Below, one piece after another: positions 1 through 64,000 of a stretch of 64,000 nucleotides of DNA. This DNA is from Patescibacteria group bacterium (GTDB lineage: Bacteria > Patescibacteriota > Patescibacteriia > JACQRZ01). The stretch's first letter is position 1, and every line of letters starts with the position of its first letter. The notes beneath the pieces are model-generated. The model was not told the DNA's origin. It made no database searches and saw only the letters and a list, made by a program, of their open reading frames with translations. Position numbers and translations under genes: made by a program. The stretch lies in the NCBI GenBank assembly GCA_038065125.1, contig JBBTRP010000006.1:172-64171 (forward strand). Reading direction: 5' to 3'.

Positions 1-849
1 TCCTCGCCACAGTATCCGACATCGCTCGGACAACTCTATGACGCTCCATTCATTCTGTATGTGAGGGGGAGACTTCCGGAGAATTGGTCACGGGCGTTAG
101 CGGTGGTCGGAACACGGAAGCTGACTGCGTACGGCATGCAGATTACCGCGCCGATTATTGCAGATCTCATTCGGTTCGAGTCAATCATCGTGAGCGGTCT
201 TGCTATCGGCATTGATGCGCTCGCCCACACCGCAGCCCTGGACGCGGGAGGTGTGACGATTGCGGTGCTGGGTGGAGGAGTGGATCGAGCGACGGTCGGG
301 CCGCGGCAGAATTATCTTCTCGCCGAATCAATCGTGACGCACGGAGGTGCGCTGATTTCTGAGTATCCGGTCCACGCTCGTCCCAATAAAAGTTCTTTTC
401 CGCAGCGGAATCGGATCATTGCGGGACTCTCTCGAGGCGTGCTTGTGATCGAAGCGCCGCAGGCGTCAGGTTCTTTGATCACCGCAAAAATCGCGCTTGA
501 TGAGAATCGAGAGGTGTTTGCGGTGCCCGGAAGTATTACCAACCCTTCCGCCCGCGGATCAAACTCTCTGATTCAGCGCGGTGCGCATGTGGCGCTGTCA
601 GGGAGCGACGTTGCCGAGGTGTTGCAATTCAGTGAGGGGGCGTCGCGGGGTCGGGAGGTCTCTGGACCCGCACTAACCGACACAGAGCAGATGCTTTACT
701 CGCTCGTGACTGCCGATCCGCTTCATGCTGACGAGCTTGCACGCACCGCAAAACTTGACATTGGAGAGACCCTCCGTACACTAGTACTCATGGAATTAAA
801 AGGATGCATTGCACAAGTGGGACCCTTGCAGTACGTCCGTTCATGGTAG
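1..849 (+). CDS. dprA: DNA-processing protein DprA/Smf, 5' end truncated by window edge
   Basis: Frame is open from base 1 (..LYDAPFILYVRG..). Rossmann-like DprA core (GIDALAHTAAL, GGVTIAVLGGG, FPQRNRIIAGLS, EAPQASGSLITA). Sits directly upstream of topA, a common synteny. Confidence 0.85.
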   Translation, partial: SSPQYPTSLGQLYDAPFILYVRGRLPENWSRALAVVGTRKLTAYGMQITAPIIADLIRFESIIVSGLAIGIDALAHTAALDAGGVTIAVLGGGVDRATVGPRQNYLLAESIVTHGGALISEYPVHARPNKSSFPQRNRIIAGLSRGVLVIEAPQASGSLITAKIALDENREVFAVPGSITNPSARGSNSLIQRGAHVALSGSDVAEVLQFSEGASRGREVSGPALTDTEQMLYSLVTADPLHADELARTAKLDIGETLRTLVLMELKGCIAQVGPLQYVRSW

Positions 850-852
850 ATT

Positions 853-3078
853 ATGACATCAAAGCGAACAAAAAAAACCAGCACGCATCGCGCACTGGTG
901 ATCGTCGAGTCACCGACAAAGGCAAAAACGATCAGCAAGTTCCTCGGATCTGAGTATCAGGTCGAGTCATCCTTTGGGCACATTCGCGATCTGCCAAAAA
1001 GTAAGATGGGCGTTGATATCGAAAATGATTTTGCGCCGCAGTATATTGTCCCGCTCAAGAGTAAAAAACGAGTAACGCTCCTGAAAAAGATGGCCCACGA
1101 TGCGGAGGAAGTCTACTTTGCGACTGATGAAGACCGCGAAGGCGAGGCGATTTCCTGGCATCTGTGTGAACTCCTTGATGTCGATCCTGAGAAGGCAAAG
1201 CGAATTGTGTTTCATGAGATTACCGAGAGCGCGATAAAAAATGCTCTTGCAAACCCGCGGACGATCAACGGGAATCTCGTGGATGCCCAGCAAGCGCGGC
1301 GAGTACTGGACCGGCTTGTGGGATACGAACTTTCGCCGTTCTTGTGGAGAAAGATCGCAAAGGGTCTGTCGGCTGGACGCGTTCAATCGGTCGCATTGAG
1401 GCTCATTGTTGAACGCGAACGTGAGATTGGTGCGTTCACACCACAGGAGTACTGGACGATCGAAGCGTCTGCGCAGAAGTTCACGGGCGACACTGCACCA
1501 TTTGAAATTAAACTCGTAAAAATTGACGGTAAAACACTTGATAAATTTCACATAACAACCGAACGGGACGCAAAGGGGATAGTCACCAATCTTTCCGGAT
1601 CATTATTTGCGGTCCAGAACAGTGAGTCAAAGGAGTCAAAAAAAGCCGCCCCGGTACCGTTTACGACCTCCTCGCTCCAGCAAGACGCAAACAGACGACT
1701 GCGCTATTCTCCGAAACAGACGATGATGATCGCGCAGCAGCTCTATGAGGGCATCGATCTTGATTCGGGATCTGAGGGTTTGATCACCTATATGCGTACC
1801 GACTCGGTAAATCTGGCGGACGTATTTAGATCTCAGGCACAGGATTTTCTTCAGACGCAGTACGGACCGCAGTACGCCCAAGGCCAGCGAGTGTACAAAA
1901 CAAAATCAAAACTCGCGCAGGAGGCGCATGAGGCGATCCGTCCTACCTCCGTATCGCGTACCCCGGAGTCGGTAAGGGGCTTTCTTGATGAAAGCCAGTT
2001 CAAGCTCTATGACCTTATCTGGCGTCGCGCCGTCGCGAGCCAAATGCCTGATGCGCGGTATCAGCAGACCGTAATTGATATTGCCGCGCAGAAAGATGGG
2101 ATTCCCTCGTATCTTTTCCGAGCGGCTGGTCAGGTAGTTACTTTTGACGGGTTTACCAAAGTGTATGGAATTGAAAGCGAGGAGGTGACCCTTCCGCAGG
2201 TGTCACTTGGCGAGAAGCTCTCCGTGTCAGATTTGAAATCCTTGCAACACTTTACCAAGCCGCCTGCGCGATACTCAGAGGCGGGACTCGTGAAGGTTCT
2301 TGAGGAGCACGGGATCGGACGCCCTTCGACCTATGCGCCTACCATCAGCACGCTAGTCGAGCGCAATTACGTGCAGCGCGAAGATAGGCGCCTCAAGCCG
2401 ACAGATATTGCATTTCTCGTGAACGATCTGCTCGTGGAGCATTTTAATCAGATCGTTGATTATGCGTTCACCGCGAAAATGGAGGACACTCTTGATGAAG
2501 TTGCCGAGGGGGAAAAGAAATGGGTCCCTGTCATGAAGGAGTTCTACGAACCGTTCCACGCAAACCTTGTGGAGAAGGATAAAGAACTTTCAAAAAAATC
2601 CCTTGCCACTATCGAGGAGACGGATATTGTGTGCGAAAAATGCGGCAAACCAATGGTGAAGCGCATGGGGCGTTTCGGGAAGTTTCTTGCGTGCACGGGG
2701 TTCCCTGAATGTAAAAACGCGAAAGCTCTTGAAGAGGTCGGGGCGTCGGGAAGCGAGGGACAAGAAAATGAACAGACAGCAATTCCACCGTGCGAAAAAT
2801 GCGGCGCGCCCATGGCCATGAAAGCGGGACGCTTTGGAAAGTTTTTGGGGTGCAGCAAATATCCGGATTGCAAGAATATCCGGAATCTCCGAGATAAAAA
2901 TCTGGGAATTCCCTGTCCCACCTGCACGGCTGTCGGCGTATCACCCGCGGGGTCGATTATTCAGAAGCGGAGTAAGCGAGGGAAAACTTTTTACGGCTGC
3001 AATCGGTATCCCGACTGCGATTTTGTATCCTGGACGCGGCCGGGAGTGCCGGAAGAAAAAAATCAGGACGCAGACTGA
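853..3078 (+). CDS. topA: DNA topoisomerase I with three C-terminal zinc-ribbon repeats
   Basis: 741 aa. TOPRIM N-terminus (LVIVESPTKAKTI, ATDEDREGEAI). Three C4 zinc ribbons (CEKCGKPM..CTGFPEC, CEKCGAPM..CSKYPDC, CPTC..CNRYPDC). Confidence 0.95.
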   Translation: MTSKRTKKTSTHRALVIVESPTKAKTISKFLGSEYQVESSFGHIRDLPKSKMGVDIENDFAPQYIVPLKSKKRVTLLKKMAHDAEEVYFATDEDREGEAISWHLCELLDVDPEKAKRIVFHEITESAIKNALANPRTINGNLVDAQQARRVLDRLVGYELSPFLWRKIAKGLSAGRVQSVALRLIVEREREIGAFTPQEYWTIEASAQKFTGDTAPFEIKLVKIDGKTLDKFHITTERDAKGIVTNLSGSLFAVQNSESKESKKAAPVPFTTSSLQQDANRRLRYSPKQTMMIAQQLYEGIDLDSGSEGLITYMRTDSVNLADVFRSQAQDFLQTQYGPQYAQGQRVYKTKSKLAQEAHEAIRPTSVSRTPESVRGFLDESQFKLYDLIWRRAVASQMPDARYQQTVIDIAAQKDGIPSYLFRAAGQVVTFDGFTKVYGIESEEVTLPQVSLGEKLSVSDLKSLQHFTKPPARYSEAGLVKVLEEHGIGRPSTYAPTISTLVERNYVQREDRRLKPTDIAFLVNDLLVEHFNQIVDYAFTAKMEDTLDEVAEGEKKWVPVMKEFYEPFHANLVEKDKELSKKSLATIEETDIVCEKCGKPMVKRMGRFGKFLACTGFPECKNAKALEEVGASGSEGQENEQTAIPPCEKCGAPMAMKAGRFGKFLGCSKYPDCKNIRNLRDKNLGIPCPTCTAVGVSPAGSIIQKRSKRGKTFYGCNRYPDCDFVSWTRPGVPEEKNQDAD

Positions 3079-3650
3079 AATCGCTCTTCTACCCGAGTCC
3101 AGTCGACAGCCTTCATGAATGCTTCGATATAATCTGCGCGCTTGATGCCGTAGTCGGTTATATAGGCGTGTTCGAAAACATCCATAATGAGTAAAATTTT
3201 TGTTCCGGCGAGATGACCAACATCGTGCTCATTTGCCCATGCATTGAAAAGCATACCTGTCTCGCGCTCATACCGCAGGATCGCCCAACCAATTCCACGC
3301 ATTGCAGCAGTTGCCCTAAAGTCTTTTTCCCACATTTCATAACTGCCAAACTGAGCCGCAAGTTGTGCTCGAAGGCTGGAGCCTTGATCTAATGGCGAGT
3401 TGGCGTTTAGCATATTGCCAAAGTAGAATTCATGTAGTCTCATGCCGTCAAACTCCCATCCAAAATGACGCTTTAGTTCACCATACTCGGGCGTTGTTTG
3501 TTTTTCATCTGCTAGAAGTTGCTTCAATTTTTCTAAGAGGGTGTTTGTATTCTTCACGTATCCTTCGTAGAGGGCAAAGTGGTTTATCAGAAGCGTATCG
3601 GAAAACCCCGGTGTACCCAGGAGCTGATCGTATTTTTTTGCTTCGTACAT
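3063..3650 (-). CDS. Fe/Mn-family superoxide dismutase
   Basis: Internal ATG (MYEAKKYDQLLGT..) gives about 195 aa with SOD motifs (HHxKHH-like region, DVWEHAYY-like DVFEHAYITDY). The longer ORF-track start would overlap the peroxiredoxin gene in another frame. Stop overlaps the topA 3' end by 16 bp, convergent. Confidence 0.85.
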   Translation of the reverse strand: MYEAKKYDQLLGTPGFSDTLLINHFALYEGYVKNTNTLLEKLKQLLADEKQTTPEYGELKRHFGWEFDGMRLHEFYFGNMLNANSPLDQGSSLRAQLAAQFGSYEMWEKDFRATAAMRGIGWAILRYERETGMLFNAWANEHDVGHLAGTKILLIMDVFEHAYITDYGIKRADYIEAFMKAVDWTRVEERFQSAS

Positions 3651-3652
3651 AG

Positions 3653-4216
3653 TTATATTTTCCCGACCAGATCGAGTCCGGGTGTGAGCGTGCCCTTGCC
3701 TGGCTCCCAGCTTGCAGGACAGACCTGGCCGGGATGTTGGGTTACGTATTGAGCCGCTTGCGTTTTTCGCAGCAACTCCTGTGCATTCCTCCCGATGCTG
3801 TTGTCGTGGTATTCGCACGCCTTCAAGACTCCGTCCGGATCAATAATGAACGAGCCGCGCAGCGAGAGCCCCTCATGTTCGATATAGGTATCAAATGCGC
3901 GTGCCAATGCGCTGGTGGGATCCGCTGCCATGGGGAAGGTAATTTTTTTTATTGCCGGAGAGTTGTCATGCCAGGCCTTATGAACAAAAACGGTATCCGT
4001 GCTAACGCTGACGATCTCAGTATTTATTTTTGCAAACTCTGGGTACAGCTTTGCCATTTCTTCAAGCTCTGTCGGGCAAATGAAGGTGAAGTCAGCTGGA
4101 TAGAAAAAAAGAATAAGCCATTTTCCTCGGTAATCCGAGAGCTTTTTTTTCTCTATCTCATCATTGTGGTATACCTGGAACGAAATATCCGGTACCGGTT
4201 GTCCGATTGGTATCAT
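3653..4216 (-). CDS. peroxiredoxin (AhpC/TSA family, 2-Cys type)
   Basis: FTFICPTE peroxidatic Cys motif. Thioredoxin fold signature. Its stop lies 2 nt before the SOD start. Confidence 0.9.
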   Translation of the reverse strand: MIPIGQPVPDISFQVYHNDEIEKKKLSDYRGKWLILFFYPADFTFICPTELEEMAKLYPEFAKINTEIVSVSTDTVFVHKAWHDNSPAIKKITFPMAADPTSALARAFDTYIEHEGLSLRGSFIIDPDGVLKACEYHDNSIGRNAQELLRKTQAAQYVTQHPGQVCPASWEPGKGTLTPGLDLVGKI

Positions 4217-4347
4217 AGGTGAGAGGTTAGGGGGGGTCTAAGGTTATAGGTTATAGGTGAGAGGTTGAGGGGCTGGGGTAGGTTTATAGATAAGAGGTAT
4301 ATAGAATTCCAACCTCTAACCTAACACCTCTTACCTCTAACCTGCAT
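4217..4347. repeat. G/T-rich AGGTTA/AGGTGA-GAGG repeat array with inverted complement; long imperfect hairpin
   Basis: Direct reading: aggtgagaggttagg..aggttataggttataggtgagaggttgagg.. on top strand, followed by ccaacctctaacctaacacctcttacctctaacc (reverse complement of the same motif family). Confidence 0.7.
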
Positions 4348-4515
4348 TTACGGTCCATCGTATAGTTCGAACATAACCTTTGTGGCGCCGCAAATAGGGC
4401 AGATCCAGTCATCGGGGATCGCCTCGAACGGAGTGCCGGGATCGATTCCGCCATCTGGATCTCCTTTTTCTTGGTCATAGACATAACCGCAAGGCGGACA
4501 AATATATTTTTTCAT
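4348..4515 (-). CDS. rubredoxin (55 aa; absent from ORF track because <60 aa)
   Basis: Hand translation of minus strand: [55 protein letters not shown]. Classic CxxCG..CPxCG rubredoxin. Confidence 0.85.
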
Positions 4516-4622
4516 AGAATACTGATATGGGAGTGAAAAGGTATGATAAGTGTAAAGAACGGGCGGCAGCTGTCAAGCATTGAAGTTTTGCCGTCTCTTT
4601 GCTAGGCTTTGGGTGAACGAGT

Positions 4623-6086
4623 ATGTCAAAGGAGGAGCTGATCTCACGAGTCAAAGGATACAATCCTTTGGCCGATACGACAATGATCGAGCTGGCATAC
4701 GACTTTGCCGAGAGCGCGCATGCAGGGCAGGTGCGGCTCAACGGGGAGCCGTATTTTTCGCATTGCCTGGGTGCCGTCGAGCATTTGTTAAAAATGCACT
4801 TGGACGACGCGACAATCATTGCGGGGTTACTTCACGATGTTCCCGATGAGACATCTGTCACGATTGATGAGATTCGAAAAAATTTCGGAGATGATATTGC
4901 GACCCTCGTTGACGGGGTGGGCCGATTGGGAACGCTGAAATATCGTGGCATCGAGCGGTACGCCGACAATCTCAGGAAGCTGTTCATCTCCATGGCGCAC
5001 GACATTCGCATTATCTTCGTGAAGTTTGCTGATCGTCTTCACAATCTGGAAACACTCTCCGTTCTTCCGGCAGAAAAGCAGCAGCGTATCGCGCGCGAGG
5101 TCGTCGACATTTACGCACCAATCGCGCATCGACTCGGTATTGGGTATATCAAGACAGAACTTGAGGATCGCGCATTCCAATACGTTCATCCGCAGGATTA
5201 CGAACAGATTTCCTTGCTCGTTGCGCCCCGACAACAGAAGAAAACGGAGTACTTGGAGGCAATACGCGACAACCTGCTTGCTGAACTGCAGCGGACAGGA
5301 ATTCCGGTGACCCTTGTGGAGAGTCGTGTGAAGTCTTTTTTTAGCATTTATCGAAAAATGCAGAAGAAGCGGATTTCCGACCTCGAGGGAATATATGATA
5401 TTACCGCGATGCGGGTTATTGTGCCGAACATCAGTGACTGCTACGCGACATTGGGGTGCATTCATCAGCTCTGGAAGCCGCTTCCCGGAAGGATCAAGGA
5501 TTACATTGCGCAGCCAAAACCCAACAACTACCGCTGTCTTCATACGACCGTATTCTGCGATGAGGGCGAGGTGGTCGAGTTCCAGATTCAAACCCGAGCC
5601 ATGCACATCGAAGCGAAGTACGGAGTTGCCGCGCACTGGCATTATTCAGAGGCAAAAAAGCGGTCTGAGAAAATCACCCGCGATCTGGACTGGGTCCAGG
5701 AGATCCTCTCGATCCAGGAGCGAACGCCCGACAATCAAGAATATCTCCGGTCGCTCAAGTTTGATGTTTTCAAAAAGCGCATTTTCGTCTTTACCCCGAA
5801 AGGAGATGTAATCAACCTGCCAGAGGACGCCACACCGATCGATTTTGCGTATACGATCCACTCAGATATCGGGCGACGATGCGTCGGTTCACGAATCAAT
5901 GACTCGCTCTGCGCGTTAAGCACGCAACTCAAGAGTGGCGACGTTGTGGAAATTCTTACCGAAAAAAATCGAAAAATTCCCAGCGTCCACTGGCTCTCAA
6001 TCGCCAAAACCCATCTTGCGCGCGCAAAGATAAAAGCACAGCTGCGCGAGCACGAGCTGCATACCGGAAGCGGATTCTCGAAATAA
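4623..6086 (+). CDS. rel: short bifunctional (p)ppGpp synthetase/hydrolase (Rel/SpoT homolog: HD + synthetase + TGS, no ACT domain)
   Basis: HD hydrolase motif (LLHDVPDET). RelA/SpoT synthetase motifs (DITAMRVIVP, YRCLHTTV, EFQIQTRAMH). TGS-like C-terminus (GDVVEIL). Confidence 0.9.
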   Translation: MSKEELISRVKGYNPLADTTMIELAYDFAESAHAGQVRLNGEPYFSHCLGAVEHLLKMHLDDATIIAGLLHDVPDETSVTIDEIRKNFGDDIATLVDGVGRLGTLKYRGIERYADNLRKLFISMAHDIRIIFVKFADRLHNLETLSVLPAEKQQRIAREVVDIYAPIAHRLGIGYIKTELEDRAFQYVHPQDYEQISLLVAPRQQKKTEYLEAIRDNLLAELQRTGIPVTLVESRVKSFFSIYRKMQKKRISDLEGIYDITAMRVIVPNISDCYATLGCIHQLWKPLPGRIKDYIAQPKPNNYRCLHTTVFCDEGEVVEFQIQTRAMHIEAKYGVAAHWHYSEAKKRSEKITRDLDWVQEILSIQERTPDNQEYLRSLKFDVFKKRIFVFTPKGDVINLPEDATPIDFAYTIHSDIGRRCVGSRINDSLCALSTQLKSGDVVEILTEKNRKIPSVHWLSIAKTHLARAKIKAQLREHELHTGSGFSK

Positions 6087-6094
6087 CAGTTTTT

Positions 6095-7444
6095 ATGACT
6101 CGATATCGCTGGATCATTTTTCTTATATTTTCGATTCTGTTCTGCGCAACAGGAGTTGCTCTATTATTGTATGCGCAAGGATACCGCTATCATTTCGGCA
6201 GAAAAACGCTTGAAAAGACCGGGCAATTGAGTATTGAATCAAAACCAAAAGGCGCATCGCTCAGCGTGAATGGTCAGCAGTCTTTTGGTAGAGCGCTCTT
6301 TTCAGGAGGGGAACAGGACGGCAAAACTCCCGAACGCATCCCCGGCCTTCTGTCAGGAACCTATACTGTTCATCTAGAGAGTGACGGGTATTATCCCTGG
6401 ACACGAGTTGTTACCGTTGAGTCGGGGCAGGCCACGCTCATTCGGCCTGCAATCCTCATTCGGAAAAATGCGACAGATGAGATTACACCAACCCTTGAGA
6501 GAACCGCAACACTTGCCGCAGTGCCCCTCTCCCAGGTTTTTGTTGCCACTCAAAATGAACTCACTGTTTTTAATCCAAAAACAAAGCAGTCCCGAATCAT
6601 CCTTCGGGCAGGGGAGCCATTTTCATTCGTCTCGAAAAGCCCGAACGAACAATCGATTCTTCTGGCAAGCAAGAAAAACGCATGGTTGGTCGGAAGTGAC
6701 GGACGACTCGACCCCCTCATTCTCCCGCGCGATACCATAGATCAATTCCGTTGGAGCACGAACGGCGACCGTATAGTAGGACTCACGGGCGGCAAGATTT
6801 TCCAGTTGTTTTCGCGTTCCAAGCCTCGTGTCTTGACAACAACCTCTGCATCTGACGCTCTTCTTCATGGTTCGTCGCTTATTTTTGTCCCGAAGGAAAA
6901 TCCCAGAGAAGTGCGTCGGCTATCTCTGCTTGAAAAGACTTCGCCCGAGGAGGTTGTCGTCCGGGTGTCAAGCGCGATATCTCGAATCATTGCAACACAC
7001 GGGAGCCACCTCGTTATTGCGTATGGAAAAAATGATCTTGCGGTGGTGGACGACTCTTCTGACGGGACAACGCAATCGTCATTACGCGCGGGCACAGAAG
7101 CTCGATTTTGGGATGCTCGTACTCTTATTTCCTGGAATGATTTTGAGGTGTTCCGGACTGATTTTATAAACGAACGGGCTGCAACACCCCAACTCATAGT
7201 CCGTAGGAGTGTACCGATTCGTAAAGTTGAACTCCTTCCCGAAATCGGATATATCGCAGTACTATTCGATGATGGATCCGTAAGTGTGATAGAACAAACG
7301 GGGGCAGAGTCGCGAAACCGATATACTCTTGCTGATCGGTCGATTAAGGATATTACTGCCCTTGATGGGAAGGGGTTGGTGTGGATTCGGTCGGAATCTG
7401 GAAAGGACGTGATGAGGTTGGAGACGGTACGTCTTGTCCAGTGA
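6095..7444 (+). CDS. membrane-anchored PEGA-domain protein (hypothetical)
   Basis: N-terminal TM helix, then PEGA-like beta-sandwich segment (SVNGQQ..PERIPGLLSGTYTVHLESDGYYPW). Rest has no recognisable catalytic motif. Confidence 0.5.
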   Translation: MTRYRWIIFLIFSILFCATGVALLLYAQGYRYHFGRKTLEKTGQLSIESKPKGASLSVNGQQSFGRALFSGGEQDGKTPERIPGLLSGTYTVHLESDGYYPWTRVVTVESGQATLIRPAILIRKNATDEITPTLERTATLAAVPLSQVFVATQNELTVFNPKTKQSRIILRAGEPFSFVSKSPNEQSILLASKKNAWLVGSDGRLDPLILPRDTIDQFRWSTNGDRIVGLTGGKIFQLFSRSKPRVLTTTSASDALLHGSSLIFVPKENPREVRRLSLLEKTSPEEVVVRVSSAISRIIATHGSHLVIAYGKNDLAVVDDSSDGTTQSSLRAGTEARFWDARTLISWNDFEVFRTDFINERAATPQLIVRRSVPIRKVELLPEIGYIAVLFDDGSVSVIEQTGAESRNRYTLADRSIKDITALDGKGLVWIRSESGKDVMRLETVRLVQ

Positions 7445-8858
7445 CCATGTCGCTTCCTAATATAATGACAAAATCAGGCGGGAGAGCAGGGGAAGATGTT
7501 GCTTGAGAATTATCCTCAATCAGTGTCGACGATGGAAGAAGTGAGAGAAGCGTTTCTCGACTGAATTTTTTTAACGGTACGGGCGGAGAGAAAAGGCGCG
7601 AAACCACTGCGTCGCGCTGCTCTGCATTTTCAATGGAGACGACCGTGTAGCCCGCTTTGGTGAGAGAGGAGGCAAACCGGCCCGCAAGTCCGGGCGTGCG
7701 CGTGCCATTTTTGACGACGACGCGAGGCGCCTCGTCGCGGATTTTTCGTGCGGTTTCTTTTTTGACCTCGCGGCTAAAAATATCACGGACAACGACTTGC
7801 ATCTGCTCGAACGTCCCGTCTCGGGGAAGAAGGACATACGCCCCCTCAACGACCGAGCTGGTCAAAAAGTTTTCCGGTCCGTCATCAAAGACAAAGGAAA
7901 GGATATGGTCCTGATCGATCGATCGGGCGAGCGAGAGAAAGGCGAGGAGCTCCCACGACTTGATGTTGGTCGAGATGTGCTCGCGAAGCGATGAAACGAC
8001 GTCGTTTATTTTTTGCGGATTGAGCAGGAATTGAGCAGAGAATACTTTTTCCTTGACCGCGGTGATGACTTTTTGCTGTCGTGCACTGCGAGCAAAGTCC
8101 GATCCCTCATTATTCATTCCGCTATGGCGCGACCGCACGAACATGAGTGCACGCGCGCCGTCCATGGTTTGCGGTCCGGCGGAAAAGGAGATCGTCTGGT
8201 ATTTGTAGTCATCAGTCGGGTAGCTGTAGTCGGTGAACGGTTTGTCTACGTCAATCTCAAGTCCGCCGAGGATGTCGACAATCTCGCTAAAGCCGGCAAA
8301 ATCGACCCGGAGTGTGTAGTGGACGGGAACATTCAACACCTTACTGATGACCGCGGCAGCCGTTTCTGGTCCGGAGCCGGGCGCATTCATCTCTGCAAAG
8401 GCGTTTGCGTTATTGATTTTTCTCCATCCGTATCCTTCAATGGGGACGAGAAGATCGCGCGGGATGGATATGAATGCCGCTGAACGGGTTGAGGGTTTCA
8501 CGCTTAGGAGAATGTTGGTGTCGGAGAGCTGGGGGCCATCATGGTCTTTGCCGCCCACACCCAAGAGTAGTAGATTAATTCGATCTTCCTGTTCACCCAA
8601 GAGCGCACGATCTTTCGTCTCTCCGAACTGAGGACGCGATCCGAATAGGATCGAATGAAGCACAGAATTAAGTGCCGAGGTATCGTTTTGGGATTGCTGG
8701 TAGGAGAATACCGACGTTGCGCTCAAGATGACGATGCCGATCGCGAAAAAACCCAGGAGGGAGGGAAGGACACGAATGGTTGTTTGTTCTTGTTTTCGAT
8801 CGGGTTTTTTCGGTGTATTTTCGTCAAGTCGGAGCAAATTGATCTCAACTTTGTTCAT
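7353..8858 (-). CDS. LytR-CpsA-Psr (LCP) family glycopolymer transferase with LytR_C domain
   Basis: N-terminal TM. LCP core (NILLLGVGGKDHDGPQLSDTNILLSV, SIPRDL, MFVRSRH). C-terminal LytR_C-like region (PRVVVKNGTRTPGLAGRF..DFVIILGSD). Confidence 0.8.
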   Translation of the reverse strand: MNKVEINLLRLDENTPKKPDRKQEQTTIRVLPSLLGFFAIGIVILSATSVFSYQQSQNDTSALNSVLHSILFGSRPQFGETKDRALLGEQEDRINLLLLGVGGKDHDGPQLSDTNILLSVKPSTRSAAFISIPRDLLVPIEGYGWRKINNANAFAEMNAPGSGPETAAAVISKVLNVPVHYTLRVDFAGFSEIVDILGGLEIDVDKPFTDYSYPTDDYKYQTISFSAGPQTMDGARALMFVRSRHSGMNNEGSDFARSARQQKVITAVKEKVFSAQFLLNPQKINDVVSSLREHISTNIKSWELLAFLSLARSIDQDHILSFVFDDGPENFLTSSVVEGAYVLLPRDGTFEQMQVVVRDIFSREVKKETARKIRDEAPRVVVKNGTRTPGLAGRFASSLTKAGYTVVSIENAEQRDAVVSRLFSPPVPLKKFSRETLLSLLPSSTLIEDNSQATSSPALPPDFVIILGSDMVTGQDVPSPTSSRPFQIPTESTPTPSHQGQ

Positions 8859-8920
8859 AGTCCTTGCGAAGACGGAAAAATTGACAGGTGATTGCGTTAG
8901 GATACACTAAAATTGTCGTT

Positions 8921-8952
8921 CTGGCAATTATTGGTTTGTGATTCTGTACAAT
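8921..8952 (+). promoter_or_regulatory. possible sigma70-like promoter for tRNA-Val (-10 TACAAT at 8947-8952, preceded by TG)
   Basis: Sequence tggcaat..ctgTACAAT about 60 nt upstream of the tRNA. Weak -35. Confidence 0.25.
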
Positions 8953-9012
8953 GAGCTGGAGCTGATTATCCGACGAAGACACAAAAACTTCATCATTACT
9001 CATGGGCGATAT

Positions 9013-9086
9013 GGGCGTTTAGCTCAGCTGGTTAGAGCGCACCGTTCACATCGGTGAGGTCAGAGGTTCGAGTCCTCTAACGCCCA
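9013..9086 (+). tRNA. tRNA-Val (anticodon CAC)
   Basis: Cloverleaf folded by hand. Acceptor GGGCGTT/AACGCCC, D-stem GCTC/GAGC, anticodon stem CACCG/CGGTG with loop TTCACAT, T-arm AGAGG-TTCGAGT-CCTCT, discriminator A. No encoded CCA. Confidence 0.9.
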
Positions 9087-9097
9087 TGAGTGAAGGG

Positions 9098-9143
9098 GAG
9101 GTCACATCCGTGAGGTCACGGGTTCGATCCGCGGGTCTGGGGA
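9098..9143 (+). other. degenerate duplicate of the tRNA-Val 3' half (anticodon loop to T-arm), not a complete tRNA
   Basis: cacatcCgtgaggtcaCGggttcgaTCcgCGGgtctgggg aligns to cacatcGgtgaggtcaGAggttcgaGTccTCTaacgccca of the upstream tRNA. Confidence 0.4.
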
Positions 9144-9151
9144 TTGTATTG

Positions 9152-10999
9152 TCAATTTTTTACTTCTTGAGTTGTGATCTGAATGAGGGCTTCGCAGGCG
9201 GCGCTGGCATTATTCCCGGCGCATTCTTTTTTGATATTTTCAAGCGCTGACATCAAGTTCGCTTGCCGCTCTGATCCGTGAAGCCGCGCAATAAAGATTT
9301 TTTCTAACGGGGTGGGAATCTCGCCGGCAATTAGGAGTTCTTCGGAGAGGCGCTCTCCCGGGCGGGGAGCGGTCGTGATGATTTGAATATCGATTTCAGG
9401 TTGATAGCCCGCAAGGCGGATCATTTCAGTGGCAAGGTCGCACACTTTGACGGGCGTGCCCATGTCAAGGCAGAAAATTTCCCCGTTTCCCGAGAGCGCT
9501 CCGGCTTGTAGGACCAGGAGGCACGCCTCTGATGTCACCATAAAGTATCGCTGCATGTCCGGGTGTGTAATTTCTACCGGGCCACCTTTTTTGATTTGCT
9601 CTCGGAAGATTTCTATCACGTTACCTTGTGAGTCAAGGACATTACCAAAGCGCACGGCGCAAAATGAGGTTTTGCCCGGCCCGGTTCCGTGGAGCTCGAC
9701 GCAGAGCATCTCCCCGACGCGTTTGGTGCGACCCATGACTGAGACCGGTCTGACCGCCTTGTCAGTCGAGATGAAAATGAATTTTTCCGCCGCATGTTCA
9801 ATCGAAGCACGCGCAACGGAGAGCGTACCGAAGATATTGTTTTTGATCGCCTCCAGGGGGTTTTCTTCCATCACCGGTACGTGCTTGTACGCGGCGGCGT
9901 GGAATACGATCTGGGGTTGCCGCTCGCTAAAGATCGCCGCGATTCGACCCTCATCACACACGTCCGTAACGATTCCGGCAAAGGGAGCATGGGGAAGTTT
10001 TTCCCGAATCGAACGGGAAAGATAAAACATTGCCGTCTCATTCTGATCAATGCCGATGACGGATTGTGGATGAAACGCGAGTAATTCGCGGATAAGCTGC
10101 GAGCCGATCGAGCCGGCGGCGCCAGTCACCAAGATCCTCTTGCCCTGAATAAAATCGCGCATAAGCCGTGTGTCGATTTTGACGGACTCGCGTCCCAGCA
10201 AATCTTCGATAGAAATGTCGCGAATAGTGGAGAGCGTTACCCGCCCTCCTATAACATCTTCGAGCGAGGGAAGGACTTTGAGGCGTGCAATATCGACCTG
10301 CTGTTCGCGTGCCGCGGCGATACATTTACGGATCTGTGGGTTTTCCGTTGCAAGAAGGACTTCGTCGATCGAGTACAACCGGAAGAGACGACCGAGATCT
10401 CCAAGTGTGCCGAGGACCGGGATGCCGTGGATCGTGGTGTGCTGTTTCACATTACTACCATCGAGAAAGCCGACCAGATGGTAGGTCGCGCTCATTAGGA
10501 GCGAGCGCGCAAGCTGCGCGGCGGCGTCCTCGGCGCCGATAATAAGGACTCTTTTCCCCGTGCGGTAGCGTCGCACGTCCCGTATCATTCGCTTGAGAAT
10601 TCGTACCGAACCCAAAAGGACAATCGAGAGGAGAAAATTCAGGAGCAGTGTCGAGCGAGGGAAGCTTTCGATGACGCCATAATCGCGGAGTACAAAGACG
10701 GTGAGAAGCTCGAGAAGCGTTACCAGGAGAACTCCTTTCAGGAGTTGGTACAAGTCTCTGATACTTACGAAAGAGAGATTGATGGTGTAGAGTTTTTGCC
10801 ACAAAAAAATCGGAATTGAGTAGGCGACATTCAGTGCGGAAAGGAGCACAAGGTTTCGCGTGAATATAGGGGGAAGAGCACCGTCGAAGCGCACGAGGAA
10901 GGCGGCAAGAGCCGCGACGCAGACGAGAAAAATATCGGCAGCGATAAATAGCGCATACCGATAAGGCGGTCGGGACAGGGTTGAATACAGTGAACTCAT
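9152..10999 (-). CDS. membrane-bound CapD/PglF/WbpM-family UDP-N-acetylglucosamine 4,6-dehydratase
   Basis: 4 N-terminal TM helices. Two Rossmann domains (ILVTGAAGSIGSQL, HAAAYKHVP, YxxxK context). Confidence 0.85.
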   Translation of the reverse strand: MSSLYSTLSRPPYRYALFIAADIFLVCVAALAAFLVRFDGALPPIFTRNLVLLSALNVAYSIPIFLWQKLYTINLSFVSIRDLYQLLKGVLLVTLLELLTVFVLRDYGVIESFPRSTLLLNFLLSIVLLGSVRILKRMIRDVRRYRTGKRVLIIGAEDAAAQLARSLLMSATYHLVGFLDGSNVKQHTTIHGIPVLGTLGDLGRLFRLYSIDEVLLATENPQIRKCIAAAREQQVDIARLKVLPSLEDVIGGRVTLSTIRDISIEDLLGRESVKIDTRLMRDFIQGKRILVTGAAGSIGSQLIRELLAFHPQSVIGIDQNETAMFYLSRSIREKLPHAPFAGIVTDVCDEGRIAAIFSERQPQIVFHAAAYKHVPVMEENPLEAIKNNIFGTLSVARASIEHAAEKFIFISTDKAVRPVSVMGRTKRVGEMLCVELHGTGPGKTSFCAVRFGNVLDSQGNVIEIFREQIKKGGPVEITHPDMQRYFMVTSEACLLVLQAGALSGNGEIFCLDMGTPVKVCDLATEMIRLAGYQPEIDIQIITTAPRPGERLSEELLIAGEIPTPLEKIFIARLHGSERQANLMSALENIKKECAGNNASAACEALIQITTQEVKN

Positions 11000-11970
11000 A
11001 GGAAACGGTAGAGAGCGAGTCCGCAGACTACAAGCGCGGCCTGAATACCATAGAGAATGAAGAGCGTTTTTTTGATCGAACCAACACGCCGGTGTAGCGC
11101 GTCATAGAAATGATCGCGATCCGCGAGGAGCGGCACCTGTTTTTTGAGCGTTCTTCGAATTATTATATAAATGCAATTCACGAGCGGCAAGCCGACCACC
11201 AAGAGGAGCGAGAGGATAAGAAGCGGGGAGAGAATCTTCAATGCAAAAAACATTTGAACACTGACGAGAAAGCCGAACAGATAGCTCCCATTATCACCGA
11301 GAAAAATCGATGCGGGGGGAAAGTTATGTAGAAGAAATCCAAGAGCCGCTCCGCCGGTTAGCGCCGCGATAATCATTCCAAGCGCATTTTGCTCGTGAAG
11401 GAATATGACGAAAAACCCAAGCGATGAGAGAGCCACCAATCCCGCCAGGAGACCGTCAAGTCCGTCGATAATGTTACTTGCGTTGATAAGGGTAATGAGA
11501 AGTACCGCGCCAATGAGTGACCCAACAAGGGTTGAGGTGGAAAGGATGACTCCTGCGTCGGCACTCATGAGGAGGACACTCGCAAGAGTGGCCATCACAA
11601 TTTGAGATACAATTTTTTGCAAAAGTGCAGGGGTACTTCGAACTTGCCACTTAAGGTCGTCCCACAGTCCAAAAAGCCACACGACGATGCCGGCAAGAAA
11701 AACAGTCCAGAGCGTGGGTGAGGCGTATAAAACTCCAAAAACTCCAAATGTTTCAGCGAGGGTGCTGCCAAGAGCAACTGCCGCAATACTGACGAGAATC
11801 GCAAGGCCGCCAAGGAATGGGATGGGTTTGTTATGGATCTTGAGGCCGTCGTTGGCCGGGTTGTCCGTGAAATTAAATAATCGCGCACCTCGCTTGATGA
11901 GAGGCAAAACGGCTGCGCATACCAAACCCCCCAGAAGGAATATCAGGCCCAGAAGTACCGGAAATGTCAT
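10996..11970 (-). CDS. polyprenyl-phosphate HexNAc-1-phosphate transferase (WecA/MraY family initiating transferase)
   Basis: Polytopic, about 10 TM. MraY/WecA motifs (NFTDNPANDGLKIHNKPIPFLGGLAI, NASNIIDGLDGL). 4-bp overlap with upstream gene. Confidence 0.8.
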   Translation of the reverse strand: MTFPVLLGLIFLLGGLVCAAVLPLIKRGARLFNFTDNPANDGLKIHNKPIPFLGGLAILVSIAAVALGSTLAETFGVFGVLYASPTLWTVFLAGIVVWLFGLWDDLKWQVRSTPALLQKIVSQIVMATLASVLLMSADAGVILSTSTLVGSLIGAVLLITLINASNIIDGLDGLLAGLVALSSLGFFVIFLHEQNALGMIIAALTGGAALGFLLHNFPPASIFLGDNGSYLFGFLVSVQMFFALKILSPLLILSLLLVVGLPLVNCIYIIIRRTLKKQVPLLADRDHFYDALHRRVGSIKKTLFILYGIQAALVVCGLALYRFL

Positions 11971-13196
11971 TGGTTGGTGATAAGTTTCAAGGCGTTACTG
12001 TAGGTTTCTGCAAGAGCTTCCCGGGTATAGTGCGCGGTCACAAACGAATATCCATTGCGACCCAGCTCTTCGCCCTTCTCGCGGTTACCGGCGAGAAAAA
12101 GGATTTTTTCCTTTAAATCATGAGGATTTTCCGGTTCGCAGAATACACCCGCGTGTGCCCCTTGTACCACAAGATCGCGCGCGGCACCGTCGATTGCGAG
12201 GATGACGGGCCTTGAACAGGCCATATAGTCAAAGACCTTATTCGGATAAACCGTCTTAAAAATATCAAGTTTTTTGAGTACCGCAAGCCCCGCATCGCAC
12301 GCCTCAATCATGTCGGCAATTTTTTCTTTCGGCATGGGATCGAGGAAGGCGACCTGTTTTAGTCCTTCTCGCTGTGCGCGATCCTGGAGTTCCTTCTTTT
12401 TCATGCCCTCGCCCATGAGCAGAAAAACAATATCCGCGCGGTCCTTGAGCAGCGCGGCGGCGTCAAGAATCTGGTCAAGGTGGTTCGCGATACCATGCGC
12501 ACCGATATAGAGTACTGTATATGCGTTCTCGATCCCGAGACGCTGTCGCATAATCTCGCGGGGCGTAGTGACGCGAAGTAAGTCCATATCCGCACCGTTG
12601 GGGAGGAGGATGATTTTTTCGCGCGGAACCTTCTTTTCGTCGATGAGCTTGTCGCGGAATGCTGGAGTAAGTACGGGAATTAGTGACGCTGCAAGGTACA
12701 GTTTTTTTTCGAGCCACAGCGCAGTGGCGATGAGAAAACGGTTTTTGAGGACCCCGACCTCGATAGCGGACTCCGGCCAGAGGTCGCGTACTTCAAAAAC
12801 CAACGGGATACGCCATCTCCAACTTGCAAGAAGCCCCGGTATGCCGACATGCAGGGGTGGCGAGGTCGCGATCACCACATCGGGCGTGCCGGCCATAAGC
12901 ACGCCAACACTCGCGCTCACGGTAAAAGAGAGATATCCCCACATGCGGCCTAAGAAATTTTTATTGTACGCATCAGAGACGAATGTGCGGATTAATGTGA
13001 CGTCATTATCTTTTTCAATTGCAATAAGTTTTCCGCGGTATTTTTGCGGCTTCGTGCCGGTCAGATAGTGCGCCATGCCACAGACCACCGTGACAGTGTG
13101 CCCCTCACGCGTCCAATATTTTGCAAACTGATTGAAGCGCGAAATCCCCGCACCGCCCTGCTCAAGATAGTATTGGTGGATGATAAGGATCTTCAT
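11967..13196 (-). CDS. glycosyltransferase family 4 (WbuB-like)
   Basis: GT-B fold. N-terminal MKILIIHQYY, C-terminal EGxxxxxxE region. Confidence 0.8.
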   Translation of the reverse strand: MKILIIHQYYLEQGGAGISRFNQFAKYWTREGHTVTVVCGMAHYLTGTKPQKYRGKLIAIEKDNDVTLIRTFVSDAYNKNFLGRMWGYLSFTVSASVGVLMAGTPDVVIATSPPLHVGIPGLLASWRWRIPLVFEVRDLWPESAIEVGVLKNRFLIATALWLEKKLYLAASLIPVLTPAFRDKLIDEKKVPREKIILLPNGADMDLLRVTTPREIMRQRLGIENAYTVLYIGAHGIANHLDQILDAAALLKDRADIVFLLMGEGMKKKELQDRAQREGLKQVAFLDPMPKEKIADMIEACDAGLAVLKKLDIFKTVYPNKVFDYMACSRPVILAIDGAARDLVVQGAHAGVFCEPENPHDLKEKILFLAGNREKGEELGRNGYSFVTAHYTREALAETYSNALKLITNQ

Positions 13197-15118
13197 ACCC
13201 TGCCTGCCTTCTCAATAAAAATTTGATGCCAAAGTGAGAAGGTGATGAGCGACCAGAGCTGATAGCTCGTGTCCCCGATATCTCGCTCGTGTGCACTCAC
13301 GAGCTGCTGGACTGCTGCAGCGTTGAAGTACTGCATCGATGGACGGTTGGGGGAGAGGAGGTCTGACCCGAGCTCCTGGAGCGATTTTTTCCACGATCGG
13401 ATCGGAAGCGCGAAACCGGTTTTTTTCTGATACACCAGATCCCTGGGAAGCGTTGCTTCCGCGAATTTTTTTACCACATATTTCCCCTCCACACCTCTCA
13501 ACTTGAATTGGAGGGGCAGCGAGAATGCAAACTCGATAATATCGCGGTCAAGAAACGGCGAGCGGACCTCGCAGCCCGATGCCATGCTCATCTTGTCGGT
13601 GTACATGAGGTTGTGCTCCGGGAGGAATGTCTTGAAGTCCGTGTAGAGTTGCCGCGTGAGAAGATCACGACTCCCAAAGCGTGCGAAGTGCCGACGTTTT
13701 GACGCGAGGGTGTCGAGAGGCACGACAGGCCTTGCAAGTAGATGCCCGACCTCCGAATCGGTCAGCCAAGCAGTGAGTCCCAGACTTCGCTCGTCGCGCG
13801 GGAGCACCAGGAATTTTCCCTTACGGACGAGATAGCGAATCCAGGAGTTGGTGTGGCTCAAGCGTTCCAAGGCGGGCGAACCTACCGAGAGTGCGATTTT
13901 GACGAGCGGATTTACGAGACACTGGACAGCGTCCAGGTTCCGGAGCTTCCAGGCCATGAGATAGTGATTGTATCCGGCAAAAAGTTCATCGCTTCCCATT
14001 CCCGAGAGAAGCACGGTGATGCCGCCGCGGCGCGCTTCACGGCAGATGAGATACGCGTTGATTTCGGCAGGATCCGTGATCGGTTCATCAAGGTGCCAAA
14101 TAACGCTGGGTAGGAGCTCGAGGAGATTCGGTTCGAGAATGAGCTCTCGATAGTCGATCCGAGGCCCGAGAAGATTTTTGAGTTGTCGAGCAAAAACAAG
14201 TTCGTTTTTTCCCGCAGTGTCCCGGTGTGTGTCGACTGCGCGAAACCCGGTGGTGAAGGAGACCAGAGGCTCATCGGTGAATTCGCAGGCGTGTCGGACA
14301 ATAAGACTTGAGTCTAGTCCGCCCGAAAGAAAGGCGCCGACTTTCACGTCTGCAATCATATGACGTTTGACTGCCGAGCCAAACAGACGTCCGAACTCGT
14401 CGACTGCATCAGTGAACGTGCCGGAGAACGGCGTCACTCGCTCAAGGGGATTCCACCACTCCTTGAGTGTCACGGTCCCGTCTTTCCACAAAAGAGAATG
14501 GGCTGCGGGGAGCTTGAAGATTCCCTCAAACATAGTGCCGGGTTCGTGCACGCGCAGGGAGGCGAGGTACCCCGGGATTGCAGTAGTGTTGACGCGAGGA
14601 GAGACGAGGCCGGATGCAAGGATCGCCTTGATCTCGGATGCCCACACGAGACTGCCGTCCGGCAGGTGTGAGTAGTACAAAGGTTTTTGGCCGGTATGAT
14701 CGCGCGCAAGGAGCAGCGTATTCTCGCGTTGATCCCAGAGCGCAAGCGCGAACATGCCGTTGAATTTGGACAGCGCGTCCGCGCCCCACGCTCTGACGCT
14801 TTCCACAATAACCTCGGTATCCGATCTAGAGCGGAACGTGTGTCCGAGGTGCTCAAGGTCCGCTTTGATTTCTCGGAAGTTATAAAGCTCACCGTTGTAG
14901 GTGATCCAGAGTTTTTGTGACTCGTCGCTCATCGGCTGGTGTCCCGCTGGGGAGAGATCGAGAATTGCCAGACGGCGCATGCCCAGGAAGACGTTCCATT
15001 CGCCCGCACGGCGCACGACGGTGCCGCGGTCGTCGGGGCCACGATGCGCGATGCGATCCGTCATCGCATCGATAGGTACGGTGTTATTTTTTGTAATTGC
15101 TCCGACGATGCCGCACAT
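13193..15118 (-). CDS. asparagine synthetase B-like glutamine-dependent amidotransferase (WbpS-like)
   Basis: MCGIVG N-terminal nucleophile Cys. SGGLDSS PP-loop. Confidence 0.85.
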   Translation of the reverse strand: MCGIVGAITKNNTVPIDAMTDRIAHRGPDDRGTVVRRAGEWNVFLGMRRLAILDLSPAGHQPMSDESQKLWITYNGELYNFREIKADLEHLGHTFRSRSDTEVIVESVRAWGADALSKFNGMFALALWDQRENTLLLARDHTGQKPLYYSHLPDGSLVWASEIKAILASGLVSPRVNTTAIPGYLASLRVHEPGTMFEGIFKLPAAHSLLWKDGTVTLKEWWNPLERVTPFSGTFTDAVDEFGRLFGSAVKRHMIADVKVGAFLSGGLDSSLIVRHACEFTDEPLVSFTTGFRAVDTHRDTAGKNELVFARQLKNLLGPRIDYRELILEPNLLELLPSVIWHLDEPITDPAEINAYLICREARRGGITVLLSGMGSDELFAGYNHYLMAWKLRNLDAVQCLVNPLVKIALSVGSPALERLSHTNSWIRYLVRKGKFLVLPRDERSLGLTAWLTDSEVGHLLARPVVPLDTLASKRRHFARFGSRDLLTRQLYTDFKTFLPEHNLMYTDKMSMASGCEVRSPFLDRDIIEFAFSLPLQFKLRGVEGKYVVKKFAEATLPRDLVYQKKTGFALPIRSWKKSLQELGSDLLSPNRPSMQYFNAAAVQQLVSAHERDIGDTSYQLWSLITFSLWHQIFIEKAGRV

Positions 15119-15124
15119 ACTGGG

Positions 15125-15152
15125 TAGCCGTTAGCTTTTAGCCGTTAGCTTT
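15125..15152. repeat. perfect 14-bp tandem duplication (TAGCCGTTAGCTTT)x2 at the SDR stop codon / asnB-like start junction
   Basis: Read directly: tagccgttagcttt tagccgttagcttt tagctggg. Confidence 0.8.
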
Positions 15153-16079
15153 TAGCTGGGAATAATAATCTCGCCAATACTGGAGGAGGTGGGGGAGGGT
15201 GTTGTTGAGGAAATCGAATTGAGGGTGCCAGCCGGTTTCGCGCGTCAGTTTTTCGTGCGACCCGACACTGACTGAAGGCTCTCCGGATACGGACTCACAA
15301 ATCTCGATGGGCACCTTCGCAAGCCCAACCGCCGCCTGAGCGATCTGGCGGATCGAGAGCTGACGACCTGAGCAGACATTAAAGATGTCACCTTTCATTT
15401 CGTGCTCCAGAAGGAGCTGATACGCAGACACCACGTCTCCAACATCGAGATAATCGCGCAGATTCTCTGGATTTTCAATATGAATAATCGGCTTGCGCAA
15501 GCCTTGTTCGATCTGCGCTATCTGCTGTAAAAGACTACTCACGAATGTGATCGGTTTTTGTCCACCTCCCGAATGTTGGAACGGGCGTACTATGGTGAGT
15601 GGTATTTGATGTCGATCGGCAAAAAATTTCGCACAGCACTCCGCACCGTATTTACTGAGCGCATAGGGTGTGTCAAGCGAGAGGAGCGACTCCTCAGCGA
15701 TTGGGTCTGGGGAAGGGGAGTACACGGCAGATGAACTTACCAAAATGACGCCAGTGTGTGCAGTTCTGCACGCATCAAGCACGGCAAGAGTTCCTTCGAT
15801 ATTCGTCTCAATGGTTACTTGAGCACCCTGAACGGTTCTTGATGAGGGTCCGTGCGCGGCGGCAAGGTGAATCACGGTGTCGGGCTTCAGGTCAGAGACG
15901 ATACGCGAAACGCCTGAGGCGTCAGTGACGGAGCAGTTAAATGTCTGACCGCGCAGGAGAGCGGGCGGATGCGAATCTTTTCGCGTAATACCAAACACCT
16001 CATACCCCGAAGCAATCAAAGAAGCGGCAAGATGCCTCCCCACGAATCCATTCACTCCGGTAATCAGTATTTTTTTCAT
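15138..16079 (-). CDS. NAD-dependent sugar epimerase/dehydratase (extended SDR)
   Basis: ILITGVNGFVGRHL glycine-rich motif. YxxxK (YALSKYGAE). Confidence 0.8.
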   Translation of the reverse strand: MKKILITGVNGFVGRHLAASLIASGYEVFGITRKDSHPPALLRGQTFNCSVTDASGVSRIVSDLKPDTVIHLAAAHGPSSRTVQGAQVTIETNIEGTLAVLDACRTAHTGVILVSSSAVYSPSPDPIAEESLLSLDTPYALSKYGAECCAKFFADRHQIPLTIVRPFQHSGGGQKPITFVSSLLQQIAQIEQGLRKPIIHIENPENLRDYLDVGDVVSAYQLLLEHEMKGDIFNVCSGRQLSIRQIAQAAVGLAKVPIEICESVSGEPSVSVGSHEKLTRETGWHPQFDFLNNTLPHLLQYWRDYYSQLKANG

Positions 16080-16897
16080 TTCTTCATTTCTCGTTCATTC
16101 AACTCCTTGAGTTTAATCGAAATATGAAACTCCTGGATACCACGCAATATGCAAAACACAAATCCCGGATAGCCGTCCAGAAAACCCCGTTGGATGACGT
16201 ACATAATGAAGAAGCGTAAAAAGGGCCTCCCCGGCAGCCGGTAAAAAATATTTTTTAGCGCGCGTTTTTGCTCGACCGGATTTCGGGAAAAAAGTGAACC
16301 GTCGAGCGTCTCGGTTGGGCGTATGCGTTCTGTCGCCTCAAGCGATGAGTAGCGGTTATGTTTTTTAATCCACGCCTCCAGTCCTTTATGATCCTCGTGA
16401 ATGAGGTCTTTGGCGATATAGCCGACCGACCCGGACGGAATCATATGCTCGTCAACGCCGCGGTCTTCATACCGCGCCGCGCTTTTTTTGAAGAAGCGAA
16501 GACTCCACGACGGATACCATCCCGCGTGACGGATCCATCGGCCGAGAAAATAAAAACGTCGGTTGACATACCAGCATTCAGGGCTTAAAGAGTCGCTAGT
16601 AACACGGACGAGCTCATCGCGCAGCTCTGGAGTGATGCACTCATCAGCGTCAAGAATAAAGATCCACTCGCCAGTGAACGGGAGGGTATCAAGTGCCCAA
16701 TTTTTTTGTTTTGCATACCCGTCAAACTGCCGCTGAACCAGGTGTGTGTTTGAAAAACTCTTTACAATGTCTGGCGTGGCATCCGAACTGAAGTTATCAA
16801 CGACGAAAATTTCATCCGCCCATGCGCAACTCTCCAGCGCATGACGGATATTTGTTTCTTCATTATAACTTTGGATGAGAACCGAGATTCTGTTCAT
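16076..16897 (-). CDS. glycosyltransferase family 2
   Basis: SVLIQSYNEE..VVDNFSSD..ILDADE (DxD) GT-A motifs. Confidence 0.8.
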   Translation of the reverse strand: MNRISVLIQSYNEETNIRHALESCAWADEIFVVDNFSSDATPDIVKSFSNTHLVQRQFDGYAKQKNWALDTLPFTGEWIFILDADECITPELRDELVRVTSDSLSPECWYVNRRFYFLGRWIRHAGWYPSWSLRFFKKSAARYEDRGVDEHMIPSGSVGYIAKDLIHEDHKGLEAWIKKHNRYSSLEATERIRPTETLDGSLFSRNPVEQKRALKNIFYRLPGRPFLRFFIMYVIQRGFLDGYPGFVFCILRGIQEFHISIKLKELNEREMKK

Positions 16898-17508
16898 AGC
16901 TTGACCCCAAAGGCGATAGTGTCCATCCAGAGAGGCGCAAAGCGACCAATATGGCGAAATGCGGGCGCAAGACCGCGCTTACGTAAAAGATTGTGCAGCG
17001 CCCGGTCAGAAAAAAAACGGATATGCGGTCCGGTGACGTCAAAGTGCTTATCGAATCCAATTAGTGCGAGAATGAAATTTTTTACATACCCGTGAAATGG
17101 AGTTGTGATGAAGAAAAATCCGCCGGGCGCAAGTACCCGAGCAATCTCCGTGACGAATTGCTCGGTATCATACACATGCTCAATCACTTCCGCGCAAAAA
17201 ATTGCGTCAAATTGTCCTGGCGCGTAGGGGAGTGTGCCGTTCGATCGAATGAGATCGAACGAGATATGAGGAAACGATGTTTGTGCTTTGCGAATGGCAG
17301 TTTCGGATAGGTCGACGCCGGAAATATTAAAACCAAGTTTTCCGATACGGTCAGTGAGCGCACCATCGCCGCAACCGATGTCGAGAATTGATTGCGGCCT
17401 ACTCTGCTGAATATGATTCAGAAATAAAGACAACCGAATTGGAGAAAGAGGGTCATTTTCCGGCGGGGCTTCGTGTTGCCAATAGGTGTTATAGTACTCT
17501 CTGCTCAT
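16894..17508 (-). CDS. class I SAM-dependent methyltransferase
   Basis: ILDIGCGDGALT motif I. Methyltransf_11-like order. Confidence 0.8.
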   Translation of the reverse strand: MSREYYNTYWQHEAPPENDPLSPIRLSLFLNHIQQSRPQSILDIGCGDGALTDRIGKLGFNISGVDLSETAIRKAQTSFPHISFDLIRSNGTLPYAPGQFDAIFCAEVIEHVYDTEQFVTEIARVLAPGGFFFITTPFHGYVKNFILALIGFDKHFDVTGPHIRFFSDRALHNLLRKRGLAPAFRHIGRFAPLWMDTIAFGVKL

Positions 17509-18628
17509 ATGAAGAAAATAATTCTAAAATCCTTGAAACATGATCATCCCATCGAAAATAGTGAATCCGCTCTTGAGTTTTGCGGATGAGCTGATCTTGG
17601 AGTCCCTTATTCAATGCGAGCTCCCGTATTGTACGTGCCCAGGCGCTTGAATCAAGAGGTGAAACATAGAGCGCGGCATCAGCGCACAGCTCGCGGTTGA
17701 CGGGAAGATCCGAGCAAACAATCGGCAGGCCCGCCGCCATCGCCTCAATGAGAGGGTGTCCGAACGACTCGGCAAGCGAAGGCCAAACGAAAATATCTGC
17801 ATCCGCATAGAGTGCCGGCAGTTGCGGGGGTGGGAGGGGTCCCAGCGCATTCAGTGAGTCTCCCAGAGCCTTCATAAGGTCGAGGTCGTGGCTGGCGGTT
17901 GGAACCGTTTTGAAGAGGGGGAGCGATGGATCAATCGTCGCGGTCAATAAAAACTGCAAGGAGCCCTCGTTTTTGAGCCTCAGAAGGCCTTCCAGAAGCG
18001 AGGAGTAGTTTTTATAGTCCGAATAATGGCTGGTACATAAAATTCGCACCGGCGTACGTAGTGGCACTGTATTTCTGGAAAATGCACTTGGGTCTGTCCC
18101 ATACCAGTTTATGCTCGTCCTGACTGAGTCAACGGGTTTTGGCGTGAAAAAATCTTGTTGGAGGCTCGCAGTCGGGAATAGTGTATGTGTGGCAATTTTC
18201 TGGGAGGCGCTGATCAGGAGCGAACGCAGTGTAAACGTGAGGCGACTCGACAGAGATTTTTTTCGAAGAATGTGAGTTTTGTAGAGCTCTGAGAAGTACA
18301 GCGGGATGCGCACCAAGAGGATTTGAGGACAGGGAGAAAAAAAAGTTGCGAAATTCGCCGTTGAGTAGAGAAGATCGAATTTTTCTTTCCATAGGAGAAT
18401 TGGCAGTGTGATTTGTTGCCACAAAAAAATTCGAATAGGTGACTCGCATATACTCGCGTCGACAATTGCCAGCCGAATATTTTTTGCTGCACAGTCCACA
18501 ACTCCTTGTCGCACGACGATGGTGATTTCGTGTCCACGGGGGCGAGCATCCAGCTCGCGGATGAGCCGCTCAAGATACGTGAGCGCGCCCCCCATCCGCG
18601 CCGAAGTCGCGTTAATCAAGATTCTCAT
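17489..18628 (-). CDS. glycosyltransferase family 4
   Basis: C-terminal GT-B motif (FVWPSLAESFGHPLIEAMAAGLPIV). ATG at 18628 forms an ATGA overlap with the upstream gene's stop. The ORF-track start at 18646 is a TTG with no SD. Confidence 0.75.
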   Translation of the reverse strand: MRILINATSARMGGALTYLERLIRELDARPRGHEITIVVRQGVVDCAAKNIRLAIVDASICESPIRIFLWQQITLPILLWKEKFDLLYSTANFATFFSPCPQILLVRIPLYFSELYKTHILRKKSLSSRLTFTLRSLLISASQKIATHTLFPTASLQQDFFTPKPVDSVRTSINWYGTDPSAFSRNTVPLRTPVRILCTSHYSDYKNYSSLLEGLLRLKNEGSLQFLLTATIDPSLPLFKTVPTASHDLDLMKALGDSLNALGPLPPPQLPALYADADIFVWPSLAESFGHPLIEAMAAGLPIVCSDLPVNRELCADAALYVSPLDSSAWARTIRELALNKGLQDQLIRKTQERIHYFRWDDHVSRILELFSSYEQRVL

Positions 18629-19845
18629 CGTTCGGTGAGCCCACAAAAATCAAGGATCTGCGCGCCTTGGGGGAAAGAAACTTTTTTGAACACATCATGC
18701 GCGACCAGACACACGATAATATCGCCAGATTCCAACGAAGGAGCAGTATTAGTAATGTAGAACTCAAGCGCGCGCGTGATGTGCGGATCGACGCAGAAAA
18801 CATCGTATCCCTCACGGATCAGTTGTCGCACGATTGAGAGAGCCGGTGATTCGCGAATGTCATCGCTATTTGGCTTGTATGAGAGTCCAAGACAGGCGAT
18901 TGATGGCGCGCGATGGTTGACTCGCGTAAACTCAAATGCCGCCTTCCGAATCTTATCGACAACCCACTTTGTTTTTTCGGTGTTGCGATGATGTGCCGCG
19001 GAAATGAGTTTTGCCTCGTCTCGCGCAGCATGGGAGATGAAAAGCGGGTCGACGGCGACGCAGTGCCCACCCACTCCGGGGCCGGGTTTGAGAATGTTGA
19101 CGCGCGGATGCTTGTTTGCGCACTCAATCACATTCCAAACATTAAGCCCCGACTCATCGCAGATCATGGAGAGTTCGTTTGCAAAAGCGATGTTAACATT
19201 GCGATAGGCGTTCTCGACGAGCTTTGCCATTTCCGCAGTGCGCGCGTCAGTAACAATCAGCTCACCGGTGACGAACGATGCGTAGAACTCCCGGGCGCTC
19301 TGCGATGCTCGTGGAGTGAGTCCGCCGATGATTCGGGAATTTTCAATAAGCTCCGACAGAGTGTTTCCCGGTAATATTCTCTCCGGACAGTACGCGATAT
19401 CAATATCGTCGAGCGGTACGCCGCACTCGGCAAGTTGAGCCGCAACTTTTTCTGTCGTGCCGACCGGAGAGGTAGACTCCAAAATGATGAGATTGCCAGG
19501 TCGCACATGGGGTGCTAGTGCGTGTGCCGCCGCAAGGACGTGATCGATATTCGGGATGAAGTCATCCTTGAGTGGCGTGGGAACGGTAATCAGGAAAATA
19601 TTGGCGGCACTTGGCTCAAGCGCTGCCGTCAGCAAGCCCGTACCAACGCTCCCCGAAACAAGCTCATCAAGGCCTTCTTCGGCAATATGAATCTTGCCAT
19701 GATTGATCGTCTCGACAACTGATTTATTGATGTCCACGCCAGCGACACGGTAACCGTGACGTGTGAGTATTGCCGCCGTCGGCAGTCCGACGTAGCCAAG
19801 ACCCATCACACAGACTGTTTTTTTTGTTTTTTCGGGTATTTCCAT
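18625..19845 (-). CDS. nucleotide-sugar dehydrogenase (UDP-ManNAc/UDP-GlcNAc 6-dehydrogenase, WecC/Cap5O-like)
   Basis: VCVMGLGYVGLPTA NAD-binding. Catalytic Cys region (GGHCV). UDPG_MGDP_dh order. Confidence 0.8.
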   Translation of the reverse strand: MEIPEKTKKTVCVMGLGYVGLPTAAILTRHGYRVAGVDINKSVVETINHGKIHIAEEGLDELVSGSVGTGLLTAALEPSAANIFLITVPTPLKDDFIPNIDHVLAAAHALAPHVRPGNLIILESTSPVGTTEKVAAQLAECGVPLDDIDIAYCPERILPGNTLSELIENSRIIGGLTPRASQSAREFYASFVTGELIVTDARTAEMAKLVENAYRNVNIAFANELSMICDESGLNVWNVIECANKHPRVNILKPGPGVGGHCVAVDPLFISHAARDEAKLISAAHHRNTEKTKWVVDKIRKAAFEFTRVNHRAPSIACLGLSYKPNSDDIRESPALSIVRQLIREGYDVFCVDPHITRALEFYITNTAPSLESGDIIVCLVAHDVFKKVSFPQGAQILDFCGLTER

Positions 19846-20013
19846 ATCGTATTTATCAAAGGCAATCCTACCGTACCCTCACTATTCTGTGAAGCGTCTT
19901 TTGTATGGAGATTCTTCATATTTCATTATTCTATCACGACCCGGTTGTGTTCATTGACAATAGGTCGCTCAAGCTGTAGTTTCATAGCGTTCTGAATGTA
20001 TGGAGGAATTGAA

Positions 20014-20811
20014 ATGAGCGTCATTAATGGAGTGGGCACGCTCCTTGAAACAGTTGTGGGTCCGCGGGTGCTTGAAATCAGGAAAAGCGGAGAACTCGGC
20101 ACGGAGCACAAGGTGTCCTTTAGGGACATAAAAACCAAAGGCGATACCGAGTCTCAGCGACTCATCTTCGCTTTCCTTCGTGAGCATTTTCCCGAGCATA
20201 GCATTCGAGGCGAGGAAGATGAGCAGGCAACTGCGCATCAGGGCACGAGCGAGTACGAGTACATCATCGACCCTATCGACGGGACGACGAACTACGCGTG
20301 CGGCAGCCCGTTCTTCGGTATTTCGGTCGGCGTCGCCAAGGCCGGAGTTCCGTATGCAGGTGTCATCCACTACCCGGCCATGAGTGAGACTATTTGGGCC
20401 GAGTCAGGAAAGGGTGCATTCATCAATGGGCGACCGCTTGTCATGAGGCAGTACACAGGTGAGAAGTGTGAGCTCCTCATGGCGGGAGACCTTCTGCCCG
20501 GTTCCGAGCACTTGTTTGCGCCGCTGAAGGAGCTTGCGGCAAACGTCGTCATGTTTGCGTGCTTCACGGTTACCGCCCGGTTCGTTGCTGAGGGTGTATT
20601 TAAGCTCTACGTCCACACCGGCGCAACTCCATTCGACATATGCGCGGCAATTGCGATCGTGCGCGAGGCAGGCGGTGTCGCAGTGGGTATTGTGAGCGAC
20701 GAACTCGATCTCTCTCGCGGGCAGATTCCTATCATTCTTGCGTGCAACCGCGCGATTGTCGAGGAGCTTCGTTCACGGTTTGCAAACTCTGCGAGAACTG
20801 TGCGGGTGTAA
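20014..20811 (+). CDS. inositol monophosphatase-family phosphatase (SuhB/CysQ-like)
   Basis: IDPIDGTTNY metal-binding motif. Second ATG (MSVING) is preferred because GGAGGA lies 7 nt upstream. ORF track starts at 19996. Confidence 0.75.
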   Translation: MSVINGVGTLLETVVGPRVLEIRKSGELGTEHKVSFRDIKTKGDTESQRLIFAFLREHFPEHSIRGEEDEQATAHQGTSEYEYIIDPIDGTTNYACGSPFFGISVGVAKAGVPYAGVIHYPAMSETIWAESGKGAFINGRPLVMRQYTGEKCELLMAGDLLPGSEHLFAPLKELAANVVMFACFTVTARFVAEGVFKLYVHTGATPFDICAAIAIVREAGGVAVGIVSDELDLSRGQIPIILACNRAIVEELRSRFANSARTVRV

Positions 20812-20891
20812 CCCCACTCAATCCCAAAGCGGCTCATACGCACGCATCGGGACGAAGTGGGGATCTTCTTTTTATAAAAGAATAAGAGGAA

Positions 20892-20921
20892 TTGACAAAA
20901 TACGATAATAATAGCTATATA
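20892..20921 (+). promoter_or_regulatory. near-consensus sigma70-like promoter (TTGACA, 18-nt spacer, TATATA) for the 20961 gene
   Basis: attgacaaaatacgataataatagctatatag, then AAGGAGGA and TTG start at 20961. Confidence 0.35.
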
Positions 20922-20960
20922 GTGCCAGTAGAGTGAGAATGATATGAAGGAGGATATCCC

Positions 20961-21764
20961 TTGAAGCGAGATGTGAAGGTTCTGGTCGGGTCAGGCTTTG
21001 CCTACAACCAGGCCGATCCCGGCCAGGTGTTTCTCGACGTGAAGACGGCGGATTACCCGTGGAAGATCTTTGCAGGCCGTATAATGTTCATCGGCGGCCA
21101 GTGGATCAACAAAGCATGGGAAACCGATGTAAACCCTCGCGAGACCTATGTAAGGGAGGTGCTTGAGGAGATATCGTTTTCACGGCCTAAAATCTCTACC
21201 GAGGAGATGGCCGTCCTCTGTCCACTAGTGACAACCGATAGCTATATCGCGCCCGCGATCAAAGGGGCGCCGACTGCCGAAGATGAGAGGCACTTGACGC
21301 ACGTGAAGGCCTCACTCGTTGATCCGGCGCACATGTGCTCGTTCGGGGACTATCACATTCGAACTCCTGCGTCACTCATCCAGACTCTTCAGCCGGAATA
21401 CAGCGGCACTGATTTGACGGCAGTCTTCTCAATCTTTGCTGTCGGTCTACCACCGGACGAGTGGGATATGCTGTGCGACTTGCAGGCGCGGTTCGAAAAC
21501 CTTTCAAATGAGTCACAATCGGTTGTGACCTCGCTCAAAAGGATTCTCGCCGGCGAGATCGCCTTCGCTTCTGGCTATGACCAGATCATGCAAGATTTCT
21601 GGATCTTCAAGGGCCTTCCCGGGGTCGAGGGGATGCCGACCCAGAAAGGAGTCGAAGTGGTGCGTATGGGCTTGGCACTCGGTTCGTACCGCGACTATCT
21701 CGCCAGGTACGATGTCGAGAAGCGGCCGCCTGTCACAGAATCACTTACCCCCAACCTACCATAG
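20961..21764 (+). CDS. hypothetical protein (267 aa), no recognisable family
   Basis: Long ORF with strong SD (AAGGAGGA, 6-nt spacer, TTG start; GTG at 20973 is an alternative). No motif I can assign. Confidence 0.5.
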   Translation: MKRDVKVLVGSGFAYNQADPGQVFLDVKTADYPWKIFAGRIMFIGGQWINKAWETDVNPRETYVREVLEEISFSRPKISTEEMAVLCPLVTTDSYIAPAIKGAPTAEDERHLTHVKASLVDPAHMCSFGDYHIRTPASLIQTLQPEYSGTDLTAVFSIFAVGLPPDEWDMLCDLQARFENLSNESQSVVTSLKRILAGEIAFASGYDQIMQDFWIFKGLPGVEGMPTQKGVEVVRMGLALGSYRDYLARYDVEKRPPVTESLTPNLP

Positions 21765-21807
21765 GCGGGGGTTTTATTTTCTTTCGAAGGGGTTATGATA
21801 CTCAAAT

Positions 21808-22863
21808 ATGAAAATTGCGGTTATCAGTAGCGACCCATCTGTGCGTGGGGGTATACAACGATACACGGCTGAGCTCATCGGCGCGCTTGAGAGCAAAAAA
21901 GACGCGCGGATTGCAACGTATTTTTTTACAAAAAAAAGCGAGTTGTCAAAGGCGGTTTTTGCAATCAAGACACTGATATCAATCTACTTCCAGCGGCCTG
22001 ATGTTATTCTGTGCGCCCATATACAGTATGTTCAGGTCTGCATACTTGCAAAGCGCTTGTTCGGTATCCCGTATGCGCTCTTTTGTTACGGTATTGAGGT
22101 TTGGGACAAATCACGAAACATAACACATCGCGTATTGTTTGAGCAGGCTACTCTACTAATCGCTATCTCGCCCTATACACGAGATCAAATCACTGAGGGG
22201 TTGCCCCAGGAAGAAAAAAAAATCCGGATCATTTCTCCCTGTGTAGATGACGAACGCTTCGTACTGCGCGAGTCTTCTCGAAAGGATTTGCCAAATGGTA
22301 TTGGACGGAAACACCCCCTCATTCTTTCGGTTTGCAGACTTTCCGCGTCTGAGCGGTATAAGGGATATGACGATGTTCTATCAGCGCTACCTCGGGTTTT
22401 GGAGCACTTTCCAACGGCTGTGTATGTTATTGTAGGAAGTGGAGACGATCTCAAGCGCGTGCGTGCGCGCATTGTAAACGAGGGTTTGTCTAACCATGTC
22501 ATATTGGCAGATGACATTGCGGATGATGATCTTCCTCATGTATACACCGCGTGCGATGTGTTTTGTATGCCGTCTCGTGAGGAGGGCTTTGGTATTGTTT
22601 TCCTGGAGGCGATATGCAGTGGAAAACCGGTGATTGCGGCACGCTCTGCAGGGGCGGTGCACGCACTCCTTGCCGGAGCTGCAGGTGAATTAATTGAACC
22701 TGGGGAAACAGAGGAGCTTGCAACTTGTCTGATAAAAACTCTTGATGGCGGGCATGGACGCGACCCTATGAGTGTTCGGAGACTGATTGTCGACGCATTT
22801 GGAAGGCGCGCCTTCCGGCTAGCGGTGCACACCCTCCTTGATGAGTTTAAGGGCATGCGGTAG
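21808..22863 (+). CDS. glycosyltransferase family 4
   Basis: FCMPSREEGFGIVFLEAICSGKPVI GT-B C-terminal motif. Confidence 0.8.
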   Translation: MKIAVISSDPSVRGGIQRYTAELIGALESKKDARIATYFFTKKSELSKAVFAIKTLISIYFQRPDVILCAHIQYVQVCILAKRLFGIPYALFCYGIEVWDKSRNITHRVLFEQATLLIAISPYTRDQITEGLPQEEKKIRIISPCVDDERFVLRESSRKDLPNGIGRKHPLILSVCRLSASERYKGYDDVLSALPRVLEHFPTAVYVIVGSGDDLKRVRARIVNEGLSNHVILADDIADDDLPHVYTACDVFCMPSREEGFGIVFLEAICSGKPVIAARSAGAVHALLAGAAGELIEPGETEELATCLIKTLDGGHGRDPMSVRRLIVDAFGRRAFRLAVHTLLDEFKGMR

Positions 22864-22889
22864 GCTTTGAAAGTTCTTTACTTGCTATT

Positions 22890-23873
22890 ATGGTCATTAC
22901 CAGAACACCATTTCGCATCTCATTTTTCGGCGGAGGCAGCGACTATCCGACGTGGTTTAATCAGCACAGTGGAGCCGTGCTGTCCGCAACGATCAATAAG
23001 TACTGCTATATTAGCTGCCGCTATCTGCCGCCATTTTTTGAGCATACAAGCAGGGTCGTGTGGTCAAAAATCGAGTCAGTGAAAGGTGTCGACGAGATTC
23101 AGCACCCAGTTGTGCGTCATGCCCTGCAATGGCTCGGCATTTCCGAAGGTCTGGAGATCCACCACAATGCCGACCTTCCGGCACGTGCGGGCCTGGGATC
23201 AAGTTCGTCGTTTACGGTCGGTTTTCTCAATGCCCTCCAAGCACTGCAAGGCCGACTAAGCACTAAGTATCAGTTGGCACTCGACGCAATTCATGTCGAG
23301 CAGGAGCTCTTGAAAGAGAACGTCGGCTGTCAGGATCAAACGGCAGCAGCGTTCGGGGGGCTCAACAAGATCGAGTTCGGCGGAATGGAACAGGTGAAGG
23401 TCTCGCCCATGGTTTGTTCGCGCGAGCGCTTGAAAGAGCTGGAGAGTCATTTGCTTCTGTACTTTACGGGTATGTCGCGAACGGCATCTGAGATTGCTGC
23501 GGAGCAAATCGCAAATATTCCCGACAAAGAACGCGAGATACGCGAGATGGTCAGGTTCGTCGACGAGGCGGTCACCATTCTTCACTCGCTCCAGTGGGCG
23601 GATCAGTTTGGCAAGCTTTTGCATGAGACCTGGCTTTTAAAAAAAACGCTTTCGAGCAAGATTGCAAACCCTCTTATCAATTCGTTATACGAAGAGGCGA
23701 GAAGTGCAGGCGCTCTTGGCGGCAAGTTGTTGGGCGCGGGTGGCGGAGGTTTTATGCTCTTTTTTGCGAAGCCGGAAAATCATCCAGCTATCAAGCAGCG
23801 CCTCGCAAATTTTTTACATGTACCGTTTGAGTTTGAGACGTCAGGGAGTCAGATCATTTACCATGCAAATTAA
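22890..23873 (+). CDS. GHMP-family sugar kinase, D-glycero-alpha-D-manno-heptose-7-phosphate kinase (HddA)-like
   Basis: TPFRISFFGGGSDYP N-terminus. GHMP motif PARAGLGSSSSF. C-terminal GAGGGGF. Confidence 0.65.
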   Translation: MVITRTPFRISFFGGGSDYPTWFNQHSGAVLSATINKYCYISCRYLPPFFEHTSRVVWSKIESVKGVDEIQHPVVRHALQWLGISEGLEIHHNADLPARAGLGSSSSFTVGFLNALQALQGRLSTKYQLALDAIHVEQELLKENVGCQDQTAAAFGGLNKIEFGGMEQVKVSPMVCSRERLKELESHLLLYFTGMSRTASEIAAEQIANIPDKEREIREMVRFVDEAVTILHSLQWADQFGKLLHETWLLKKTLSSKIANPLINSLYEEARSAGALGGKLLGAGGGGFMLFFAKPENHPAIKQRLANFLHVPFEFETSGSQIIYHAN

Positions 23874-24976
23874 TGAGAATTGGAATAATCGGCGCCGGTA
23901 TTATTGGTCTTTCGTGCGCACGAGAGTGCCGGAAGATTTTTCCGAACGCAGAGATTATCGTCTTTGAAAAAAATGCCGCGGCATTTTCTGAAAACAGCAT
24001 CCACAACAGCGGAGTCGTACATTCGGGCATTCATCAAAAATTAGGGTCGCTCCGCAGTTCATTCGCGCACACCGGAAGCAAGCTACTGACCGATTACTGC
24101 CAGCAAAATGAAATCCTATGCAAACCGACTGCGATGCTCATCGCTATTGCCCCCGCCGATATGCCCTCGCTTATCCGAGAGGCATCAATACTGTTTCGAC
24201 TCTGGGAAAACTCCCGTCGACAGAGGATTCGGCCGCCGAAGGTCGTGTTTAAAAAAGATATATACGCGCTTGAGCCAAACATTTCAGCGATCTGCGGACT
24301 ACTGCTCTCAGGCATTTGGGTGATCGATCAGAAGTCATTGGGCACGCAACTAGTCCGTGAGATGGAAGGTATCGGTGTAGACATTCGTTTACGGACGGAA
24401 ATAAAAAGCATTTCATTTAATGGCGAGTATGCGGTGTTCGGTACCGATACTGCCGAGGAGAGTGTTACCCACGTAATTAATTCAGCAGGACTGCACGCCG
24501 ACATCATCGCGCGCATGGCAGGATTCGACGCGCCAGAGATCTCTCCAGTACGTGGCGAATACTATGAAGTCTTCAGTGATAAAAAAAATCTCATTCATTC
24601 ACACCTCATCTATCCTGCGCTCCCCCCAGGCCATCCGGTGAAAGGTATACACTTCACAAAAACTGCTGACGGACGACTTCTCATCGGGCCAAATGCCACC
24701 GCCTGGGATCGGCGTGAGGACGATGCTTCGGACCAGAGCCCTAAGAAGGAGTTTGTCGACGCGGTCAAAAAATTTTTGCCTTCCCTCACACCAGAGGACA
24801 TACAGTGGGCCTACTCCGGCATTCGCCCCAAGATCGGTGGGAGCGCTGAAGAGCATGACTTTATTGTGCGGAGAGAGCAATCCAGAATTCCATTTGTCAA
24901 TCTCATCGGCATCGAATCCCCGGGCTTTACCGCAAGTTTTGCCCTCGCAGAATACGCTGCAGGACTCCTACTGTGA
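23873..24976 (+). CDS. FAD-dependent oxidoreductase (DAO/LhgO-like)
   Basis: MRIGIIGAGIIGLSCA dinucleotide-binding motif. DAO-family C-terminus (GIESPGFTAS). Confidence 0.75.
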   Translation: MRIGIIGAGIIGLSCARECRKIFPNAEIIVFEKNAAAFSENSIHNSGVVHSGIHQKLGSLRSSFAHTGSKLLTDYCQQNEILCKPTAMLIAIAPADMPSLIREASILFRLWENSRRQRIRPPKVVFKKDIYALEPNISAICGLLLSGIWVIDQKSLGTQLVREMEGIGVDIRLRTEIKSISFNGEYAVFGTDTAEESVTHVINSAGLHADIIARMAGFDAPEISPVRGEYYEVFSDKKNLIHSHLIYPALPPGHPVKGIHFTKTADGRLLIGPNATAWDRREDDASDQSPKKEFVDAVKKFLPSLTPEDIQWAYSGIRPKIGGSAEEHDFIVRREQSRIPFVNLIGIESPGFTASFALAEYAAGLLL

Positions 24977-24981
24977 CCGAC

Positions 24982-26436
24982 TTATTTTTTGCAGCGGTAT
25001 ACCGCATAACCGTATCCGGGAATCGTGTTTGCAATAGGGAGTCTCCAAAGAGCAACCTTGCCCCGAGCATAGTTTTCCTCCACAAGCGTACAGCTGCCAT
25101 TCGCCACTTGCGGAGCCTTGGTTTCACCGGTTGAAAATTGCTGTCGTATGAGCAGGCGGTTCGCATTCGAAAGATCTTCGCGAGGCTCTTCAATCAGGGA
25201 GTAGTTCTCCGTAAGTGGCCACATTCGTTGAGTGACCAGGAATAGATCGGATACATGAGATGACTTCGTAAGGCGCAGAAACGACTCGCGCGCTTCATCC
25301 AGGGAGATACCCTCCGTTGCATAGAGGGGGAATAGATAGAGTAGTCGAATAAATCCAATGCATGTTAGCGTAAGGGTTGTCCATGATAGAACGCGTAATG
25401 CTTTATATCGACTTTTGATAGCCGCAGTCGCTACCGCTATGAACATGAGAGGAGCAAAAATGTATATATACGAAAGATGGCGCGGCGCGACTGCACCGAA
25501 AGCAATAACCAGAAAAGCAATAAAGAAAGAAGTGAAGAAAAGAGGGGACTTGATTGAAGAACGATGAATGAAGGAATAGAGTCCAAGGAGAACCACGCTT
25601 AGGATGGCGAGTAGGCCATAGAAGGTCGTATTTGGCGCGAAAAAGTGGTAGTATAAAAAACTCCATGACAGGCCCTTTTTATAGATCAATGTGAAGTGGT
25701 CGGCAATTCCATTGAGTGTGGTTGGGAGTCCATAGGGAGTGAGTGAGACAATCAATGCAAACGAGATTGCAGCGGTAAGCCCTATTACCCCCAAGTTTAG
25801 CAGACCTCGTTTCCAAGGGACGGAGTAGAAAATATACAGGGCAATGAGGCCCGCAACGAGCGCAGCAGCGGTAATATGCATTGACCCAATACTGCCAAGG
25901 AAAATGCCAAGTACGATGGCGAACGGCAGCGAATCGGCACGAGCGCGCATGAAGTACATCAATACCGCGATCAATAGTACGATCGGTCGTAGAGGTGTTT
26001 CTGGTCGGAAATCATTAGCAAGGAGAGTGGTGGAAAGGCCGCAGAGCGCAAGGGCCGTCGCCACGCTTAGTCGCCATTTAGAAATTTGCTCGCTCGAATT
26101 AACAATGCGCACGAGTAAGAGTGAGGTGAGAATGAGTGTGACAATATCGATTCCGGCAAGAGCGAGGTCGAGACCCCGAGGTGTTGCAGTAGGAGAGATA
26201 GCGGCGAGCAACAATGGGTAGAGCGGGGGGTAAAAAATTAGGCGGTGCTGTCCGGGATCAATCGCATGTCCAATTGCGTTTATTTCATTAATAAGAGGCT
26301 TGCCATGCATAGTGTTGATGGCAGTTGGGCCGAAGTAAATCGAATCTCCCTCGAAGACCGGGTAGGACCAGTATCCAAAAATGAGATATATCGCCGCGAG
26401 AAGTAAAATTGTCCCAATTAAAAATACCCGGTGCAT
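24982..26436 (-). CDS. polytopic membrane protein, putative GT-C fold glycosyltransferase
   Basis: About 11 predicted TM segments. Acidic EGD motif in the first extracytoplasmic loop. C-terminal soluble domain. Confidence 0.5.
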   Translation of the reverse strand: MHRVFLIGTILLLAAIYLIFGYWSYPVFEGDSIYFGPTAINTMHGKPLINEINAIGHAIDPGQHRLIFYPPLYPLLLAAISPTATPRGLDLALAGIDIVTLILTSLLLVRIVNSSEQISKWRLSVATALALCGLSTTLLANDFRPETPLRPIVLLIAVLMYFMRARADSLPFAIVLGIFLGSIGSMHITAAALVAGLIALYIFYSVPWKRGLLNLGVIGLTAAISFALIVSLTPYGLPTTLNGIADHFTLIYKKGLSWSFLYYHFFAPNTTFYGLLAILSVVLLGLYSFIHRSSIKSPLFFTSFFIAFLVIAFGAVAPRHLSYIYIFAPLMFIAVATAAIKSRYKALRVLSWTTLTLTCIGFIRLLYLFPLYATEGISLDEARESFLRLTKSSHVSDLFLVTQRMWPLTENYSLIEEPREDLSNANRLLIRQQFSTGETKAPQVANGSCTLVEENYARGKVALWRLPIANTIPGYGYAVYRCKK

Positions 26437-26438
26437 AG

Positions 26439-27143
26439 GTGGAGCGGTTTCAGCACTTGTATGCTAGTATGGCAACTATGGTCTGTCAAAAGAGTTCGTC
26501 CCCCGTCATTTTTTTTGACGTAGACGGGACGTTGATTCTCCGTACATCATGCGAATATTTACTACTGCGACACCTATTGATACGCGGAAATTTTCCTCTC
26601 ACCAATCTGGTTCATGCTTTGGTGTGGAATCTTGGGAAAGCAAGGACTTTTTTTTACTCCCTCCATTTCAATAAATTGTGGTATAGGGGATACTCAGTCG
26701 ACGGACTCAACAAGCATATCGATGCAGTATTTCCATCAATTTGCAGACACATATCGCAAGGGGCCATCAATGAAATGCGGCGAGCTCATGACGGCGGATC
26801 TCGCATCGTCCTTCTTTCTGCGGCTCCCGATATTCTCGTGCGCCGGATAGGGGAGTATATTGGCTATCATGAGGTGGTTGCAACATCCTTCGAGATTCAT
26901 AATACTATCTACACAGGCAGAGTAACTGGCATTGTACCTTATGCCGCCGGGAAGATTGCCGCAGCTAGCGCATATGCCGCGTCACTAGGTGTTCGTTTAA
27001 GCGATTGCACCGCATATGCAAATGCAGGCTCAGACATTCCGCTCCTGGAGAGCGTCGGGACGGCGTATGCAGTGAATCCGTCAGTGGGACTGCAAAAACA
27101 CGCAATGAGTAAGGGATGGAGTATTTTAAGATTCAACACATAA
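26439..27143 (+). CDS. HAD-superfamily subfamily IB hydrolase (phosphatase)
   Basis: FFDVDGTLI motif I. Alternative start at 26469. Confidence 0.7.
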   Translation: MERFQHLYASMATMVCQKSSSPVIFFDVDGTLILRTSCEYLLLRHLLIRGNFPLTNLVHALVWNLGKARTFFYSLHFNKLWYRGYSVDGLNKHIDAVFPSICRHISQGAINEMRRAHDGGSRIVLLSAAPDILVRRIGEYIGYHEVVATSFEIHNTIYTGRVTGIVPYAAGKIAAASAYAASLGVRLSDCTAYANAGSDIPLLESVGTAYAVNPSVGLQKHAMSKGWSILRFNT

Positions 27144-27152
27144 CAATTTAAT

Positions 27153-28163
27153 ATGAAGACGCTTGTAACAGGTGTTCCGGGTTGGCTTGGATCGCGACTC
27201 ACGTCGGTTCTGACAAACCCTAACGACCCCCTGAATCATTTTTCCGGTTATTCAGATCGGGAAGTTCGCTGTTTCGTGCTTCCCGGAATGAATGCAACGG
27301 GGATTAACCATGCAGAGATTATCGCTGGAGATGTGCGAGATGCGGACTCTCTTCATAGGGCCCTTGATGGGGTTGAAACAGTTTTCCACTTAGTCGGCAT
27401 TATCCACCCAAAAAAAATATCAGACCTTTATGCTGTCAACAGGGAAGGTTTTCGAAATTTGTTGAACGCCGCTGAGGCCGCGGGGGTGCGCCGAGTCGTG
27501 TTCGTGAGCAGTAACTCACCCGCGGGAACAAACAAAAACAGGAACATTCTCATGAAGGAGAGCGATACCCCTCAGCCCTACAAGCATTACGGCATAAGTA
27601 AATTGGAAGCCGAGCAAATCGGACTGGATTTTGTGAAGAGAGGGAGAATTGAGGTCGTTATTGTGAGGCCCTGCTGGTTTTATGGTCCCGGCCAGCCGGA
27701 CCGCCAGACCAGATTCTTTCGAATGATTAAAAGCGGAAAGCCGCTCATGTTCGGTGATGGAAAAAATCTTCGCAGCATGTCGTATGTTGACAATACCATC
27801 CAGGGCCTCCTTCTGGCCGAGAAAACTCCTGACATCTCAGGGAGGACGTATTGGATAGCTGATGAAAAGCCATACTCTACAGAAGAGATCTATTGGACAA
27901 TTGCCGAACTCCTTGACGTGCGCCATCTCACACCGCGTCATCTTCCAGAACTCGTTTCGAAGTGTTGTGAACTTGCTGACGACCTACTCCAGGCTGCGGG
28001 CATATATTCCCAAGAGATTCACGTCGCAGGAGAAATGGTAAAGGATATTGCGTGCAGTATTGAAAAAGCGAAATTAGAGCTTGGGTACGCACCAGAGATT
28101 TCACTTCGAGAGGGAATGAAGAGATCGATCGAATGGTGTCGGCAGCGCGGTGATGAGATCTAA
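27153..28163 (+). CDS. NAD-dependent epimerase/dehydratase (extended SDR)
   Basis: MKTLVTGVPGWLGSRL. YxxxK (YGISKLEAE). Confidence 0.8.
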   Translation: MKTLVTGVPGWLGSRLTSVLTNPNDPLNHFSGYSDREVRCFVLPGMNATGINHAEIIAGDVRDADSLHRALDGVETVFHLVGIIHPKKISDLYAVNREGFRNLLNAAEAAGVRRVVFVSSNSPAGTNKNRNILMKESDTPQPYKHYGISKLEAEQIGLDFVKRGRIEVVIVRPCWFYGPGQPDRQTRFFRMIKSGKPLMFGDGKNLRSMSYVDNTIQGLLLAEKTPDISGRTYWIADEKPYSTEEIYWTIAELLDVRHLTPRHLPELVSKCCELADDLLQAAGIYSQEIHVAGEMVKDIACSIEKAKLELGYAPEISLREGMKRSIEWCRQRGDEI

Positions 28164-29184
28164 TATGGTATTAGTGACAGGTGGCAGCGGATTTATTGGA
28201 AGCGAGCTTGCTCGACAGCTCTCAGTGTCCGGAGAGCGCGTTCGGGTTCTCGATGTTGTTGGTTTCCCTCAGCCGAATCCAGACATTGAATTTTGTCATG
28301 GCGATATACGGAACAGAGATGATGTTGAAAAGAGTCTAGAAGGGGTAAAAGACGTCTACCACTGTGTCGCACTCGTCCCGCTTGCAAAGGCCGGGCGAAA
28401 GTTTTGGGAGGTGAATGTTGGGGGGACTCAGGTGCTTCTCGATCAATGCGAAAAAAAAAATGTGAGGCATATTGTCCACATCTCCTCCAGCGCTGTATAT
28501 GGCACGCCCGAGTGCCCCATTACTGAAAAGACGCCGTTTCATCCTCTTGAAATTTACGGGAGAGCGAAGTATGCCGGAGAACGATTGGTATTTGACTATC
28601 AGGCGAGGGGCGGATCTGCAACCATTATCCGTCCACGAACCGTTCTGGGCGATTTCCGGCTGGGCATTTTCGATATCCTGTTTGAGTGGATTTTTGAAAA
28701 TAGGAACATCTATCTGATTGGCAATGGGCAGAATCCATTCCAGTTTGTACATGTCGCCGATGTCGTCTCGGCCTGTATGCAGGCGTGTTCATTGAGGCGC
28801 ACCGGCGCATACAATATCGGAACCGACCGATACGTAACACTCAAGGCCGACCTGGAGTCGTTCATCTTGCAAGTTGAGTCACGCTCTTCTATTAGGTGTA
28901 TTTCTGAATATCTCGCGATTCCTATGCTGGAGCTTCTCGACTTGCTCAAGTTCTCACCGCTTGCGCCGTGGCACTACAAAACCTATCACAAGCCATTTTA
29001 TTTTGACATTTCAAAATCCGTCAAGGAACTTGAGTGGAGGCCGCTCTACTCGAATGTCGATATGCTTGTTAGTTCATACCGCTGGTTTATTGCGAACAGG
29101 GGGGTGAGCTCGAAAACGCCCGGCTCCACCCACCACACCTCGCCAAAGCAGAAGCTATTAAAAGTCCTTAAATGGTTCTCATAA
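28150..29184 (+). CDS. NAD-dependent epimerase/dehydratase (extended SDR)
   Basis: VLVTGGSGFIGSEL. YGRAKYAGE. Start could be 28165. Confidence 0.8.
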   Translation: MMRSNMVLVTGGSGFIGSELARQLSVSGERVRVLDVVGFPQPNPDIEFCHGDIRNRDDVEKSLEGVKDVYHCVALVPLAKAGRKFWEVNVGGTQVLLDQCEKKNVRHIVHISSSAVYGTPECPITEKTPFHPLEIYGRAKYAGERLVFDYQARGGSATIIRPRTVLGDFRLGIFDILFEWIFENRNIYLIGNGQNPFQFVHVADVVSACMQACSLRRTGAYNIGTDRYVTLKADLESFILQVESRSSIRCISEYLAIPMLELLDLLKFSPLAPWHYKTYHKPFYFDISKSVKELEWRPLYSNVDMLVSSYRWFIANRGVSSKTPGSTHHTSPKQKLLKVLKWFS

Positions 29185-30071
29185 AAAAAATACAAGGTTT
29201 ACTACTGCTTGCCCGTCCGTATCAATGGCATAAAAATGTACTCGTCCTAGCCGCGCTTTTATTTTCCGGGCAACTTGAGAGTGTGTCCTCAGTTCAGCTT
29301 TCACTCGTGGCATTCTTTGCTTTTTGCCTCCTTTCTTCAGCGATCTATGTAATAAATGACATTCGCGATTGCGATGACGATCGTCATCACCCAGTAAAAC
29401 AAAAACGCCCGCTTCCGACAGGAGATGTGACATTGATTCACGCATGGGTACTGAGTATAGTTCTTCTCGTTTGCGGAATGTTGGTAAGTTTCTTTCTTGG
29501 AATTTCTTTTTTTGCGGCTGCAGGTGCATATGTCGTTTTGAACGGTTGTTATACATTTGCCCTGAAGAGGATTCCACTTCTGGAGATTTTTTCAGTCGCT
29601 ATGTGTTATGTGCTTCGTGTTGTTGCTGGCGCCTTTGCGATCCATGCTCCCGTAACACCCTATCTACTGATTGCAAGTATGTTGCTATCCATTCTCCTCA
29701 TTCTTGGAAAGCGCAGGCATGAGCGTATGCTCTTTCTTGAAACGGTCCCATTACACCGACCGGTTCTTGCTCAGTATTCCATACAATTTTTGGACCAGCT
29801 TACTACAATATCAGCCGCGGCGACTCTTATTGTGTATATTCTCTATACCCTTGACGAGCACACAAGGACACTTACAGGAAGTTCACTCATGCCCCTCACT
29901 ATACCGTTTGTCATCTATGGTCTCTTCCGCTATCTTTTGATTGTTGGTAATCTTGATCGCGGCGGCGATCCGTCGAGAGATCTTCTTCTCGACAAACCTC
30001 TTCTCGCCACGTCGTTGGTATGGGTAGGAAGCATTATCCTCATTATTTATTCTGCCCGCCACTCCTTATGA
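29172..30071 (+). CDS. UbiA-family prenyltransferase, decaprenyl-phosphate phosphoribosyltransferase (DPPR synthase)-like
   Basis: NDIRDCDDDRHHPVKQKRPLPTG (NDxxDxxxD + basic patch). About 8 TM. Confidence 0.75.
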   Translation: MVLIKKIQGLLLLARPYQWHKNVLVLAALLFSGQLESVSSVQLSLVAFFAFCLLSSAIYVINDIRDCDDDRHHPVKQKRPLPTGDVTLIHAWVLSIVLLVCGMLVSFFLGISFFAAAGAYVVLNGCYTFALKRIPLLEIFSVAMCYVLRVVAGAFAIHAPVTPYLLIASMLLSILLILGKRRHERMLFLETVPLHRPVLAQYSIQFLDQLTTISAAATLIVYILYTLDEHTRTLTGSSLMPLTIPFVIYGLFRYLLIVGNLDRGGDPSRDLLLDKPLLATSLVWVGSIILIIYSARHSL

Positions 30072-31405
30072 AGCATGATCCGCTCCAAATCCAATTGTTT
30101 CGTAGTAAGCGCGTTCTTGTTTTAGGAGACATCATGATTGATCATTACATCTACGGCGATTCAAACAGAATTTCTCCAGAAGCCCCAGTTCCTATAGTAA
30201 ATCGTAAGTCAGAATCCTACCATCTTGGCGGAGCCGCTAATGTGGCGCACGCAATTACGTCTCTTGGTGCAGAGGTTCTCCTGTGTGGAGTGGTTGGTAA
30301 TGATGATGCAAAGTCGATCGTTTTTAACCTCCTCCACAAGGCCGCAATCGCATCGCACGGCATTTTCTTTTCGGACACAAAAAAAACGGTCATCAAACAA
30401 CGCATCGTCGTCAACGGTCATCACATGCTTCGTCTTGACAGCGACGACACCCCGTACTTCTCTGAGGAGGATTGTCGGCGTTTTACGGCCATGGTCGAGC
30501 CGTTGATTGTTTGGGCAGACGTGGTGCTTTTTTCCGACTACGGAAAAGGCGTGTGTTCCCCGTCGCTGGTCAAACGAATCCTTGCACACGCAAAAGCGCA
30601 TGGCAAAGCCGTGATTGCAGATTTTAAACCAGGAAATGACGCACGCTTTTGCGGGGCGAACCTTATTGTTCCGACCGAGCAGGAGACGCGAGAACTTACC
30701 GGATGCAGTACATTTATGGAGGCGGGCCCACGTCTCGTGAGTGAATACCAGTCAGATGTGTTGGTGACACGCGGAAAAGAAGGAATGACGATTTTCTTCA
30801 AAAATGGGGACACCACTTCCATTCCCCCTAATCCCATGAACGAGTTTGACGTTACGGGAGCAGGGGATACGATCCTTGCGATTCTCGGTTTGGCATATGC
30901 GGTCGGAATGCCGCTGCATGAGGCAGCAACACTTGCGAATCGAGGAGAGGGGATTGTGGTGCAAAAGCCCGGAACTGCGACCGTAAGTCTTGAAGAACTA
31001 ATTTCGAGTGTCGAAGACAATCGTCATATCGAAGGCGTTAGTCTTGTGCCCAAGATCTGGGGATATGAGAAATGGTTGGAAAATAGTGATAAGTACTGTT
31101 CAAAAATTCTTTCACTCAATAAAGGGTTCCAGTGCAGCCTTCACTACCACAAAATGAAGGACGAGATGTTTCTTATACTTAAGGGGCATGTACGCATGGA
31201 GGTTGGCGACACCGTTTCACATATGCGCGAAGGTAACTTTGTTCGTATCGCACCCGAGACCCCGCATCGATTTACTGGAATTGACAATTCGATGATTTTG
31301 GAGGTTAGTACCTATCACGACGAGGGTGACTCATATCGAATACAAGAGAGTAGGAAACTAGACGAGTATGAATTCAGCTTCCTCGCTCCCGGTCGCACTA
31401 TATGA
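30068..31405 (+). CDS. HldE domain I-like (pfkB) D-heptose-7-phosphate kinase fused to a C-terminal metal-binding cupin domain
   Basis: RfaE-I motifs (VLVLGDIMIDHYIYGDSNRISPEAPVPIV, GGAANVA, DVTGAGDT). C-terminus contains the cupin motif G(x5)HxH(x4)E(x6)G as GFQCSLHYHKMKDEMFLILKG. ATGA overlap with the upstream gene sets the start at 30068. Confidence 0.75.
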   Translation: MKHDPLQIQLFRSKRVLVLGDIMIDHYIYGDSNRISPEAPVPIVNRKSESYHLGGAANVAHAITSLGAEVLLCGVVGNDDAKSIVFNLLHKAAIASHGIFFSDTKKTVIKQRIVVNGHHMLRLDSDDTPYFSEEDCRRFTAMVEPLIVWADVVLFSDYGKGVCSPSLVKRILAHAKAHGKAVIADFKPGNDARFCGANLIVPTEQETRELTGCSTFMEAGPRLVSEYQSDVLVTRGKEGMTIFFKNGDTTSIPPNPMNEFDVTGAGDTILAILGLAYAVGMPLHEAATLANRGEGIVVQKPGTATVSLEELISSVEDNRHIEGVSLVPKIWGYEKWLENSDKYCSKILSLNKGFQCSLHYHKMKDEMFLILKGHVRMEVGDTVSHMREGNFVRIAPETPHRFTGIDNSMILEVSTYHDEGDSYRIQESRKLDEYEFSFLAPGRTI

Positions 31406-31926
31406 GAAGAGCTGTGTTCTTTGATCGGGATAACACTTTAAATAAAGATGCTGGGTACACACATACAATCGAAGAATACCAACTTCTGCCCAGCGTTCTG
31501 TCCACTCTCAAGAGGTTGGAGAAAACAAATTTTTTGAAAATCATTATCACTAATCAGTCTGGCATTGCGAGAGGATATTATGCGGTAGAGCATTTCGATG
31601 GGTTTATGACTCACATGCTCAATGATTTTAAGGGCAATGGAGTTACAATAGATGGCGTGTATCACTGTGCTCATTTACCTGATGATTCGTGCAACTGCCG
31701 AAAACCGCAGCCCGGCATGTTTTTTCAAGCTGCCACAGATCACGGCGTTGATCTTTCAATCAGTTGGTCCGTTGGTAACTCCCACTCAGATGTCGTCGCC
31801 GGAAAACGTGCGGGAGTCCGAACGATAATGCTCGGCGCAAGTAATACTGTTGACGAGGAGGCGACACCTCACCATAGTGTCGAGACGCTTGATGCTGCGG
31901 TCGATATTATTATGGGCACTCAATGA
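31402..31926 (+). CDS. gmhB: D,D-heptose 1,7-bisphosphate phosphatase (HAD-IIIA)
   Basis: VFFDRDNTLN motif I. CxC zinc-binding loop (DDSCNCRKP). Confidence 0.8.
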   Translation: MRRAVFFDRDNTLNKDAGYTHTIEEYQLLPSVLSTLKRLEKTNFLKIIITNQSGIARGYYAVEHFDGFMTHMLNDFKGNGVTIDGVYHCAHLPDDSCNCRKPQPGMFFQAATDHGVDLSISWSVGNSHSDVVAGKRAGVRTIMLGASNTVDEEATPHHSVETLDAAVDIIMGTQ

Positions 31927-33455
31927 AAGTCAGCCAGCTTGGGAAAAATATTATTACGTCATTCGTCGGCCAGGGCATTCTCCTGGTTTCTTCTTTTATC
32001 TCAACACACGTTATATATCATCACTTAGGACGAGATGTATTGGGACTTCTGAATTTTTCGCTTCTGATCACATCCTTTTTGGTAAGCTTTTTGGATTTTG
32101 GCATCAGTGTGGTTGCGACACGCGAGTTGGCCGCCTATCGATCAACGAGGCCAGAATACACTGAGTCGATTATTCGTTCACTTTCGTTTATCTCACTCCT
32201 TACGTTCTGCCTCTCTTCTCTTGTGATCGCGCTCCTCTCGCCACTTCTATTGAACGGTTGGGTGCGTCTTGAAAATATTTCTGTTGTTAATTCCTGGGTG
32301 CTTGTCTCCTTTGTATGTATCTCTGTTGGGCTTTTGCTGGGAATTCTGAGAACATTTTACAGTATTGTCCTCAACGGCTATGAGCGTGTTGACGCCGTAC
32401 AATGGTCGCAGGTTTCGTTCGTCGCGATCCAGCAGATTGGACTTATTACACTACCGCTTATCAAGAGTAGCTTATTTGTTATTGCTGCGTGGTATTTGGT
32501 ATCGGGCCTGGCGGGAACGGCTCTATTCGGGTGGCGAGCATTTCGTGTTGCGGGGTGGCCGTTGTTTCGGCCGCGCGCATCCTTTTTTTTCCTCCGTAAT
32601 AATGCGAGGTATGCCGTGGAAAATTTTTTTGCAAGTTTTTCAGGAACACTCATTTTCCAGTCGGACAAGTGGCTCATGAGCAGATTTTTCCCGATCGGAA
32701 TGCTGGGGTTTTACACATCCACGCAGGCGCTAGCCGGTAAGGGTACGATCCTTGCAAGCTCGGTGGTTAGCGCAATTTTCCCCTCGATTTCACATGACGT
32801 GGAGAATGTGAGCGTAAATGAGTGGCGGAAACGGTATGCGGTTGCGCAAGATATTTGTTTAGTTACGTCGGGGTGTCTACTTGCTGCCATCTATTTTTTT
32901 GGGACAGATCTTTTGACCGGAATTTTTTCTGCAGAGATTGCCCTACAGATGAAGTATCCGCTGTTCATCTTGTGTGTGGGGGCGTTTTTTCACGCGAGTC
33001 TCTATGTGCCCAGCTGGGTTGCTATTGCGATGAAGAAGACCGATATGCTTGTGAAGGCAAATTGTGTAAGCATGGTAATAGTTTTTCCGTTGTTGTGGTT
33101 CCTTGCCAGTAAATTCGGAATACTCGGCCTCTCGACAATCACGCTTCTGTTCATTTGCGTCCAATATGTTTTTTTTATCCCGCGCTTTGCAGCCGAGTGC
33201 ATCCAATCGTCAGCGTGCCTATGGTATCGTCATGCATTCGCTCTTGCAATGTCTGCGGGCGTGACGTATGGTAGTTTCTATGCTCTCTCGACTTTTTTTC
33301 CTGGGATCGCGATCCGAGTAGCGTTCTATTGCGCTGGCACTGCGGCCTTCCTTGTAATCAGTAGTCAGTTGGTTAGCGTTCGACTTGCTGATGTCCTACG
33401 CGAATTAATTACAAACGCTTTTTCAAAAATACTTCCTTACCGTAACATCGTATGA
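31923..33455 (+). CDS. wzx: O-antigen/polysaccharide flippase (Wzx, MOP superfamily)
   Basis: 510 aa, 12-14 TM. PST-family order. Confidence 0.8.
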   Translation: MKVSQLGKNIITSFVGQGILLVSSFISTHVIYHHLGRDVLGLLNFSLLITSFLVSFLDFGISVVATRELAAYRSTRPEYTESIIRSLSFISLLTFCLSSLVIALLSPLLLNGWVRLENISVVNSWVLVSFVCISVGLLLGILRTFYSIVLNGYERVDAVQWSQVSFVAIQQIGLITLPLIKSSLFVIAAWYLVSGLAGTALFGWRAFRVAGWPLFRPRASFFFLRNNARYAVENFFASFSGTLIFQSDKWLMSRFFPIGMLGFYTSTQALAGKGTILASSVVSAIFPSISHDVENVSVNEWRKRYAVAQDICLVTSGCLLAAIYFFGTDLLTGIFSAEIALQMKYPLFILCVGAFFHASLYVPSWVAIAMKKTDMLVKANCVSMVIVFPLLWFLASKFGILGLSTITLLFICVQYVFFIPRFAAECIQSSACLWYRHAFALAMSAGVTYGSFYALSTFFPGIAIRVAFYCAGTAAFLVISSQLVSVRLADVLRELITNAFSKILPYRNIV

Positions 33456-34669
33456 GTGGCACGATTACCGAGTGTCGGGTCTGCGCCTCGCCCATTCTTG
33501 AACCGGTCATCGATCTTGGATCGCAGCCATGGTGTGGCAATTTTCTGAAAGAAGATGCAGTTGGTACGGAGCCGCTATTTTCTTTGCGGTTAGTATATTG
33601 TGAGCGATGTTGTACACCGCAACTCGACTACACCGTGCCAAAGGAGTATATGTTTTCCGACCATACATATCTCTCGAATATCACATACACGCTGAGTAAT
33701 CACTTTAAGTCAGTTGCGCAGGAGGTGAAGCAGCGATTTTTCAGGGCACAAGACACGCCATCAGTTCTTGACATAGGCTCAAACGACGGTCTCGCACTCA
33801 AACACTACCAAGACCTTGGATTTGATGTATTAGGCGTTGAGTCAGCTAAAACTGCGGCACGTCTTGCGCGGGAAGCGGGGATACCAACAGAGAATGCGTT
33901 CTTCGATCTTGGGTTTGCAGAGCGACTCGGTCGCACGTTCGATGTGGTGAGCGCCTCAGGAGTCTTTTTCCACCTCGAAGATCTCCATTCGGTCGTAGAA
34001 GGGATTAAAAGAGTCCTCGCTCACGACGGAATATTCGTTGTACAGTTTTTGTACATGAAGAGAATTATAGAAAACCGGGCATTTGATCAGATCTACCACG
34101 AACACTTGCTGTACTATACTCTCAAGAATATTGCAACACTTCTCAATAGTCATGGAATGGAGATGTTTGATGCATATCTATCCTCGATTCATGGTGGTTC
34201 GATCATCGGATTCATCACGCATAAGGGGAGACAGCCCCAGTCACAGCGCCTCGGCGACCTTCGATCCATCGAGGATCGAGATGAGACAAACATGAAAAAA
34301 ACATACCTTTCTTTCGCAAAATCGATTGAGGTGATGAAGGTAGAAAATCTTGAGTACCTTGAGAGAAAAAAATCTCAAGGTAAAACCATCTTCGGCTTTG
34401 GCGCACCTGCAAAAGGAAATACACTTCTGAACTATTTTAATATCGGCGGGCAGTACCTTGATCTTTTGGTCGAGAAAAATCGTCTTCGTAAAAATTTATA
34501 CTCGCCAGGACAGCACCTTAAAATCGTGATGGAAGACGAGCTCGCCGCCCCTCCGGATGTGTACTATGTGTTGGCATGGAACTTTAAGGACGAGATCCTC
34601 GCTAAGAATGCGCACCTTATCGAAAAAGGAGTTGAGTTTTATTTTCCGGTCGACCCTCTCGCCGTATGA
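33452..34669 (+). CDS. NDP-hexose C-methyltransferase (TylCIII/NovU/EvaC family) #1
   Basis: N-terminal Zn ribbon (CRVCASP..CERCCTPQL). SAM motif (VLDIGSNDG). C-methyltransferase C-terminal domain. Confidence 0.85.
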   Translation: MSGTITECRVCASPILEPVIDLGSQPWCGNFLKEDAVGTEPLFSLRLVYCERCCTPQLDYTVPKEYMFSDHTYLSNITYTLSNHFKSVAQEVKQRFFRAQDTPSVLDIGSNDGLALKHYQDLGFDVLGVESAKTAARLAREAGIPTENAFFDLGFAERLGRTFDVVSASGVFFHLEDLHSVVEGIKRVLAHDGIFVVQFLYMKRIIENRAFDQIYHEHLLYYTLKNIATLLNSHGMEMFDAYLSSIHGGSIIGFITHKGRQPQSQRLGDLRSIEDRDETNMKKTYLSFAKSIEVMKVENLEYLERKKSQGKTIFGFGAPAKGNTLLNYFNIGGQYLDLLVEKNRLRKNLYSPGQHLKIVMEDELAAPPDVYYVLAWNFKDEILAKNAHLIEKGVEFYFPVDPLAV

Positions 34670-35580
34670 GGGTGTGTGTTACAGGAGCGAGCGGGTTTGT
34701 CGGGAGTGCCCTTTGCCCATTTTTAGAGGGTCAAGGGCATGAAGTTGTGCGTCTCACCTCACGAAGCGCAGATCTCACTAAGCAAGGAAGTCTCGAGCCG
34801 TATGCCTCGATGAAGTTCGACGTGATCTACCACCTTGCGGCATGGACACAAGCAGGTGACTTCTCGCTTCATCATTGCGGTGAGGAGTGGATGATCAATC
34901 AGGCAATGAATACCAACCTGCTCACTTGGTGGGCGACTGTCCAGCCTCAAGCAAAACTGATTGCAATTGGAACAAGCTGCTCCTACGACCCGTCACTTCC
35001 TCATGTTGAGGAGAATTACACGCTCGGCATGCCAACCGAGAGCCTTGTGACGTACGCGATGACAAAGCGGATGATCTATTACGGCCTTAGTGCGCTTAAC
35101 CGTCAGTTTGGTTTACGCTATCTTACGGTCGCACCATCTACTATCTATGGTCCGGGCTATCAGTTAAGAGACGGTAAGCAATTACATTTTATTTTTGATC
35201 TGATCAGAAAGATTGTACAAGGAAAGCTCACTGGCGAGGAGGTCGTACTGTGGGGCGACGGATACCAGAAACGCGAGCTTATTTACATCGACGACTTTAT
35301 TGCTGTCTTAGTTGGGCTTGCTGGCATATGCGAGAATATGTTGGTCAACATCGGAGGGGGCGAGGAGCACACCATCCGGGAGTTTGCGGGGATGATATGC
35401 GATGACGTTGGATATGATCCTGCACTTATCCAGTATGACACGAGCAAGTTTGTTGGTGCGCGAGCAAAATTTTTGATTATTGACAAGCTCAAGGGCCTTC
35501 TTCCCGACATCTCATTTACACCGCTTCGCCAGGGGCTGACACAGACGATTGCGTGGTATTGGAATCAGTTGAATGCATGA
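34666..35580 (+). CDS. GDP-L-fucose synthase-like NAD(P)-dependent epimerase/reductase (extended SDR)
   Basis: MRVCVTGASGFVGSAL. YAMTKRM (YxxxK). Confidence 0.75.
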   Translation: MRVCVTGASGFVGSALCPFLEGQGHEVVRLTSRSADLTKQGSLEPYASMKFDVIYHLAAWTQAGDFSLHHCGEEWMINQAMNTNLLTWWATVQPQAKLIAIGTSCSYDPSLPHVEENYTLGMPTESLVTYAMTKRMIYYGLSALNRQFGLRYLTVAPSTIYGPGYQLRDGKQLHFIFDLIRKIVQGKLTGEEVVLWGDGYQKRELIYIDDFIAVLVGLAGICENMLVNIGGGEEHTIREFAGMICDDVGYDPALIQYDTSKFVGARAKFLIIDKLKGLLPDISFTPLRQGLTQTIAWYWNQLNA

Positions 35581-36625
35581 GTATGTCTTCGTGGAGCACA
35601 AAATCAGCAAGCCCCCACTGCTCAGTATTGGGTAGTACCACCTGCGAGGTCTGAATCATTTTCTTAAAAGCAGGCACCTCCTGCAAGTGAGCAGTCGGTC
35701 GATATTTTTGCGCTTCCCTGCTGTGCTCCTGGTGGTAGATCGGGTGGGGAATTAGTACTTGTAGAAGGCGTGCATAATCGGCAAGAATAACCATGTAACA
35801 GTCGACGCTTCTATCAGCTCCGATTTCCGGATATCCACGCAACCGAGTCCATTGCGTGGAGGGCATAAGAAAGAAGTCGCCACAATTGATAAACAGTCCG
35901 TCAAACGAGCGTCCGTGTTCATCCTCTACTGTCATCTCTTTTCCGACCCCGATCCGATGAAGTTCGCGCATGATTTTTTCTTGTATCATGGCAAGAGAGA
36001 AGAACTCTCTACGATGGCGCAGCTGTGCTTTTTTCCACTCCTTATTATCCAAAATGACTTGGCCGCGAAGGCTTTGAACTCGAAATGAGTGATCTTTGCA
36101 AAAAAACTCCCTCTCGATGGGAGTGAGCTCATCTGGTACGAGATCGTAGAAGTCATATCGCTCAATGCGAAAAAAAGCATTATCAGGTATCTCAATATTT
36201 TTAAGGTATGAGATTAGTCCATCGGATACAATGATGTCTGAGTTCATTGCCGCTATATATGCGCCTCGCGCTCGGCGGATTCCGACATTCTTTGCTAAGA
36301 ATTCGCAGTAGGGGATGTCGTTGGAGTGGGAAGTCTTTTCATGTACATCGGATGGGACAGTGATTATCCGTATGGGTTTCTTTTTGAGTTCATCTGGTAG
36401 ACTTAGTACATCTATGAGTCGGGGCGCATTATCGGGCGGGTTCCACTCGACGATGATCAGCTCCATACTAAGGTCGTGCTTGATGGAGAGTTCCAAAAGC
36501 GTTCGAATACACATGGAAAATCGATGGAGGAAATTACCACCGAAATTGTCGTTCCGAGCGGGAATTACAAAACTATAGCGAGGAGAACCATTCATATACA
36601 CGTTACTATACGAACTGAAAAGCAT
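35516..36625 (-). CDS. hypothetical protein with GT-A-like N-terminus
   Basis: SFVIPARND and AAMNSDII (DxD-like) hint at a GT-A fold. Otherwise unassignable. 65-nt convergent overlap with the upstream gene end. Confidence 0.45.
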   Translation of the reverse strand: MLFSSYSNVYMNGSPRYSFVIPARNDNFGGNFLHRFSMCIRTLLELSIKHDLSMELIIVEWNPPDNAPRLIDVLSLPDELKKKPIRIITVPSDVHEKTSHSNDIPYCEFLAKNVGIRRARGAYIAAMNSDIIVSDGLISYLKNIEIPDNAFFRIERYDFYDLVPDELTPIEREFFCKDHSFRVQSLRGQVILDNKEWKKAQLRHRREFFSLAMIQEKIMRELHRIGVGKEMTVEDEHGRSFDGLFINCGDFFLMPSTQWTRLRGYPEIGADRSVDCYMVILADYARLLQVLIPHPIYHQEHSREAQKYRPTAHLQEVPAFKKMIQTSQVVLPNTEQWGLADFVLHEDILMHSTDSNTTQSSVSAPGEAV

Positions 36626-36681
36626 TGGGTCAACCCATTGACGAGAAAGGTCTTGCCTGGAATACTATCTTCACTGTACGA

Positions 36682-37914
36682 ATGACTATGGACACTATTA
36701 GTTGCTGTAGAGTCTGTCAAAACCCGCGCCTACATAATTTTTTTCATTTGGGCGATCATCCGCTTGCCAACTCGCTTCTCTCAAATCCAAATGATCCGGA
36801 GCAGAAATACCCGTTATCTTTAAGCTGGTGCCAAGATTGTTCGCTCGTACAACTAAATGAGACCGTAGACCCTAAGGTGCTCTTTTCACAGTACGTCTGG
36901 GTAACGGGGACATCGCAGGGCGCACGAGAGTATGCCGAAGTGTTCTGCAAAGAGCTCTTAGAACGGATTGAGCTTTCTGCCGGAGACTTTGTTCTTGAAA
37001 TTGCAAGCAATGATGGGACATTTTTAAAACCTTTTCGCGCACGAGGAATCACTGTCGTAGGCATCGATCCAGCTGAAAATATTATCAAAACAGCTAACGA
37101 GGATGGTATCCCAACTGAGCCAGTGTTCTGGGGGGTCGAATCTGCTCATGTATTGCGAAAAAAATATGGGAGGCCGCGTGTTATTTTTGCGCGCAACGTA
37201 CTGCCTCATGTCGCCAATACGCAAGACTTTGTTCGCGCGATTGCTGACACGGTCGTTGAGGATGGGCTTGTTGCCATCGAGGTTCATTATGCCCGGACCA
37301 TCCAGAAAGAGTTACATTACGACTCCATTTATCATGAGCATCTTTGCTACTTTACCGTTGAGAGTCTCGAGCGACTGTTGCGCGAGGCAGGATTGTACGT
37401 ATTCGATGTGAATGAGAGTCCTTTGAATGGTGGGTCAATAGTTGTCTATGCTTCTCGCACTCCGAAGCAGACGTCACCGCGACTTGATGGGAGTCGAGCG
37501 AATGAGCGAGAGAGTAAAATAAATTCCCTCGAGAAGTGGCAAGAGTTTTCTCGCGCTGCCACGCGCCACGCCTCAGAGTTTCGAGCCCTTCTTTCGAGAG
37601 TCGGTGGAAATCACGTCGTTGGATGGGGGGCCTCTGCAAGGAGCTCAACGCTTTTAAATTATTGTGGTATTACGCGAGAGACAATAGCGGAAGTTGCAGA
37701 CATGAACCCACTCAAGCAGGGATTATTCACGGCAGGAACCGGAATTCCAATTCGAGCACCGGGTGTCGTTTTTCAGACAAAGCCTGACCTTGTCGTTCTC
37801 CTTGCATGGAACTTTACTGACGAGATTCGTGAAAGTCTCCGGACCGACTTTTCTTATTCCGGAGCAGTCATTACCCCTCTACCAGGAGCTCCGACACTCC
37901 ACCCTTCATCGTAA
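36682..37914 (+). CDS. NDP-hexose C-methyltransferase (TylCIII/NovU/EvaC family) #2
   Basis: CRVCQNP..CQDCSLVQL Zn ribbon. VLEIASNDG. Paralog of 33452-34669. Start taken at the MTMDT Met, since the longer ORF abuts a divergent gene. Confidence 0.8.
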   Translation: MTMDTISCCRVCQNPRLHNFFHLGDHPLANSLLSNPNDPEQKYPLSLSWCQDCSLVQLNETVDPKVLFSQYVWVTGTSQGAREYAEVFCKELLERIELSAGDFVLEIASNDGTFLKPFRARGITVVGIDPAENIIKTANEDGIPTEPVFWGVESAHVLRKKYGRPRVIFARNVLPHVANTQDFVRAIADTVVEDGLVAIEVHYARTIQKELHYDSIYHEHLCYFTVESLERLLREAGLYVFDVNESPLNGGSIVVYASRTPKQTSPRLDGSRANERESKINSLEKWQEFSRAATRHASEFRALLSRVGGNHVVGWGASARSSTLLNYCGITRETIAEVADMNPLKQGLFTAGTGIPIRAPGVVFQTKPDLVVLLAWNFTDEIRESLRTDFSYSGAVITPLPGAPTLHPSS

Positions 37915-37942
37915 CTTCTCCCATATTTTTAATCAGGAATAT

Positions 37943-38392
37943 ATGCTTGACGGAGTTCAAGTCACGCCACTAAAAAAAATTCCAGATGTGCGCGGCACCA
38001 TTATGCCTGGTGTCCGTTGTGACACGTTGATGAATCCTTTCGGCGAGGTCTATTTCAAGAAGCTGTATGCAGGTATTATCAATGGGTGGCATGTACATGA
38101 GACGCTGACGCTGAATTACATCTGTATTGCGGGAATGATCAAGATCGTTCTTTACGACATGCGGGAGAGCTCTCTGACATTCAAGCAGTTGCAGGAAGTG
38201 TATCTTGGTGATGACAACTATGCGCTCCTCCACATTCCTCCTGGGATTGCGAATGCCGTAAAAAGTATCGCCTTACCTCACGCACTTTTTTGCAACATCG
38301 CATCTGAGCCGCATAATCCGAATATAAAGTACAGAAGAATCGATCCGCACTCGAGCGAGATACCATACGATTGGAGCAAAAAAGATTTTTAA
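37943..38392 (+). CDS. RmlC/FdtA-like cupin sugar-nucleotide 3,5-epimerase or 3,4-ketoisomerase
   Basis: 149 aa from the internal ATG. RmlC-like segments (HVHETL, LLHIPPGIANAVKSI). Confidence 0.7.
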   Translation: MLDGVQVTPLKKIPDVRGTIMPGVRCDTLMNPFGEVYFKKLYAGIINGWHVHETLTLNYICIAGMIKIVLYDMRESSLTFKQLQEVYLGDDNYALLHIPPGIANAVKSIALPHALFCNIASEPHNPNIKYRRIDPHSSEIPYDWSKKDF

Positions 38393-38404
38393 GAAGTCCA
38401 CCCG

Positions 38405-39007
38405 ATGACGGACGTTAATGTATTTATCGAGACCTTTACGCATAAAGTCACTACTGCGCTTTGCTCTGTTTCAGTCGAGCAGATAAAATCGGCAATTGCA
38501 GCCCTTCGAGCGTGTTGCACTCGTTCGGGTCGCGTGTATGTTTTCGGAAACGGTGGTTCCTATGCAATGGCAGGGCATTGGTCAAGCGACTTGAATAAAG
38601 CAATTCTGTATAGGAGGGGCCGCAAGCGAACACAGAGTGATTTCTGTGTCGTTCGCTTGCCGATGAGTGACGCCGAATTAACCGCATGGGCAAACGACAG
38701 TGGCTATGATAGTGTATTTGCGGGTCCCCTGATGCATCTTGTCCGACCCGCCGATCTTGTAATTGCTCTTTCATGTTCCGGAAACTCTCTCAATGTTCTC
38801 AATGCTGTCAATGTCGCGAAACAGCTGGCCGTTCCCGTCATCGGATTCACTGGCTTTGATGGCGGAGAGCTTAAAAAAATTTCTGATATTTCAATTCATG
38901 TGCAGACAGAAAAGTCGGAGTATGCTGCGGTTGAAAGCGTTCACGCGACAGTCCTGAATCTCTTAACTGACTTCTTCAACACGAACGACAGTACGCTTGC
39001 GATATGA
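38405..39007 (+). CDS. gmhA: phosphoheptose (sedoheptulose-7-phosphate) isomerase, SIS domain
   Basis: GNGGS, ANDSGYDSVF, SCSGNSLNV, GFTGFDGG match GmhA signatures. Confidence 0.85.
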   Translation: MTDVNVFIETFTHKVTTALCSVSVEQIKSAIAALRACCTRSGRVYVFGNGGSYAMAGHWSSDLNKAILYRRGRKRTQSDFCVVRLPMSDAELTAWANDSGYDSVFAGPLMHLVRPADLVIALSCSGNSLNVLNAVNVAKQLAVPVIGFTGFDGGELKKISDISIHVQTEKSEYAAVESVHATVLNLLTDFFNTNDSTLAI

Positions 39008-39819
39008 CCATGAATAAGAACATCCCGATTGTGATTTTGTGCGGTGGAAAAGGAACTCGTCTCAAAGAGGAGACGGAGTATAAACCAAAACCTCTCGTTC
39101 GAATCGGTGAAAAGCCGATCCTTTGGCACATTATTAAACTTTACGCGCACTTTGGCTTCTCGCGTTTTATCCTCACACTTGGATATAAAGGAGATATGAT
39201 TAAGGATTATTTTCTGAATCATCGCTTTCTCGGCAACGACTTTACGCTTCACTGTTCCACTAATCAAATTGACTTTCATAGCGACGACACACTTGACGTT
39301 TCAATTACCTTTGTAAATACCGGCAGCGAAGCACTGACCGGCGAGCGTCTTCAAAAGATTAAGAAGTATATTGACACAGATTATTTTATGGTAACCTATG
39401 GGGATGGAGTTGCTGACATCAACATTGAACGACTGCTGCGCTTTGCTCTGGAACAAAAAACACTTGGAACGATTACCGGTGCTCACCCCCATTCTAAATA
39501 CGGAATGCTGAAGGTACACAAAGATCTAAAGGTTGCTGAGCATTTTGTGCAAAAACCGTTGATGCACGACCTTATCAACGGTGGATTTATGGTTTTTCAA
39601 AAAAGTTTTTTTGAATATCTCGACAACACTATCATGGAAAATGCATTTGAAAAATTAATTCAGGAAAAGCATCTTTCTGTCTACGAGCACGATGGTTTTT
39701 GGATGGGAATGGATACTTATTCCGATGTCGAGGCACTCAATGAACTATGGAGGACTGAGAGGCCTTGGGCTCTGTGGGAGGAAAACCCCGAGTATGTTAC
39801 AGGTTCACGCCTTGCATGA
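39004..39819 (+). CDS. rfbF: glucose-1-phosphate cytidylyltransferase-like sugar-1-phosphate nucleotidyltransferase
   Basis: VILCGGKGTRLKEETEYKPKPLVRIGEKPILWHII is a near-canonical RfbF N-terminus. ATGA-type overlap with gmhA. Confidence 0.85.
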   Translation: MTMNKNIPIVILCGGKGTRLKEETEYKPKPLVRIGEKPILWHIIKLYAHFGFSRFILTLGYKGDMIKDYFLNHRFLGNDFTLHCSTNQIDFHSDDTLDVSITFVNTGSEALTGERLQKIKKYIDTDYFMVTYGDGVADINIERLLRFALEQKTLGTITGAHPHSKYGMLKVHKDLKVAEHFVQKPLMHDLINGGFMVFQKSFFEYLDNTIMENAFEKLIQEKHLSVYEHDGFWMGMDTYSDVEALNELWRTERPWALWEENPEYVTGSRLA

Positions 39820-40870
39820 TTTTTACAAAGGAAAGAAGGTTCTCATTACCGGACATACTGGTTTTAAGGGGGGCTGGCTTTCGCTAGCGCTTATTCGTCT
39901 TGGCGCACGCGTCTCCGGGATCTCCCTAGACCCGCCCGAGAAGAGTTTTTTTAATTGCGTGGGTATAGGTACTCTTCTTATTGACCACCGTCTCGACATT
40001 CGTAATGCCGATGCCATTGCTGGAGTAATTGCAGCAGAGCAACCTGATGTCATTTTTCATTTAGCGGCTCAACCTCTAGTGCGCGAGAGCTATAATGAAC
40101 CACTTGCTACATTTGCAACGAATGCGCTTGGCACTGCGCATGTCCTCGAGGTGATCCATTCTATCGAATCAATCCGCTCAGTCGTTTGTATCACCACAGA
40201 CAAGGTATATGAAAATGTCGGAGACGGTAGAGCGTACGCAGAAACTGACCGGCTTTCCGGCCATGATCCGTACAGTGCGAGTAAAGTGTGCGCTGAAATG
40301 GTTGCGCGCGCATACCACGCATCCTATGAGACTCTCGAACGAGAGGTTGGCATTGCAACAGCTCGCGCGGGAAATGTCATCGGGGGAGGGGATTGGGCAT
40401 GCGATCGTCTCGTTCCGGATATTATACGTTCTCATTTTGAGGGGACTCCGCTCGTTATTAGAAATCCTCAGGCATCCCGTCCGTGGCAGCATGTGCTTGA
40501 ACCTCTTTATGGATATATGCTTCTCGGTCGTGAGTTATACATGAGACCGAAAGAATTCTGCGGGGCATGGAACTTCGGACCGCGAGATGAAGACCAGTGT
40601 TCGGTTCAGGAGATACTCACAAAGATCGAGTATGTTCTCGACGTCAAGATGCGATACAATGTCTCGAGCGATTTATTGAGGCCAGAGGCACATCTACTTC
40701 GATTGAGCAGCGAAAAAGCAAGGATGCGGCTTGGATGGTGTCCGCTTCTTAATCTTGATCAAACCATATACATGACGAGTGATTGGTATCGACTCCAGAA
40801 TACGGGGCAAGACATGCGGAAAGTGAGTGAGTCCCAAATAGAAACTTTTTTCTCTGCAGTTACACCATGA
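39794..40870 (+). CDS. rfbG: CDP-glucose 4,6-dehydratase-like (extended SDR)
   Basis: FYKGKKVLITGHTGFKGGWL. YSASKVCAE. Start ATG 39794 overlaps the rfbF end by 26 nt; TTG 39812 is an alternative. Confidence 0.85.
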   Translation: MLQVHALHDFYKGKKVLITGHTGFKGGWLSLALIRLGARVSGISLDPPEKSFFNCVGIGTLLIDHRLDIRNADAIAGVIAAEQPDVIFHLAAQPLVRESYNEPLATFATNALGTAHVLEVIHSIESIRSVVCITTDKVYENVGDGRAYAETDRLSGHDPYSASKVCAEMVARAYHASYETLEREVGIATARAGNVIGGGDWACDRLVPDIIRSHFEGTPLVIRNPQASRPWQHVLEPLYGYMLLGRELYMRPKEFCGAWNFGPRDEDQCSVQEILTKIEYVLDVKMRYNVSSDLLRPEAHLLRLSSEKARMRLGWCPLLNLDQTIYMTSDWYRLQNTGQDMRKVSESQIETFFSAVTP

Positions 40871-41751
40871 CCATGAAACGATTACTCATTATTGGTGGAT
40901 CGGGTCAGCTTGGAGCGGCGCTTCGTAAAGACGCATCTTTTTTCGGCTATGAAGTATTCTCGCCGTCGAAGAAAGATCTTGATATTACCTGCGAGAGTTC
41001 AATCCTAGAAGAGTACGTACAAGACTGCGCACCGAATCTCGTTATTAATGCGGCGGCATATAATCTCGTTGCGTCGTCCGAAAATTTTCCGCTTGAAGCT
41101 ATGAACCTCAACTGTTTTTTTGTGGCAAATCTTGCTGCAGCGTGTTCAAAGATCTCTGCTCCTCTCGTGACTTATAGCACGGATTACGTCTTTGATGGAA
41201 AGAAAGGATCGCCGTATATTGAGCATGAACAGCCAAATCCCCTCCAGATGTATGGTATTTCAAAGTGTGCCGGCGAGTATGCAGCCCGAGCGTACTATGA
41301 AATGGGGTCGATTGTTATTCGCACCTGCGGCATCTATGGAGGCATTTCGGGAAGTAGACAAAAAGGGGGAAATTGCGTACTCAACTTCATTCGCCAATTG
41401 CGATTGGGCCTCAGCTTTTCCGTCAGCGCAGACCAGTGGGCAACCCCGACCTACGCCCAGTCAGTCAGTTGTGCGACCCTTGCTCTTCTTGAAACAGAAC
41501 CAGCGGCTGGCATCTATCATCTTGTCAACGAAGGGCATTGCTCATGGTATGACTTCGCACGAGAGATCAAACTCTTGATCGGCAGTTCAACACATATCGA
41601 GCCGATAGAGACTGATAAAAGTACTGTACCTGCCAGACCCCTTTTTTCAGTTCTTAGCAATGCGAAAGCGAAACGTCTAGGCATCCAACTGCCTTTTTGG
41701 AAAGATGCATTGGCCCAGTATATTGAGAGTGAACTCCTCCTAAATCGCTAA
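40867..41751 (+). CDS. RmlD-like NDP-4-keto-6-deoxyhexose reductase
   Basis: RLLIIGGSGQLG. YGISKCAGE. RmlD substrate-binding domain order. Confidence 0.8.
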   Translation: MTMKRLLIIGGSGQLGAALRKDASFFGYEVFSPSKKDLDITCESSILEEYVQDCAPNLVINAAAYNLVASSENFPLEAMNLNCFFVANLAAACSKISAPLVTYSTDYVFDGKKGSPYIEHEQPNPLQMYGISKCAGEYAARAYYEMGSIVIRTCGIYGGISGSRQKGGNCVLNFIRQLRLGLSFSVSADQWATPTYAQSVSCATLALLETEPAAGIYHLVNEGHCSWYDFAREIKLLIGSSTHIEPIETDKSTVPARPLFSVLSNAKAKRLGIQLPFWKDALAQYIESELLLNR

Positions 41752-41764
41752 CCGACCTGTAGGC

Positions 41765-42853
41765 ATGAAGCAAAAAGTAAGTATTTGCATCCCGGTATAT
41801 AATGGAGGTCAGTTACTGCGAAGGGCCATCGAGTCCGCGCTTACTCAAACGCACCCCACTGTTGAGGTTGTCATTGTGGATAACGCGAGTACAGATGAAA
41901 CGCCTACGCTTGTGGCAGAGTACGAGGCAAAGGACTCACGCGTAAAAAGCTTTCGGAACGAAAAAAATATCGGTAACAACCCGAATATTTTAAGGTCTTT
42001 TCAGCTTGCCACTGGCGACTTCGTCCAGCTACTGTGCCACGATGACTGGCTCTCACCCACGTATATTGCTGATGTTTATAGATTATTTGAACTTCATCCC
42101 GAGAGCTTATTTTGTACAGGAAAGGTTGTCGGATTTTTGTCAGATGAAGGCTTTTCGATCACAGAGTGCAATTATCAGAACTATTTTACCCGTGAAAAGT
42201 ACTCGATCTCGGATATACTAGGAAAGCTCTATTCATCAATCTGGTTGCACTATACTATTCTTGGAATGATGAGAAAAGATGATGTTGATAAGGCGATAGC
42301 GAACATGCCCGATGCCGTCTATCAGCAAAACTTCAGTTCTACTGATACGAATGGCTATTTACGGCAGATTTTTTCTGATGCATTTTTGATTCTTGTCATC
42401 CAGTCTCTTTTCTCATATCGATGGATCGGGGCGACTAATTCATGTTTTTATGCAAAAGTAGGCACAACGGTGACCAAAGAGCGCGTGGAGCGTATCTACC
42501 CGCGTAACACAATTCAGCAAGTCGTTGAATACCAAACAATGATTGCGGAGCACTATAGTAAGCTTTATTCGACGCTTGGTTTTTTAAAGTACCTTCCAGC
42601 GATGAAATACTATTTTTCACGCACGCTACTCAATGAACTTGTGATCCACTGCCTGAAGACTAAAACCTCATTACGGGCACTCTTACAGCATAAAAATGTA
42701 AGAGATTATCTAGCCTCCATCCCAAGAGTGCGACTCTTGGCTGAAATTATTCGCTGTTTGCCGTGGCTTGTCTTGAGAGGATTAGCGTATAATGCCCGCG
42801 GGCAAAGAAAAAAAAGGTTTACCAGCTTCTGCGTGCCGCCTACGCCCCTGTAG
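41765..42853 (+). CDS. glycosyltransferase family 2
   Basis: VSICIPVYNGG..VVIVDNASTDET..HDD. Confidence 0.8.
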   Translation: MKQKVSICIPVYNGGQLLRRAIESALTQTHPTVEVVIVDNASTDETPTLVAEYEAKDSRVKSFRNEKNIGNNPNILRSFQLATGDFVQLLCHDDWLSPTYIADVYRLFELHPESLFCTGKVVGFLSDEGFSITECNYQNYFTREKYSISDILGKLYSSIWLHYTILGMMRKDDVDKAIANMPDAVYQQNFSSTDTNGYLRQIFSDAFLILVIQSLFSYRWIGATNSCFYAKVGTTVTKERVERIYPRNTIQQVVEYQTMIAEHYSKLYSTLGFLKYLPAMKYYFSRTLLNELVIHCLKTKTSLRALLQHKNVRDYLASIPRVRLLAEIIRCLPWLVLRGLAYNARGQRKKRFTSFCVPPTPL

Positions 42854-43823
42854 TATAACGTTTCATGTCCGCATCGACCATCATTTCAACGAGGCCAGAA
42901 AAGTCAACCGTGTGCCGCCATCCGAGAATGCGGAGTGCTTTCTCTGAGTTTCCGTGCAGATGATCGACGTCTGTGGGACGCTTGTGGGTAGACGTCGAAA
43001 TAACATATCGCTCCCAGTCAGCAATGTCTACATGTTCGAACGAACGCTGAACGAATTCGCGCACAGAATGACTCTCGCCGGTTGCTACGGCAAAGTCGTC
43101 TGGCACATCGTGTTGGAGCATGCGATACATCGCTTCTACATAATCTCCCGCAAAACCCCAATCGCGCCGAGCGTCTAGGTTCCCAAGCTCGAGCTTTTCA
43201 GCAAGTCCAAGCTTGATGCGCGCAACGGCGTCCGTGATTTTTCGTGTAACGAACTGCTTGCCGCGAAGAGGGGATTCATGATTGAAGAGAATGCCGTTTG
43301 CCGTAAAGAGGCCATAGGAGTGGCGGAAGTTGACAGTAATCCAGTAAGCGTTCAATTTTGCAATGGCGTAGGGACTTTGGGGATTGAAGGGCGTATTTTC
43401 GTCTTGTGTTCCGTCCTCTGATTTGCTCCCGCCGTACATCTCAGACGTCGACGCCTGGTAGAATTTCGAAAGCGGAGAAAAGAGCTTGATAGCGTTCAGG
43501 AGGTAAATCACACCGAGTGCGTTGACTTCAGTTGTGAGTTTTGCGAGGTCCCACGAGAGGCCCACAAAGGATTGCGCGGCAAGATTGTAGACTTCAGTGG
43601 GTCTGAGTTGCTTGACGAGGCGCAACAGTGACGCCTCATCCGTGAGGTCGCCGTCGACCAACTCAACATCCTTCGTGATTCCCAGCCAGTCGAGATTCGA
43701 GAAGTTTGGGTTTGAGTACCTACGGAGCATGCCGTAGACCTTATAGTCCTTCTCAAGTAGGAGTTTTGCAAGATAGGGACCGTCTTGGCCCAAAATTCCG
43801 GTAATCAGTGCCGTCTTTTTCAT
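42840..43823 (-). CDS. gmd: GDP-mannose 4,6-dehydratase
   Basis: ALITGILGQDGPYLAKLLLEKDYKVYG, SEMYG, YAIAKL, NHESPLRG are canonical Gmd motifs. Confidence 0.9.
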   Translation of the reverse strand: MKKTALITGILGQDGPYLAKLLLEKDYKVYGMLRRYSNPNFSNLDWLGITKDVELVDGDLTDEASLLRLVKQLRPTEVYNLAAQSFVGLSWDLAKLTTEVNALGVIYLLNAIKLFSPLSKFYQASTSEMYGGSKSEDGTQDENTPFNPQSPYAIAKLNAYWITVNFRHSYGLFTANGILFNHESPLRGKQFVTRKITDAVARIKLGLAEKLELGNLDARRDWGFAGDYVEAMYRMLQHDVPDDFAVATGESHSVREFVQRSFEHVDIADWERYVISTSTHKRPTDVDHLHGNSEKALRILGWRHTVDFSGLVEMMVDADMKRYTTGA

Positions 43824-43839
43824 ATGCCAAAGATTAGTA

Positions 43840-44835
43840 TTGACTGGTAAACAGTATCAAATTCATGATATGGTGCAAGTAGCTCACAGTATGGGAAAAA
43901 ACATCTCATTCAGCATTATTGTCCCAACGTATAATGAGGAGAGCGACATCGCACGAACGCTCTCAGCTCTTGAGGTACTTGAATATGAACAGTATGAAGT
44001 TATTGTGGTCGATGGACGATCGCACGACAGAACGGTTGAAATCGTGGAGTCATACACGAAGCGCCTGCCGTACTTCTCTCTTCTGTTTGAGCAGGTGAAC
44101 TACGGCGTATCCGCTGCCCGAAACATTGGCATTCAGGCCGCAAGACATGATGTCCTTGTGATTCTCAATGCAGATGTGATCCTACCTCCCAACTACTTGC
44201 ACCAGCTGGAGCCATACTACCAGCAAGGCTATGAGTGGGTTGCGGTTGTGGACCGAGTTATGAATTTGGAGACTGCATACGCACGGTTCATTGAAAGCGA
44301 AGCCTACATCGCTAGATTCGTGAAAAAAAACCACTGGGTCTGGACAGAAGGGTTCTCGTGTACTAAAAAAGCCGCGCTTTCAGTCGGGTGTTTTCCAGAA
44401 AAGATGCCAGGCTGCGGCGGGGAGGATGGCGTCTTTGGCGAGATGCTTGAAAAGTCGAATAAGGGCTTACGGGCCCTGGATATCATCGCGCCACATATCG
44501 CCCCTTGCGACTTTGACTCGTTCTATCGTGCGCAGATTGTTCGCGGGCGTGGTAGGACATTCCACTATTTTTTTGTGAAGCACTATACCTTCACGCACGT
44601 CGTTGTAGATACGCTCCTTTCATCGATCGTGCGTATCATGAAAATGTTGAGCGTTCTGTTCCCGCTTGCGGTAGTATTGAGACTTTCACGCTATTCGAAG
44701 CGCGGTAGTGCCGACGTGCCTATCTTTTTGTACCTTTTTTATCTTCGGGAAGCGGTTCTCTTACGAGGTATGTGGGAGGCGCTCTTGCGCGTTGCTGCGA
44801 GAGCGTTCAAAACGGCAGATACTCCCGTCCCATAA
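43840..44835 (+). CDS. glycosyltransferase family 2
   Basis: SIIVPTYNEE..VIVVDGRSHD..ILNADV. True start may be 43891. Confidence 0.75.
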   Translation: MTGKQYQIHDMVQVAHSMGKNISFSIIVPTYNEESDIARTLSALEVLEYEQYEVIVVDGRSHDRTVEIVESYTKRLPYFSLLFEQVNYGVSAARNIGIQAARHDVLVILNADVILPPNYLHQLEPYYQQGYEWVAVVDRVMNLETAYARFIESEAYIARFVKKNHWVWTEGFSCTKKAALSVGCFPEKMPGCGGEDGVFGEMLEKSNKGLRALDIIAPHIAPCDFDSFYRAQIVRGRGRTFHYFFVKHYTFTHVVVDTLLSSIVRIMKMLSVLFPLAVVLRLSRYSKRGSADVPIFLYLFYLREAVLLRGMWEALLRVAARAFKTADTPVP

Positions 44836-45947
44836 CTCCATTCTACAATGATTTCACTCGAACGCTTACCCATTTGCTCTCGCTCGTGTGGGTTATTGAG
44901 AAGTAGAGAGATATATTCCCCAAGCCGTACAACGTCGCCGACCGGATAGATGTACCCACTTCCGTCTTGCACGAGATCAGTGGCGCATCCGACAGCATCG
45001 GAAGTGATTATTGGCAACCCAAAACACATAGCCTCATTGACGACAAGTCCAAATGTCTCAAAGCCTGACGGCAAGACGAAAATGTCAGCGGCACCGAAGT
45101 AGAGAGAAAGTTCACTTTGATTTTTGAACCCCTCAAAGAAAACACCATCTATGGAGTTTTTTTTTGCGTAGGACTCAAGTTCGGATCGAAGTGGACCGTC
45201 GCCGACGAAAACGAGCACCGCACTCTTTTTTGGCAAGCAGGAAAACGCTTGCAAGACATCGTGCGGTCGCTTTCGATTGATCAACTTTGCGGCAAATAGA
45301 ACGATAGGAAGATCCGGATACCCCAGTCTTTTTTTAAGGTCAGATTTTTTTGGAAGTGCTTTGCGTTGTGTGAAGAAGTACTCATTGTCTACGGCATACG
45401 GCATAAAATAAAGCTTGCTTTCGGGAATTTTATAGTAATCGTAGAAAGCTCTGCTTTTTTTTCCAACGGGAAAGCATGCGGAGCATCCACTGAAAAAAAA
45501 TTTAAAAAAAAGTTTCTGTACATATGCCCGTACCCCTGAGTGGGGCGTGATGATCGTCTCGCCGCGGAAAAAGATCGGAACTCCTTTTATTCTCGCTGCA
45601 ACGTATGCAATGAGTGTCGTTGCGTGCGTGTATCCGTGGATGAGAAGGGCGTCATACGTGCCCACAAGGATTTCGTGCACAATTCCAAGATTGACCAGTC
45701 CAAAAAATGAGTTGACGTCAGGTTTAAAGGAGTAGTTCTTGAGAAAATGACAGACGTACCCACTCACAAGGTCGCGATCCCAGGTAAATCGGACGCCGAA
45801 ACCCGGATCAATAGCAGGCCGAAGTGCGTGGTCGGAACAGTAAAAAACAGTCACGTCAATTTCTGTGCACTCGGCAAGCTTTCGAAAGAATGGCGCGTGG
45901 TATTGAATTGGGTGAGTTTGCAGGATCGCAAGCCGGAACGGGTTCAT
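44739..45947 (-). CDS. glycosyltransferase family 4
   Basis: FVLPSGFETFGLVVNEAMCFGLPII. 97-nt convergent overlap with the preceding GT2. Confidence 0.8.
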   Translation of the reverse strand: MNPFRLAILQTHPIQYHAPFFRKLAECTEIDVTVFYCSDHALRPAIDPGFGVRFTWDRDLVSGYVCHFLKNYSFKPDVNSFFGLVNLGIVHEILVGTYDALLIHGYTHATTLIAYVAARIKGVPIFFRGETIITPHSGVRAYVQKLFFKFFFSGCSACFPVGKKSRAFYDYYKIPESKLYFMPYAVDNEYFFTQRKALPKKSDLKKRLGYPDLPIVLFAAKLINRKRPHDVLQAFSCLPKKSAVLVFVGDGPLRSELESYAKKNSIDGVFFEGFKNQSELSLYFGAADIFVLPSGFETFGLVVNEAMCFGLPIITSDAVGCATDLVQDGSGYIYPVGDVVRLGEYISLLLNNPHEREQMGKRSSEIIVEWSYGTGVSAVLNALAATRKSASHIPRKRTASRR

Positions 45948-47542
45948 TTCTTTTGTAGAATATAATAATCGACATACTGGAAGCTATTCTTATCCTGTAC
46001 GAGTAGAGATGAGAGGGGTGAGTTGGCGAGAACATTTTTTACGAGTGTTTTAGCCGTAACAAGAGGTACGAAGTACGGGCTTGTCGACCGCCAAACAAGG
46101 CGATATCTCTTCAATAGATCATCAAGGACTGCTTGAGTGTATTCGACATGAGCCTGCGGCACAAGCAACAGAATGTCTCCGGTTTGGCATTTTTCAAGTC
46201 CTGGTGAAAAAACAGAATAGTGCAGATCAAATTTAAGGCTGGAAAAACGAGTTGAGCGGGGGGTGGCCGAGCGAAGATCAAAGTCTTTATTCGTTAGGCC
46301 CCGGAATTCGAGAAATTGAGCCATAATCGAATAAGTACCCAGTCCCCCTGTATTGGCATCGAGCACGGAGTCAATAAATATACTAACGGGTTTATTCTTT
46401 GACTCCTTTATCAGTGGGATAAGGGTGTCAAGCATGTTATTGAAATTAAGAGGAAGGTACTTATTATAGGTGAGGTAGTGCGCCCCTGCCGGTATCACAT
46501 TGACCGCAAAGATAAGTAAGACAAGGATTACCGGAGCGATAATTTTTTTTGCCTGCATGCGTGAGATAAAAAAGGCAGCGGACGGGATAGCAAACGCATA
46601 AGCGCCGAGCAGGTATTGCGGACCGTAGAATCCAAGGGCAAGGTATGCGATCATAAAACACAAAGCAGCAAAAAGAAGAGCGTCGTAGAGAGGATGTGGC
46701 GAGTCGTGCTTGAGGGCTATTCTATAGATCCGATGCAGCCCGAGCGGCAGAATTGCAAAAAAAAGAAATGGATCAGAAAATGTGGCGTAGTTGATCAAGT
46801 TTTTTGCGAATACCAGAAGATTGAACGACTGATGGGTTATGAGTCCAAGATCTGCATATGGCAGGACAAGAAATTTATAAAAAACAAGATAGGTAATACT
46901 GGAGGCGAGAAGGAGTGTATCGAGTGCTTTTTCACGCGCGGTGCCTCCTTTCCAAAACAAAAAGATTCTGGCGATAGAGACCCCTCCAATAAGGATAAAG
47001 GCGGTTTCCTTATAGTAGATTGTTGCGTTTGCGGCCACTAAGGTTGCAAGAAGTAATGGAATAGTTTGCCTATTTAAAAACAGAGAGTAAAAAAATATGA
47101 ATAGGAGCGCATAAAAAATTACATTACGATCCGTAAGCTGCAGCCGAAACCACGATATTGTAAACGCCGGGAGGAGAAAGAGAAATATCGATGTGCATAA
47201 TGTTCGCCATCTACTCAGCCCACTCCAGCGAACAACGATCCACAGAAACACAGCAAACAGAATAAATTGGACCGCATGAAAGAAGAAATAGGCACGAGGG
47301 TGGTTTGAAAACAATGCTACGGCGTTATATTCCAGATCTGAAAGAGGCGTGAAGCGTCCAGTTGCCATCGAGTCGTAGTAGGGAAAATCTGGCGAATAGT
47401 AAAAAAGAGATTTATTAATTTGAAGAGTCTTAAGAAAAACAAAGTCGTCCGTCGGGCCAAGTAATGGTGAGACAAGAAAGATTGCCGAATATACCGCGAC
47501 GATAAGTATGTATACGAAAATGGCAGGATGAATTTTTTCCAT
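45944..47542 (-). CDS. polytopic membrane protein, putative GT-C glycosyltransferase (ArnT/PMT-like)
   Basis: About 13 TM. Acidic DD motif in the first loop (GPTDDFVFL). Confidence 0.5.
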   Translation of the reverse strand: MEKIHPAIFVYILIVAVYSAIFLVSPLLGPTDDFVFLKTLQINKSLFYYSPDFPYYDSMATGRFTPLSDLEYNAVALFSNHPRAYFFFHAVQFILFAVFLWIVVRWSGLSRWRTLCTSIFLFLLPAFTISWFRLQLTDRNVIFYALLFIFFYSLFLNRQTIPLLLATLVAANATIYYKETAFILIGGVSIARIFLFWKGGTAREKALDTLLLASSITYLVFYKFLVLPYADLGLITHQSFNLLVFAKNLINYATFSDPFLFFAILPLGLHRIYRIALKHDSPHPLYDALLFAALCFMIAYLALGFYGPQYLLGAYAFAIPSAAFFISRMQAKKIIAPVILVLLIFAVNVIPAGAHYLTYNKYLPLNFNNMLDTLIPLIKESKNKPVSIFIDSVLDANTGGLGTYSIMAQFLEFRGLTNKDFDLRSATPRSTRFSSLKFDLHYSVFSPGLEKCQTGDILLLVPQAHVEYTQAVLDDLLKRYRLVWRSTSPYFVPLVTAKTLVKNVLANSPLSSLLVQDKNSFQYVDYYILQKK

Positions 47543-47625
47543 ACCAGGAGGACGTTTGACGGTGAAGTGTCTATCTGTATACTATATTCAAAAGGAAATT
47601 TAATGCAAAGCTTTGAGTCGCAGAT

Positions 47626-48813
47626 ATGGAATCAACTCCGTTGCGCTATCACCTCGCAAAAGACACAATCGATCGAAGCGATATCGACGCTCTTATTGAG
47701 TGGCTCAAAGGATATCCGCGATTGACAAAGTCAACCCTCACGACCGAGTTTGAAAAAAAATGGTCAGAGTGGCTAGGCATGGATTTCTCCGTTTTTTGCA
47801 ACTCTGGATCTTCGGCGAATCTATTGATGTTTGCCGCGCTCCTGGAGTCAAAGCGTCTTGCAAATAAGAAGGTGATCGTGCCGTCAGTTGGTTGGGGAAC
47901 CACAATTGCGCCTGCTATGCAGCTGGGATTTGAACCAATCATGTGTGAAGCGGATTCTGAAACCTTCGGCCTCGACCTCGATCATCTACGTATTCTACTT
48001 GAAAAGCATCATCCATCGACAGTCATTATGGTGCAAGTATTGGGGGTTCCCCATAAGATGGACGAACTCCTTTCTCTAAAGGAGCAATATGGCTTTATTT
48101 TACTTGAAGATGCCTGTGCAGCAATGGGTGCGTCGTATAAGGGAAAGCATGTTGGCACGTTCGGAGACATGGCGAGTTTTTCCCTCTACTTCGGTCACCA
48201 GATATCGACAATCGAGGGTGGACTTGTATCGACTAATGACCCCAAGTTCCGTGATCTACTCCTTATGCTAAGAAGTCATGGGTGGGGCAAGGACCTGGAC
48301 GAAGAAACGCATAACGCATTTGTAGACAAACACGCGATCGATGATTTCCACAAACCATTCGTTTTTTACATCCCGGGATACAATGTGCGATCAACAGACT
48401 TGAACGCATTTTTGGGTATCCGCCAGATCGATAAGATGGAGCGACTCATCAAGTCTCGATCAGAAAATCATAGTCGCTACACGCAGCTGCTCGGATCGTT
48501 TTTCCAGTGCCAAAAAGCACCCGACCAGTCGGTTGTGTGTAGTATCCATTTCGGCGCACTTGCACATAGTCGAGAGCAGCGGAAAGCAATCGTCTCAGCG
48601 TTATTGGAGAACGGCATCGAAACACGCATATTTTCTGCAGGCAACCTCGGCCTTCATCCGTTTTGGACGAGAAGCTATGGAGAGACATCGTTCCCTGTTG
48701 CCGATCGCATTCACCACGCCGGTTTTTTTCTGCCCAATCATCCGTCCTTAGGGGAGAAAGACATCGAGTTTATCGTGCGAGTTGTGCTTCAAGCCGCTTC
48801 TGTCACCAGCTAA
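47626..48813 (+). CDS. PMP-dependent NDP-4-keto-6-deoxyhexose 3-dehydrase (E1/DdhC- or ColD-like; DegT fold with Lys replaced by His)
   Basis: DegT/DnrJ/EryC1 fold. The Schiff-base Lys position reads SLYFGHQISTIEGG (His), as in E1 and ColD. Confidence 0.75.
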   Translation: MESTPLRYHLAKDTIDRSDIDALIEWLKGYPRLTKSTLTTEFEKKWSEWLGMDFSVFCNSGSSANLLMFAALLESKRLANKKVIVPSVGWGTTIAPAMQLGFEPIMCEADSETFGLDLDHLRILLEKHHPSTVIMVQVLGVPHKMDELLSLKEQYGFILLEDACAAMGASYKGKHVGTFGDMASFSLYFGHQISTIEGGLVSTNDPKFRDLLLMLRSHGWGKDLDEETHNAFVDKHAIDDFHKPFVFYIPGYNVRSTDLNAFLGIRQIDKMERLIKSRSENHSRYTQLLGSFFQCQKAPDQSVVCSIHFGALAHSREQRKAIVSALLENGIETRIFSAGNLGLHPFWTRSYGETSFPVADRIHHAGFFLPNHPSLGEKDIEFIVRVVLQAASVTS

Positions 48814-48814
48814 T

Positions 48815-49750
48815 ATGGCAAAAGTTTGCGTTACCGGCGGAGCAGGGTACATCGGATCAATGCTTGTGCCAGAACTCCTTAGGCGCGGGCATGAGGTCGT
48901 CGTCGTTGATAATTTTATGTATCGACAAACATCCTTGCTTGAGTGTGTGCACGACCCCACGCTCAACCTTGTACGAGGCGACGCCCGTAACCGACAGACC
49001 ATACAACGTGCCGTGAAGGGTTGCGATGTTATCATTCCGCTTGCGTGTATTGTCGGCGCCCCTGCATGCGATAAAGACTCTCAGCTTGCGCGTTCGACAA
49101 ACCTCGATGCCATACTTCTCCTTTTGGAACTTCGCGATCAAGGCCAGCGAATTATTTTTCCGAACACTAATAGCGGGTATGGTATTGGGCAGGACGGTAT
49201 GTTTTGCACAGAGGAGAGTCCTCTCAATCCAGTTTCGCTCTATGGACAGCTAAAGGTAGAGGCGGAAAAGCGACTGCTCGAGGCGGGCAACGCCATTACA
49301 TTTCGACTTGCAACAGTATTCGGTATTAGCCCACGCATGCGGTTAGACCTTTTGGTAAATGACTTCGTCTACCGCGCGGTCTTTGATCGCTTCGTAGTCC
49401 TCTTTGAGCCTCATTTTAAGCGTAACTACATTCATGTTCGCGATGTTGTTTCTGCGTTCTTGCACGCGATTGATCATTTTGATGAGATGAAGGATACGAC
49501 CTATAATGTCGGTCTTTCTAATGCTAATTTATCAAAGCATGAACTCTGTCAGGAAATTCAAAAAATTCTTCCATCTTTTGTTTTTCAGGAGGCGTCGATC
49601 GGGGAAGACCCAGACAAACGAAACTATGTTGTCAGTAATGAAAAAATAGAAGCAACCGGCTACCGCCCACAAGTGTCGTTGCGGCAGGGAATCGAGGAGC
49701 TGGTTAAGGGGTATCAGGTCATTCCACCGCATCACTACTCCAACCGGTAG
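48815..49750 (+). CDS. NAD(P)-dependent sugar-nucleotide reductase/epimerase (CDP-abequose/paratose-synthase or ColC-like SDR)
   Basis: MAKVCVTGGAGYIGS. YGQLKVEAE. Lies immediately downstream of the 3-dehydrase. Confidence 0.7.
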   Translation: MAKVCVTGGAGYIGSMLVPELLRRGHEVVVVDNFMYRQTSLLECVHDPTLNLVRGDARNRQTIQRAVKGCDVIIPLACIVGAPACDKDSQLARSTNLDAILLLLELRDQGQRIIFPNTNSGYGIGQDGMFCTEESPLNPVSLYGQLKVEAEKRLLEAGNAITFRLATVFGISPRMRLDLLVNDFVYRAVFDRFVVLFEPHFKRNYIHVRDVVSAFLHAIDHFDEMKDTTYNVGLSNANLSKHELCQEIQKILPSFVFQEASIGEDPDKRNYVVSNEKIEATGYRPQVSLRQGIEELVKGYQVIPPHHYSNR

Positions 49751-49754
49751 TTCT

Positions 49755-50753
49755 ATGGGACGCACCTTTCAAAAAGTGCTCGTTACGGGCGCGAGTGGTT
49801 CTGGTGGAAGTTATCTCGTTGACTACATAGCAGCGAATCATCCCCATGTTGAAATTCACGGCGCTACGCGTTGGCACAGCACGACTACAGGAGCCAACCT
49901 TTCACGCTCGCGCGACAAGGTCAAACTCCACGAGTGTGATTTGTGTGATTTAAGTTCCGTCGTCCGAGTGCTCAGCGAGGTCAAGCCAGACGCGATTTTT
50001 CATCTTGCAGCATACGCAAACGTCCGAGCATCGTTTCAAACTCCGCTCACGGTCATTGAGAACAATGTGATGGGAACGGCAAACCTCCTCGAGGCTATGC
50101 GCCTAACGGGGTGTGATGCGGTACTGCAACTGGCCAGTACGTCAGAAGTGTACGGACAGGTTGACCCCAGTGACGTACCCATTAAGGAAGACTGTCCAAT
50201 CCGGCCCTCGAGCCCCTATGCAGTCTCGAAAACGACACAAGATTTGCTTGGTGGAGTGTATTTTAGAAGTTACGGTATGAAGATTGTACGTACACGGATG
50301 TTTGCGTACATCAATCCGCGAAGAGAAGATCTATTCGCGACCTCTTTTGCAAAACAAGTCGCACTTATCGAGACCGGGATGCAGACAGAACTTTTGCATG
50401 GCAACCTGGACTCGACCCGAACCCTTCTTGACGTACGTGATGCGATGGAATCTTACTGGGTTGCGACATCGCTTTGCGAGTTCGGCGAGATATACAATAT
50501 CGGCGGGGAGACCGTGATTACGGTCGGGGAGTTTTTAGAGCTCCTAAAGAAAAACTCTACCGTTACCATACAGTCGCGCGTCAATCCAGACCTTCTCAGA
50601 CCATCGGATGTGACCTTGCAAATACCCGATACATCGAAGTTTTTTAAGGCTACCGGATGGCGCCCTAAGTACTCCTTTGAGGAGAGCGTGCTTTTTCTTT
50701 TAAATTACTGGCGCGAGCGCATTCGTGCGGGTAATCTAACAAAATTGATATGA
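49755..50753 (+). CDS. NAD-dependent epimerase/dehydratase (extended SDR)
   Basis: VLVTGASGSGGSYL. YAVSKTTQD. Confidence 0.8.
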   Translation: MGRTFQKVLVTGASGSGGSYLVDYIAANHPHVEIHGATRWHSTTTGANLSRSRDKVKLHECDLCDLSSVVRVLSEVKPDAIFHLAAYANVRASFQTPLTVIENNVMGTANLLEAMRLTGCDAVLQLASTSEVYGQVDPSDVPIKEDCPIRPSSPYAVSKTTQDLLGGVYFRSYGMKIVRTRMFAYINPRREDLFATSFAKQVALIETGMQTELLHGNLDSTRTLLDVRDAMESYWVATSLCEFGEIYNIGGETVITVGEFLELLKKNSTVTIQSRVNPDLLRPSDVTLQIPDTSKFFKATGWRPKYSFEESVLFLLNYWRERIRAGNLTKLI

Positions 50754-51460
50754 AAGTCAGCTTATTCATACCGACACTAAATGAGATTGAGGGCGTCAAG
50801 GCGATCATGCCGCGCGTTAAGCGCGAGTGGTTCGATGAAGTTATTATTGTGGACGGAAATTCAACGGACGGGACACGGGAGTATCTTGAATCTCTCGGGT
50901 ATAGTGTATTGTCCCAAACAGTTCCGAACCTGATGGGCGCATGGTGGCAGGGATTCCAGGCTGCAACAGGAGATGTGATTGTTCTCTTCAGTCCGGATGG
51001 AAACTCTATTCCAGAGCTCCTTCCAGCACTCATTAAAAAAATGCGGGAGGGCTATGATATGGTGACCGTTTCCCGCTATAAAGATGACGCAAAAAGCGAA
51101 GATGACGATTTACTAAGCAAGCTTGGTAACGGTTTTTTTACGGGTATGATTAATTTGCTTTTCCGTTCACATTATACCGACGTTCTTGTCATCTTTCGGG
51201 GATTCAAAAAAGAGTTACTTACGTCTTTCCATCTTACTAAAGATTCCGGAGCTCAGTTCAACCCAACGAGGTTAGGAATTTATGAGCTTTTTCTATGTAT
51301 CGGCTGCGCAAAACAGAAAAAAAGGGTTGCTGAAATTGCTGGTGATGAGTTGCACAATATTGGACGAAATGAAAGTAGGGCGTTTAAAAATAATTATGCA
51401 AAAATCGCTGCCGCGTTCACCATGCTGTACCATATTGTGAGGGAACGGATTTCTTCTTGA
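50750..51460 (+). CDS. GT2 glycosyltransferase, polyprenyl-phosphate sugar synthase-like (DPM1/GtrB-like catalytic domain)
   Basis: VSLFIPTLNE..IIVDGNSTDGT..FSPDGN. Confidence 0.7.
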   Translation: MKVSLFIPTLNEIEGVKAIMPRVKREWFDEVIIVDGNSTDGTREYLESLGYSVLSQTVPNLMGAWWQGFQAATGDVIVLFSPDGNSIPELLPALIKKMREGYDMVTVSRYKDDAKSEDDDLLSKLGNGFFTGMINLLFRSHYTDVLVIFRGFKKELLTSFHLTKDSGAQFNPTRLGIYELFLCIGCAKQKKRVAEIAGDELHNIGRNESRAFKNNYAKIAAAFTMLYHIVRERISS

Positions 51461-51509
51461 TTCGAACCATTTTTTTTGTATTCAGATATTTTTTACTCAT
51501 GCAAATTGA

Positions 51510-52493
51510 CTAAGCAATCCTATTGCGCGGCGGTCCGCCTTCCAGTGTTCTTTTGACGTTTGTCGAAGCTTTTTTTCGCATTTCCTCCCACGACTGCTTA
51601 GAATAGTATGCGGAATGAGGAGTGATGATAATTCTGTCATGATAGGCAGATGACTCATTAGTCCACATGCGAAGAAGTTTATCAGAAAAATTCGGCGGCT
51701 CCTGCGGAAGAACATCAAAACCAACTCCTGCCAAGGTTCCGTTTTCAAGTGCGACGGCAATACTATCAAGACTTGCAATAACTTTACCTCGGGCGGTGTT
51801 AATAAGAATGGATCCATGGTTGAGTCGTGAGAGGATTTTCTCGTCGATCATACCCAGTGTCTCATCTGAGAGCGGGCAATGAATAGAAATGATAGTCGAA
51901 GAAGAAATAAGATCGCTGAGAGAATCGTATCGGACCATGTTTAGTATTTTCTCATAGCCTGGGGAGATAAAAGGGTCGTAGCAGCCGATCTGCATACCGA
52001 ATGCACTCATCCGTAGAGCTACAGCAGAGCCAATCCTGCCAGCGCCTATGATCCCAAGGCGGTGTTCGTTGAGGCGTCGTATGTCGGGTAAAGAGTTTTG
52101 GCTCCAGGCATGCGGCCCTTTTTTTGAAAAACGATCGTATTCAAGGATTTTTCTGGTTAACGTGAGTATCATCGCGCAGGCGGTATCGGCAACTTCGTGT
52201 ACACCATAGTCCGGTGTGTTGCACGTGATTATTCCCTTCGTGCTGGCATAGGTGTGGTCGATATTGTCAAATCCCACGCCATATCGCTGGATGATTTTGC
52301 ACTTTTTCAGTCTGTCGATCGTCCGAGCAGACACACGCGCGCCCCAGACAAGCAGGGCGTCTGCATCCGCAACTGCCTCTCCAAATAGAGACTCATCGCC
52401 TTTATTTAAGCATATGACCTCATACTCCTCGCCAAGGGTAGCCGTTTCAATATCGGGATTGACTACGTAGTCAGTTATCACGATTTTTTTCAT
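51510..52493 (-). CDS. D-isomer-specific 2-hydroxyacid dehydrogenase
   Basis: GIIGAGRIGSAV NAD motif. 2-Hacid_dh catalytic and NAD-binding order. Confidence 0.8.
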   Translation of the reverse strand: MKKIVITDYVVNPDIETATLGEEYEVICLNKGDESLFGEAVADADALLVWGARVSARTIDRLKKCKIIQRYGVGFDNIDHTYASTKGIITCNTPDYGVHEVADTACAMILTLTRKILEYDRFSKKGPHAWSQNSLPDIRRLNEHRLGIIGAGRIGSAVALRMSAFGMQIGCYDPFISPGYEKILNMVRYDSLSDLISSSTIISIHCPLSDETLGMIDEKILSRLNHGSILINTARGKVIASLDSIAVALENGTLAGVGFDVLPQEPPNFSDKLLRMWTNESSAYHDRIIITPHSAYYSKQSWEEMRKKASTNVKRTLEGGPPRNRIA

Positions 52494-53026
52494 ATCCCGC
52501 CGCCGAGAACCCGCAGGACGGCCACCATGAAAGCCGCCGTATCGCGAGGATGACGTGATGTAATTAGTGAGCCATCGATTATGGCCGGAGCATCTTCATA
52601 AAGCGCGCCGGCATTTAATAGATCTATTGCAATGGCTGGGTGACAGGTTGCTCGGCGTCCATCGAGTATTCCCGCCGAAATCAATACCTGTGGTCCATGG
52701 CAAATGGCCGCAACCATTTTCCCCTCGTCATGCAGCGTTTTAATGAGCGAGAGTGCTTGCGGAATACGTCGGACCCTGTCGGGAGCCTCAAAGCCACCGG
52801 CAATAATTACGCCATCATAATCGGCGGGTTGAAGGTAGGCAATATCTGACTGTGAGGCGTAAAACTCGACAAGACGACTTGCCGGATAGCCCAGTCGCCC
52901 TACTGCCGGCAATCCATTCGGGGTGGCAATAATCGGCTCGTACCCAGCCTCTTTCAACCGAATAATTGGATAGATAAGCTCCTCATCTTCAAAGCCATTT
53001 GCTGTAAGAAAGATGATTTTTTTCAT
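52490..53026 (-). CDS. DJ-1/PfpI family protein (glyoxalase III/protease-like)
   Basis: AAICHGPQVL nucleophile-elbow Cys. 178 aa. Confidence 0.8.
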   Translation of the reverse strand: MKKIIFLTANGFEDEELIYPIIRLKEAGYEPIIATPNGLPAVGRLGYPASRLVEFYASQSDIAYLQPADYDGVIIAGGFEAPDRVRRIPQALSLIKTLHDEGKMVAAICHGPQVLISAGILDGRRATCHPAIAIDLLNAGALYEDAPAIIDGSLITSRHPRDTAAFMVAVLRVLGGGI

Positions 53027-53115
53027 AAAAGTAGCCGTATATTATTTTATGTGATGCTAAATCGCTATTGAGGAAAGGTCAACTATTCGCTGGCGATAAG
53101 CGGTGATTTGACAGG

Positions 53116-54027
53116 ATGAACGATACGGTTACAGTATATCAGTATATGGAAAATTTTGTCACAGGAATAAACACAGAGAACGCCACATCACAGTCGCTCG
53201 AGTGCTGGCGAAAAATGTGTGTTGCCCGGACCTTTGAACTGAATGTCAAAAAGGCTTTTGATGCCAAAGCGATTCGCTGCCCCATTTATCTTTCTCTTGG
53301 ACAGGAGTCAATCCCTGCAGCGGTCTCAACCCTCTATAAGAACCCGGCAATTTTTGCTCAACACCGCGCGCATTCGACATATCTTTCATTCGGAGGAGAT
53401 CCTGAAACACTCATTGATGAGCTGCTTCTTAAGCCAACCGGGTGTAGTGGAGGGATGGGGGGGTCAGCATCGATTCAGGACAAATCCATCTCAATGTTTG
53501 GCCATACGGGATTCATTGGAGATCAAATTCCCATATCGGTTGGTTTCGCGCTTGGAGCAGCACGTAACGTGTTAACGATATTTGGAGACGCTGCAGCAGA
53601 GGAGGATTATGCGGCATCATCAATCGGGTATGCTGCGCATAAGAAGCTTCCGATTCTTTTTGTGTGCGAGGATAATAATCTGTCCATCTTAACAGAAGTA
53701 AAGGTTCGCAGGAGCTGGAAAATTGTGGATGTCGCTCGAGCGATGGGTGTTGCAGCCGAAGACATATCGGATGATCCGTGGGAAATCATGCAGTCGGTGA
53801 GCGAGATGATCGGCCACCTCCCGGCACTTCTCAACATTCATACCATTAGACATCTATGGCATTCAGGTACCGGTATTGATGGCGCTCCCGCCTATGATCG
53901 TTTCCTTCTCACGCGTGAAAAATTATCTTCCATGGGTTTGTCATCCGAAGTGGCAGCCATAGAAGACGAAGCCGCGAAACGCATGGAGAATCTGTGGCAA
54001 ACAAAAGTGTATCAACGAGTGAGCTAA
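53116..54027 (+). CDS. ThDP-dependent dehydrogenase E1 component alpha-subunit homolog
   Basis: ThDP-binding GDAA..EDNN motif (IFGDAAAEEDY..LFVCEDNNLSI). Confidence 0.8.
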   Translation: MNDTVTVYQYMENFVTGINTENATSQSLECWRKMCVARTFELNVKKAFDAKAIRCPIYLSLGQESIPAAVSTLYKNPAIFAQHRAHSTYLSFGGDPETLIDELLLKPTGCSGGMGGSASIQDKSISMFGHTGFIGDQIPISVGFALGAARNVLTIFGDAAAEEDYAASSIGYAAHKKLPILFVCEDNNLSILTEVKVRRSWKIVDVARAMGVAAEDISDDPWEIMQSVSEMIGHLPALLNIHTIRHLWHSGTGIDGAPAYDRFLLTREKLSSMGLSSEVAAIEDEAAKRMENLWQTKVYQRVS

Positions 54028-54049
54028 TCAAGAAACAAGTTACGCATTC

Positions 54050-54958
54050 ATGACGGTAGCAGAAACAATCAGTGAGCTTACGAGGGAGCATCTCCAAAAG
54101 AATAATGGCCTTGCCCTGGGGCAGTGTCTCACCGCGGTAGGCTGGGTCGGTGGAACTGTGCCGCAGATGCGAGAGGAGGATGGCCTTGTCGAGCTACCGG
54201 CGACAGATGTTGCCGGAAGTGGCTTTGCGGTTGGCGTTGCACTTGCTGGTAGACGCCCGATATATATCGTTCGGTATCAGGGATTCCAGTGGTATAACGC
54301 AGTCTCTGTAGTTAATTATGCCGCTAAATCAAAGCACATTTGGGGGAGGCCGTGCCCGGTATTTGTTCGATCGATCGCTATGGACGGGGGTATAGGACCG
54401 GTAGCAAGTGGTAGCCACCATAGCATGTTCACACGCATGCCGGGTATACCCGTTGTCGCGCCGATGACTCCGAACGAGTATCGGGCAATTTGGCATCATT
54501 TTCTCTCGCACGATGACCCGATGTACGTGAGTGAGCACAGACGAAGCTTTTCGATTGACTACGAGATGCAAGACAGTATAGGAGAGGCAGATGTAACCCT
54601 ATTTGCCATTTCATCAACGAGACTCAATGCACTCCAGGCAAAAAAAATACTTGAAGAGCAGCATATTCCTTGTAACATTATTCATCTACTCTGGCTGAAG
54701 CCATTCATCGTTGAACAACGCATGCTCTCTGCACTAAACCTCTCGCGGTTTGGCGGATTGGTGATTGATGGAGATTTTGAAAACGGTGTACTTAAACATG
54801 TCGCTTATGACCTTATGCGTAGTTCAAAAGCTGAGATCGAGGTTCTCGGTCTTGAAGATCGCGTAGCGGGTTTTGCACCCGAGCTTGATAACCTTCCTCC
54901 TTCGCCTGATCGAATAGTGGCAAAGGTTATCGATATTATAAACAAGAAGCGGGCATGA
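54050..54958 (+). CDS. ThDP-dependent dehydrogenase E1 component beta-subunit homolog
   Basis: Transketolase-like pyrimidine-binding domain (ELPATDVAGSGFAVGVALAGRRP) plus C-terminal domain. Confidence 0.8.
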   Translation: MTVAETISELTREHLQKNNGLALGQCLTAVGWVGGTVPQMREEDGLVELPATDVAGSGFAVGVALAGRRPIYIVRYQGFQWYNAVSVVNYAAKSKHIWGRPCPVFVRSIAMDGGIGPVASGSHHSMFTRMPGIPVVAPMTPNEYRAIWHHFLSHDDPMYVSEHRRSFSIDYEMQDSIGEADVTLFAISSTRLNALQAKKILEEQHIPCNIIHLLWLKPFIVEQRMLSALNLSRFGGLVIDGDFENGVLKHVAYDLMRSSKAEIEVLGLEDRVAGFAPELDNLPPSPDRIVAKVIDIINKKRA

Positions 54959-55704
54959 TCATTTCCATTATTCCGACCAAGGAAGACATTGAGGCGATTG
55001 CTGACCTTCCTCACGACCCGTCAATTGAGGAAGATGATCTATTTGACTACTCAAGCGTTGTTATAGACAAGCCGTGGGGGTTTGAGTATTCGATTTATAA
55101 AAATGATATGCTCGATGTATGGCTTCTGCGACTGGAGTCCAGCCAGCAGACATCACTGCACTGCCACCCGGGCAAGGATACGTCGCTTATTGCGCTCTCG
55201 GGTAGACTTTCGGTATCAACTCTTACCTCGACACACTGCATTTCATCCGGAGACACCCTACGTATTGCCCGCGGCGCATTCCACTCCACACTCTGTCTCT
55301 CAAATGGTGGTGCGCTAGTGTTGGAGTGTGAAACTCCCGCGAATAAAAAAAACCTTGTGAGGTATAACGATCGGTATGGTAGGCGCGGTAAACGGTATGA
55401 AAGTGGACATTTTGTACAACCGAGAAACGCTGCTCTCCATCCATGTTTTTACTCGTCGGCGATGGATGATATTCACCAGTTCGGCGACTGGAGATGCAAA
55501 CGTGTTGTTTTGTCTGACTCGCAAGCGAAAGACGCGATTCTTGACAGTGTTTCCGAGGGGAGCGCACTTATTTTGCAAGGAAGTATTTATTGCGGCAAGA
55601 GTCGCGATGTGAATTCGCCTGGCAGCGTTGTAATCCTCAATCAGCTCAAAGATGGGTACTCCTTGGCAGGTTCGACCTGCGACCTGCTCCTTCTCTATCG
55701 CTAA
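54955..55704 (+). CDS. cupin-domain protein
   Basis: IDKPWGFE..LHCHPGKDTSLIALSG cupin motifs. Confidence 0.6.
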   Translation: MIISIIPTKEDIEAIADLPHDPSIEEDDLFDYSSVVIDKPWGFEYSIYKNDMLDVWLLRLESSQQTSLHCHPGKDTSLIALSGRLSVSTLTSTHCISSGDTLRIARGAFHSTLCLSNGGALVLECETPANKKNLVRYNDRYGRRGKRYESGHFVQPRNAALHPCFYSSAMDDIHQFGDWRCKRVVLSDSQAKDAILDSVSEGSALILQGSIYCGKSRDVNSPGSVVILNQLKDGYSLAGSTCDLLLLYR

Positions 55705-55705
55705 T

Positions 55706-56401
55706 ATGCCTCGGCGTTACGAAAGTCGTAATTTTCAATCTATTCTCTTTGACTTTGACGGAGTGCTTGGCGACACGATGGAAGATCACTTCCGAGCATG
55801 GAGATCCGCCCTGGCCTTTGTTGGTATCATCCTCAAGCGAGAAGCTTTTTTTCCGCTTGAGGGAATGAGTGTATATGATACCGTTGAGCACTTTTGCAAA
55901 CTTTTTAACATTCCGGCCTCTCGCGCAGACGAGATATTAAACAAGAAGATCGAGCACTATCTCAAACACCACTCATTTGTATTCTTTCCTTTTGTTGAGG
56001 AGTTCATAGATTCTCTTCGGCTGAAAAACATATCCTTTGCTTTGGTGACTGCGGGTATGCGAAACCGTCTTAACGCAACCGTGCCGTTGGATTTCTTGGC
56101 GAAGTTCCCCGTTATTATTACTGGTGAGCGGGGTGTACGCATGAAACCATGTCCCGACCCATACTTGGCGGCAGCCCAAGAGCTTGGGGTCGATCCCCGT
56201 GAATCAATCGTTGTGGAAAATGCGCCACTCGGAGTGCAGGCCGCAAAAGCCGCCGGTTGTTTTTGCATAGCCCTCGAAACCAGTGTATCAAAGGAGTATC
56301 TCACTCAGGCAGATGAAACATACCCATCATTTCTCGATATGCAAAAATCTTTAGCAATCCAAAACCTTACTATTAGTACCATATGCCTACAAAAAAAATA
56401 G
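55706..56401 (+). CDS. HAD-IA hydrolase (beta-phosphoglucomutase/phosphatase-like)
   Basis: ILFDFDGVLGDT motif I, taken from the internal ATG just after the cupin stop. Confidence 0.75.
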   Translation: MPRRYESRNFQSILFDFDGVLGDTMEDHFRAWRSALAFVGIILKREAFFPLEGMSVYDTVEHFCKLFNIPASRADEILNKKIEHYLKHHSFVFFPFVEEFIDSLRLKNISFALVTAGMRNRLNATVPLDFLAKFPVIITGERGVRMKPCPDPYLAAAQELGVDPRESIVVENAPLGVQAAKAAGCFCIALETSVSKEYLTQADETYPSFLDMQKSLAIQNLTISTICLQKK

Positions 56402-57336
56402 TTATCACGGGCGCAGACGGGTTCATAGGTCGAAACCTCTTCGACTTTTTTGCATCACATAAGGAGTATGATGTTTGGGGGACGTATCACCTCAAAAAAT
56501 CATTCGATCATCCTAATCTTATTCAGGCTGATTTGATGCGTCGTGAGGATGTATCACGCATCTGTACGGGCGCAGACATCATTGTCCACGCCGCAGCAGT
56601 TACCTCCGGGGCGAAGAATATAGTATCGCGACCCTATATTTATGTGACAGACAATACAATCATGAACACCCTCCTGTTTCAGGAGGTATATGACAGATCA
56701 ATTTCACGATTCATTTTTTTTAGTTGCTCCGTAATGTACCCGATGGATCGTACTGTTCCCGTGAAGGAAGAAGACGTCGATCTTGAGAACGGCATCCATC
56801 GAGCGTACTTCGGCGGTGCTTGGATGAAGGTGTACGCAGAAAAAATTTGTGAGTTTTATTCGCGATTAGGACGCACGTCGTTTACGGTGATTCGACATTC
56901 GAACATCTACGGCCCTCATGACACTTTTGACCAAGATAAAGCGCATGTGTTTGCCGCAACGATTCTTAAAGTGATGAACGGCAAGGACTCAATCACCGTG
57001 TGGGGAGACGGGTCGGAGCGGCGAGATCTTCTCTATATCGACGACCTCATTCGTTTCGTCGGTCTTGCTCTCGCAAAACAGAAATCTCCGTATGAGCTAG
57101 TTAATGTCGGGGTTGGCCGCGCAGTGTCAGTTGCAGAGCTCGTATCAAGAATTGTCACACATTCCGGCAAGAAACTACAGATACATTTTGATCCATCGAA
57201 ACCGACAATTCCGAGCAGGCTCGCGCTTGATTACTCAAAAGCCCGCGAGCTGTTCAATTGGGAGCCAAGCACAACACTGGATGATGGCATTAAAAAAACT
57301 CTTGACTGGTACGGTCGTCAGTCTTTGGCGACCTGA
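56383..57336 (+). CDS. NAD-dependent epimerase/dehydratase (extended SDR)
   Basis: IVITGADGFIGRNL. YAEKICE-region YxxxK. Confidence 0.8.
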   Translation: MPTKKIVITGADGFIGRNLFDFFASHKEYDVWGTYHLKKSFDHPNLIQADLMRREDVSRICTGADIIVHAAAVTSGAKNIVSRPYIYVTDNTIMNTLLFQEVYDRSISRFIFFSCSVMYPMDRTVPVKEEDVDLENGIHRAYFGGAWMKVYAEKICEFYSRLGRTSFTVIRHSNIYGPHDTFDQDKAHVFAATILKVMNGKDSITVWGDGSERRDLLYIDDLIRFVGLALAKQKSPYELVNVGVGRAVSVAELVSRIVTHSGKKLQIHFDPSKPTIPSRLALDYSKARELFNWEPSTTLDDGIKKTLDWYGRQSLAT

Positions 57337-58349
57337 ACCGAATCACGAAAGACATTATATTTTGTGTCAGACGCGGTACGGTGAGCAAGAAACCATTTGA
57401 CGGTTTCGCGGATTCCGTCCTCAAGCGCAACGCGGGGTGCGTAGCCGATGGATTTTGCACGCTCTATATCCATAATTCGGATTGCGTCGCCGCTCTTTTT
57501 TGAACTATCCCACACAACGTTTGGCGGCTGTGGAAATGCTGCGCAGATTGCGTCGACGAGCTGTCGAATACTCACTCCTGTTCCCGAGCCAAGGTTGATC
57601 GGACGACCATCCGCATGTTCCATTGCAAGGAGCATTCCATGCGCGACGTCTTGCGAATGGACAAAGTCACGGATTTCCGAACCGTCGCCCCAGACAGTGA
57701 GCGGGTTTTCGCCATCCGCAATTCTTCGAATGAGCGAAGGGATCACCATGGCATTAGCTGGGTCAAAATTATCAAAAGGCCCATAGGTGTTTGCCGGGCG
57801 AACGATCGCGATTTTCGTCCAGCCATATTCGATCGCGTACGCTTCTGCCTGCAACTCTCCCATGCGCTTTGCCCATCCGCCGAACCAGTCGAGCCTCGAG
57901 GGCATTGTCTTCCAAACATCATCTTCAAAAAACCGCTGAGCAGGTCCATAGACGCCGAGGGTGCTTGTGTAGAGATAACGCTTTACACCAGAGACTCGTG
58001 CAGCTTCCATCATGTTGGTGTTGAATAAGATGCCGGGCACGAAAATACTCGCGGGACGCGACAGTGTCGTGCCGGCGCCGACTTTTATTCCGGCGAGATG
58101 GAAGACGAACTCAATTCCCTCACACGCCTTTAGACAGTTCTGATACTGCATGAGGTTCAGCTTGATGCATTCGACGCCCTCGGGCATTCCCTTCTGCTCA
58201 TCAAGCGAAACGACGCGGACGCGTGCACCTAGGTCAACTAATTGAGAGACGAGCTGTCTTCCAATCATTCCAGTGCCGCCAGTTACAAGAATACTCTTGT
58301 TCAAATAGATACTTTTGTCCATGTGCTTACTATTTTTGTGATGTTTCAC
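57318..58349 (-). CDS. NAD-dependent epimerase/dehydratase (extended SDR)
   Basis: ILVTGGTGMIGRQL. Start may be the internal Met at 58322. Confidence 0.8.
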   Translation of the reverse strand: MKHHKNSKHMDKSIYLNKSILVTGGTGMIGRQLVSQLVDLGARVRVVSLDEQKGMPEGVECIKLNLMQYQNCLKACEGIEFVFHLAGIKVGAGTTLSRPASIFVPGILFNTNMMEAARVSGVKRYLYTSTLGVYGPAQRFFEDDVWKTMPSRLDWFGGWAKRMGELQAEAYAIEYGWTKIAIVRPANTYGPFDNFDPANAMVIPSLIRRIADGENPLTVWGDGSEIRDFVHSQDVAHGMLLAMEHADGRPINLGSGTGVSIRQLVDAICAAFPQPPNVVWDSSKKSGDAIRIMDIERAKSIGYAPRVALEDGIRETVKWFLAHRTASDTKYNVFRDSVQVAKD

Positions 58350-58419
58350 TAGTCTATCAGTCTACCTTAATCTGGACAAGGAGCCCGAGACTGTCTCCAT
58401 GATTGAGGAGTGAGTGGGG

Positions 58420-58448
58420 TTGACAAGAATAAAAAAGTTGCATATAAC
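58420..58448 (+). promoter_or_regulatory. sigma70-like promoter (TTGACA, 17 nt, TATAAC), followed by AGGAGG SD, for the Nudix-DUF218 gene
   Basis: ggttgacaagaataaaaaagttgcatataac, then gaaggaggaacaatcATG at 58481. Confidence 0.4.
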
Positions 58449-58480
58449 GTGGAAGCAAAGGTATAGAAGGAGGAACAATC

Positions 58481-59749
58481 ATGAATAGGAAGAATCTTCC
58501 CACTCTGTATGTGGAGAGCGGAGCTTCTCTGGTAGTCCACAACCGCATCTCTGACAGCGAATTTGCGGCTGCTCAAGACAGGCTGCCTATTCCGTCGACC
58601 GATATTGTCGTGATCAACCTTCAACGAAGAACACTGTATCTCGCTCGGCGGAGTTCTGCACCGGCTGCCGGCCAGTACTGGTGGTTCGGCGGCGCTATGG
58701 TAAAGAGTGAGACCGACCTCCAGGCGGCGCAAAATCGTTTCAGGGACGAAGCAGGGCTCTATCTACCCGAGAACCGTTTTGAATTTGTACGAGCATTCGA
58801 CAATATTTGGGCGGATCGCTGTCAGGAGCCATGCCGCAATGGTGTCCACTTCAAAACTCGTCTCTTCACTGTCGACTTACGGCCAGACGAGCTGGAGGCC
58901 GTACAAAGAAAGGTTGATGACGAGGAGGTTCACTTTTCGTCTCCACTCATGGAGTGTGACCGAAGTGAACTGAACTGGCGGCACCATGCCGGCCAAATCC
59001 CTTCCACGGTTCTTGACGCATATGACGCGATCTTTGCTCCGCAGCAGTTCGCGACCAAGGAGGAATGGTTCGAGCTCCTCATACGCATCTATGGCGACTC
59101 CGTGTCTGCCGTGTATGTCGATGCGGGAAATCGAATCACCTACATCTTCGGTCAAACTAAAGACAACCAGGGGGAGGTCCTCGATGCAGTTTCCGGGCCG
59201 ATGCCTAGTCGCCCAGTTTCTAGACTGATCGCGATCCCGACACTGGAGGCTGGATACGGTTTTCCCGGATACGCCGCATGGAGAAAAGATCTTCTTGAAC
59301 GGGGATTCGATGAGCAGAACATCATCGGCATCGACGAGGCTATAGACCTCGTGCAGCCCTGCACTTCCGCGGAAGCTCTCGGGCTTGTCCGGTGGTTGCA
59401 GGGTCACCCCGAGGTGACGGTCGTTTATATCGTGGCGACGCGGTTGCATATGGCGCGGGTTTTCATTACAACTGTCAGTGCGCTCTATCGCTTGGGCATG
59501 ACACAAGTGAAGGTGTATGCGGCGCCGACGGATGCAGCGTCATGGTGCGAGCACGTCACCCACTCGCAAGGGGTTGAAACCGGCATGCGGCTCGACCTTC
59601 TGCAAGGAGAGCTGGTCCGGATCGAGCGGTACTACGAAAAGTCCGCGAGAGACCCTGATGTTGTCGGGCTGGTGTCTGCCCGCAAGGTACTTGATTATCT
59701 TAACGCTCGCAGCACTCTCGAAACCGTGGTGGAATCAAGCACTCTGTAA
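58481..59749 (+). CDS. Nudix-like hydrolase domain fused to DUF218/YdcF-like domain (hypothetical)
   Basis: Degenerate Nudix box GGAMVKSETDLQAAQNRFRDEAG. C-terminal YdcF-like segment (VVYIVATRLHMARVF). Confidence 0.55.
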   Translation: MNRKNLPTLYVESGASLVVHNRISDSEFAAAQDRLPIPSTDIVVINLQRRTLYLARRSSAPAAGQYWWFGGAMVKSETDLQAAQNRFRDEAGLYLPENRFEFVRAFDNIWADRCQEPCRNGVHFKTRLFTVDLRPDELEAVQRKVDDEEVHFSSPLMECDRSELNWRHHAGQIPSTVLDAYDAIFAPQQFATKEEWFELLIRIYGDSVSAVYVDAGNRITYIFGQTKDNQGEVLDAVSGPMPSRPVSRLIAIPTLEAGYGFPGYAAWRKDLLERGFDEQNIIGIDEAIDLVQPCTSAEALGLVRWLQGHPEVTVVYIVATRLHMARVFITTVSALYRLGMTQVKVYAAPTDAASWCEHVTHSQGVETGMRLDLLQGELVRIERYYEKSARDPDVVGLVSARKVLDYLNARSTLETVVESSTL

Positions 59750-59791
59750 GGGTGCTTCTTTATTTTATGCTCCATGCTAGAGTGAGACCGT

Positions 59792-60955
59792 ATGAACGTG
59801 ACCATTTCTGTCGGAGGAAAGTTCCAAGCGTTTGATCTTGCGAGAGAGCTTGAAAAGAGAGGAGGGCTTTCGCGACTAATTACGTCGTACCCCCGTTCAT
59901 TTCTGGACCCATACGAGGTTCCGCGGTCGAAGGTGCGCTCTGTTCTTCTCAAAGAGGGGATTGAGCGGGCATGGAAGCTGTTACCGTTTAGATTAAGAAC
60001 GTGTTTGAATCCACAGAACCTTGCGTGTGAGACGTATGACAGAATTGCAGAGCAGCTGCTCCCGGGCGAGATAGACATTTTTGTTGGCTTCAGTTCGTTT
60101 TCACTTCACAGTTTGCGAGAAGCAAAAAAGCGCGGAGCAAAAATCGTTATCGAGCGCGCAAGCTCGCACATCGCGTACCAAGACAAGCTCTTGCGTGAGG
60201 AGTATAATAGGCTCGGCACCACAATTTTTCCCTGGCAGCTCTCTCACCCGAAGAATATCGAAAAGGAGCTACTTGAGTACGAGGAGGCAGACTTCATTTC
60301 CGTTCCTTCAACGTTTGTAAAAAATACTTTTCTCGAGTATGGCTTTCCACCCGAGAAGATTGTTGCCATTCCTTACGGTGTAGATGTGCGCATGTTCAGC
60401 CCCACTGTCAAGCGCGACTCGGTTTTCCGACTCATCTTCGGCGGGGGTCTCGTAATCCGCAAGGGCGTACACTATCTTCTGCAGGCCTTCGCGGAGCTTA
60501 ATCTACCCAAAGCCGAGCTCCTTCTTATTGGTCCGGTGACAGAAGAGATTAGACCATTTTTAAAAAAGTATGCCGGATCTTTTAGACAAATCAACTATCA
60601 GCCGCTCTCTGAACTATACAACTTCTACTCCCAAGGTTCTGTTTTTGTTTTTCCTTCACTCGAGGAGGGGCATGGCCTTGTAATCTCCCAGGCTATGGCG
60701 TGCGGCTTACCGGTTATCGTGTCTACAAACACTATTGCGCATGACTTGGTCCGGGAGGGCGCTGACGGGTTTGTGATCCCAGTCCGTGACGTCGATGCGC
60801 TCAAGGAAAAAATACTTTTTTTCTATAATCACCCAGAAAAGAGAGATGAAATGGGCGAGAGTGCCTTACAACGCATGAGACGCTCATTCACTTGGGATGA
60901 GTATGGTGATACAATGATGCGTGCCTATAAAATGATATGCCAATCAGCACGATAG
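59792..60955 (+). CDS. glycosyltransferase family 4
   Basis: VFVFPSLEEGHGLVISQAMACGLPVIV. Confidence 0.8.
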   Translation: MNVTISVGGKFQAFDLARELEKRGGLSRLITSYPRSFLDPYEVPRSKVRSVLLKEGIERAWKLLPFRLRTCLNPQNLACETYDRIAEQLLPGEIDIFVGFSSFSLHSLREAKKRGAKIVIERASSHIAYQDKLLREEYNRLGTTIFPWQLSHPKNIEKELLEYEEADFISVPSTFVKNTFLEYGFPPEKIVAIPYGVDVRMFSPTVKRDSVFRLIFGGGLVIRKGVHYLLQAFAELNLPKAELLLIGPVTEEIRPFLKKYAGSFRQINYQPLSELYNFYSQGSVFVFPSLEEGHGLVISQAMACGLPVIVSTNTIAHDLVREGADGFVIPVRDVDALKEKILFFYNHPEKRDEMGESALQRMRRSFTWDEYGDTMMRAYKMICQSAR

Positions 60956-61998
60956 TCCGCGAAGACATTAAGGTAATTGTCGAAAGCCTTTCGAGTGACT
61001 TGCAGACATTTACTGGTAAATCCGTTCTTGTGACAGGTGGGTGCGGTTTTTTGGGAAGATACCTGATAGCGACATTACTGGAGATGAATGAGAATCTCTC
61101 TATCCCTTGTAAAGTTATATGCGCGGATACATTCATTACTTCTTCTCGGGAGCAGGCAATCTTTGACTCCGACGATCCCAACTTTACCCTTCTGGAGCAC
61201 GATGTGTGCGTGGAGTTGCCGCAGCATATTCGGCCCGACTACATTATCCATGCCGCTGGACTTGCGTCGCCTTTTTACTACCGCAAACATCCGATCGATA
61301 CGATGCGCGTATCAGTTGAGGGTACGCGTACACTACTCGATCGCGCTCGATTTGCGGGTACGAGTAAAATAATTTATTTTAGCTCATCGGAAATCTACGG
61401 CGACCCTGTTCCTGAATGTATTCCCACGCCCGAAACGTACTGGGGAAATGTTTCATGTCTTGGCCCTCGCGCGTGCTATGATGAATCCAAGAGGCTCGGT
61501 GAGACGATTTGTAGCGTCTACCAGTCACTATACGGAGTCCCTGTTTCTATCGTCAGGCCGTTTAATGTATATGGACCTGGGGGACTTGCCGCCCAGGATT
61601 TTCGAGTCATCCCTGCGTTCCTCACGGCAGCTTTTGCGGGGAAAAAGATGCCGGTACACGGCAAAGGGAATCAGACGAGGACATTTTGCTATATGACAGA
61701 CGCAATTGTCGGTTTCTTTAAGGTGCTTCTACATGGAAGGCCTGGCGAGGCGTATAATATTGGGCACAATCAAGATGAAATCAATGTGATCTCGCTTGCT
61801 CACGTCATTACAGAGCTGATCGGCGGGGGTACTCAAGAGCTTGTTGACTATCCGGAGACATACCCTGCGGGCGAGCCTCAGCGACGCTGCCCCGATCTAT
61901 CCAAGGCGCAGCGGGAGCTTCATTTCTCCCCGACAATTGATTTGCGATCTGGTCTTATTCGAACGATTCAATGGTATAGAGAGAGTCAGTTGATATGA
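60937..61998 (+). CDS. UDP-glucuronate decarboxylase (UDP-xylose synthase/ArnA-decarboxylase-like SDR)
   Basis: VLVTGGCGFLGRYL. SSSEIYGDP, YDESKRLGE, RPFNVYGP are characteristic UXS motifs. Confidence 0.85.
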   Translation: MPISTIVREDIKVIVESLSSDLQTFTGKSVLVTGGCGFLGRYLIATLLEMNENLSIPCKVICADTFITSSREQAIFDSDDPNFTLLEHDVCVELPQHIRPDYIIHAAGLASPFYYRKHPIDTMRVSVEGTRTLLDRARFAGTSKIIYFSSSEIYGDPVPECIPTPETYWGNVSCLGPRACYDESKRLGETICSVYQSLYGVPVSIVRPFNVYGPGGLAAQDFRVIPAFLTAAFAGKKMPVHGKGNQTRTFCYMTDAIVGFFKVLLHGRPGEAYNIGHNQDEINVISLAHVITELIGGGTQELVDYPETYPAGEPQRRCPDLSKAQRELHFSPTIDLRSGLIRTIQWYRESQLI

Positions 61999-62780
61999 TG
62001 AATGCTCACCAAACAACAGAGGCGTGGAGAAGAGTCATGACCCCAGAGAGTTATCGTGAGACGGTTACCTCACAAACGGAGCTCAAGCGCGTTACCTCAT
62101 TCTCACGCCTCTGGAGACGTATCTTTCGTCACCTACCACCAGTCAGCCTCGATACGCTTGCAATATTTGAGGCTGGCTGCGGAGGGGGGAAACACCTCGC
62201 ACCGTTTGCATACGCCGGCGCGCGCATCTCCGGACTTGACTGCTCAGAAGCAGCGATTCTCAACGCGCGACAGTTATTTGTAGATATTGAGCGCATCTCC
62301 GGTAAGAACCTGTCTGCGACCCTTGAGTGTGGAGATTTTTTTGTATATAACTCGAAATCAAACTATGACATTGTTTTCCACTCCGGGGTTATTGAACACT
62401 TTTTGGATGCAGGTGAGAGAATACAGTTTTTAAGAAAAATGACCTCGTGTGTAGTGAGTGGAGGAACGGTCGTCTCAATAGTTCCCAACGGTTGTCACCC
62501 GCTGCGTGGTCGTATGAAAAAAGAGGGTCTGGGCGGCTATCTAATTCCTGAAATTGATTATACGCCAGAGCTCATGCATGCAGAATTTGAAGAGGCGGGT
62601 CTCGAAAATGTGACGATTCTTGCGCATAACCTTTTCGACTACCTGACACTCGATAAACCTTCCGTATTTGCCCGAGTTGCATACATTGGGTTACAGCTTT
62701 TATCGCCGAATCTTTTCCCATTATCATTTTCGAGTCGCCACGCCGGCACCCTCATTGCACTTGGCACTGTTCGACGATAA
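61995..62780 (+). CDS. class I SAM-dependent methyltransferase
   Basis: IFEAGCGGGKHL motif I. Confidence 0.75.
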   Translation: MMNAHQTTEAWRRVMTPESYRETVTSQTELKRVTSFSRLWRRIFRHLPPVSLDTLAIFEAGCGGGKHLAPFAYAGARISGLDCSEAAILNARQLFVDIERISGKNLSATLECGDFFVYNSKSNYDIVFHSGVIEHFLDAGERIQFLRKMTSCVVSGGTVVSIVPNGCHPLRGRMKKEGLGGYLIPEIDYTPELMHAEFEEAGLENVTILAHNLFDYLTLDKPSVFARVAYIGLQLLSPNLFPLSFSSRHAGTLIALGTVRR

Positions 62781-62783
62781 GAA

Positions 62784-64000
62784 ATTGTTGTTATGGATGA
62801 TTTGAGAGAGCGCGTTCTAATTTCGGTGGTGCGATACGTCTCCTACGGAGTTTTTATTATTCCGTTGTTTATTACGCGGACCACATTTTTTCCGTATATA
62901 TTCGGCAAGATGCTCGTATTCCAGGCGCTTGTTGAAATTGGGGGTTTGGCGTGGCTGCTCCTTGCGATGATGTCTCCTCGATATCGACCATCATGGCGTA
63001 ATCCGATCGTTTCTAGCGTTACGGCGTTTATCGGCGTCCTCGTTATAAGCACTTTTGTAAGTACGTCGCCCCAAGCATCGCTGTGGTCAAGTCAGGAGCG
63101 TATGACCGGATTAGTCGCGCTTCTTCATTTCTGGCTATGGTTCCTGACGCTTCACGCCTGCTTCCGCTCCTCAAGGGAGTGGGATCAGTTCATTCGTTTC
63201 AGTATCGTCATCTCACTCGTTGTTGGACTCTATGGCCTCGGACAGAAGTTTCATCTGCCGTTTGTCATGCCAAACGCCACTGGTGAGAGGCTTGCATCAA
63301 CACTGGGAAATCCCATTTATCTCGGGATCTATTCGATGATTCATGTTTTTCTATCCGGAATTCTGGCGCTAAAAGCGACCTCAAGAAAAGGAATCTTTTT
63401 TTATAGTGCATTAGTGGTTTTTAACGTAGCGATACTTTTATTATCCTATAGTAGGGGGGTGTTTTATGTATTTCTTCTCTCCTGCGTTATCCTCGCGATA
63501 TACGCGGTGATGCTAAGGGTCAAAAAATTCTCATGGGCCGCCGTCGCAGGCTCACTCGGAATAATAATCCTTTTGATATTCGGCCTTCTCTGGATTCGAT
63601 CACCGGCCGCGTCTGCGTATCTATCAAAAACCCCCGAAGCATTTCAAAGAGTCATCACGCGTAATGTCGTCGACAACGATCGCATCGCGCTGTGGTCGGT
63701 GGGCATACGCGGCTTTCTGGAAAGGCCGCTTTTCGGCTGGGGCTTGGAAAACTTCAATCTCGTTTATTATAAATTGACGCACCCTACTGAGCGAGGAGCT
63801 CATTTGCAACAGGCGTGGTTTGATCGATCGCACAATCAAGTTATTGATATACTCTCGCTGAGTGGTGTCATCGGATTTACGGCCTACGCTGCTGTCTGGG
63901 TGCTCCTCATGGGGTGTTTGATGCGGCATATACGGAAAGCGCTATCCGTCCGCGAGAAATTGTGCAGTGCAGCGCTCCTTGTACTCTTTGGCGCCTATTT
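62784..64000 (+). CDS. O-antigen ligase/polymerase-like polytopic membrane protein (Wzy_C domain), 3' end beyond window
   Basis: Frame translated by hand is open to the window end, so it is absent from the ORF track. About 10 TM. Wzy_C signature SHNQVIDILSLSGVIG (HNxxL..G). Confidence 0.65.
   Translation, partial: MVVMDDLRERVLISVVRYVSYGVFIIPLFITRTTFFPYIFGKMLVFQALVEIGGLAWLLLAMMSPRYRPSWRNPIVSSVTAFIGVLVISTFVSTSPQASLWSSQERMTGLVALLHFWLWFLTLHACFRSSREWDQFIRFSIVISLVVGLYGLGQKFHLPFVMPNATGERLASTLGNPIYLGIYSMIHVFLSGILALKATSRKGIFFYSALVVFNVAILLLSYSRGVFYVFLLSCVILAIYAVMLRVKKFSWAAVAGSLGIIILLIFGLLWIRSPAASAYLSKTPEAFQRVITRNVVDNDRIALWSVGIRGFLERPLFGWGLENFNLVYYKLTHPTERGAHLQQAWFDRSHNQVIDILSLSGVIGFTAYAAVWVLLMGCLMRHIRKALSVREKLCSAALLVLFGAY

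What the first reader, a model, noticed from the sequence alone, without database searches (positions are those of the whole stretch)
53116..54958. Orphan PDH-E1 alpha/beta-like ThDP enzyme pair inside a sugar-modification operon: candidate two-carbon branch-forming enzyme
The two genes encode homologs of the alpha and beta subunits of a 2-oxoacid dehydrogenase E1 (GDAA..EDNN ThDP motif; transketolase-like beta). No E2 acyltransferase or E3 lipoamide dehydrogenase is present anywhere in the window. The neighbours are a cupin, a HAD phosphatase, SDR sugar epimerase/reductases and glycosyltransferases, all co-directional and tightly spaced. By analogy with the AviB1/AviB2 pair of the avilamycin cluster, proposed to attach a C2 unit in eurekanate, and with the ThDP-dependent YerE step in yersiniose, this pair would most plausibly transfer an activated acetaldehyde from pyruvate onto a keto-sugar nucleotide. 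That would give a C-acetyl or C-(1-hydroxyethyl) branched sugar in a cell-surface glycan, which is rare outside antibiotic pathways.
Basis: partly seen in the sequence, partly recalled or inferred. Interest (0 to 1): 0.75.

Follow-up and report, generated by a model that had tools for sequence, protein, structure and literature searches.

The report
Orphan thiamine enzyme in heptose cassette
Two adjacent genes in a candidate-phyla-radiation bacterium encode a stand-alone, divergent thiamine-dependent E1 alpha/beta enzyme that sits in a widely shared sugar-nucleotide modification cassette and most likely joins a small carbon unit to a keto-sugar, which would give an unstudied kind of branched cell-surface sugar.

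Summary
ORFs 53116-54027 and 54050-54958 encode divergent E1 alpha and beta homologues with an intact ThDP-Mg motif. No E2 or E3 was found in the window, in the contig beyond it, or in 80 related genome loci.

The pair belongs to a discrete, uncharacterised family found in at least 320 GTDB species (CPR, DPANN, SAR11, Nitrospira, Omnitrophota and others) and in 95 IMG/VR contigs.

It always lies in a conserved sugar-nucleotide cassette. Window partners include:
- a Cj1427-like GDP-heptose C4-dehydrogenase (390 bits to PDB 6VO6)
- a 4,6-dehydratase
- a ColD-like 3-dehydratase, not an aminotransferase
- Fcl-like reductases

These enzymes make 4-keto-(3,6-di)deoxy sugars, the acceptor class that YerE uses. 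[quoted passage not shown]

Three things depart from the AviB1/B2 analogy:
- The cofactor-activating Glu of E1 beta is an invariant Asp.
- A type-II-PMI-like cupin is an obligate partner, fused to alpha in seven genome loci, together with a DJ-1/PfpI protein. An aminotransferase replaces both in other lineages.
- A second, Glu-bearing orphan E1 pair co-occurs in some loci.

Donor, acceptor and product are not shown. Relatedness to AviB1/B2 could not be tested.

The parts
53116..54027 (+). E1 alpha-like ThDP (PP-domain) subunit, short form (303 aa; a start at 53146 would give the 293 aa of NCBI's call)
   Evidence: PF00676 at E 5.4e-17. TIGR03182 scores 111.6 bits against a cut-off of 393.85. 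The GDAA...EDNN motif and the R245/H249/S250 loop are conserved. Identical protein P0001 from a Patescibacteria MAG.
54050..54958 (+). E1 beta-like (PYR + transketolase-C) subunit with Asp53 in place of the cofactor-activating Glu
   Evidence: PF02779 at E 6.1e-13 and PF02780 at E 1.6e-5. Gapless alignment to 1w85_B and 3exe_B puts Asp53 on the catalytic Glu. Asp is present in 77/77 family members. Adjacent to alpha in 76/77 genome loci and 79/80 IMG/VR loci.
54955..55704 (+). Type-II phosphomannose-isomerase-like cupin with a C-terminal beta domain; obligate partner of the E1 pair
   Evidence: PF01050 and PF07883 match in 12/13 family members. H69, H71, K74, H110, E124, E126, R136, D139 and R143 are invariant in 53 sequences. 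Fused to the N-terminus of alpha in 7 loci. AF2 model has pLDDT 89.5. Present in 36/52 full genome loci and 74/80 IMG/VR loci.
52490..53026 (-). DJ-1/PfpI family protein with an intact Cys-His nucleophile elbow, divergently transcribed from E1 alpha
   Evidence: PF01965 at E 1.2e-43. TIGR01382 scores 152 bits, above its cut-off of 139. AICHGP motif. The Cys is invariant in 49/49. Co-occurs with the cupin in 35/36 cupin-bearing loci.
55706..56401 (+). HAD-IA hydrolase, like beta-phosphoglucomutase or the BT2127 pyrophosphatase
   Evidence: PF13419 at E 6.3e-25. NF053653 inorganic diphosphatase scores 125 bits. PDB beta-PGM 82 bits and BT2127 67 bits. Within about 8 kb of E1 alpha in 19 of 77 genome loci, mostly CPR, DPANN and Omnitrophota.
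56383..57336 (+). Extended SDR like GDP-fucose synthase or GDP-mannose 3,5-epimerase; candidate C4 or side-chain reductase or epimerase
   Evidence: PF01370 at E 2.4e-46. PDB best hits are epimerases and GDP-L-fucose synthase at 93-97 bits. A relative lies within about 8 kb of E1 alpha in 27/77 loci.
57318..58349 (-). Second Fcl-like extended SDR (convergent)
   Evidence: PF01370 at E 1.5e-48. PDB GDP-L-fucose synthase 112 bits. A relative lies within about 8 kb of E1 alpha in 43/77 loci, often directly after E1 beta.
47626..48813 (+). ColD-like PLP/PMP-dependent sugar-nucleotide C3-dehydratase (not a plain aminotransferase)
   Evidence: PDB ColD/WbdK 2gms at 177.7 bits. His (GHQ) sits at the ColD His188 position where aminotransferases have Lys. 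RfbH is the best NCBIfam hit. A DegT-family relative is present in 31/77 genome loci and 65/80 IMG/VR loci.
48782..49750 (+). [quoted passage not shown]
   Evidence: 389.9 bits (E 6.6e-116) to PDB 6vo6/6vo8. That these entries are C. jejuni Cj1427 is from my own knowledge. The enzyme's function is described in PMC10680097. Strong orthologues occur in 23/52 full loci.
49755..50753 (+). NDP-sugar 4,6-dehydratase (Gmd/RmlB-like)
   Evidence: PF16363 at E 9.8e-69. TIGR01472 gmd scores 139.6 bits. Strong orthologues occur in 13/52 full loci.
50750..51460 (+). Small GT2, probably a polyprenyl-phosphate glycosyltransferase (AglJ/DPM-like)
   Evidence: PF00535 at E 3.6e-19. TIGR04182 AglJ scores 77 bits. 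Recurs next to the E1 pair in 13 loci.
51510..52493 (-). D-isomer 2-hydroxyacid dehydrogenase (PGDH/glycerate-DH-like); occasional accessory gene
   Evidence: PF02826 and PF00389. TIGR01327 scores 198.8 bits. Found next to DJ-1 and the cupin in only two other loci, L016 and L031.
58481..59749 (+). 422-aa protein with a weak N-terminal NUDIX domain (like GDP-mannose mannosyl hydrolase)
   Evidence: PF00293 at E 2.3e-4. PRK15434 scores 25 bits. NUDIX genes recur beside the E1 pair.
22890..23873 (+). HddA-like GHMP kinase (heptose 7-phosphate kinase), a distant supplier of the heptose nucleotide
   Evidence: NF049969 HddA scores 142.9 bits. 336 bits to the GHMP kinase cluster that accompanies the E1 pair in 38/77 loci.
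38405..39819 (+). GmhA-like SIS isomerase (38405-39007) plus sugar-1-phosphate nucleotidyltransferase (39004-39819)
   Evidence: PF13580 and PF00483. Phosphoheptose isomerase 94.9 bits; G1P cytidylyltransferase 255.8 bits.

Best explanation
The two genes form a stand-alone, probably alpha2beta2, ThDP enzyme. It does not feed a lipoyl-E2. Instead it acts as a carboligase inside a GDP-heptose or GDP-hexose tailoring pathway.

Proposed route (every step below is inferred; no activity has been measured):
1. A heptose nucleotide is made by the GmhA, HddA or HldE-kinase, GmhB and nucleotidyltransferase genes elsewhere in the window.
2. It is oxidised at C4 by the Cj1427-like enzyme (48782) and/or 4,6-dehydrated (49755), then 3-deoxygenated by the ColD-like enzyme (47626). 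This gives a 4-keto-(3,6-di)deoxy sugar nucleotide.
3. The E1 pair decarboxylates a 2-oxo acid. Pyruvate is the default guess; the donor is unknown.
4. It adds the resulting ThDP-bound acyl anion to the sugar carbonyl. The product would be a C-acyl-branched sugar with a tertiary alcohol.
5. The flanking Fcl-like SDRs (56383, 57318) reduce and/or epimerise it.
6. Glycosyltransferases put the sugar into a surface glycan.

The PMI-like cupin and the DJ-1 protein work directly with the E1. Either they condition the acceptor (an enediol-type keto-isomerisation) or they supply or clean up the donor. In other lineages a class I/II aminotransferase takes their place.

Shown: homology, absence of E2/E3, synteny, gene fusions and the Asp substitution. 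Inferred: every chemical step.
For: - E1 folds and the ThDP-Mg motif are present, but scores are far below the PDH cut-offs.
- No E2 or E3 in the window, in the flanks examined, or in 80 genome loci.
- The family is discrete. Full-length relatives score at least 128 bits, while canonical E1 beta proteins score about 70 bits. There are 73 clusters at E <= 1e-30 among 1.84 billion representatives.
- Synteny in genome loci: beta is adjacent to alpha in 76/77. Of 52 loci with at least 6 kb on both sides, 45 have a strong extended-SDR orthologue and 32 have a 4-keto generator.
- IMG/VR loci repeat the operon DJ1-cupin-E1a-E1b-ColD-SDR-SDR-4,6-dehydratase. A ColD-like gene is present in 65/80.
- w48782 scores 390 bits to 6VO6. 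w47626 is ColD-like with the His-for-Lys signature. Together with a 4,6-dehydratase, such enzymes make GDP-4-keto-3,6-dideoxyheptose in C. jejuni (PMC10680097). That is the same class of acceptor that YerE branches (PMC9306805).
- E1-type enzymes (the alpha-KADH2 group) that attach C2 branches to keto-sugars are established in antibiotic pathways. KbDH has been tested in vitro (PMC12247030).
- B12-radical-SAM methylases directly follow E1 beta in many of the 44/77 loci that carry one. This is compatible with further elaboration of a small alkyl branch.
Against: - There is no biochemical datum for any family member.
- Clustering with AviB1/B2, AlmDI/DII or KbDH was not testable.
- The catalytic Glu is Asp. 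Its consequences are unknown.
- The cupin partner is PMI-like. Such enzymes normally act on sugar phosphates, not on nucleotide sugars.
- DJ-1 and the HAD protein have no role in the simple model.
- 20 of 52 full loci show no strong 4-keto generator within 7 kb.
- Some loci also carry a second orphan E1 pair with the canonical Glu. That pair could be the real brancher.
- The mutually exclusive partner sets (cupin plus DJ-1 versus aminotransferase plus or minus an IPMS-like enzyme) suggest the donor is not simply pyruvate.
Confidence: 0.5

Rival explanations
1. Sugar-phosphate route. The E1 pair acts like DXS or transketolase before nucleotide activation. It joins a C2 unit from pyruvate or hydroxypyruvate to an aldose phosphate. 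The PMI-like cupin isomerises the resulting ketose phosphate to an aldose phosphate. The GHMP kinase, the HAD phosphatase and a nucleotidyltransferase then make an NDP-higher-sugar. This would parallel the transaldolase-initiated GDP-octose route of lincomycin.
For: - The cupin is homologous to type II phosphomannose isomerase and is fused to alpha in 7 loci.
- The HAD is like beta-PGM or a sugar phosphatase.
- A GHMP kinase is present in 38/77 loci and a nucleotidyltransferase in 23/77.
- The lincomycin cluster encodes a transaldolase (LmbR), isomerase (LmbN), kinase (LmbP), phosphatase (LmbK) and nucleotidyltransferase (LmbO) (PMC12945683). The order of those steps is from my own knowledge.
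Against: - The kinase and nucleotidyltransferase are equally frequent in cupin-less loci, which have no HAD either.
- The ordinary GDP-heptose pathway fully explains them. Its C4-dehydrogenase orthologue (390 bits to 6VO6) sits in the cassette.
- GmhA-type isomerases are also present.
- HAD was found in only 10/52 full loci.
Confidence: 0.12
2. Chain extension rather than branching. The acyl anion is added to an aldehyde, for example a C6 or C7 aldehyde of a sugar nucleotide. This gives a secondary acyloin, which the cupin then isomerises through an enediol. The product would be a terminally deoxy higher sugar.
For: - An aldose-ketose-type cupin can act only on a secondary acyloin, not on the tertiary alcohol that a ketone acceptor would give.
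- The cupin-alpha fusions imply consecutive steps.
Against: - No enzyme that would make a sugar aldehyde was identified.
- The cassette's conserved enzymes make C4 ketones.
Confidence: 0.1
3. The pair makes or degrades a small non-sugar metabolite. It might be a simple 2-oxoacid decarboxylase or an acetoin-type cleaving enzyme. The product would be used as a glycan decoration or as a co-substrate, for example linked to the 2-oxoglutarate/2-hydroxyglutarate cycling of the Cj1427-like enzyme. DJ-1 would detoxify dicarbonyl by-products.
For: - DJ-1/PfpI proteins are glyoxalase-type enzymes with an invariant Cys here.
- Cj1427-type enzymes need 2-oxoglutarate (PMC10680097).
- A 2-hydroxyacid dehydrogenase accompanies DJ-1 in the window and in two other loci.
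Against: - The tight and near-universal linkage to sugar-nucleotide SDRs and to ColD-like genes argues for a sugar substrate.
- The 2-hydroxyacid dehydrogenase is rare.
Confidence: 0.08
4. It is an ordinary PDH, acetoin or BCKDH E1 whose E2 and E3 partners are encoded elsewhere in the genome.
For: The nearest curated model is PDH E1 alpha (TIGR03182). Only one contig of the MAG was seen.
Against: - Scores are 3-5 fold below the cut-offs.
- No E2 or E3 in 80 genome loci. A canonical operon such as the C. difficile acetoin cluster keeps E2 and E3 adjacent.
- The family is discrete.
- There is a Glu-to-Asp change, and the beta 'QHSQ' His is absent at the aligned position.
- The pair always sits in glycan cassettes, in organisms as different as DPANN archaea and SAR11.
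Confidence: 0.03

Closest known systems
E1-type (alpha-KADH2) sugar C2-branching enzymes of antibiotic pathways: AlmDI/DII (aldgarose), AviB1/B2 (eurekanate), Pau11/Pau12 (paulomycose), KbDH-alpha/beta (kibdelomycin)
   Same: Both are an orphan two-subunit E1 without E2 or E3, encoded among deoxysugar-nucleotide genes, with a ketoreductase nearby. The expected chemistry is the same: a 2-oxoacid-derived acyl anion is added to a sugar ketone (PMC12247030; PMC4425429).
   Different: - The context is a surface-glycan island rather than an antibiotic cluster.
- The hosts are CPR, DPANN, SAR11 and Nitrospira rather than actinomycetes.
- Beta has Asp instead of the activating Glu.
- The subunits are short (about 295 and 305 aa).
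- There are obligate PMI-like cupin and DJ-1 partners.
- Sequence relatedness could not be tested because no reference sequences were reachable.
YerE/YerF (yersiniose A) and ErwE-type enzymes of LPS branched sugars
   Same: The pathway logic matches: 4,6-dehydratase plus 3-dehydratase give a 4-keto-3,6-dideoxy sugar nucleotide, a ThDP enzyme adds an acyl branch at C4, and a reductase follows. The product goes into a cell-surface glycan. Dedicated donor-supply enzymes can be clustered with them (PMC9306805).
   Different: YerE and ErwE are single-chain enzymes of the acetolactate-synthase or decarboxylase superfamily that act on CDP-sugars. Here the enzyme is a split E1 alpha/beta, probably acting on GDP-sugars.
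Canonical heterotetrameric E1 of PDH, acetoin or BCKDH complexes (e.g. PDB 1ni4, 1w85; C. difficile acetoin operon in L082)
   Same: The fold and domain order are the same. The ThDP-Mg motif and the alpha R-x-x-x-H-S loop are conserved.
   Different: - No E2 or E3.
- Far below the family cut-offs.
- Beta Glu is replaced by Asp, and beta His128 is not conserved at the aligned position.
- The alpha C-terminal part matches the profile only to position 230 of 300.
Campylobacter jejuni GDP-heptose tailoring toolkit (Cj1427 C4-dehydrogenase, 4,6-dehydratase, PLP C3-dehydratase, C4-reductases) and the colitose enzymes ColD/ColC
   Same: The window has close or clear homologues of each: 390 bits to 6VO6, 178 bits to ColD with its His signature, a Gmd-like dehydratase, and Fcl-like reductases.
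   Different: The paper on the C. jejuni toolkit mentions neither thiamine nor branching. The RmlC-type epimerase cupins of that toolkit differ from the PMI-like cupin here.
Azospirillum-type orphan E1 alpha/beta (A. lipoferum plasmid p6; second pairs in L005, L013, L031, L064-L069)
   Same: It is also an orphan E1 pair next to DegT and SDR genes in glycan loci.
   Different: It shares only about 30% identity. Beta is longer (about 350 aa). It keeps the canonical TPLSE Glu and the QHSQ His. It is a separate family that can co-occur with the window's family.

Membership tests
Canonical 2-oxoacid dehydrogenase complex E1 (PDH/BCKDH/acetoin) | E1_dh alpha fold plus Transket_pyr/Transketolase_C beta fold, with a ThDP-Mg motif | tested here: met
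   PF00676, PF02779 and PF02780 match. The motif GDAA...EDNN aligns with GDGA...ENN of human E1 alpha.
Canonical 2-oxoacid dehydrogenase complex E1 (PDH/BCKDH/acetoin) | Scores above the curated equivalog cut-offs | tested here: not met
   TIGR03182 scores 111.6 against 393.85. PRK09212 scores 60.4 against 321.
Canonical 2-oxoacid dehydrogenase complex E1 (PDH/BCKDH/acetoin) | Genomic and functional partnership with a lipoyl-E2 and an E3 | tested here: not met
   No E2 or E3 homologue in the window, the flanks examined or 80 genome loci. The rest of the MAG was not available.
Canonical 2-oxoacid dehydrogenase complex E1 (PDH/BCKDH/acetoin) | Cofactor-activating Glu in the beta PYR domain (TP-x-x-E) | tested here: not met
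   Asp53 aligns with that Glu without gaps. Asp is present in 77/77 members. Deeper relatives keep Glu.
E1-type sugar C2-branching enzymes (AviB1/B2, AlmDI/DII, Pau11/12, KbDH) | Orphan E1 alpha/beta inside a deoxysugar-nucleotide gene cluster that can make a 3- or 4-keto sugar | tested here: met
   Cj1427-like, 4,6-dehydratase and ColD-like genes lie within 6 kb. The synteny is conserved.
E1-type sugar C2-branching enzymes (AviB1/B2, AlmDI/DII, Pau11/12, KbDH) | Phylogenetic clustering with characterised members | not testable with these tools
   No reference sequence was reachable. The papers held carry none. The plasmid searches returned only other kinds of E1.
E1-type sugar C2-branching enzymes (AviB1/B2, AlmDI/DII, Pau11/12, KbDH) | Pyruvate-dependent carboligation onto a keto-sugar, giving a +C2 product | not testable with these tools
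   This needs an enzyme assay.
YerE-type ThDP branching enzymes | Single chain with TPP_enzyme_N/M/C architecture | tested here: not met
   The enzyme is two chains. Only a sub-threshold PF02775 match was seen on alpha (21.4 bits against 21.9).
Split transketolase / DXS | Transketolase_N PP domain | tested here: not met
   Alpha matches E1_dh, not Transketolase_N. The split transketolase 6yaj scores only E 0.074 against beta.
Type II phosphomannose isomerase (for the cupin partner) | PF01050 cupin with its conserved motifs | tested here: inconclusive
   PF01050 matches 12/13 members, best E 1.2e-8, but the window protein itself reaches only E 0.025. The metal site appears to be 3-His plus Lys74. 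The fold search gave only generic cupins.

The most novel reading that the evidence does not exclude
This would be a previously unrecognised family of E1-like ThDP carboligases that has three distinguishing features. First, it uses Asp instead of the near-universal cofactor-activating Glu. Second, it works as a unit with a PMI-like cupin (sometimes fused to alpha) and a DJ-1/PfpI protein. Third, it builds C-branched or chain-extended heptoses or hexoses for the surface glycans of SAR11, Nitrospira, CPR bacteria and DPANN archaea. If so, acyl-branched higher sugars would be a widespread, so far unseen component of environmental microbial envelopes.
Probability: 0.4. Interest if true: 0.8.

Novelty: new variant of a known kind. 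Interest (0 to 1): 0.62.

Why it matters
A 2025 review (PMC12247030) assigns E1-type sugar-branching enzymes mainly to antibiotic clusters and LPS branched sugars to YerE-like enzymes. It also notes that no structure exists for the E1 type.

If this family does the proposed chemistry, four things follow:
- E1-type branching would extend to cell-surface glycans of some of the most abundant and least cultivated lineages, and across the bacteria-archaea divide.
- It would point to unknown branched heptoses in their envelopes, which matters for phage and grazer recognition.
- It would offer new biocatalysts for chiral tertiary alcohols.
- It would provide a natural Glu-to-Asp variant for studying ThDP activation.

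The conserved eight-gene operon gives a directly testable in vitro pathway, because the upstream enzymes have characterised C. jejuni and E. coli counterparts.

Tried and rejected
1. Reference sequences for AviB1/B2 and KbDH.

2. tblastn against plasmids.
   - The window alpha found nothing above 35% identity.
   - The Azospirillum orphan alpha led to a Streptomyces griseofuscus pair next to a condensation-domain protein and an ACP. That is a different use of E1, not a sugar brancher.

3. Foldseek of a confident cupin model against the PDB. It returned only generic (bi)cupins with TM of 0.42 or less and gave no functional assignment.

4. Literature searches for E1 genes in O-antigen or capsule clusters. 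Nothing relevant turned up. A search for the PDB code 6VO6 gave only chance matches, so the identity of 6VO6 as Cj1427 rests on my own knowledge.

5. Phosphonate biosynthesis. I considered it because of the ThDP decarboxylase, cupin, B12-radical-SAM, PhyH-like and nucleotidyltransferase genes. I rejected it because none of the recurrent neighbour families I annotated looks like a PEP mutase.

6. A methionine-salvage-like HAD plus cupin route to a 2-oxo acid. I considered it but found no support for it.

7. The viral status of the IMG/VR contigs. The flanks of two loci hold only glycan genes, so it is left open.


Full report
**1. What is at the coordinates**

- ORF 53116-54027 (+, 303 aa) matches Pfam E1_dh at E 5.4e-17.
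- ORF 54050-54958 (+, 302 aa) matches Transket_pyr at E 6.1e-13 and Transketolase_C at E 1.6e-5.
- Alpha carries FGDAAAEEDY...VCEDNNLS. This aligns with GDGAANQG...CENNRYGM of human PDH E1 alpha.
- The loop R245-x-x-W-H249-S250 is invariant in 25 relatives. By my own reading (inference), it corresponds to the canonical R-x-x-x-H-S catalytic loop.
- Both proteins are divergent. TIGR03182 (PDH E1 alpha) scores 111.6 bits against a cut-off of 393.85. PRK09212 (E1 beta) scores 60.4 against 321.
- The best solved relatives score 64.7 and 47.8 bits.
- The identical alpha protein is on record from a 'Patescibacteria group bacterium' MAG, so the window is from a CPR bacterium.

**2. No E2 or E3**

- phmmer with the E2 and E3 of a canonical C. 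difficile acetoin operon (L082) found nothing in any window ORF or in the ORFs of 80 related genome loci. No positive control was run.
- Pfam annotation of most of the larger ORFs shows that from about 9 kb to the right end the window is one glycan island.
- A 99.9% identical contig extends beyond both ends and adds no E2 or E3. On the right it adds two Wzy_C proteins and a Bac_transf protein. At the left end it shows housekeeping genes, including topoisomerase I, SOD, AhpC and RelA, and reaches only about 1 kb past the window.
- In that other assembly alpha carries indels at 53351, 53887 and 53905-6. The contig name gives a coverage of 5.18, so assembly error is likely. The window copy is intact.

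**3. The pair belongs to a discrete, widespread, unnamed family**

- The word-indexed search found 2,948 relatives. The best are 53-69% identical and 290-310 aa long, and come from CPR, Nitrospirota and Elusimicrobia.
- A scan of one genome per GTDB species found relatives in 320 species. The best 80 are 42-57% identical. They include Saccharibacteria and other CPR, Woese-, Pace- and Nanoarchaeota, Omnitrophota, Nitrospira, Planctomycetota, Terriglobia, many Pelagibacteraceae, Thiothrix-labelled SAGs and Paramagnetospirillum.
- An exhaustive HMMER pass with beta over 1.84 billion representatives gave 73 clusters at E <= 1e-30. Full-length family members reach down to 32% identity (128 bits), whereas canonical E1 beta proteins start at about 70 bits.
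- Single-chain alpha-beta fusions exist: P0133 (628 aa) and P0139 (619 aa).
- 95 IMG/VR contigs also carry the family.

**4. A family signature: Asp for the activating Glu**

- In all four beta alignments to solved E1s, and in a MAFFT alignment with a canonical acetoin E1 beta and an Azospirillum orphan, the conserved 'TP-x-x-E' Glu aligns without gaps with Asp53 of the window beta ('ELPATD'). That this Glu protonates N1' of ThDP is established knowledge of ThDP enzymes.
- The spacing to the downstream G-x-R-P motif is the same, 17 residues.
- Asp is found in 77 of 77 family betas.
- More distant members at 32-37% identity (P0168, P0192, P0198, P0205) keep Glu, so the Asp arose within the clade.
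- The canonical beta 'QHSQ' His is also not conserved at the aligned position.
- I know of no other natural ThDP enzyme family with Asp here. This rests on my own knowledge and was not searched exhaustively.

**5. Conserved gene context**

I called ORFs in the 80 genome loci, matched them to the window proteins and clustered the remainder.

Counts within about 8 kb of alpha:

| Partner | Loci (of 77) |
|---|---|
| E1 beta next to alpha | 76 |
| DJ-1/PfpI | 48 |
| cupin (separate gene) | 45 |
| w57318-type SDR | 43 |
| w48782-type SDR | 31 |
| w47626-type 'DegT' | 31 |
| w56383-type SDR | 27 |
| 4,6-dehydratase | 23 |
| HAD | 19 |

Recurrent partners that lie outside the window's 44-64 kb stretch:

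| Partner | Loci (of 77) |
|---|---|
| B12-binding radical SAM enzyme, usually directly after beta | 44 |
| HddA-like GHMP kinase | 38 |
| classical SDR | 27 |
| nucleotidyltransferase | 23 |
| PhyH-like dioxygenase | 21 |
| class I/II aminotransferase | 14 |
| IPMS/HMGL-like enzyme | 8 |

- The window does encode an HddA-like kinase at 22890-23873 (336 bits to the cluster representative) and a weak nucleotidyltransferase match at 39004-39819. It has no match to the others.
- In seven loci the cupin is fused to the N-terminus of alpha (for example L020, 544 aa).
- Among 52 loci with at least 6 kb on both sides, cupin and DJ-1 co-occur in 35 of 36. The aminotransferase is found only in cupin-less loci (12 of 16, against 0 of 36).
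- There are therefore two architectures with alternative partner sets. The window has the first type: DJ1 (divergent), then E1a-E1b-cupin-HAD-SDR.
- The 80 IMG/VR loci repeat the operon DJ1-cupin-E1a-E1b-ColD-like-SDR-SDR-(PhyH)-4,6-dehydratase. Cupin is present in 74, DJ-1 in 74 and a ColD-like gene in 65.
- The flanks I checked there hold glycan genes, not phage genes. I do not claim these contigs are viral.

**6. What the neighbours are**

- w48782 scores 389.9 bits (E 6.6e-116) against PDB 6VO6/6VO8. From my own knowledge these entries are C. jejuni Cj1427. [quoted passage not shown]
- w47626 is not an ordinary aminotransferase. Its best solved relatives are ColD/WbdK (177.7 bits). It has His in 'GHQ' where ColD has His188 and aminotransferases have the PLP lysine. 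RfbH is its best NCBIfam match.
- w49755 is a Gmd/RmlB-type 4,6-dehydratase.
- w56383 and w57318 resemble GDP-fucose synthase and GDP-mannose 3,5-epimerase.
- In C. jejuni this toolkit (C4-dehydrogenase or 4,6-dehydratase, PLP C3-dehydratase, C4-reductases) makes GDP-4-keto-, 6-deoxy- and 3,6-dideoxy-heptoses.
- Elsewhere the window encodes GmhA-like, HldE-kinase-like, GmhB-like and HddA-like proteins, nucleotidyltransferases and a true Gmd.
- A 4-keto-3,6-dideoxy sugar nucleotide is the acceptor on which YerE builds the yersiniose branch (PMC9306805).

**7. The unexplained partners**

- The cupin family matches PF01050 (type II mannose-6-phosphate isomerase) in 12 of 13 members. Its motifs are KPWGxEY, TSLHCHPxK, FHS and ExETPxNKxDLVRxxDxYGR. 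H69, H71, H110, K74, E124, E126, R136, D139 and R143 are invariant.
- A confident model (pLDDT 89.5) found only generic cupins.
- DJ-1 has the AICHGP nucleophile elbow, with the Cys invariant in 49 of 49.
- The HAD is closest to beta-phosphoglucomutase and to the BT2127 pyrophosphatase.
- Cupin plus DJ-1 and the aminotransferase (with or without the IPMS-like enzyme) are mutually exclusive. I infer that both sets serve the same need of the E1. That need is either supply of a non-standard 2-oxoacid donor, as the aldolase ErwI does for ErwE, or conditioning of the acceptor or product. The data do not decide between these.

**8. Mechanism and rivals**

- Best reading (confidence about 0.5): a stand-alone ThDP carboligase adds a 2-oxoacid-derived acyl anion to the carbonyl of a GDP-4-keto-(deoxy)heptose or -hexose. 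SDR reduction follows. The result would be a C-acyl or C-hydroxyalkyl-branched surface sugar.
- Sugar-phosphate rival (0.12): the PMI-like cupin and the HAD favour it. However, the kinase and nucleotidyltransferase it relies on are explained by the ordinary GDP-heptose pathway and occur equally in cupin-less loci.
- Chain extension on a sugar aldehyde (0.10).
- A small-molecule role (0.08).
- A canonical E1 with distant E2 and E3 (0.03).

**9. Relation to what is known**

- E1-type (alpha-KADH2) enzymes that attach C2 branches to keto-sugars are established for aldgamycin, avilamycin, paulomycin, kosinostatin and kibdelomycin. KbDH has been tested in vitro, and about 120 clusters are known (PMC12247030; PMC4425429 and PMC4753412).
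- That review assigns LPS branched sugars to YerE-like enzymes and the E1 type mainly to antimicrobial natural products. It also states that no structure exists.
- The window pair works in the same kind of setting, but I could not test membership in that clade.
- It differs in the Asp, in the partner proteins and in its taxonomic and functional context.
- A separate orphan E1 family also sits in glycan loci, sometimes in the same locus as this one. It is Azospirillum-like, has a longer beta and keeps the canonical Glu. Assigning the branching role to either family remains open.

**10. Verdict**

The feature is real and non-canonical. It is a new variant of a known kind. Interest 0.62.

Noticed in passing
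window 9152-64000 (and beyond, L083): About 55 kb of a CPR contig is one continuous glycan-biosynthesis island. It holds at least 12 extended SDRs, at least 9 glycosyltransferases, Wzx, an AsnB-like amidotransferase, UDP-glucose dehydrogenase, Gmd, RmlD and heptose genes. Two Wzy_C proteins follow just past the window. That seems a large investment for an organism of a group usually reported to have small genomes.
   Followed up: partly
window 23873-30071: A run of genes comprising a DAO-type FAD oxidoreductase, an unknown 484-aa protein (minus strand), a HAD (PF12710), two SDRs and a UbiA prenyltransferase. It resembles a polyprenyl-phospho-sugar route (decaprenyl-phospho-arabinose-like). I did not analyse it.
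   Followed up: no
window 33452-34669 and 36625-37914: Two TylC3-type NDP-sugar C-methyltransferases (Methyltransf_13/14). The island probably also makes C-methyl-branched sugars, independently of the ThDP pair.
   Followed up: no
window 30020-31405: An HldE-type heptose-7-phosphate kinase domain (298 bits to rfaE_dom_I) is fused to a C-terminal Cupin_2 domain instead of the usual adenylyltransferase domain.
   Followed up: no
L005 1760-4985; L013 14790-17088; L031 11778-13781; L064/L066/L067 about 360-2360; L081 8962-10975: A second, unrelated-looking orphan E1 alpha/beta family also sits in glycan loci, sometimes in the same locus as the window-type pair. Its beta is about 350 aa and keeps the canonical TPLSE Glu and the QHSQ His. 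On the Azospirillum lipoferum plasmid p6 it lies next to DegT, SDR and HAD-IIIA genes.
   Followed up: partly
L071 11703-12851; L075; L080; L052: SAR11 loci carry, right after the E1 pair, a third split ThDP-like pair. It consists of an alpha-like ORF of about 200 aa and a 178-aa PYR-like ORF. It may be like sulfopyruvate or phosphonopyruvate decarboxylase.
   Followed up: no
L086-L165 (IMG/VR contigs): 95 contigs classified as viral in IMG/VR encode the same DJ1-cupin-E1a-E1b-ColD-SDR cassette. The flanks of two of them hold only glycan genes. Either large viruses carry this sugar pathway, or glycan islands are being misclassified as viral.
   Followed up: partly
L022, L023, L027-L029, L032, L035 (Nitrospira): Downstream of E1 beta, Nitrospira loci carry two or three consecutive B12-binding radical SAM genes. 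Most also have a multidomain protein of about 1,400 aa containing glycosyltransferase-like and methyltransferase-like stretches. This suggests iterative C-methylation of the product.
   Followed up: no
L034, L040, L041, L049 (DPANN archaea): A fusion protein of about 710 aa whose sequence reads as nucleotidyltransferase, CBS and GHMP-kinase parts in that order (by eye; not scanned against Pfam). It lies beside the cassette and may be a single-polypeptide sugar-activation module.
   Followed up: no
window 53351, 53887, 53905-53906 versus L083: A 99.9% identical assembly (ENA ERZ2470813 NODE_123, coverage 5.18 in the contig name) has four single-base deletions inside E1 alpha, which truncate the called gene to 189 aa. 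This is probably assembly error but could be population-level inactivation.
   Followed up: partly
L166 12016-17546 (Streptomyces griseofuscus pSGRIFU1): An orphan E1 alpha/beta pair sits next to a condensation-domain protein, an ACP and ketosynthases. This is yet another non-complex use of E1, probably priming an acyl carrier.
   Followed up: no
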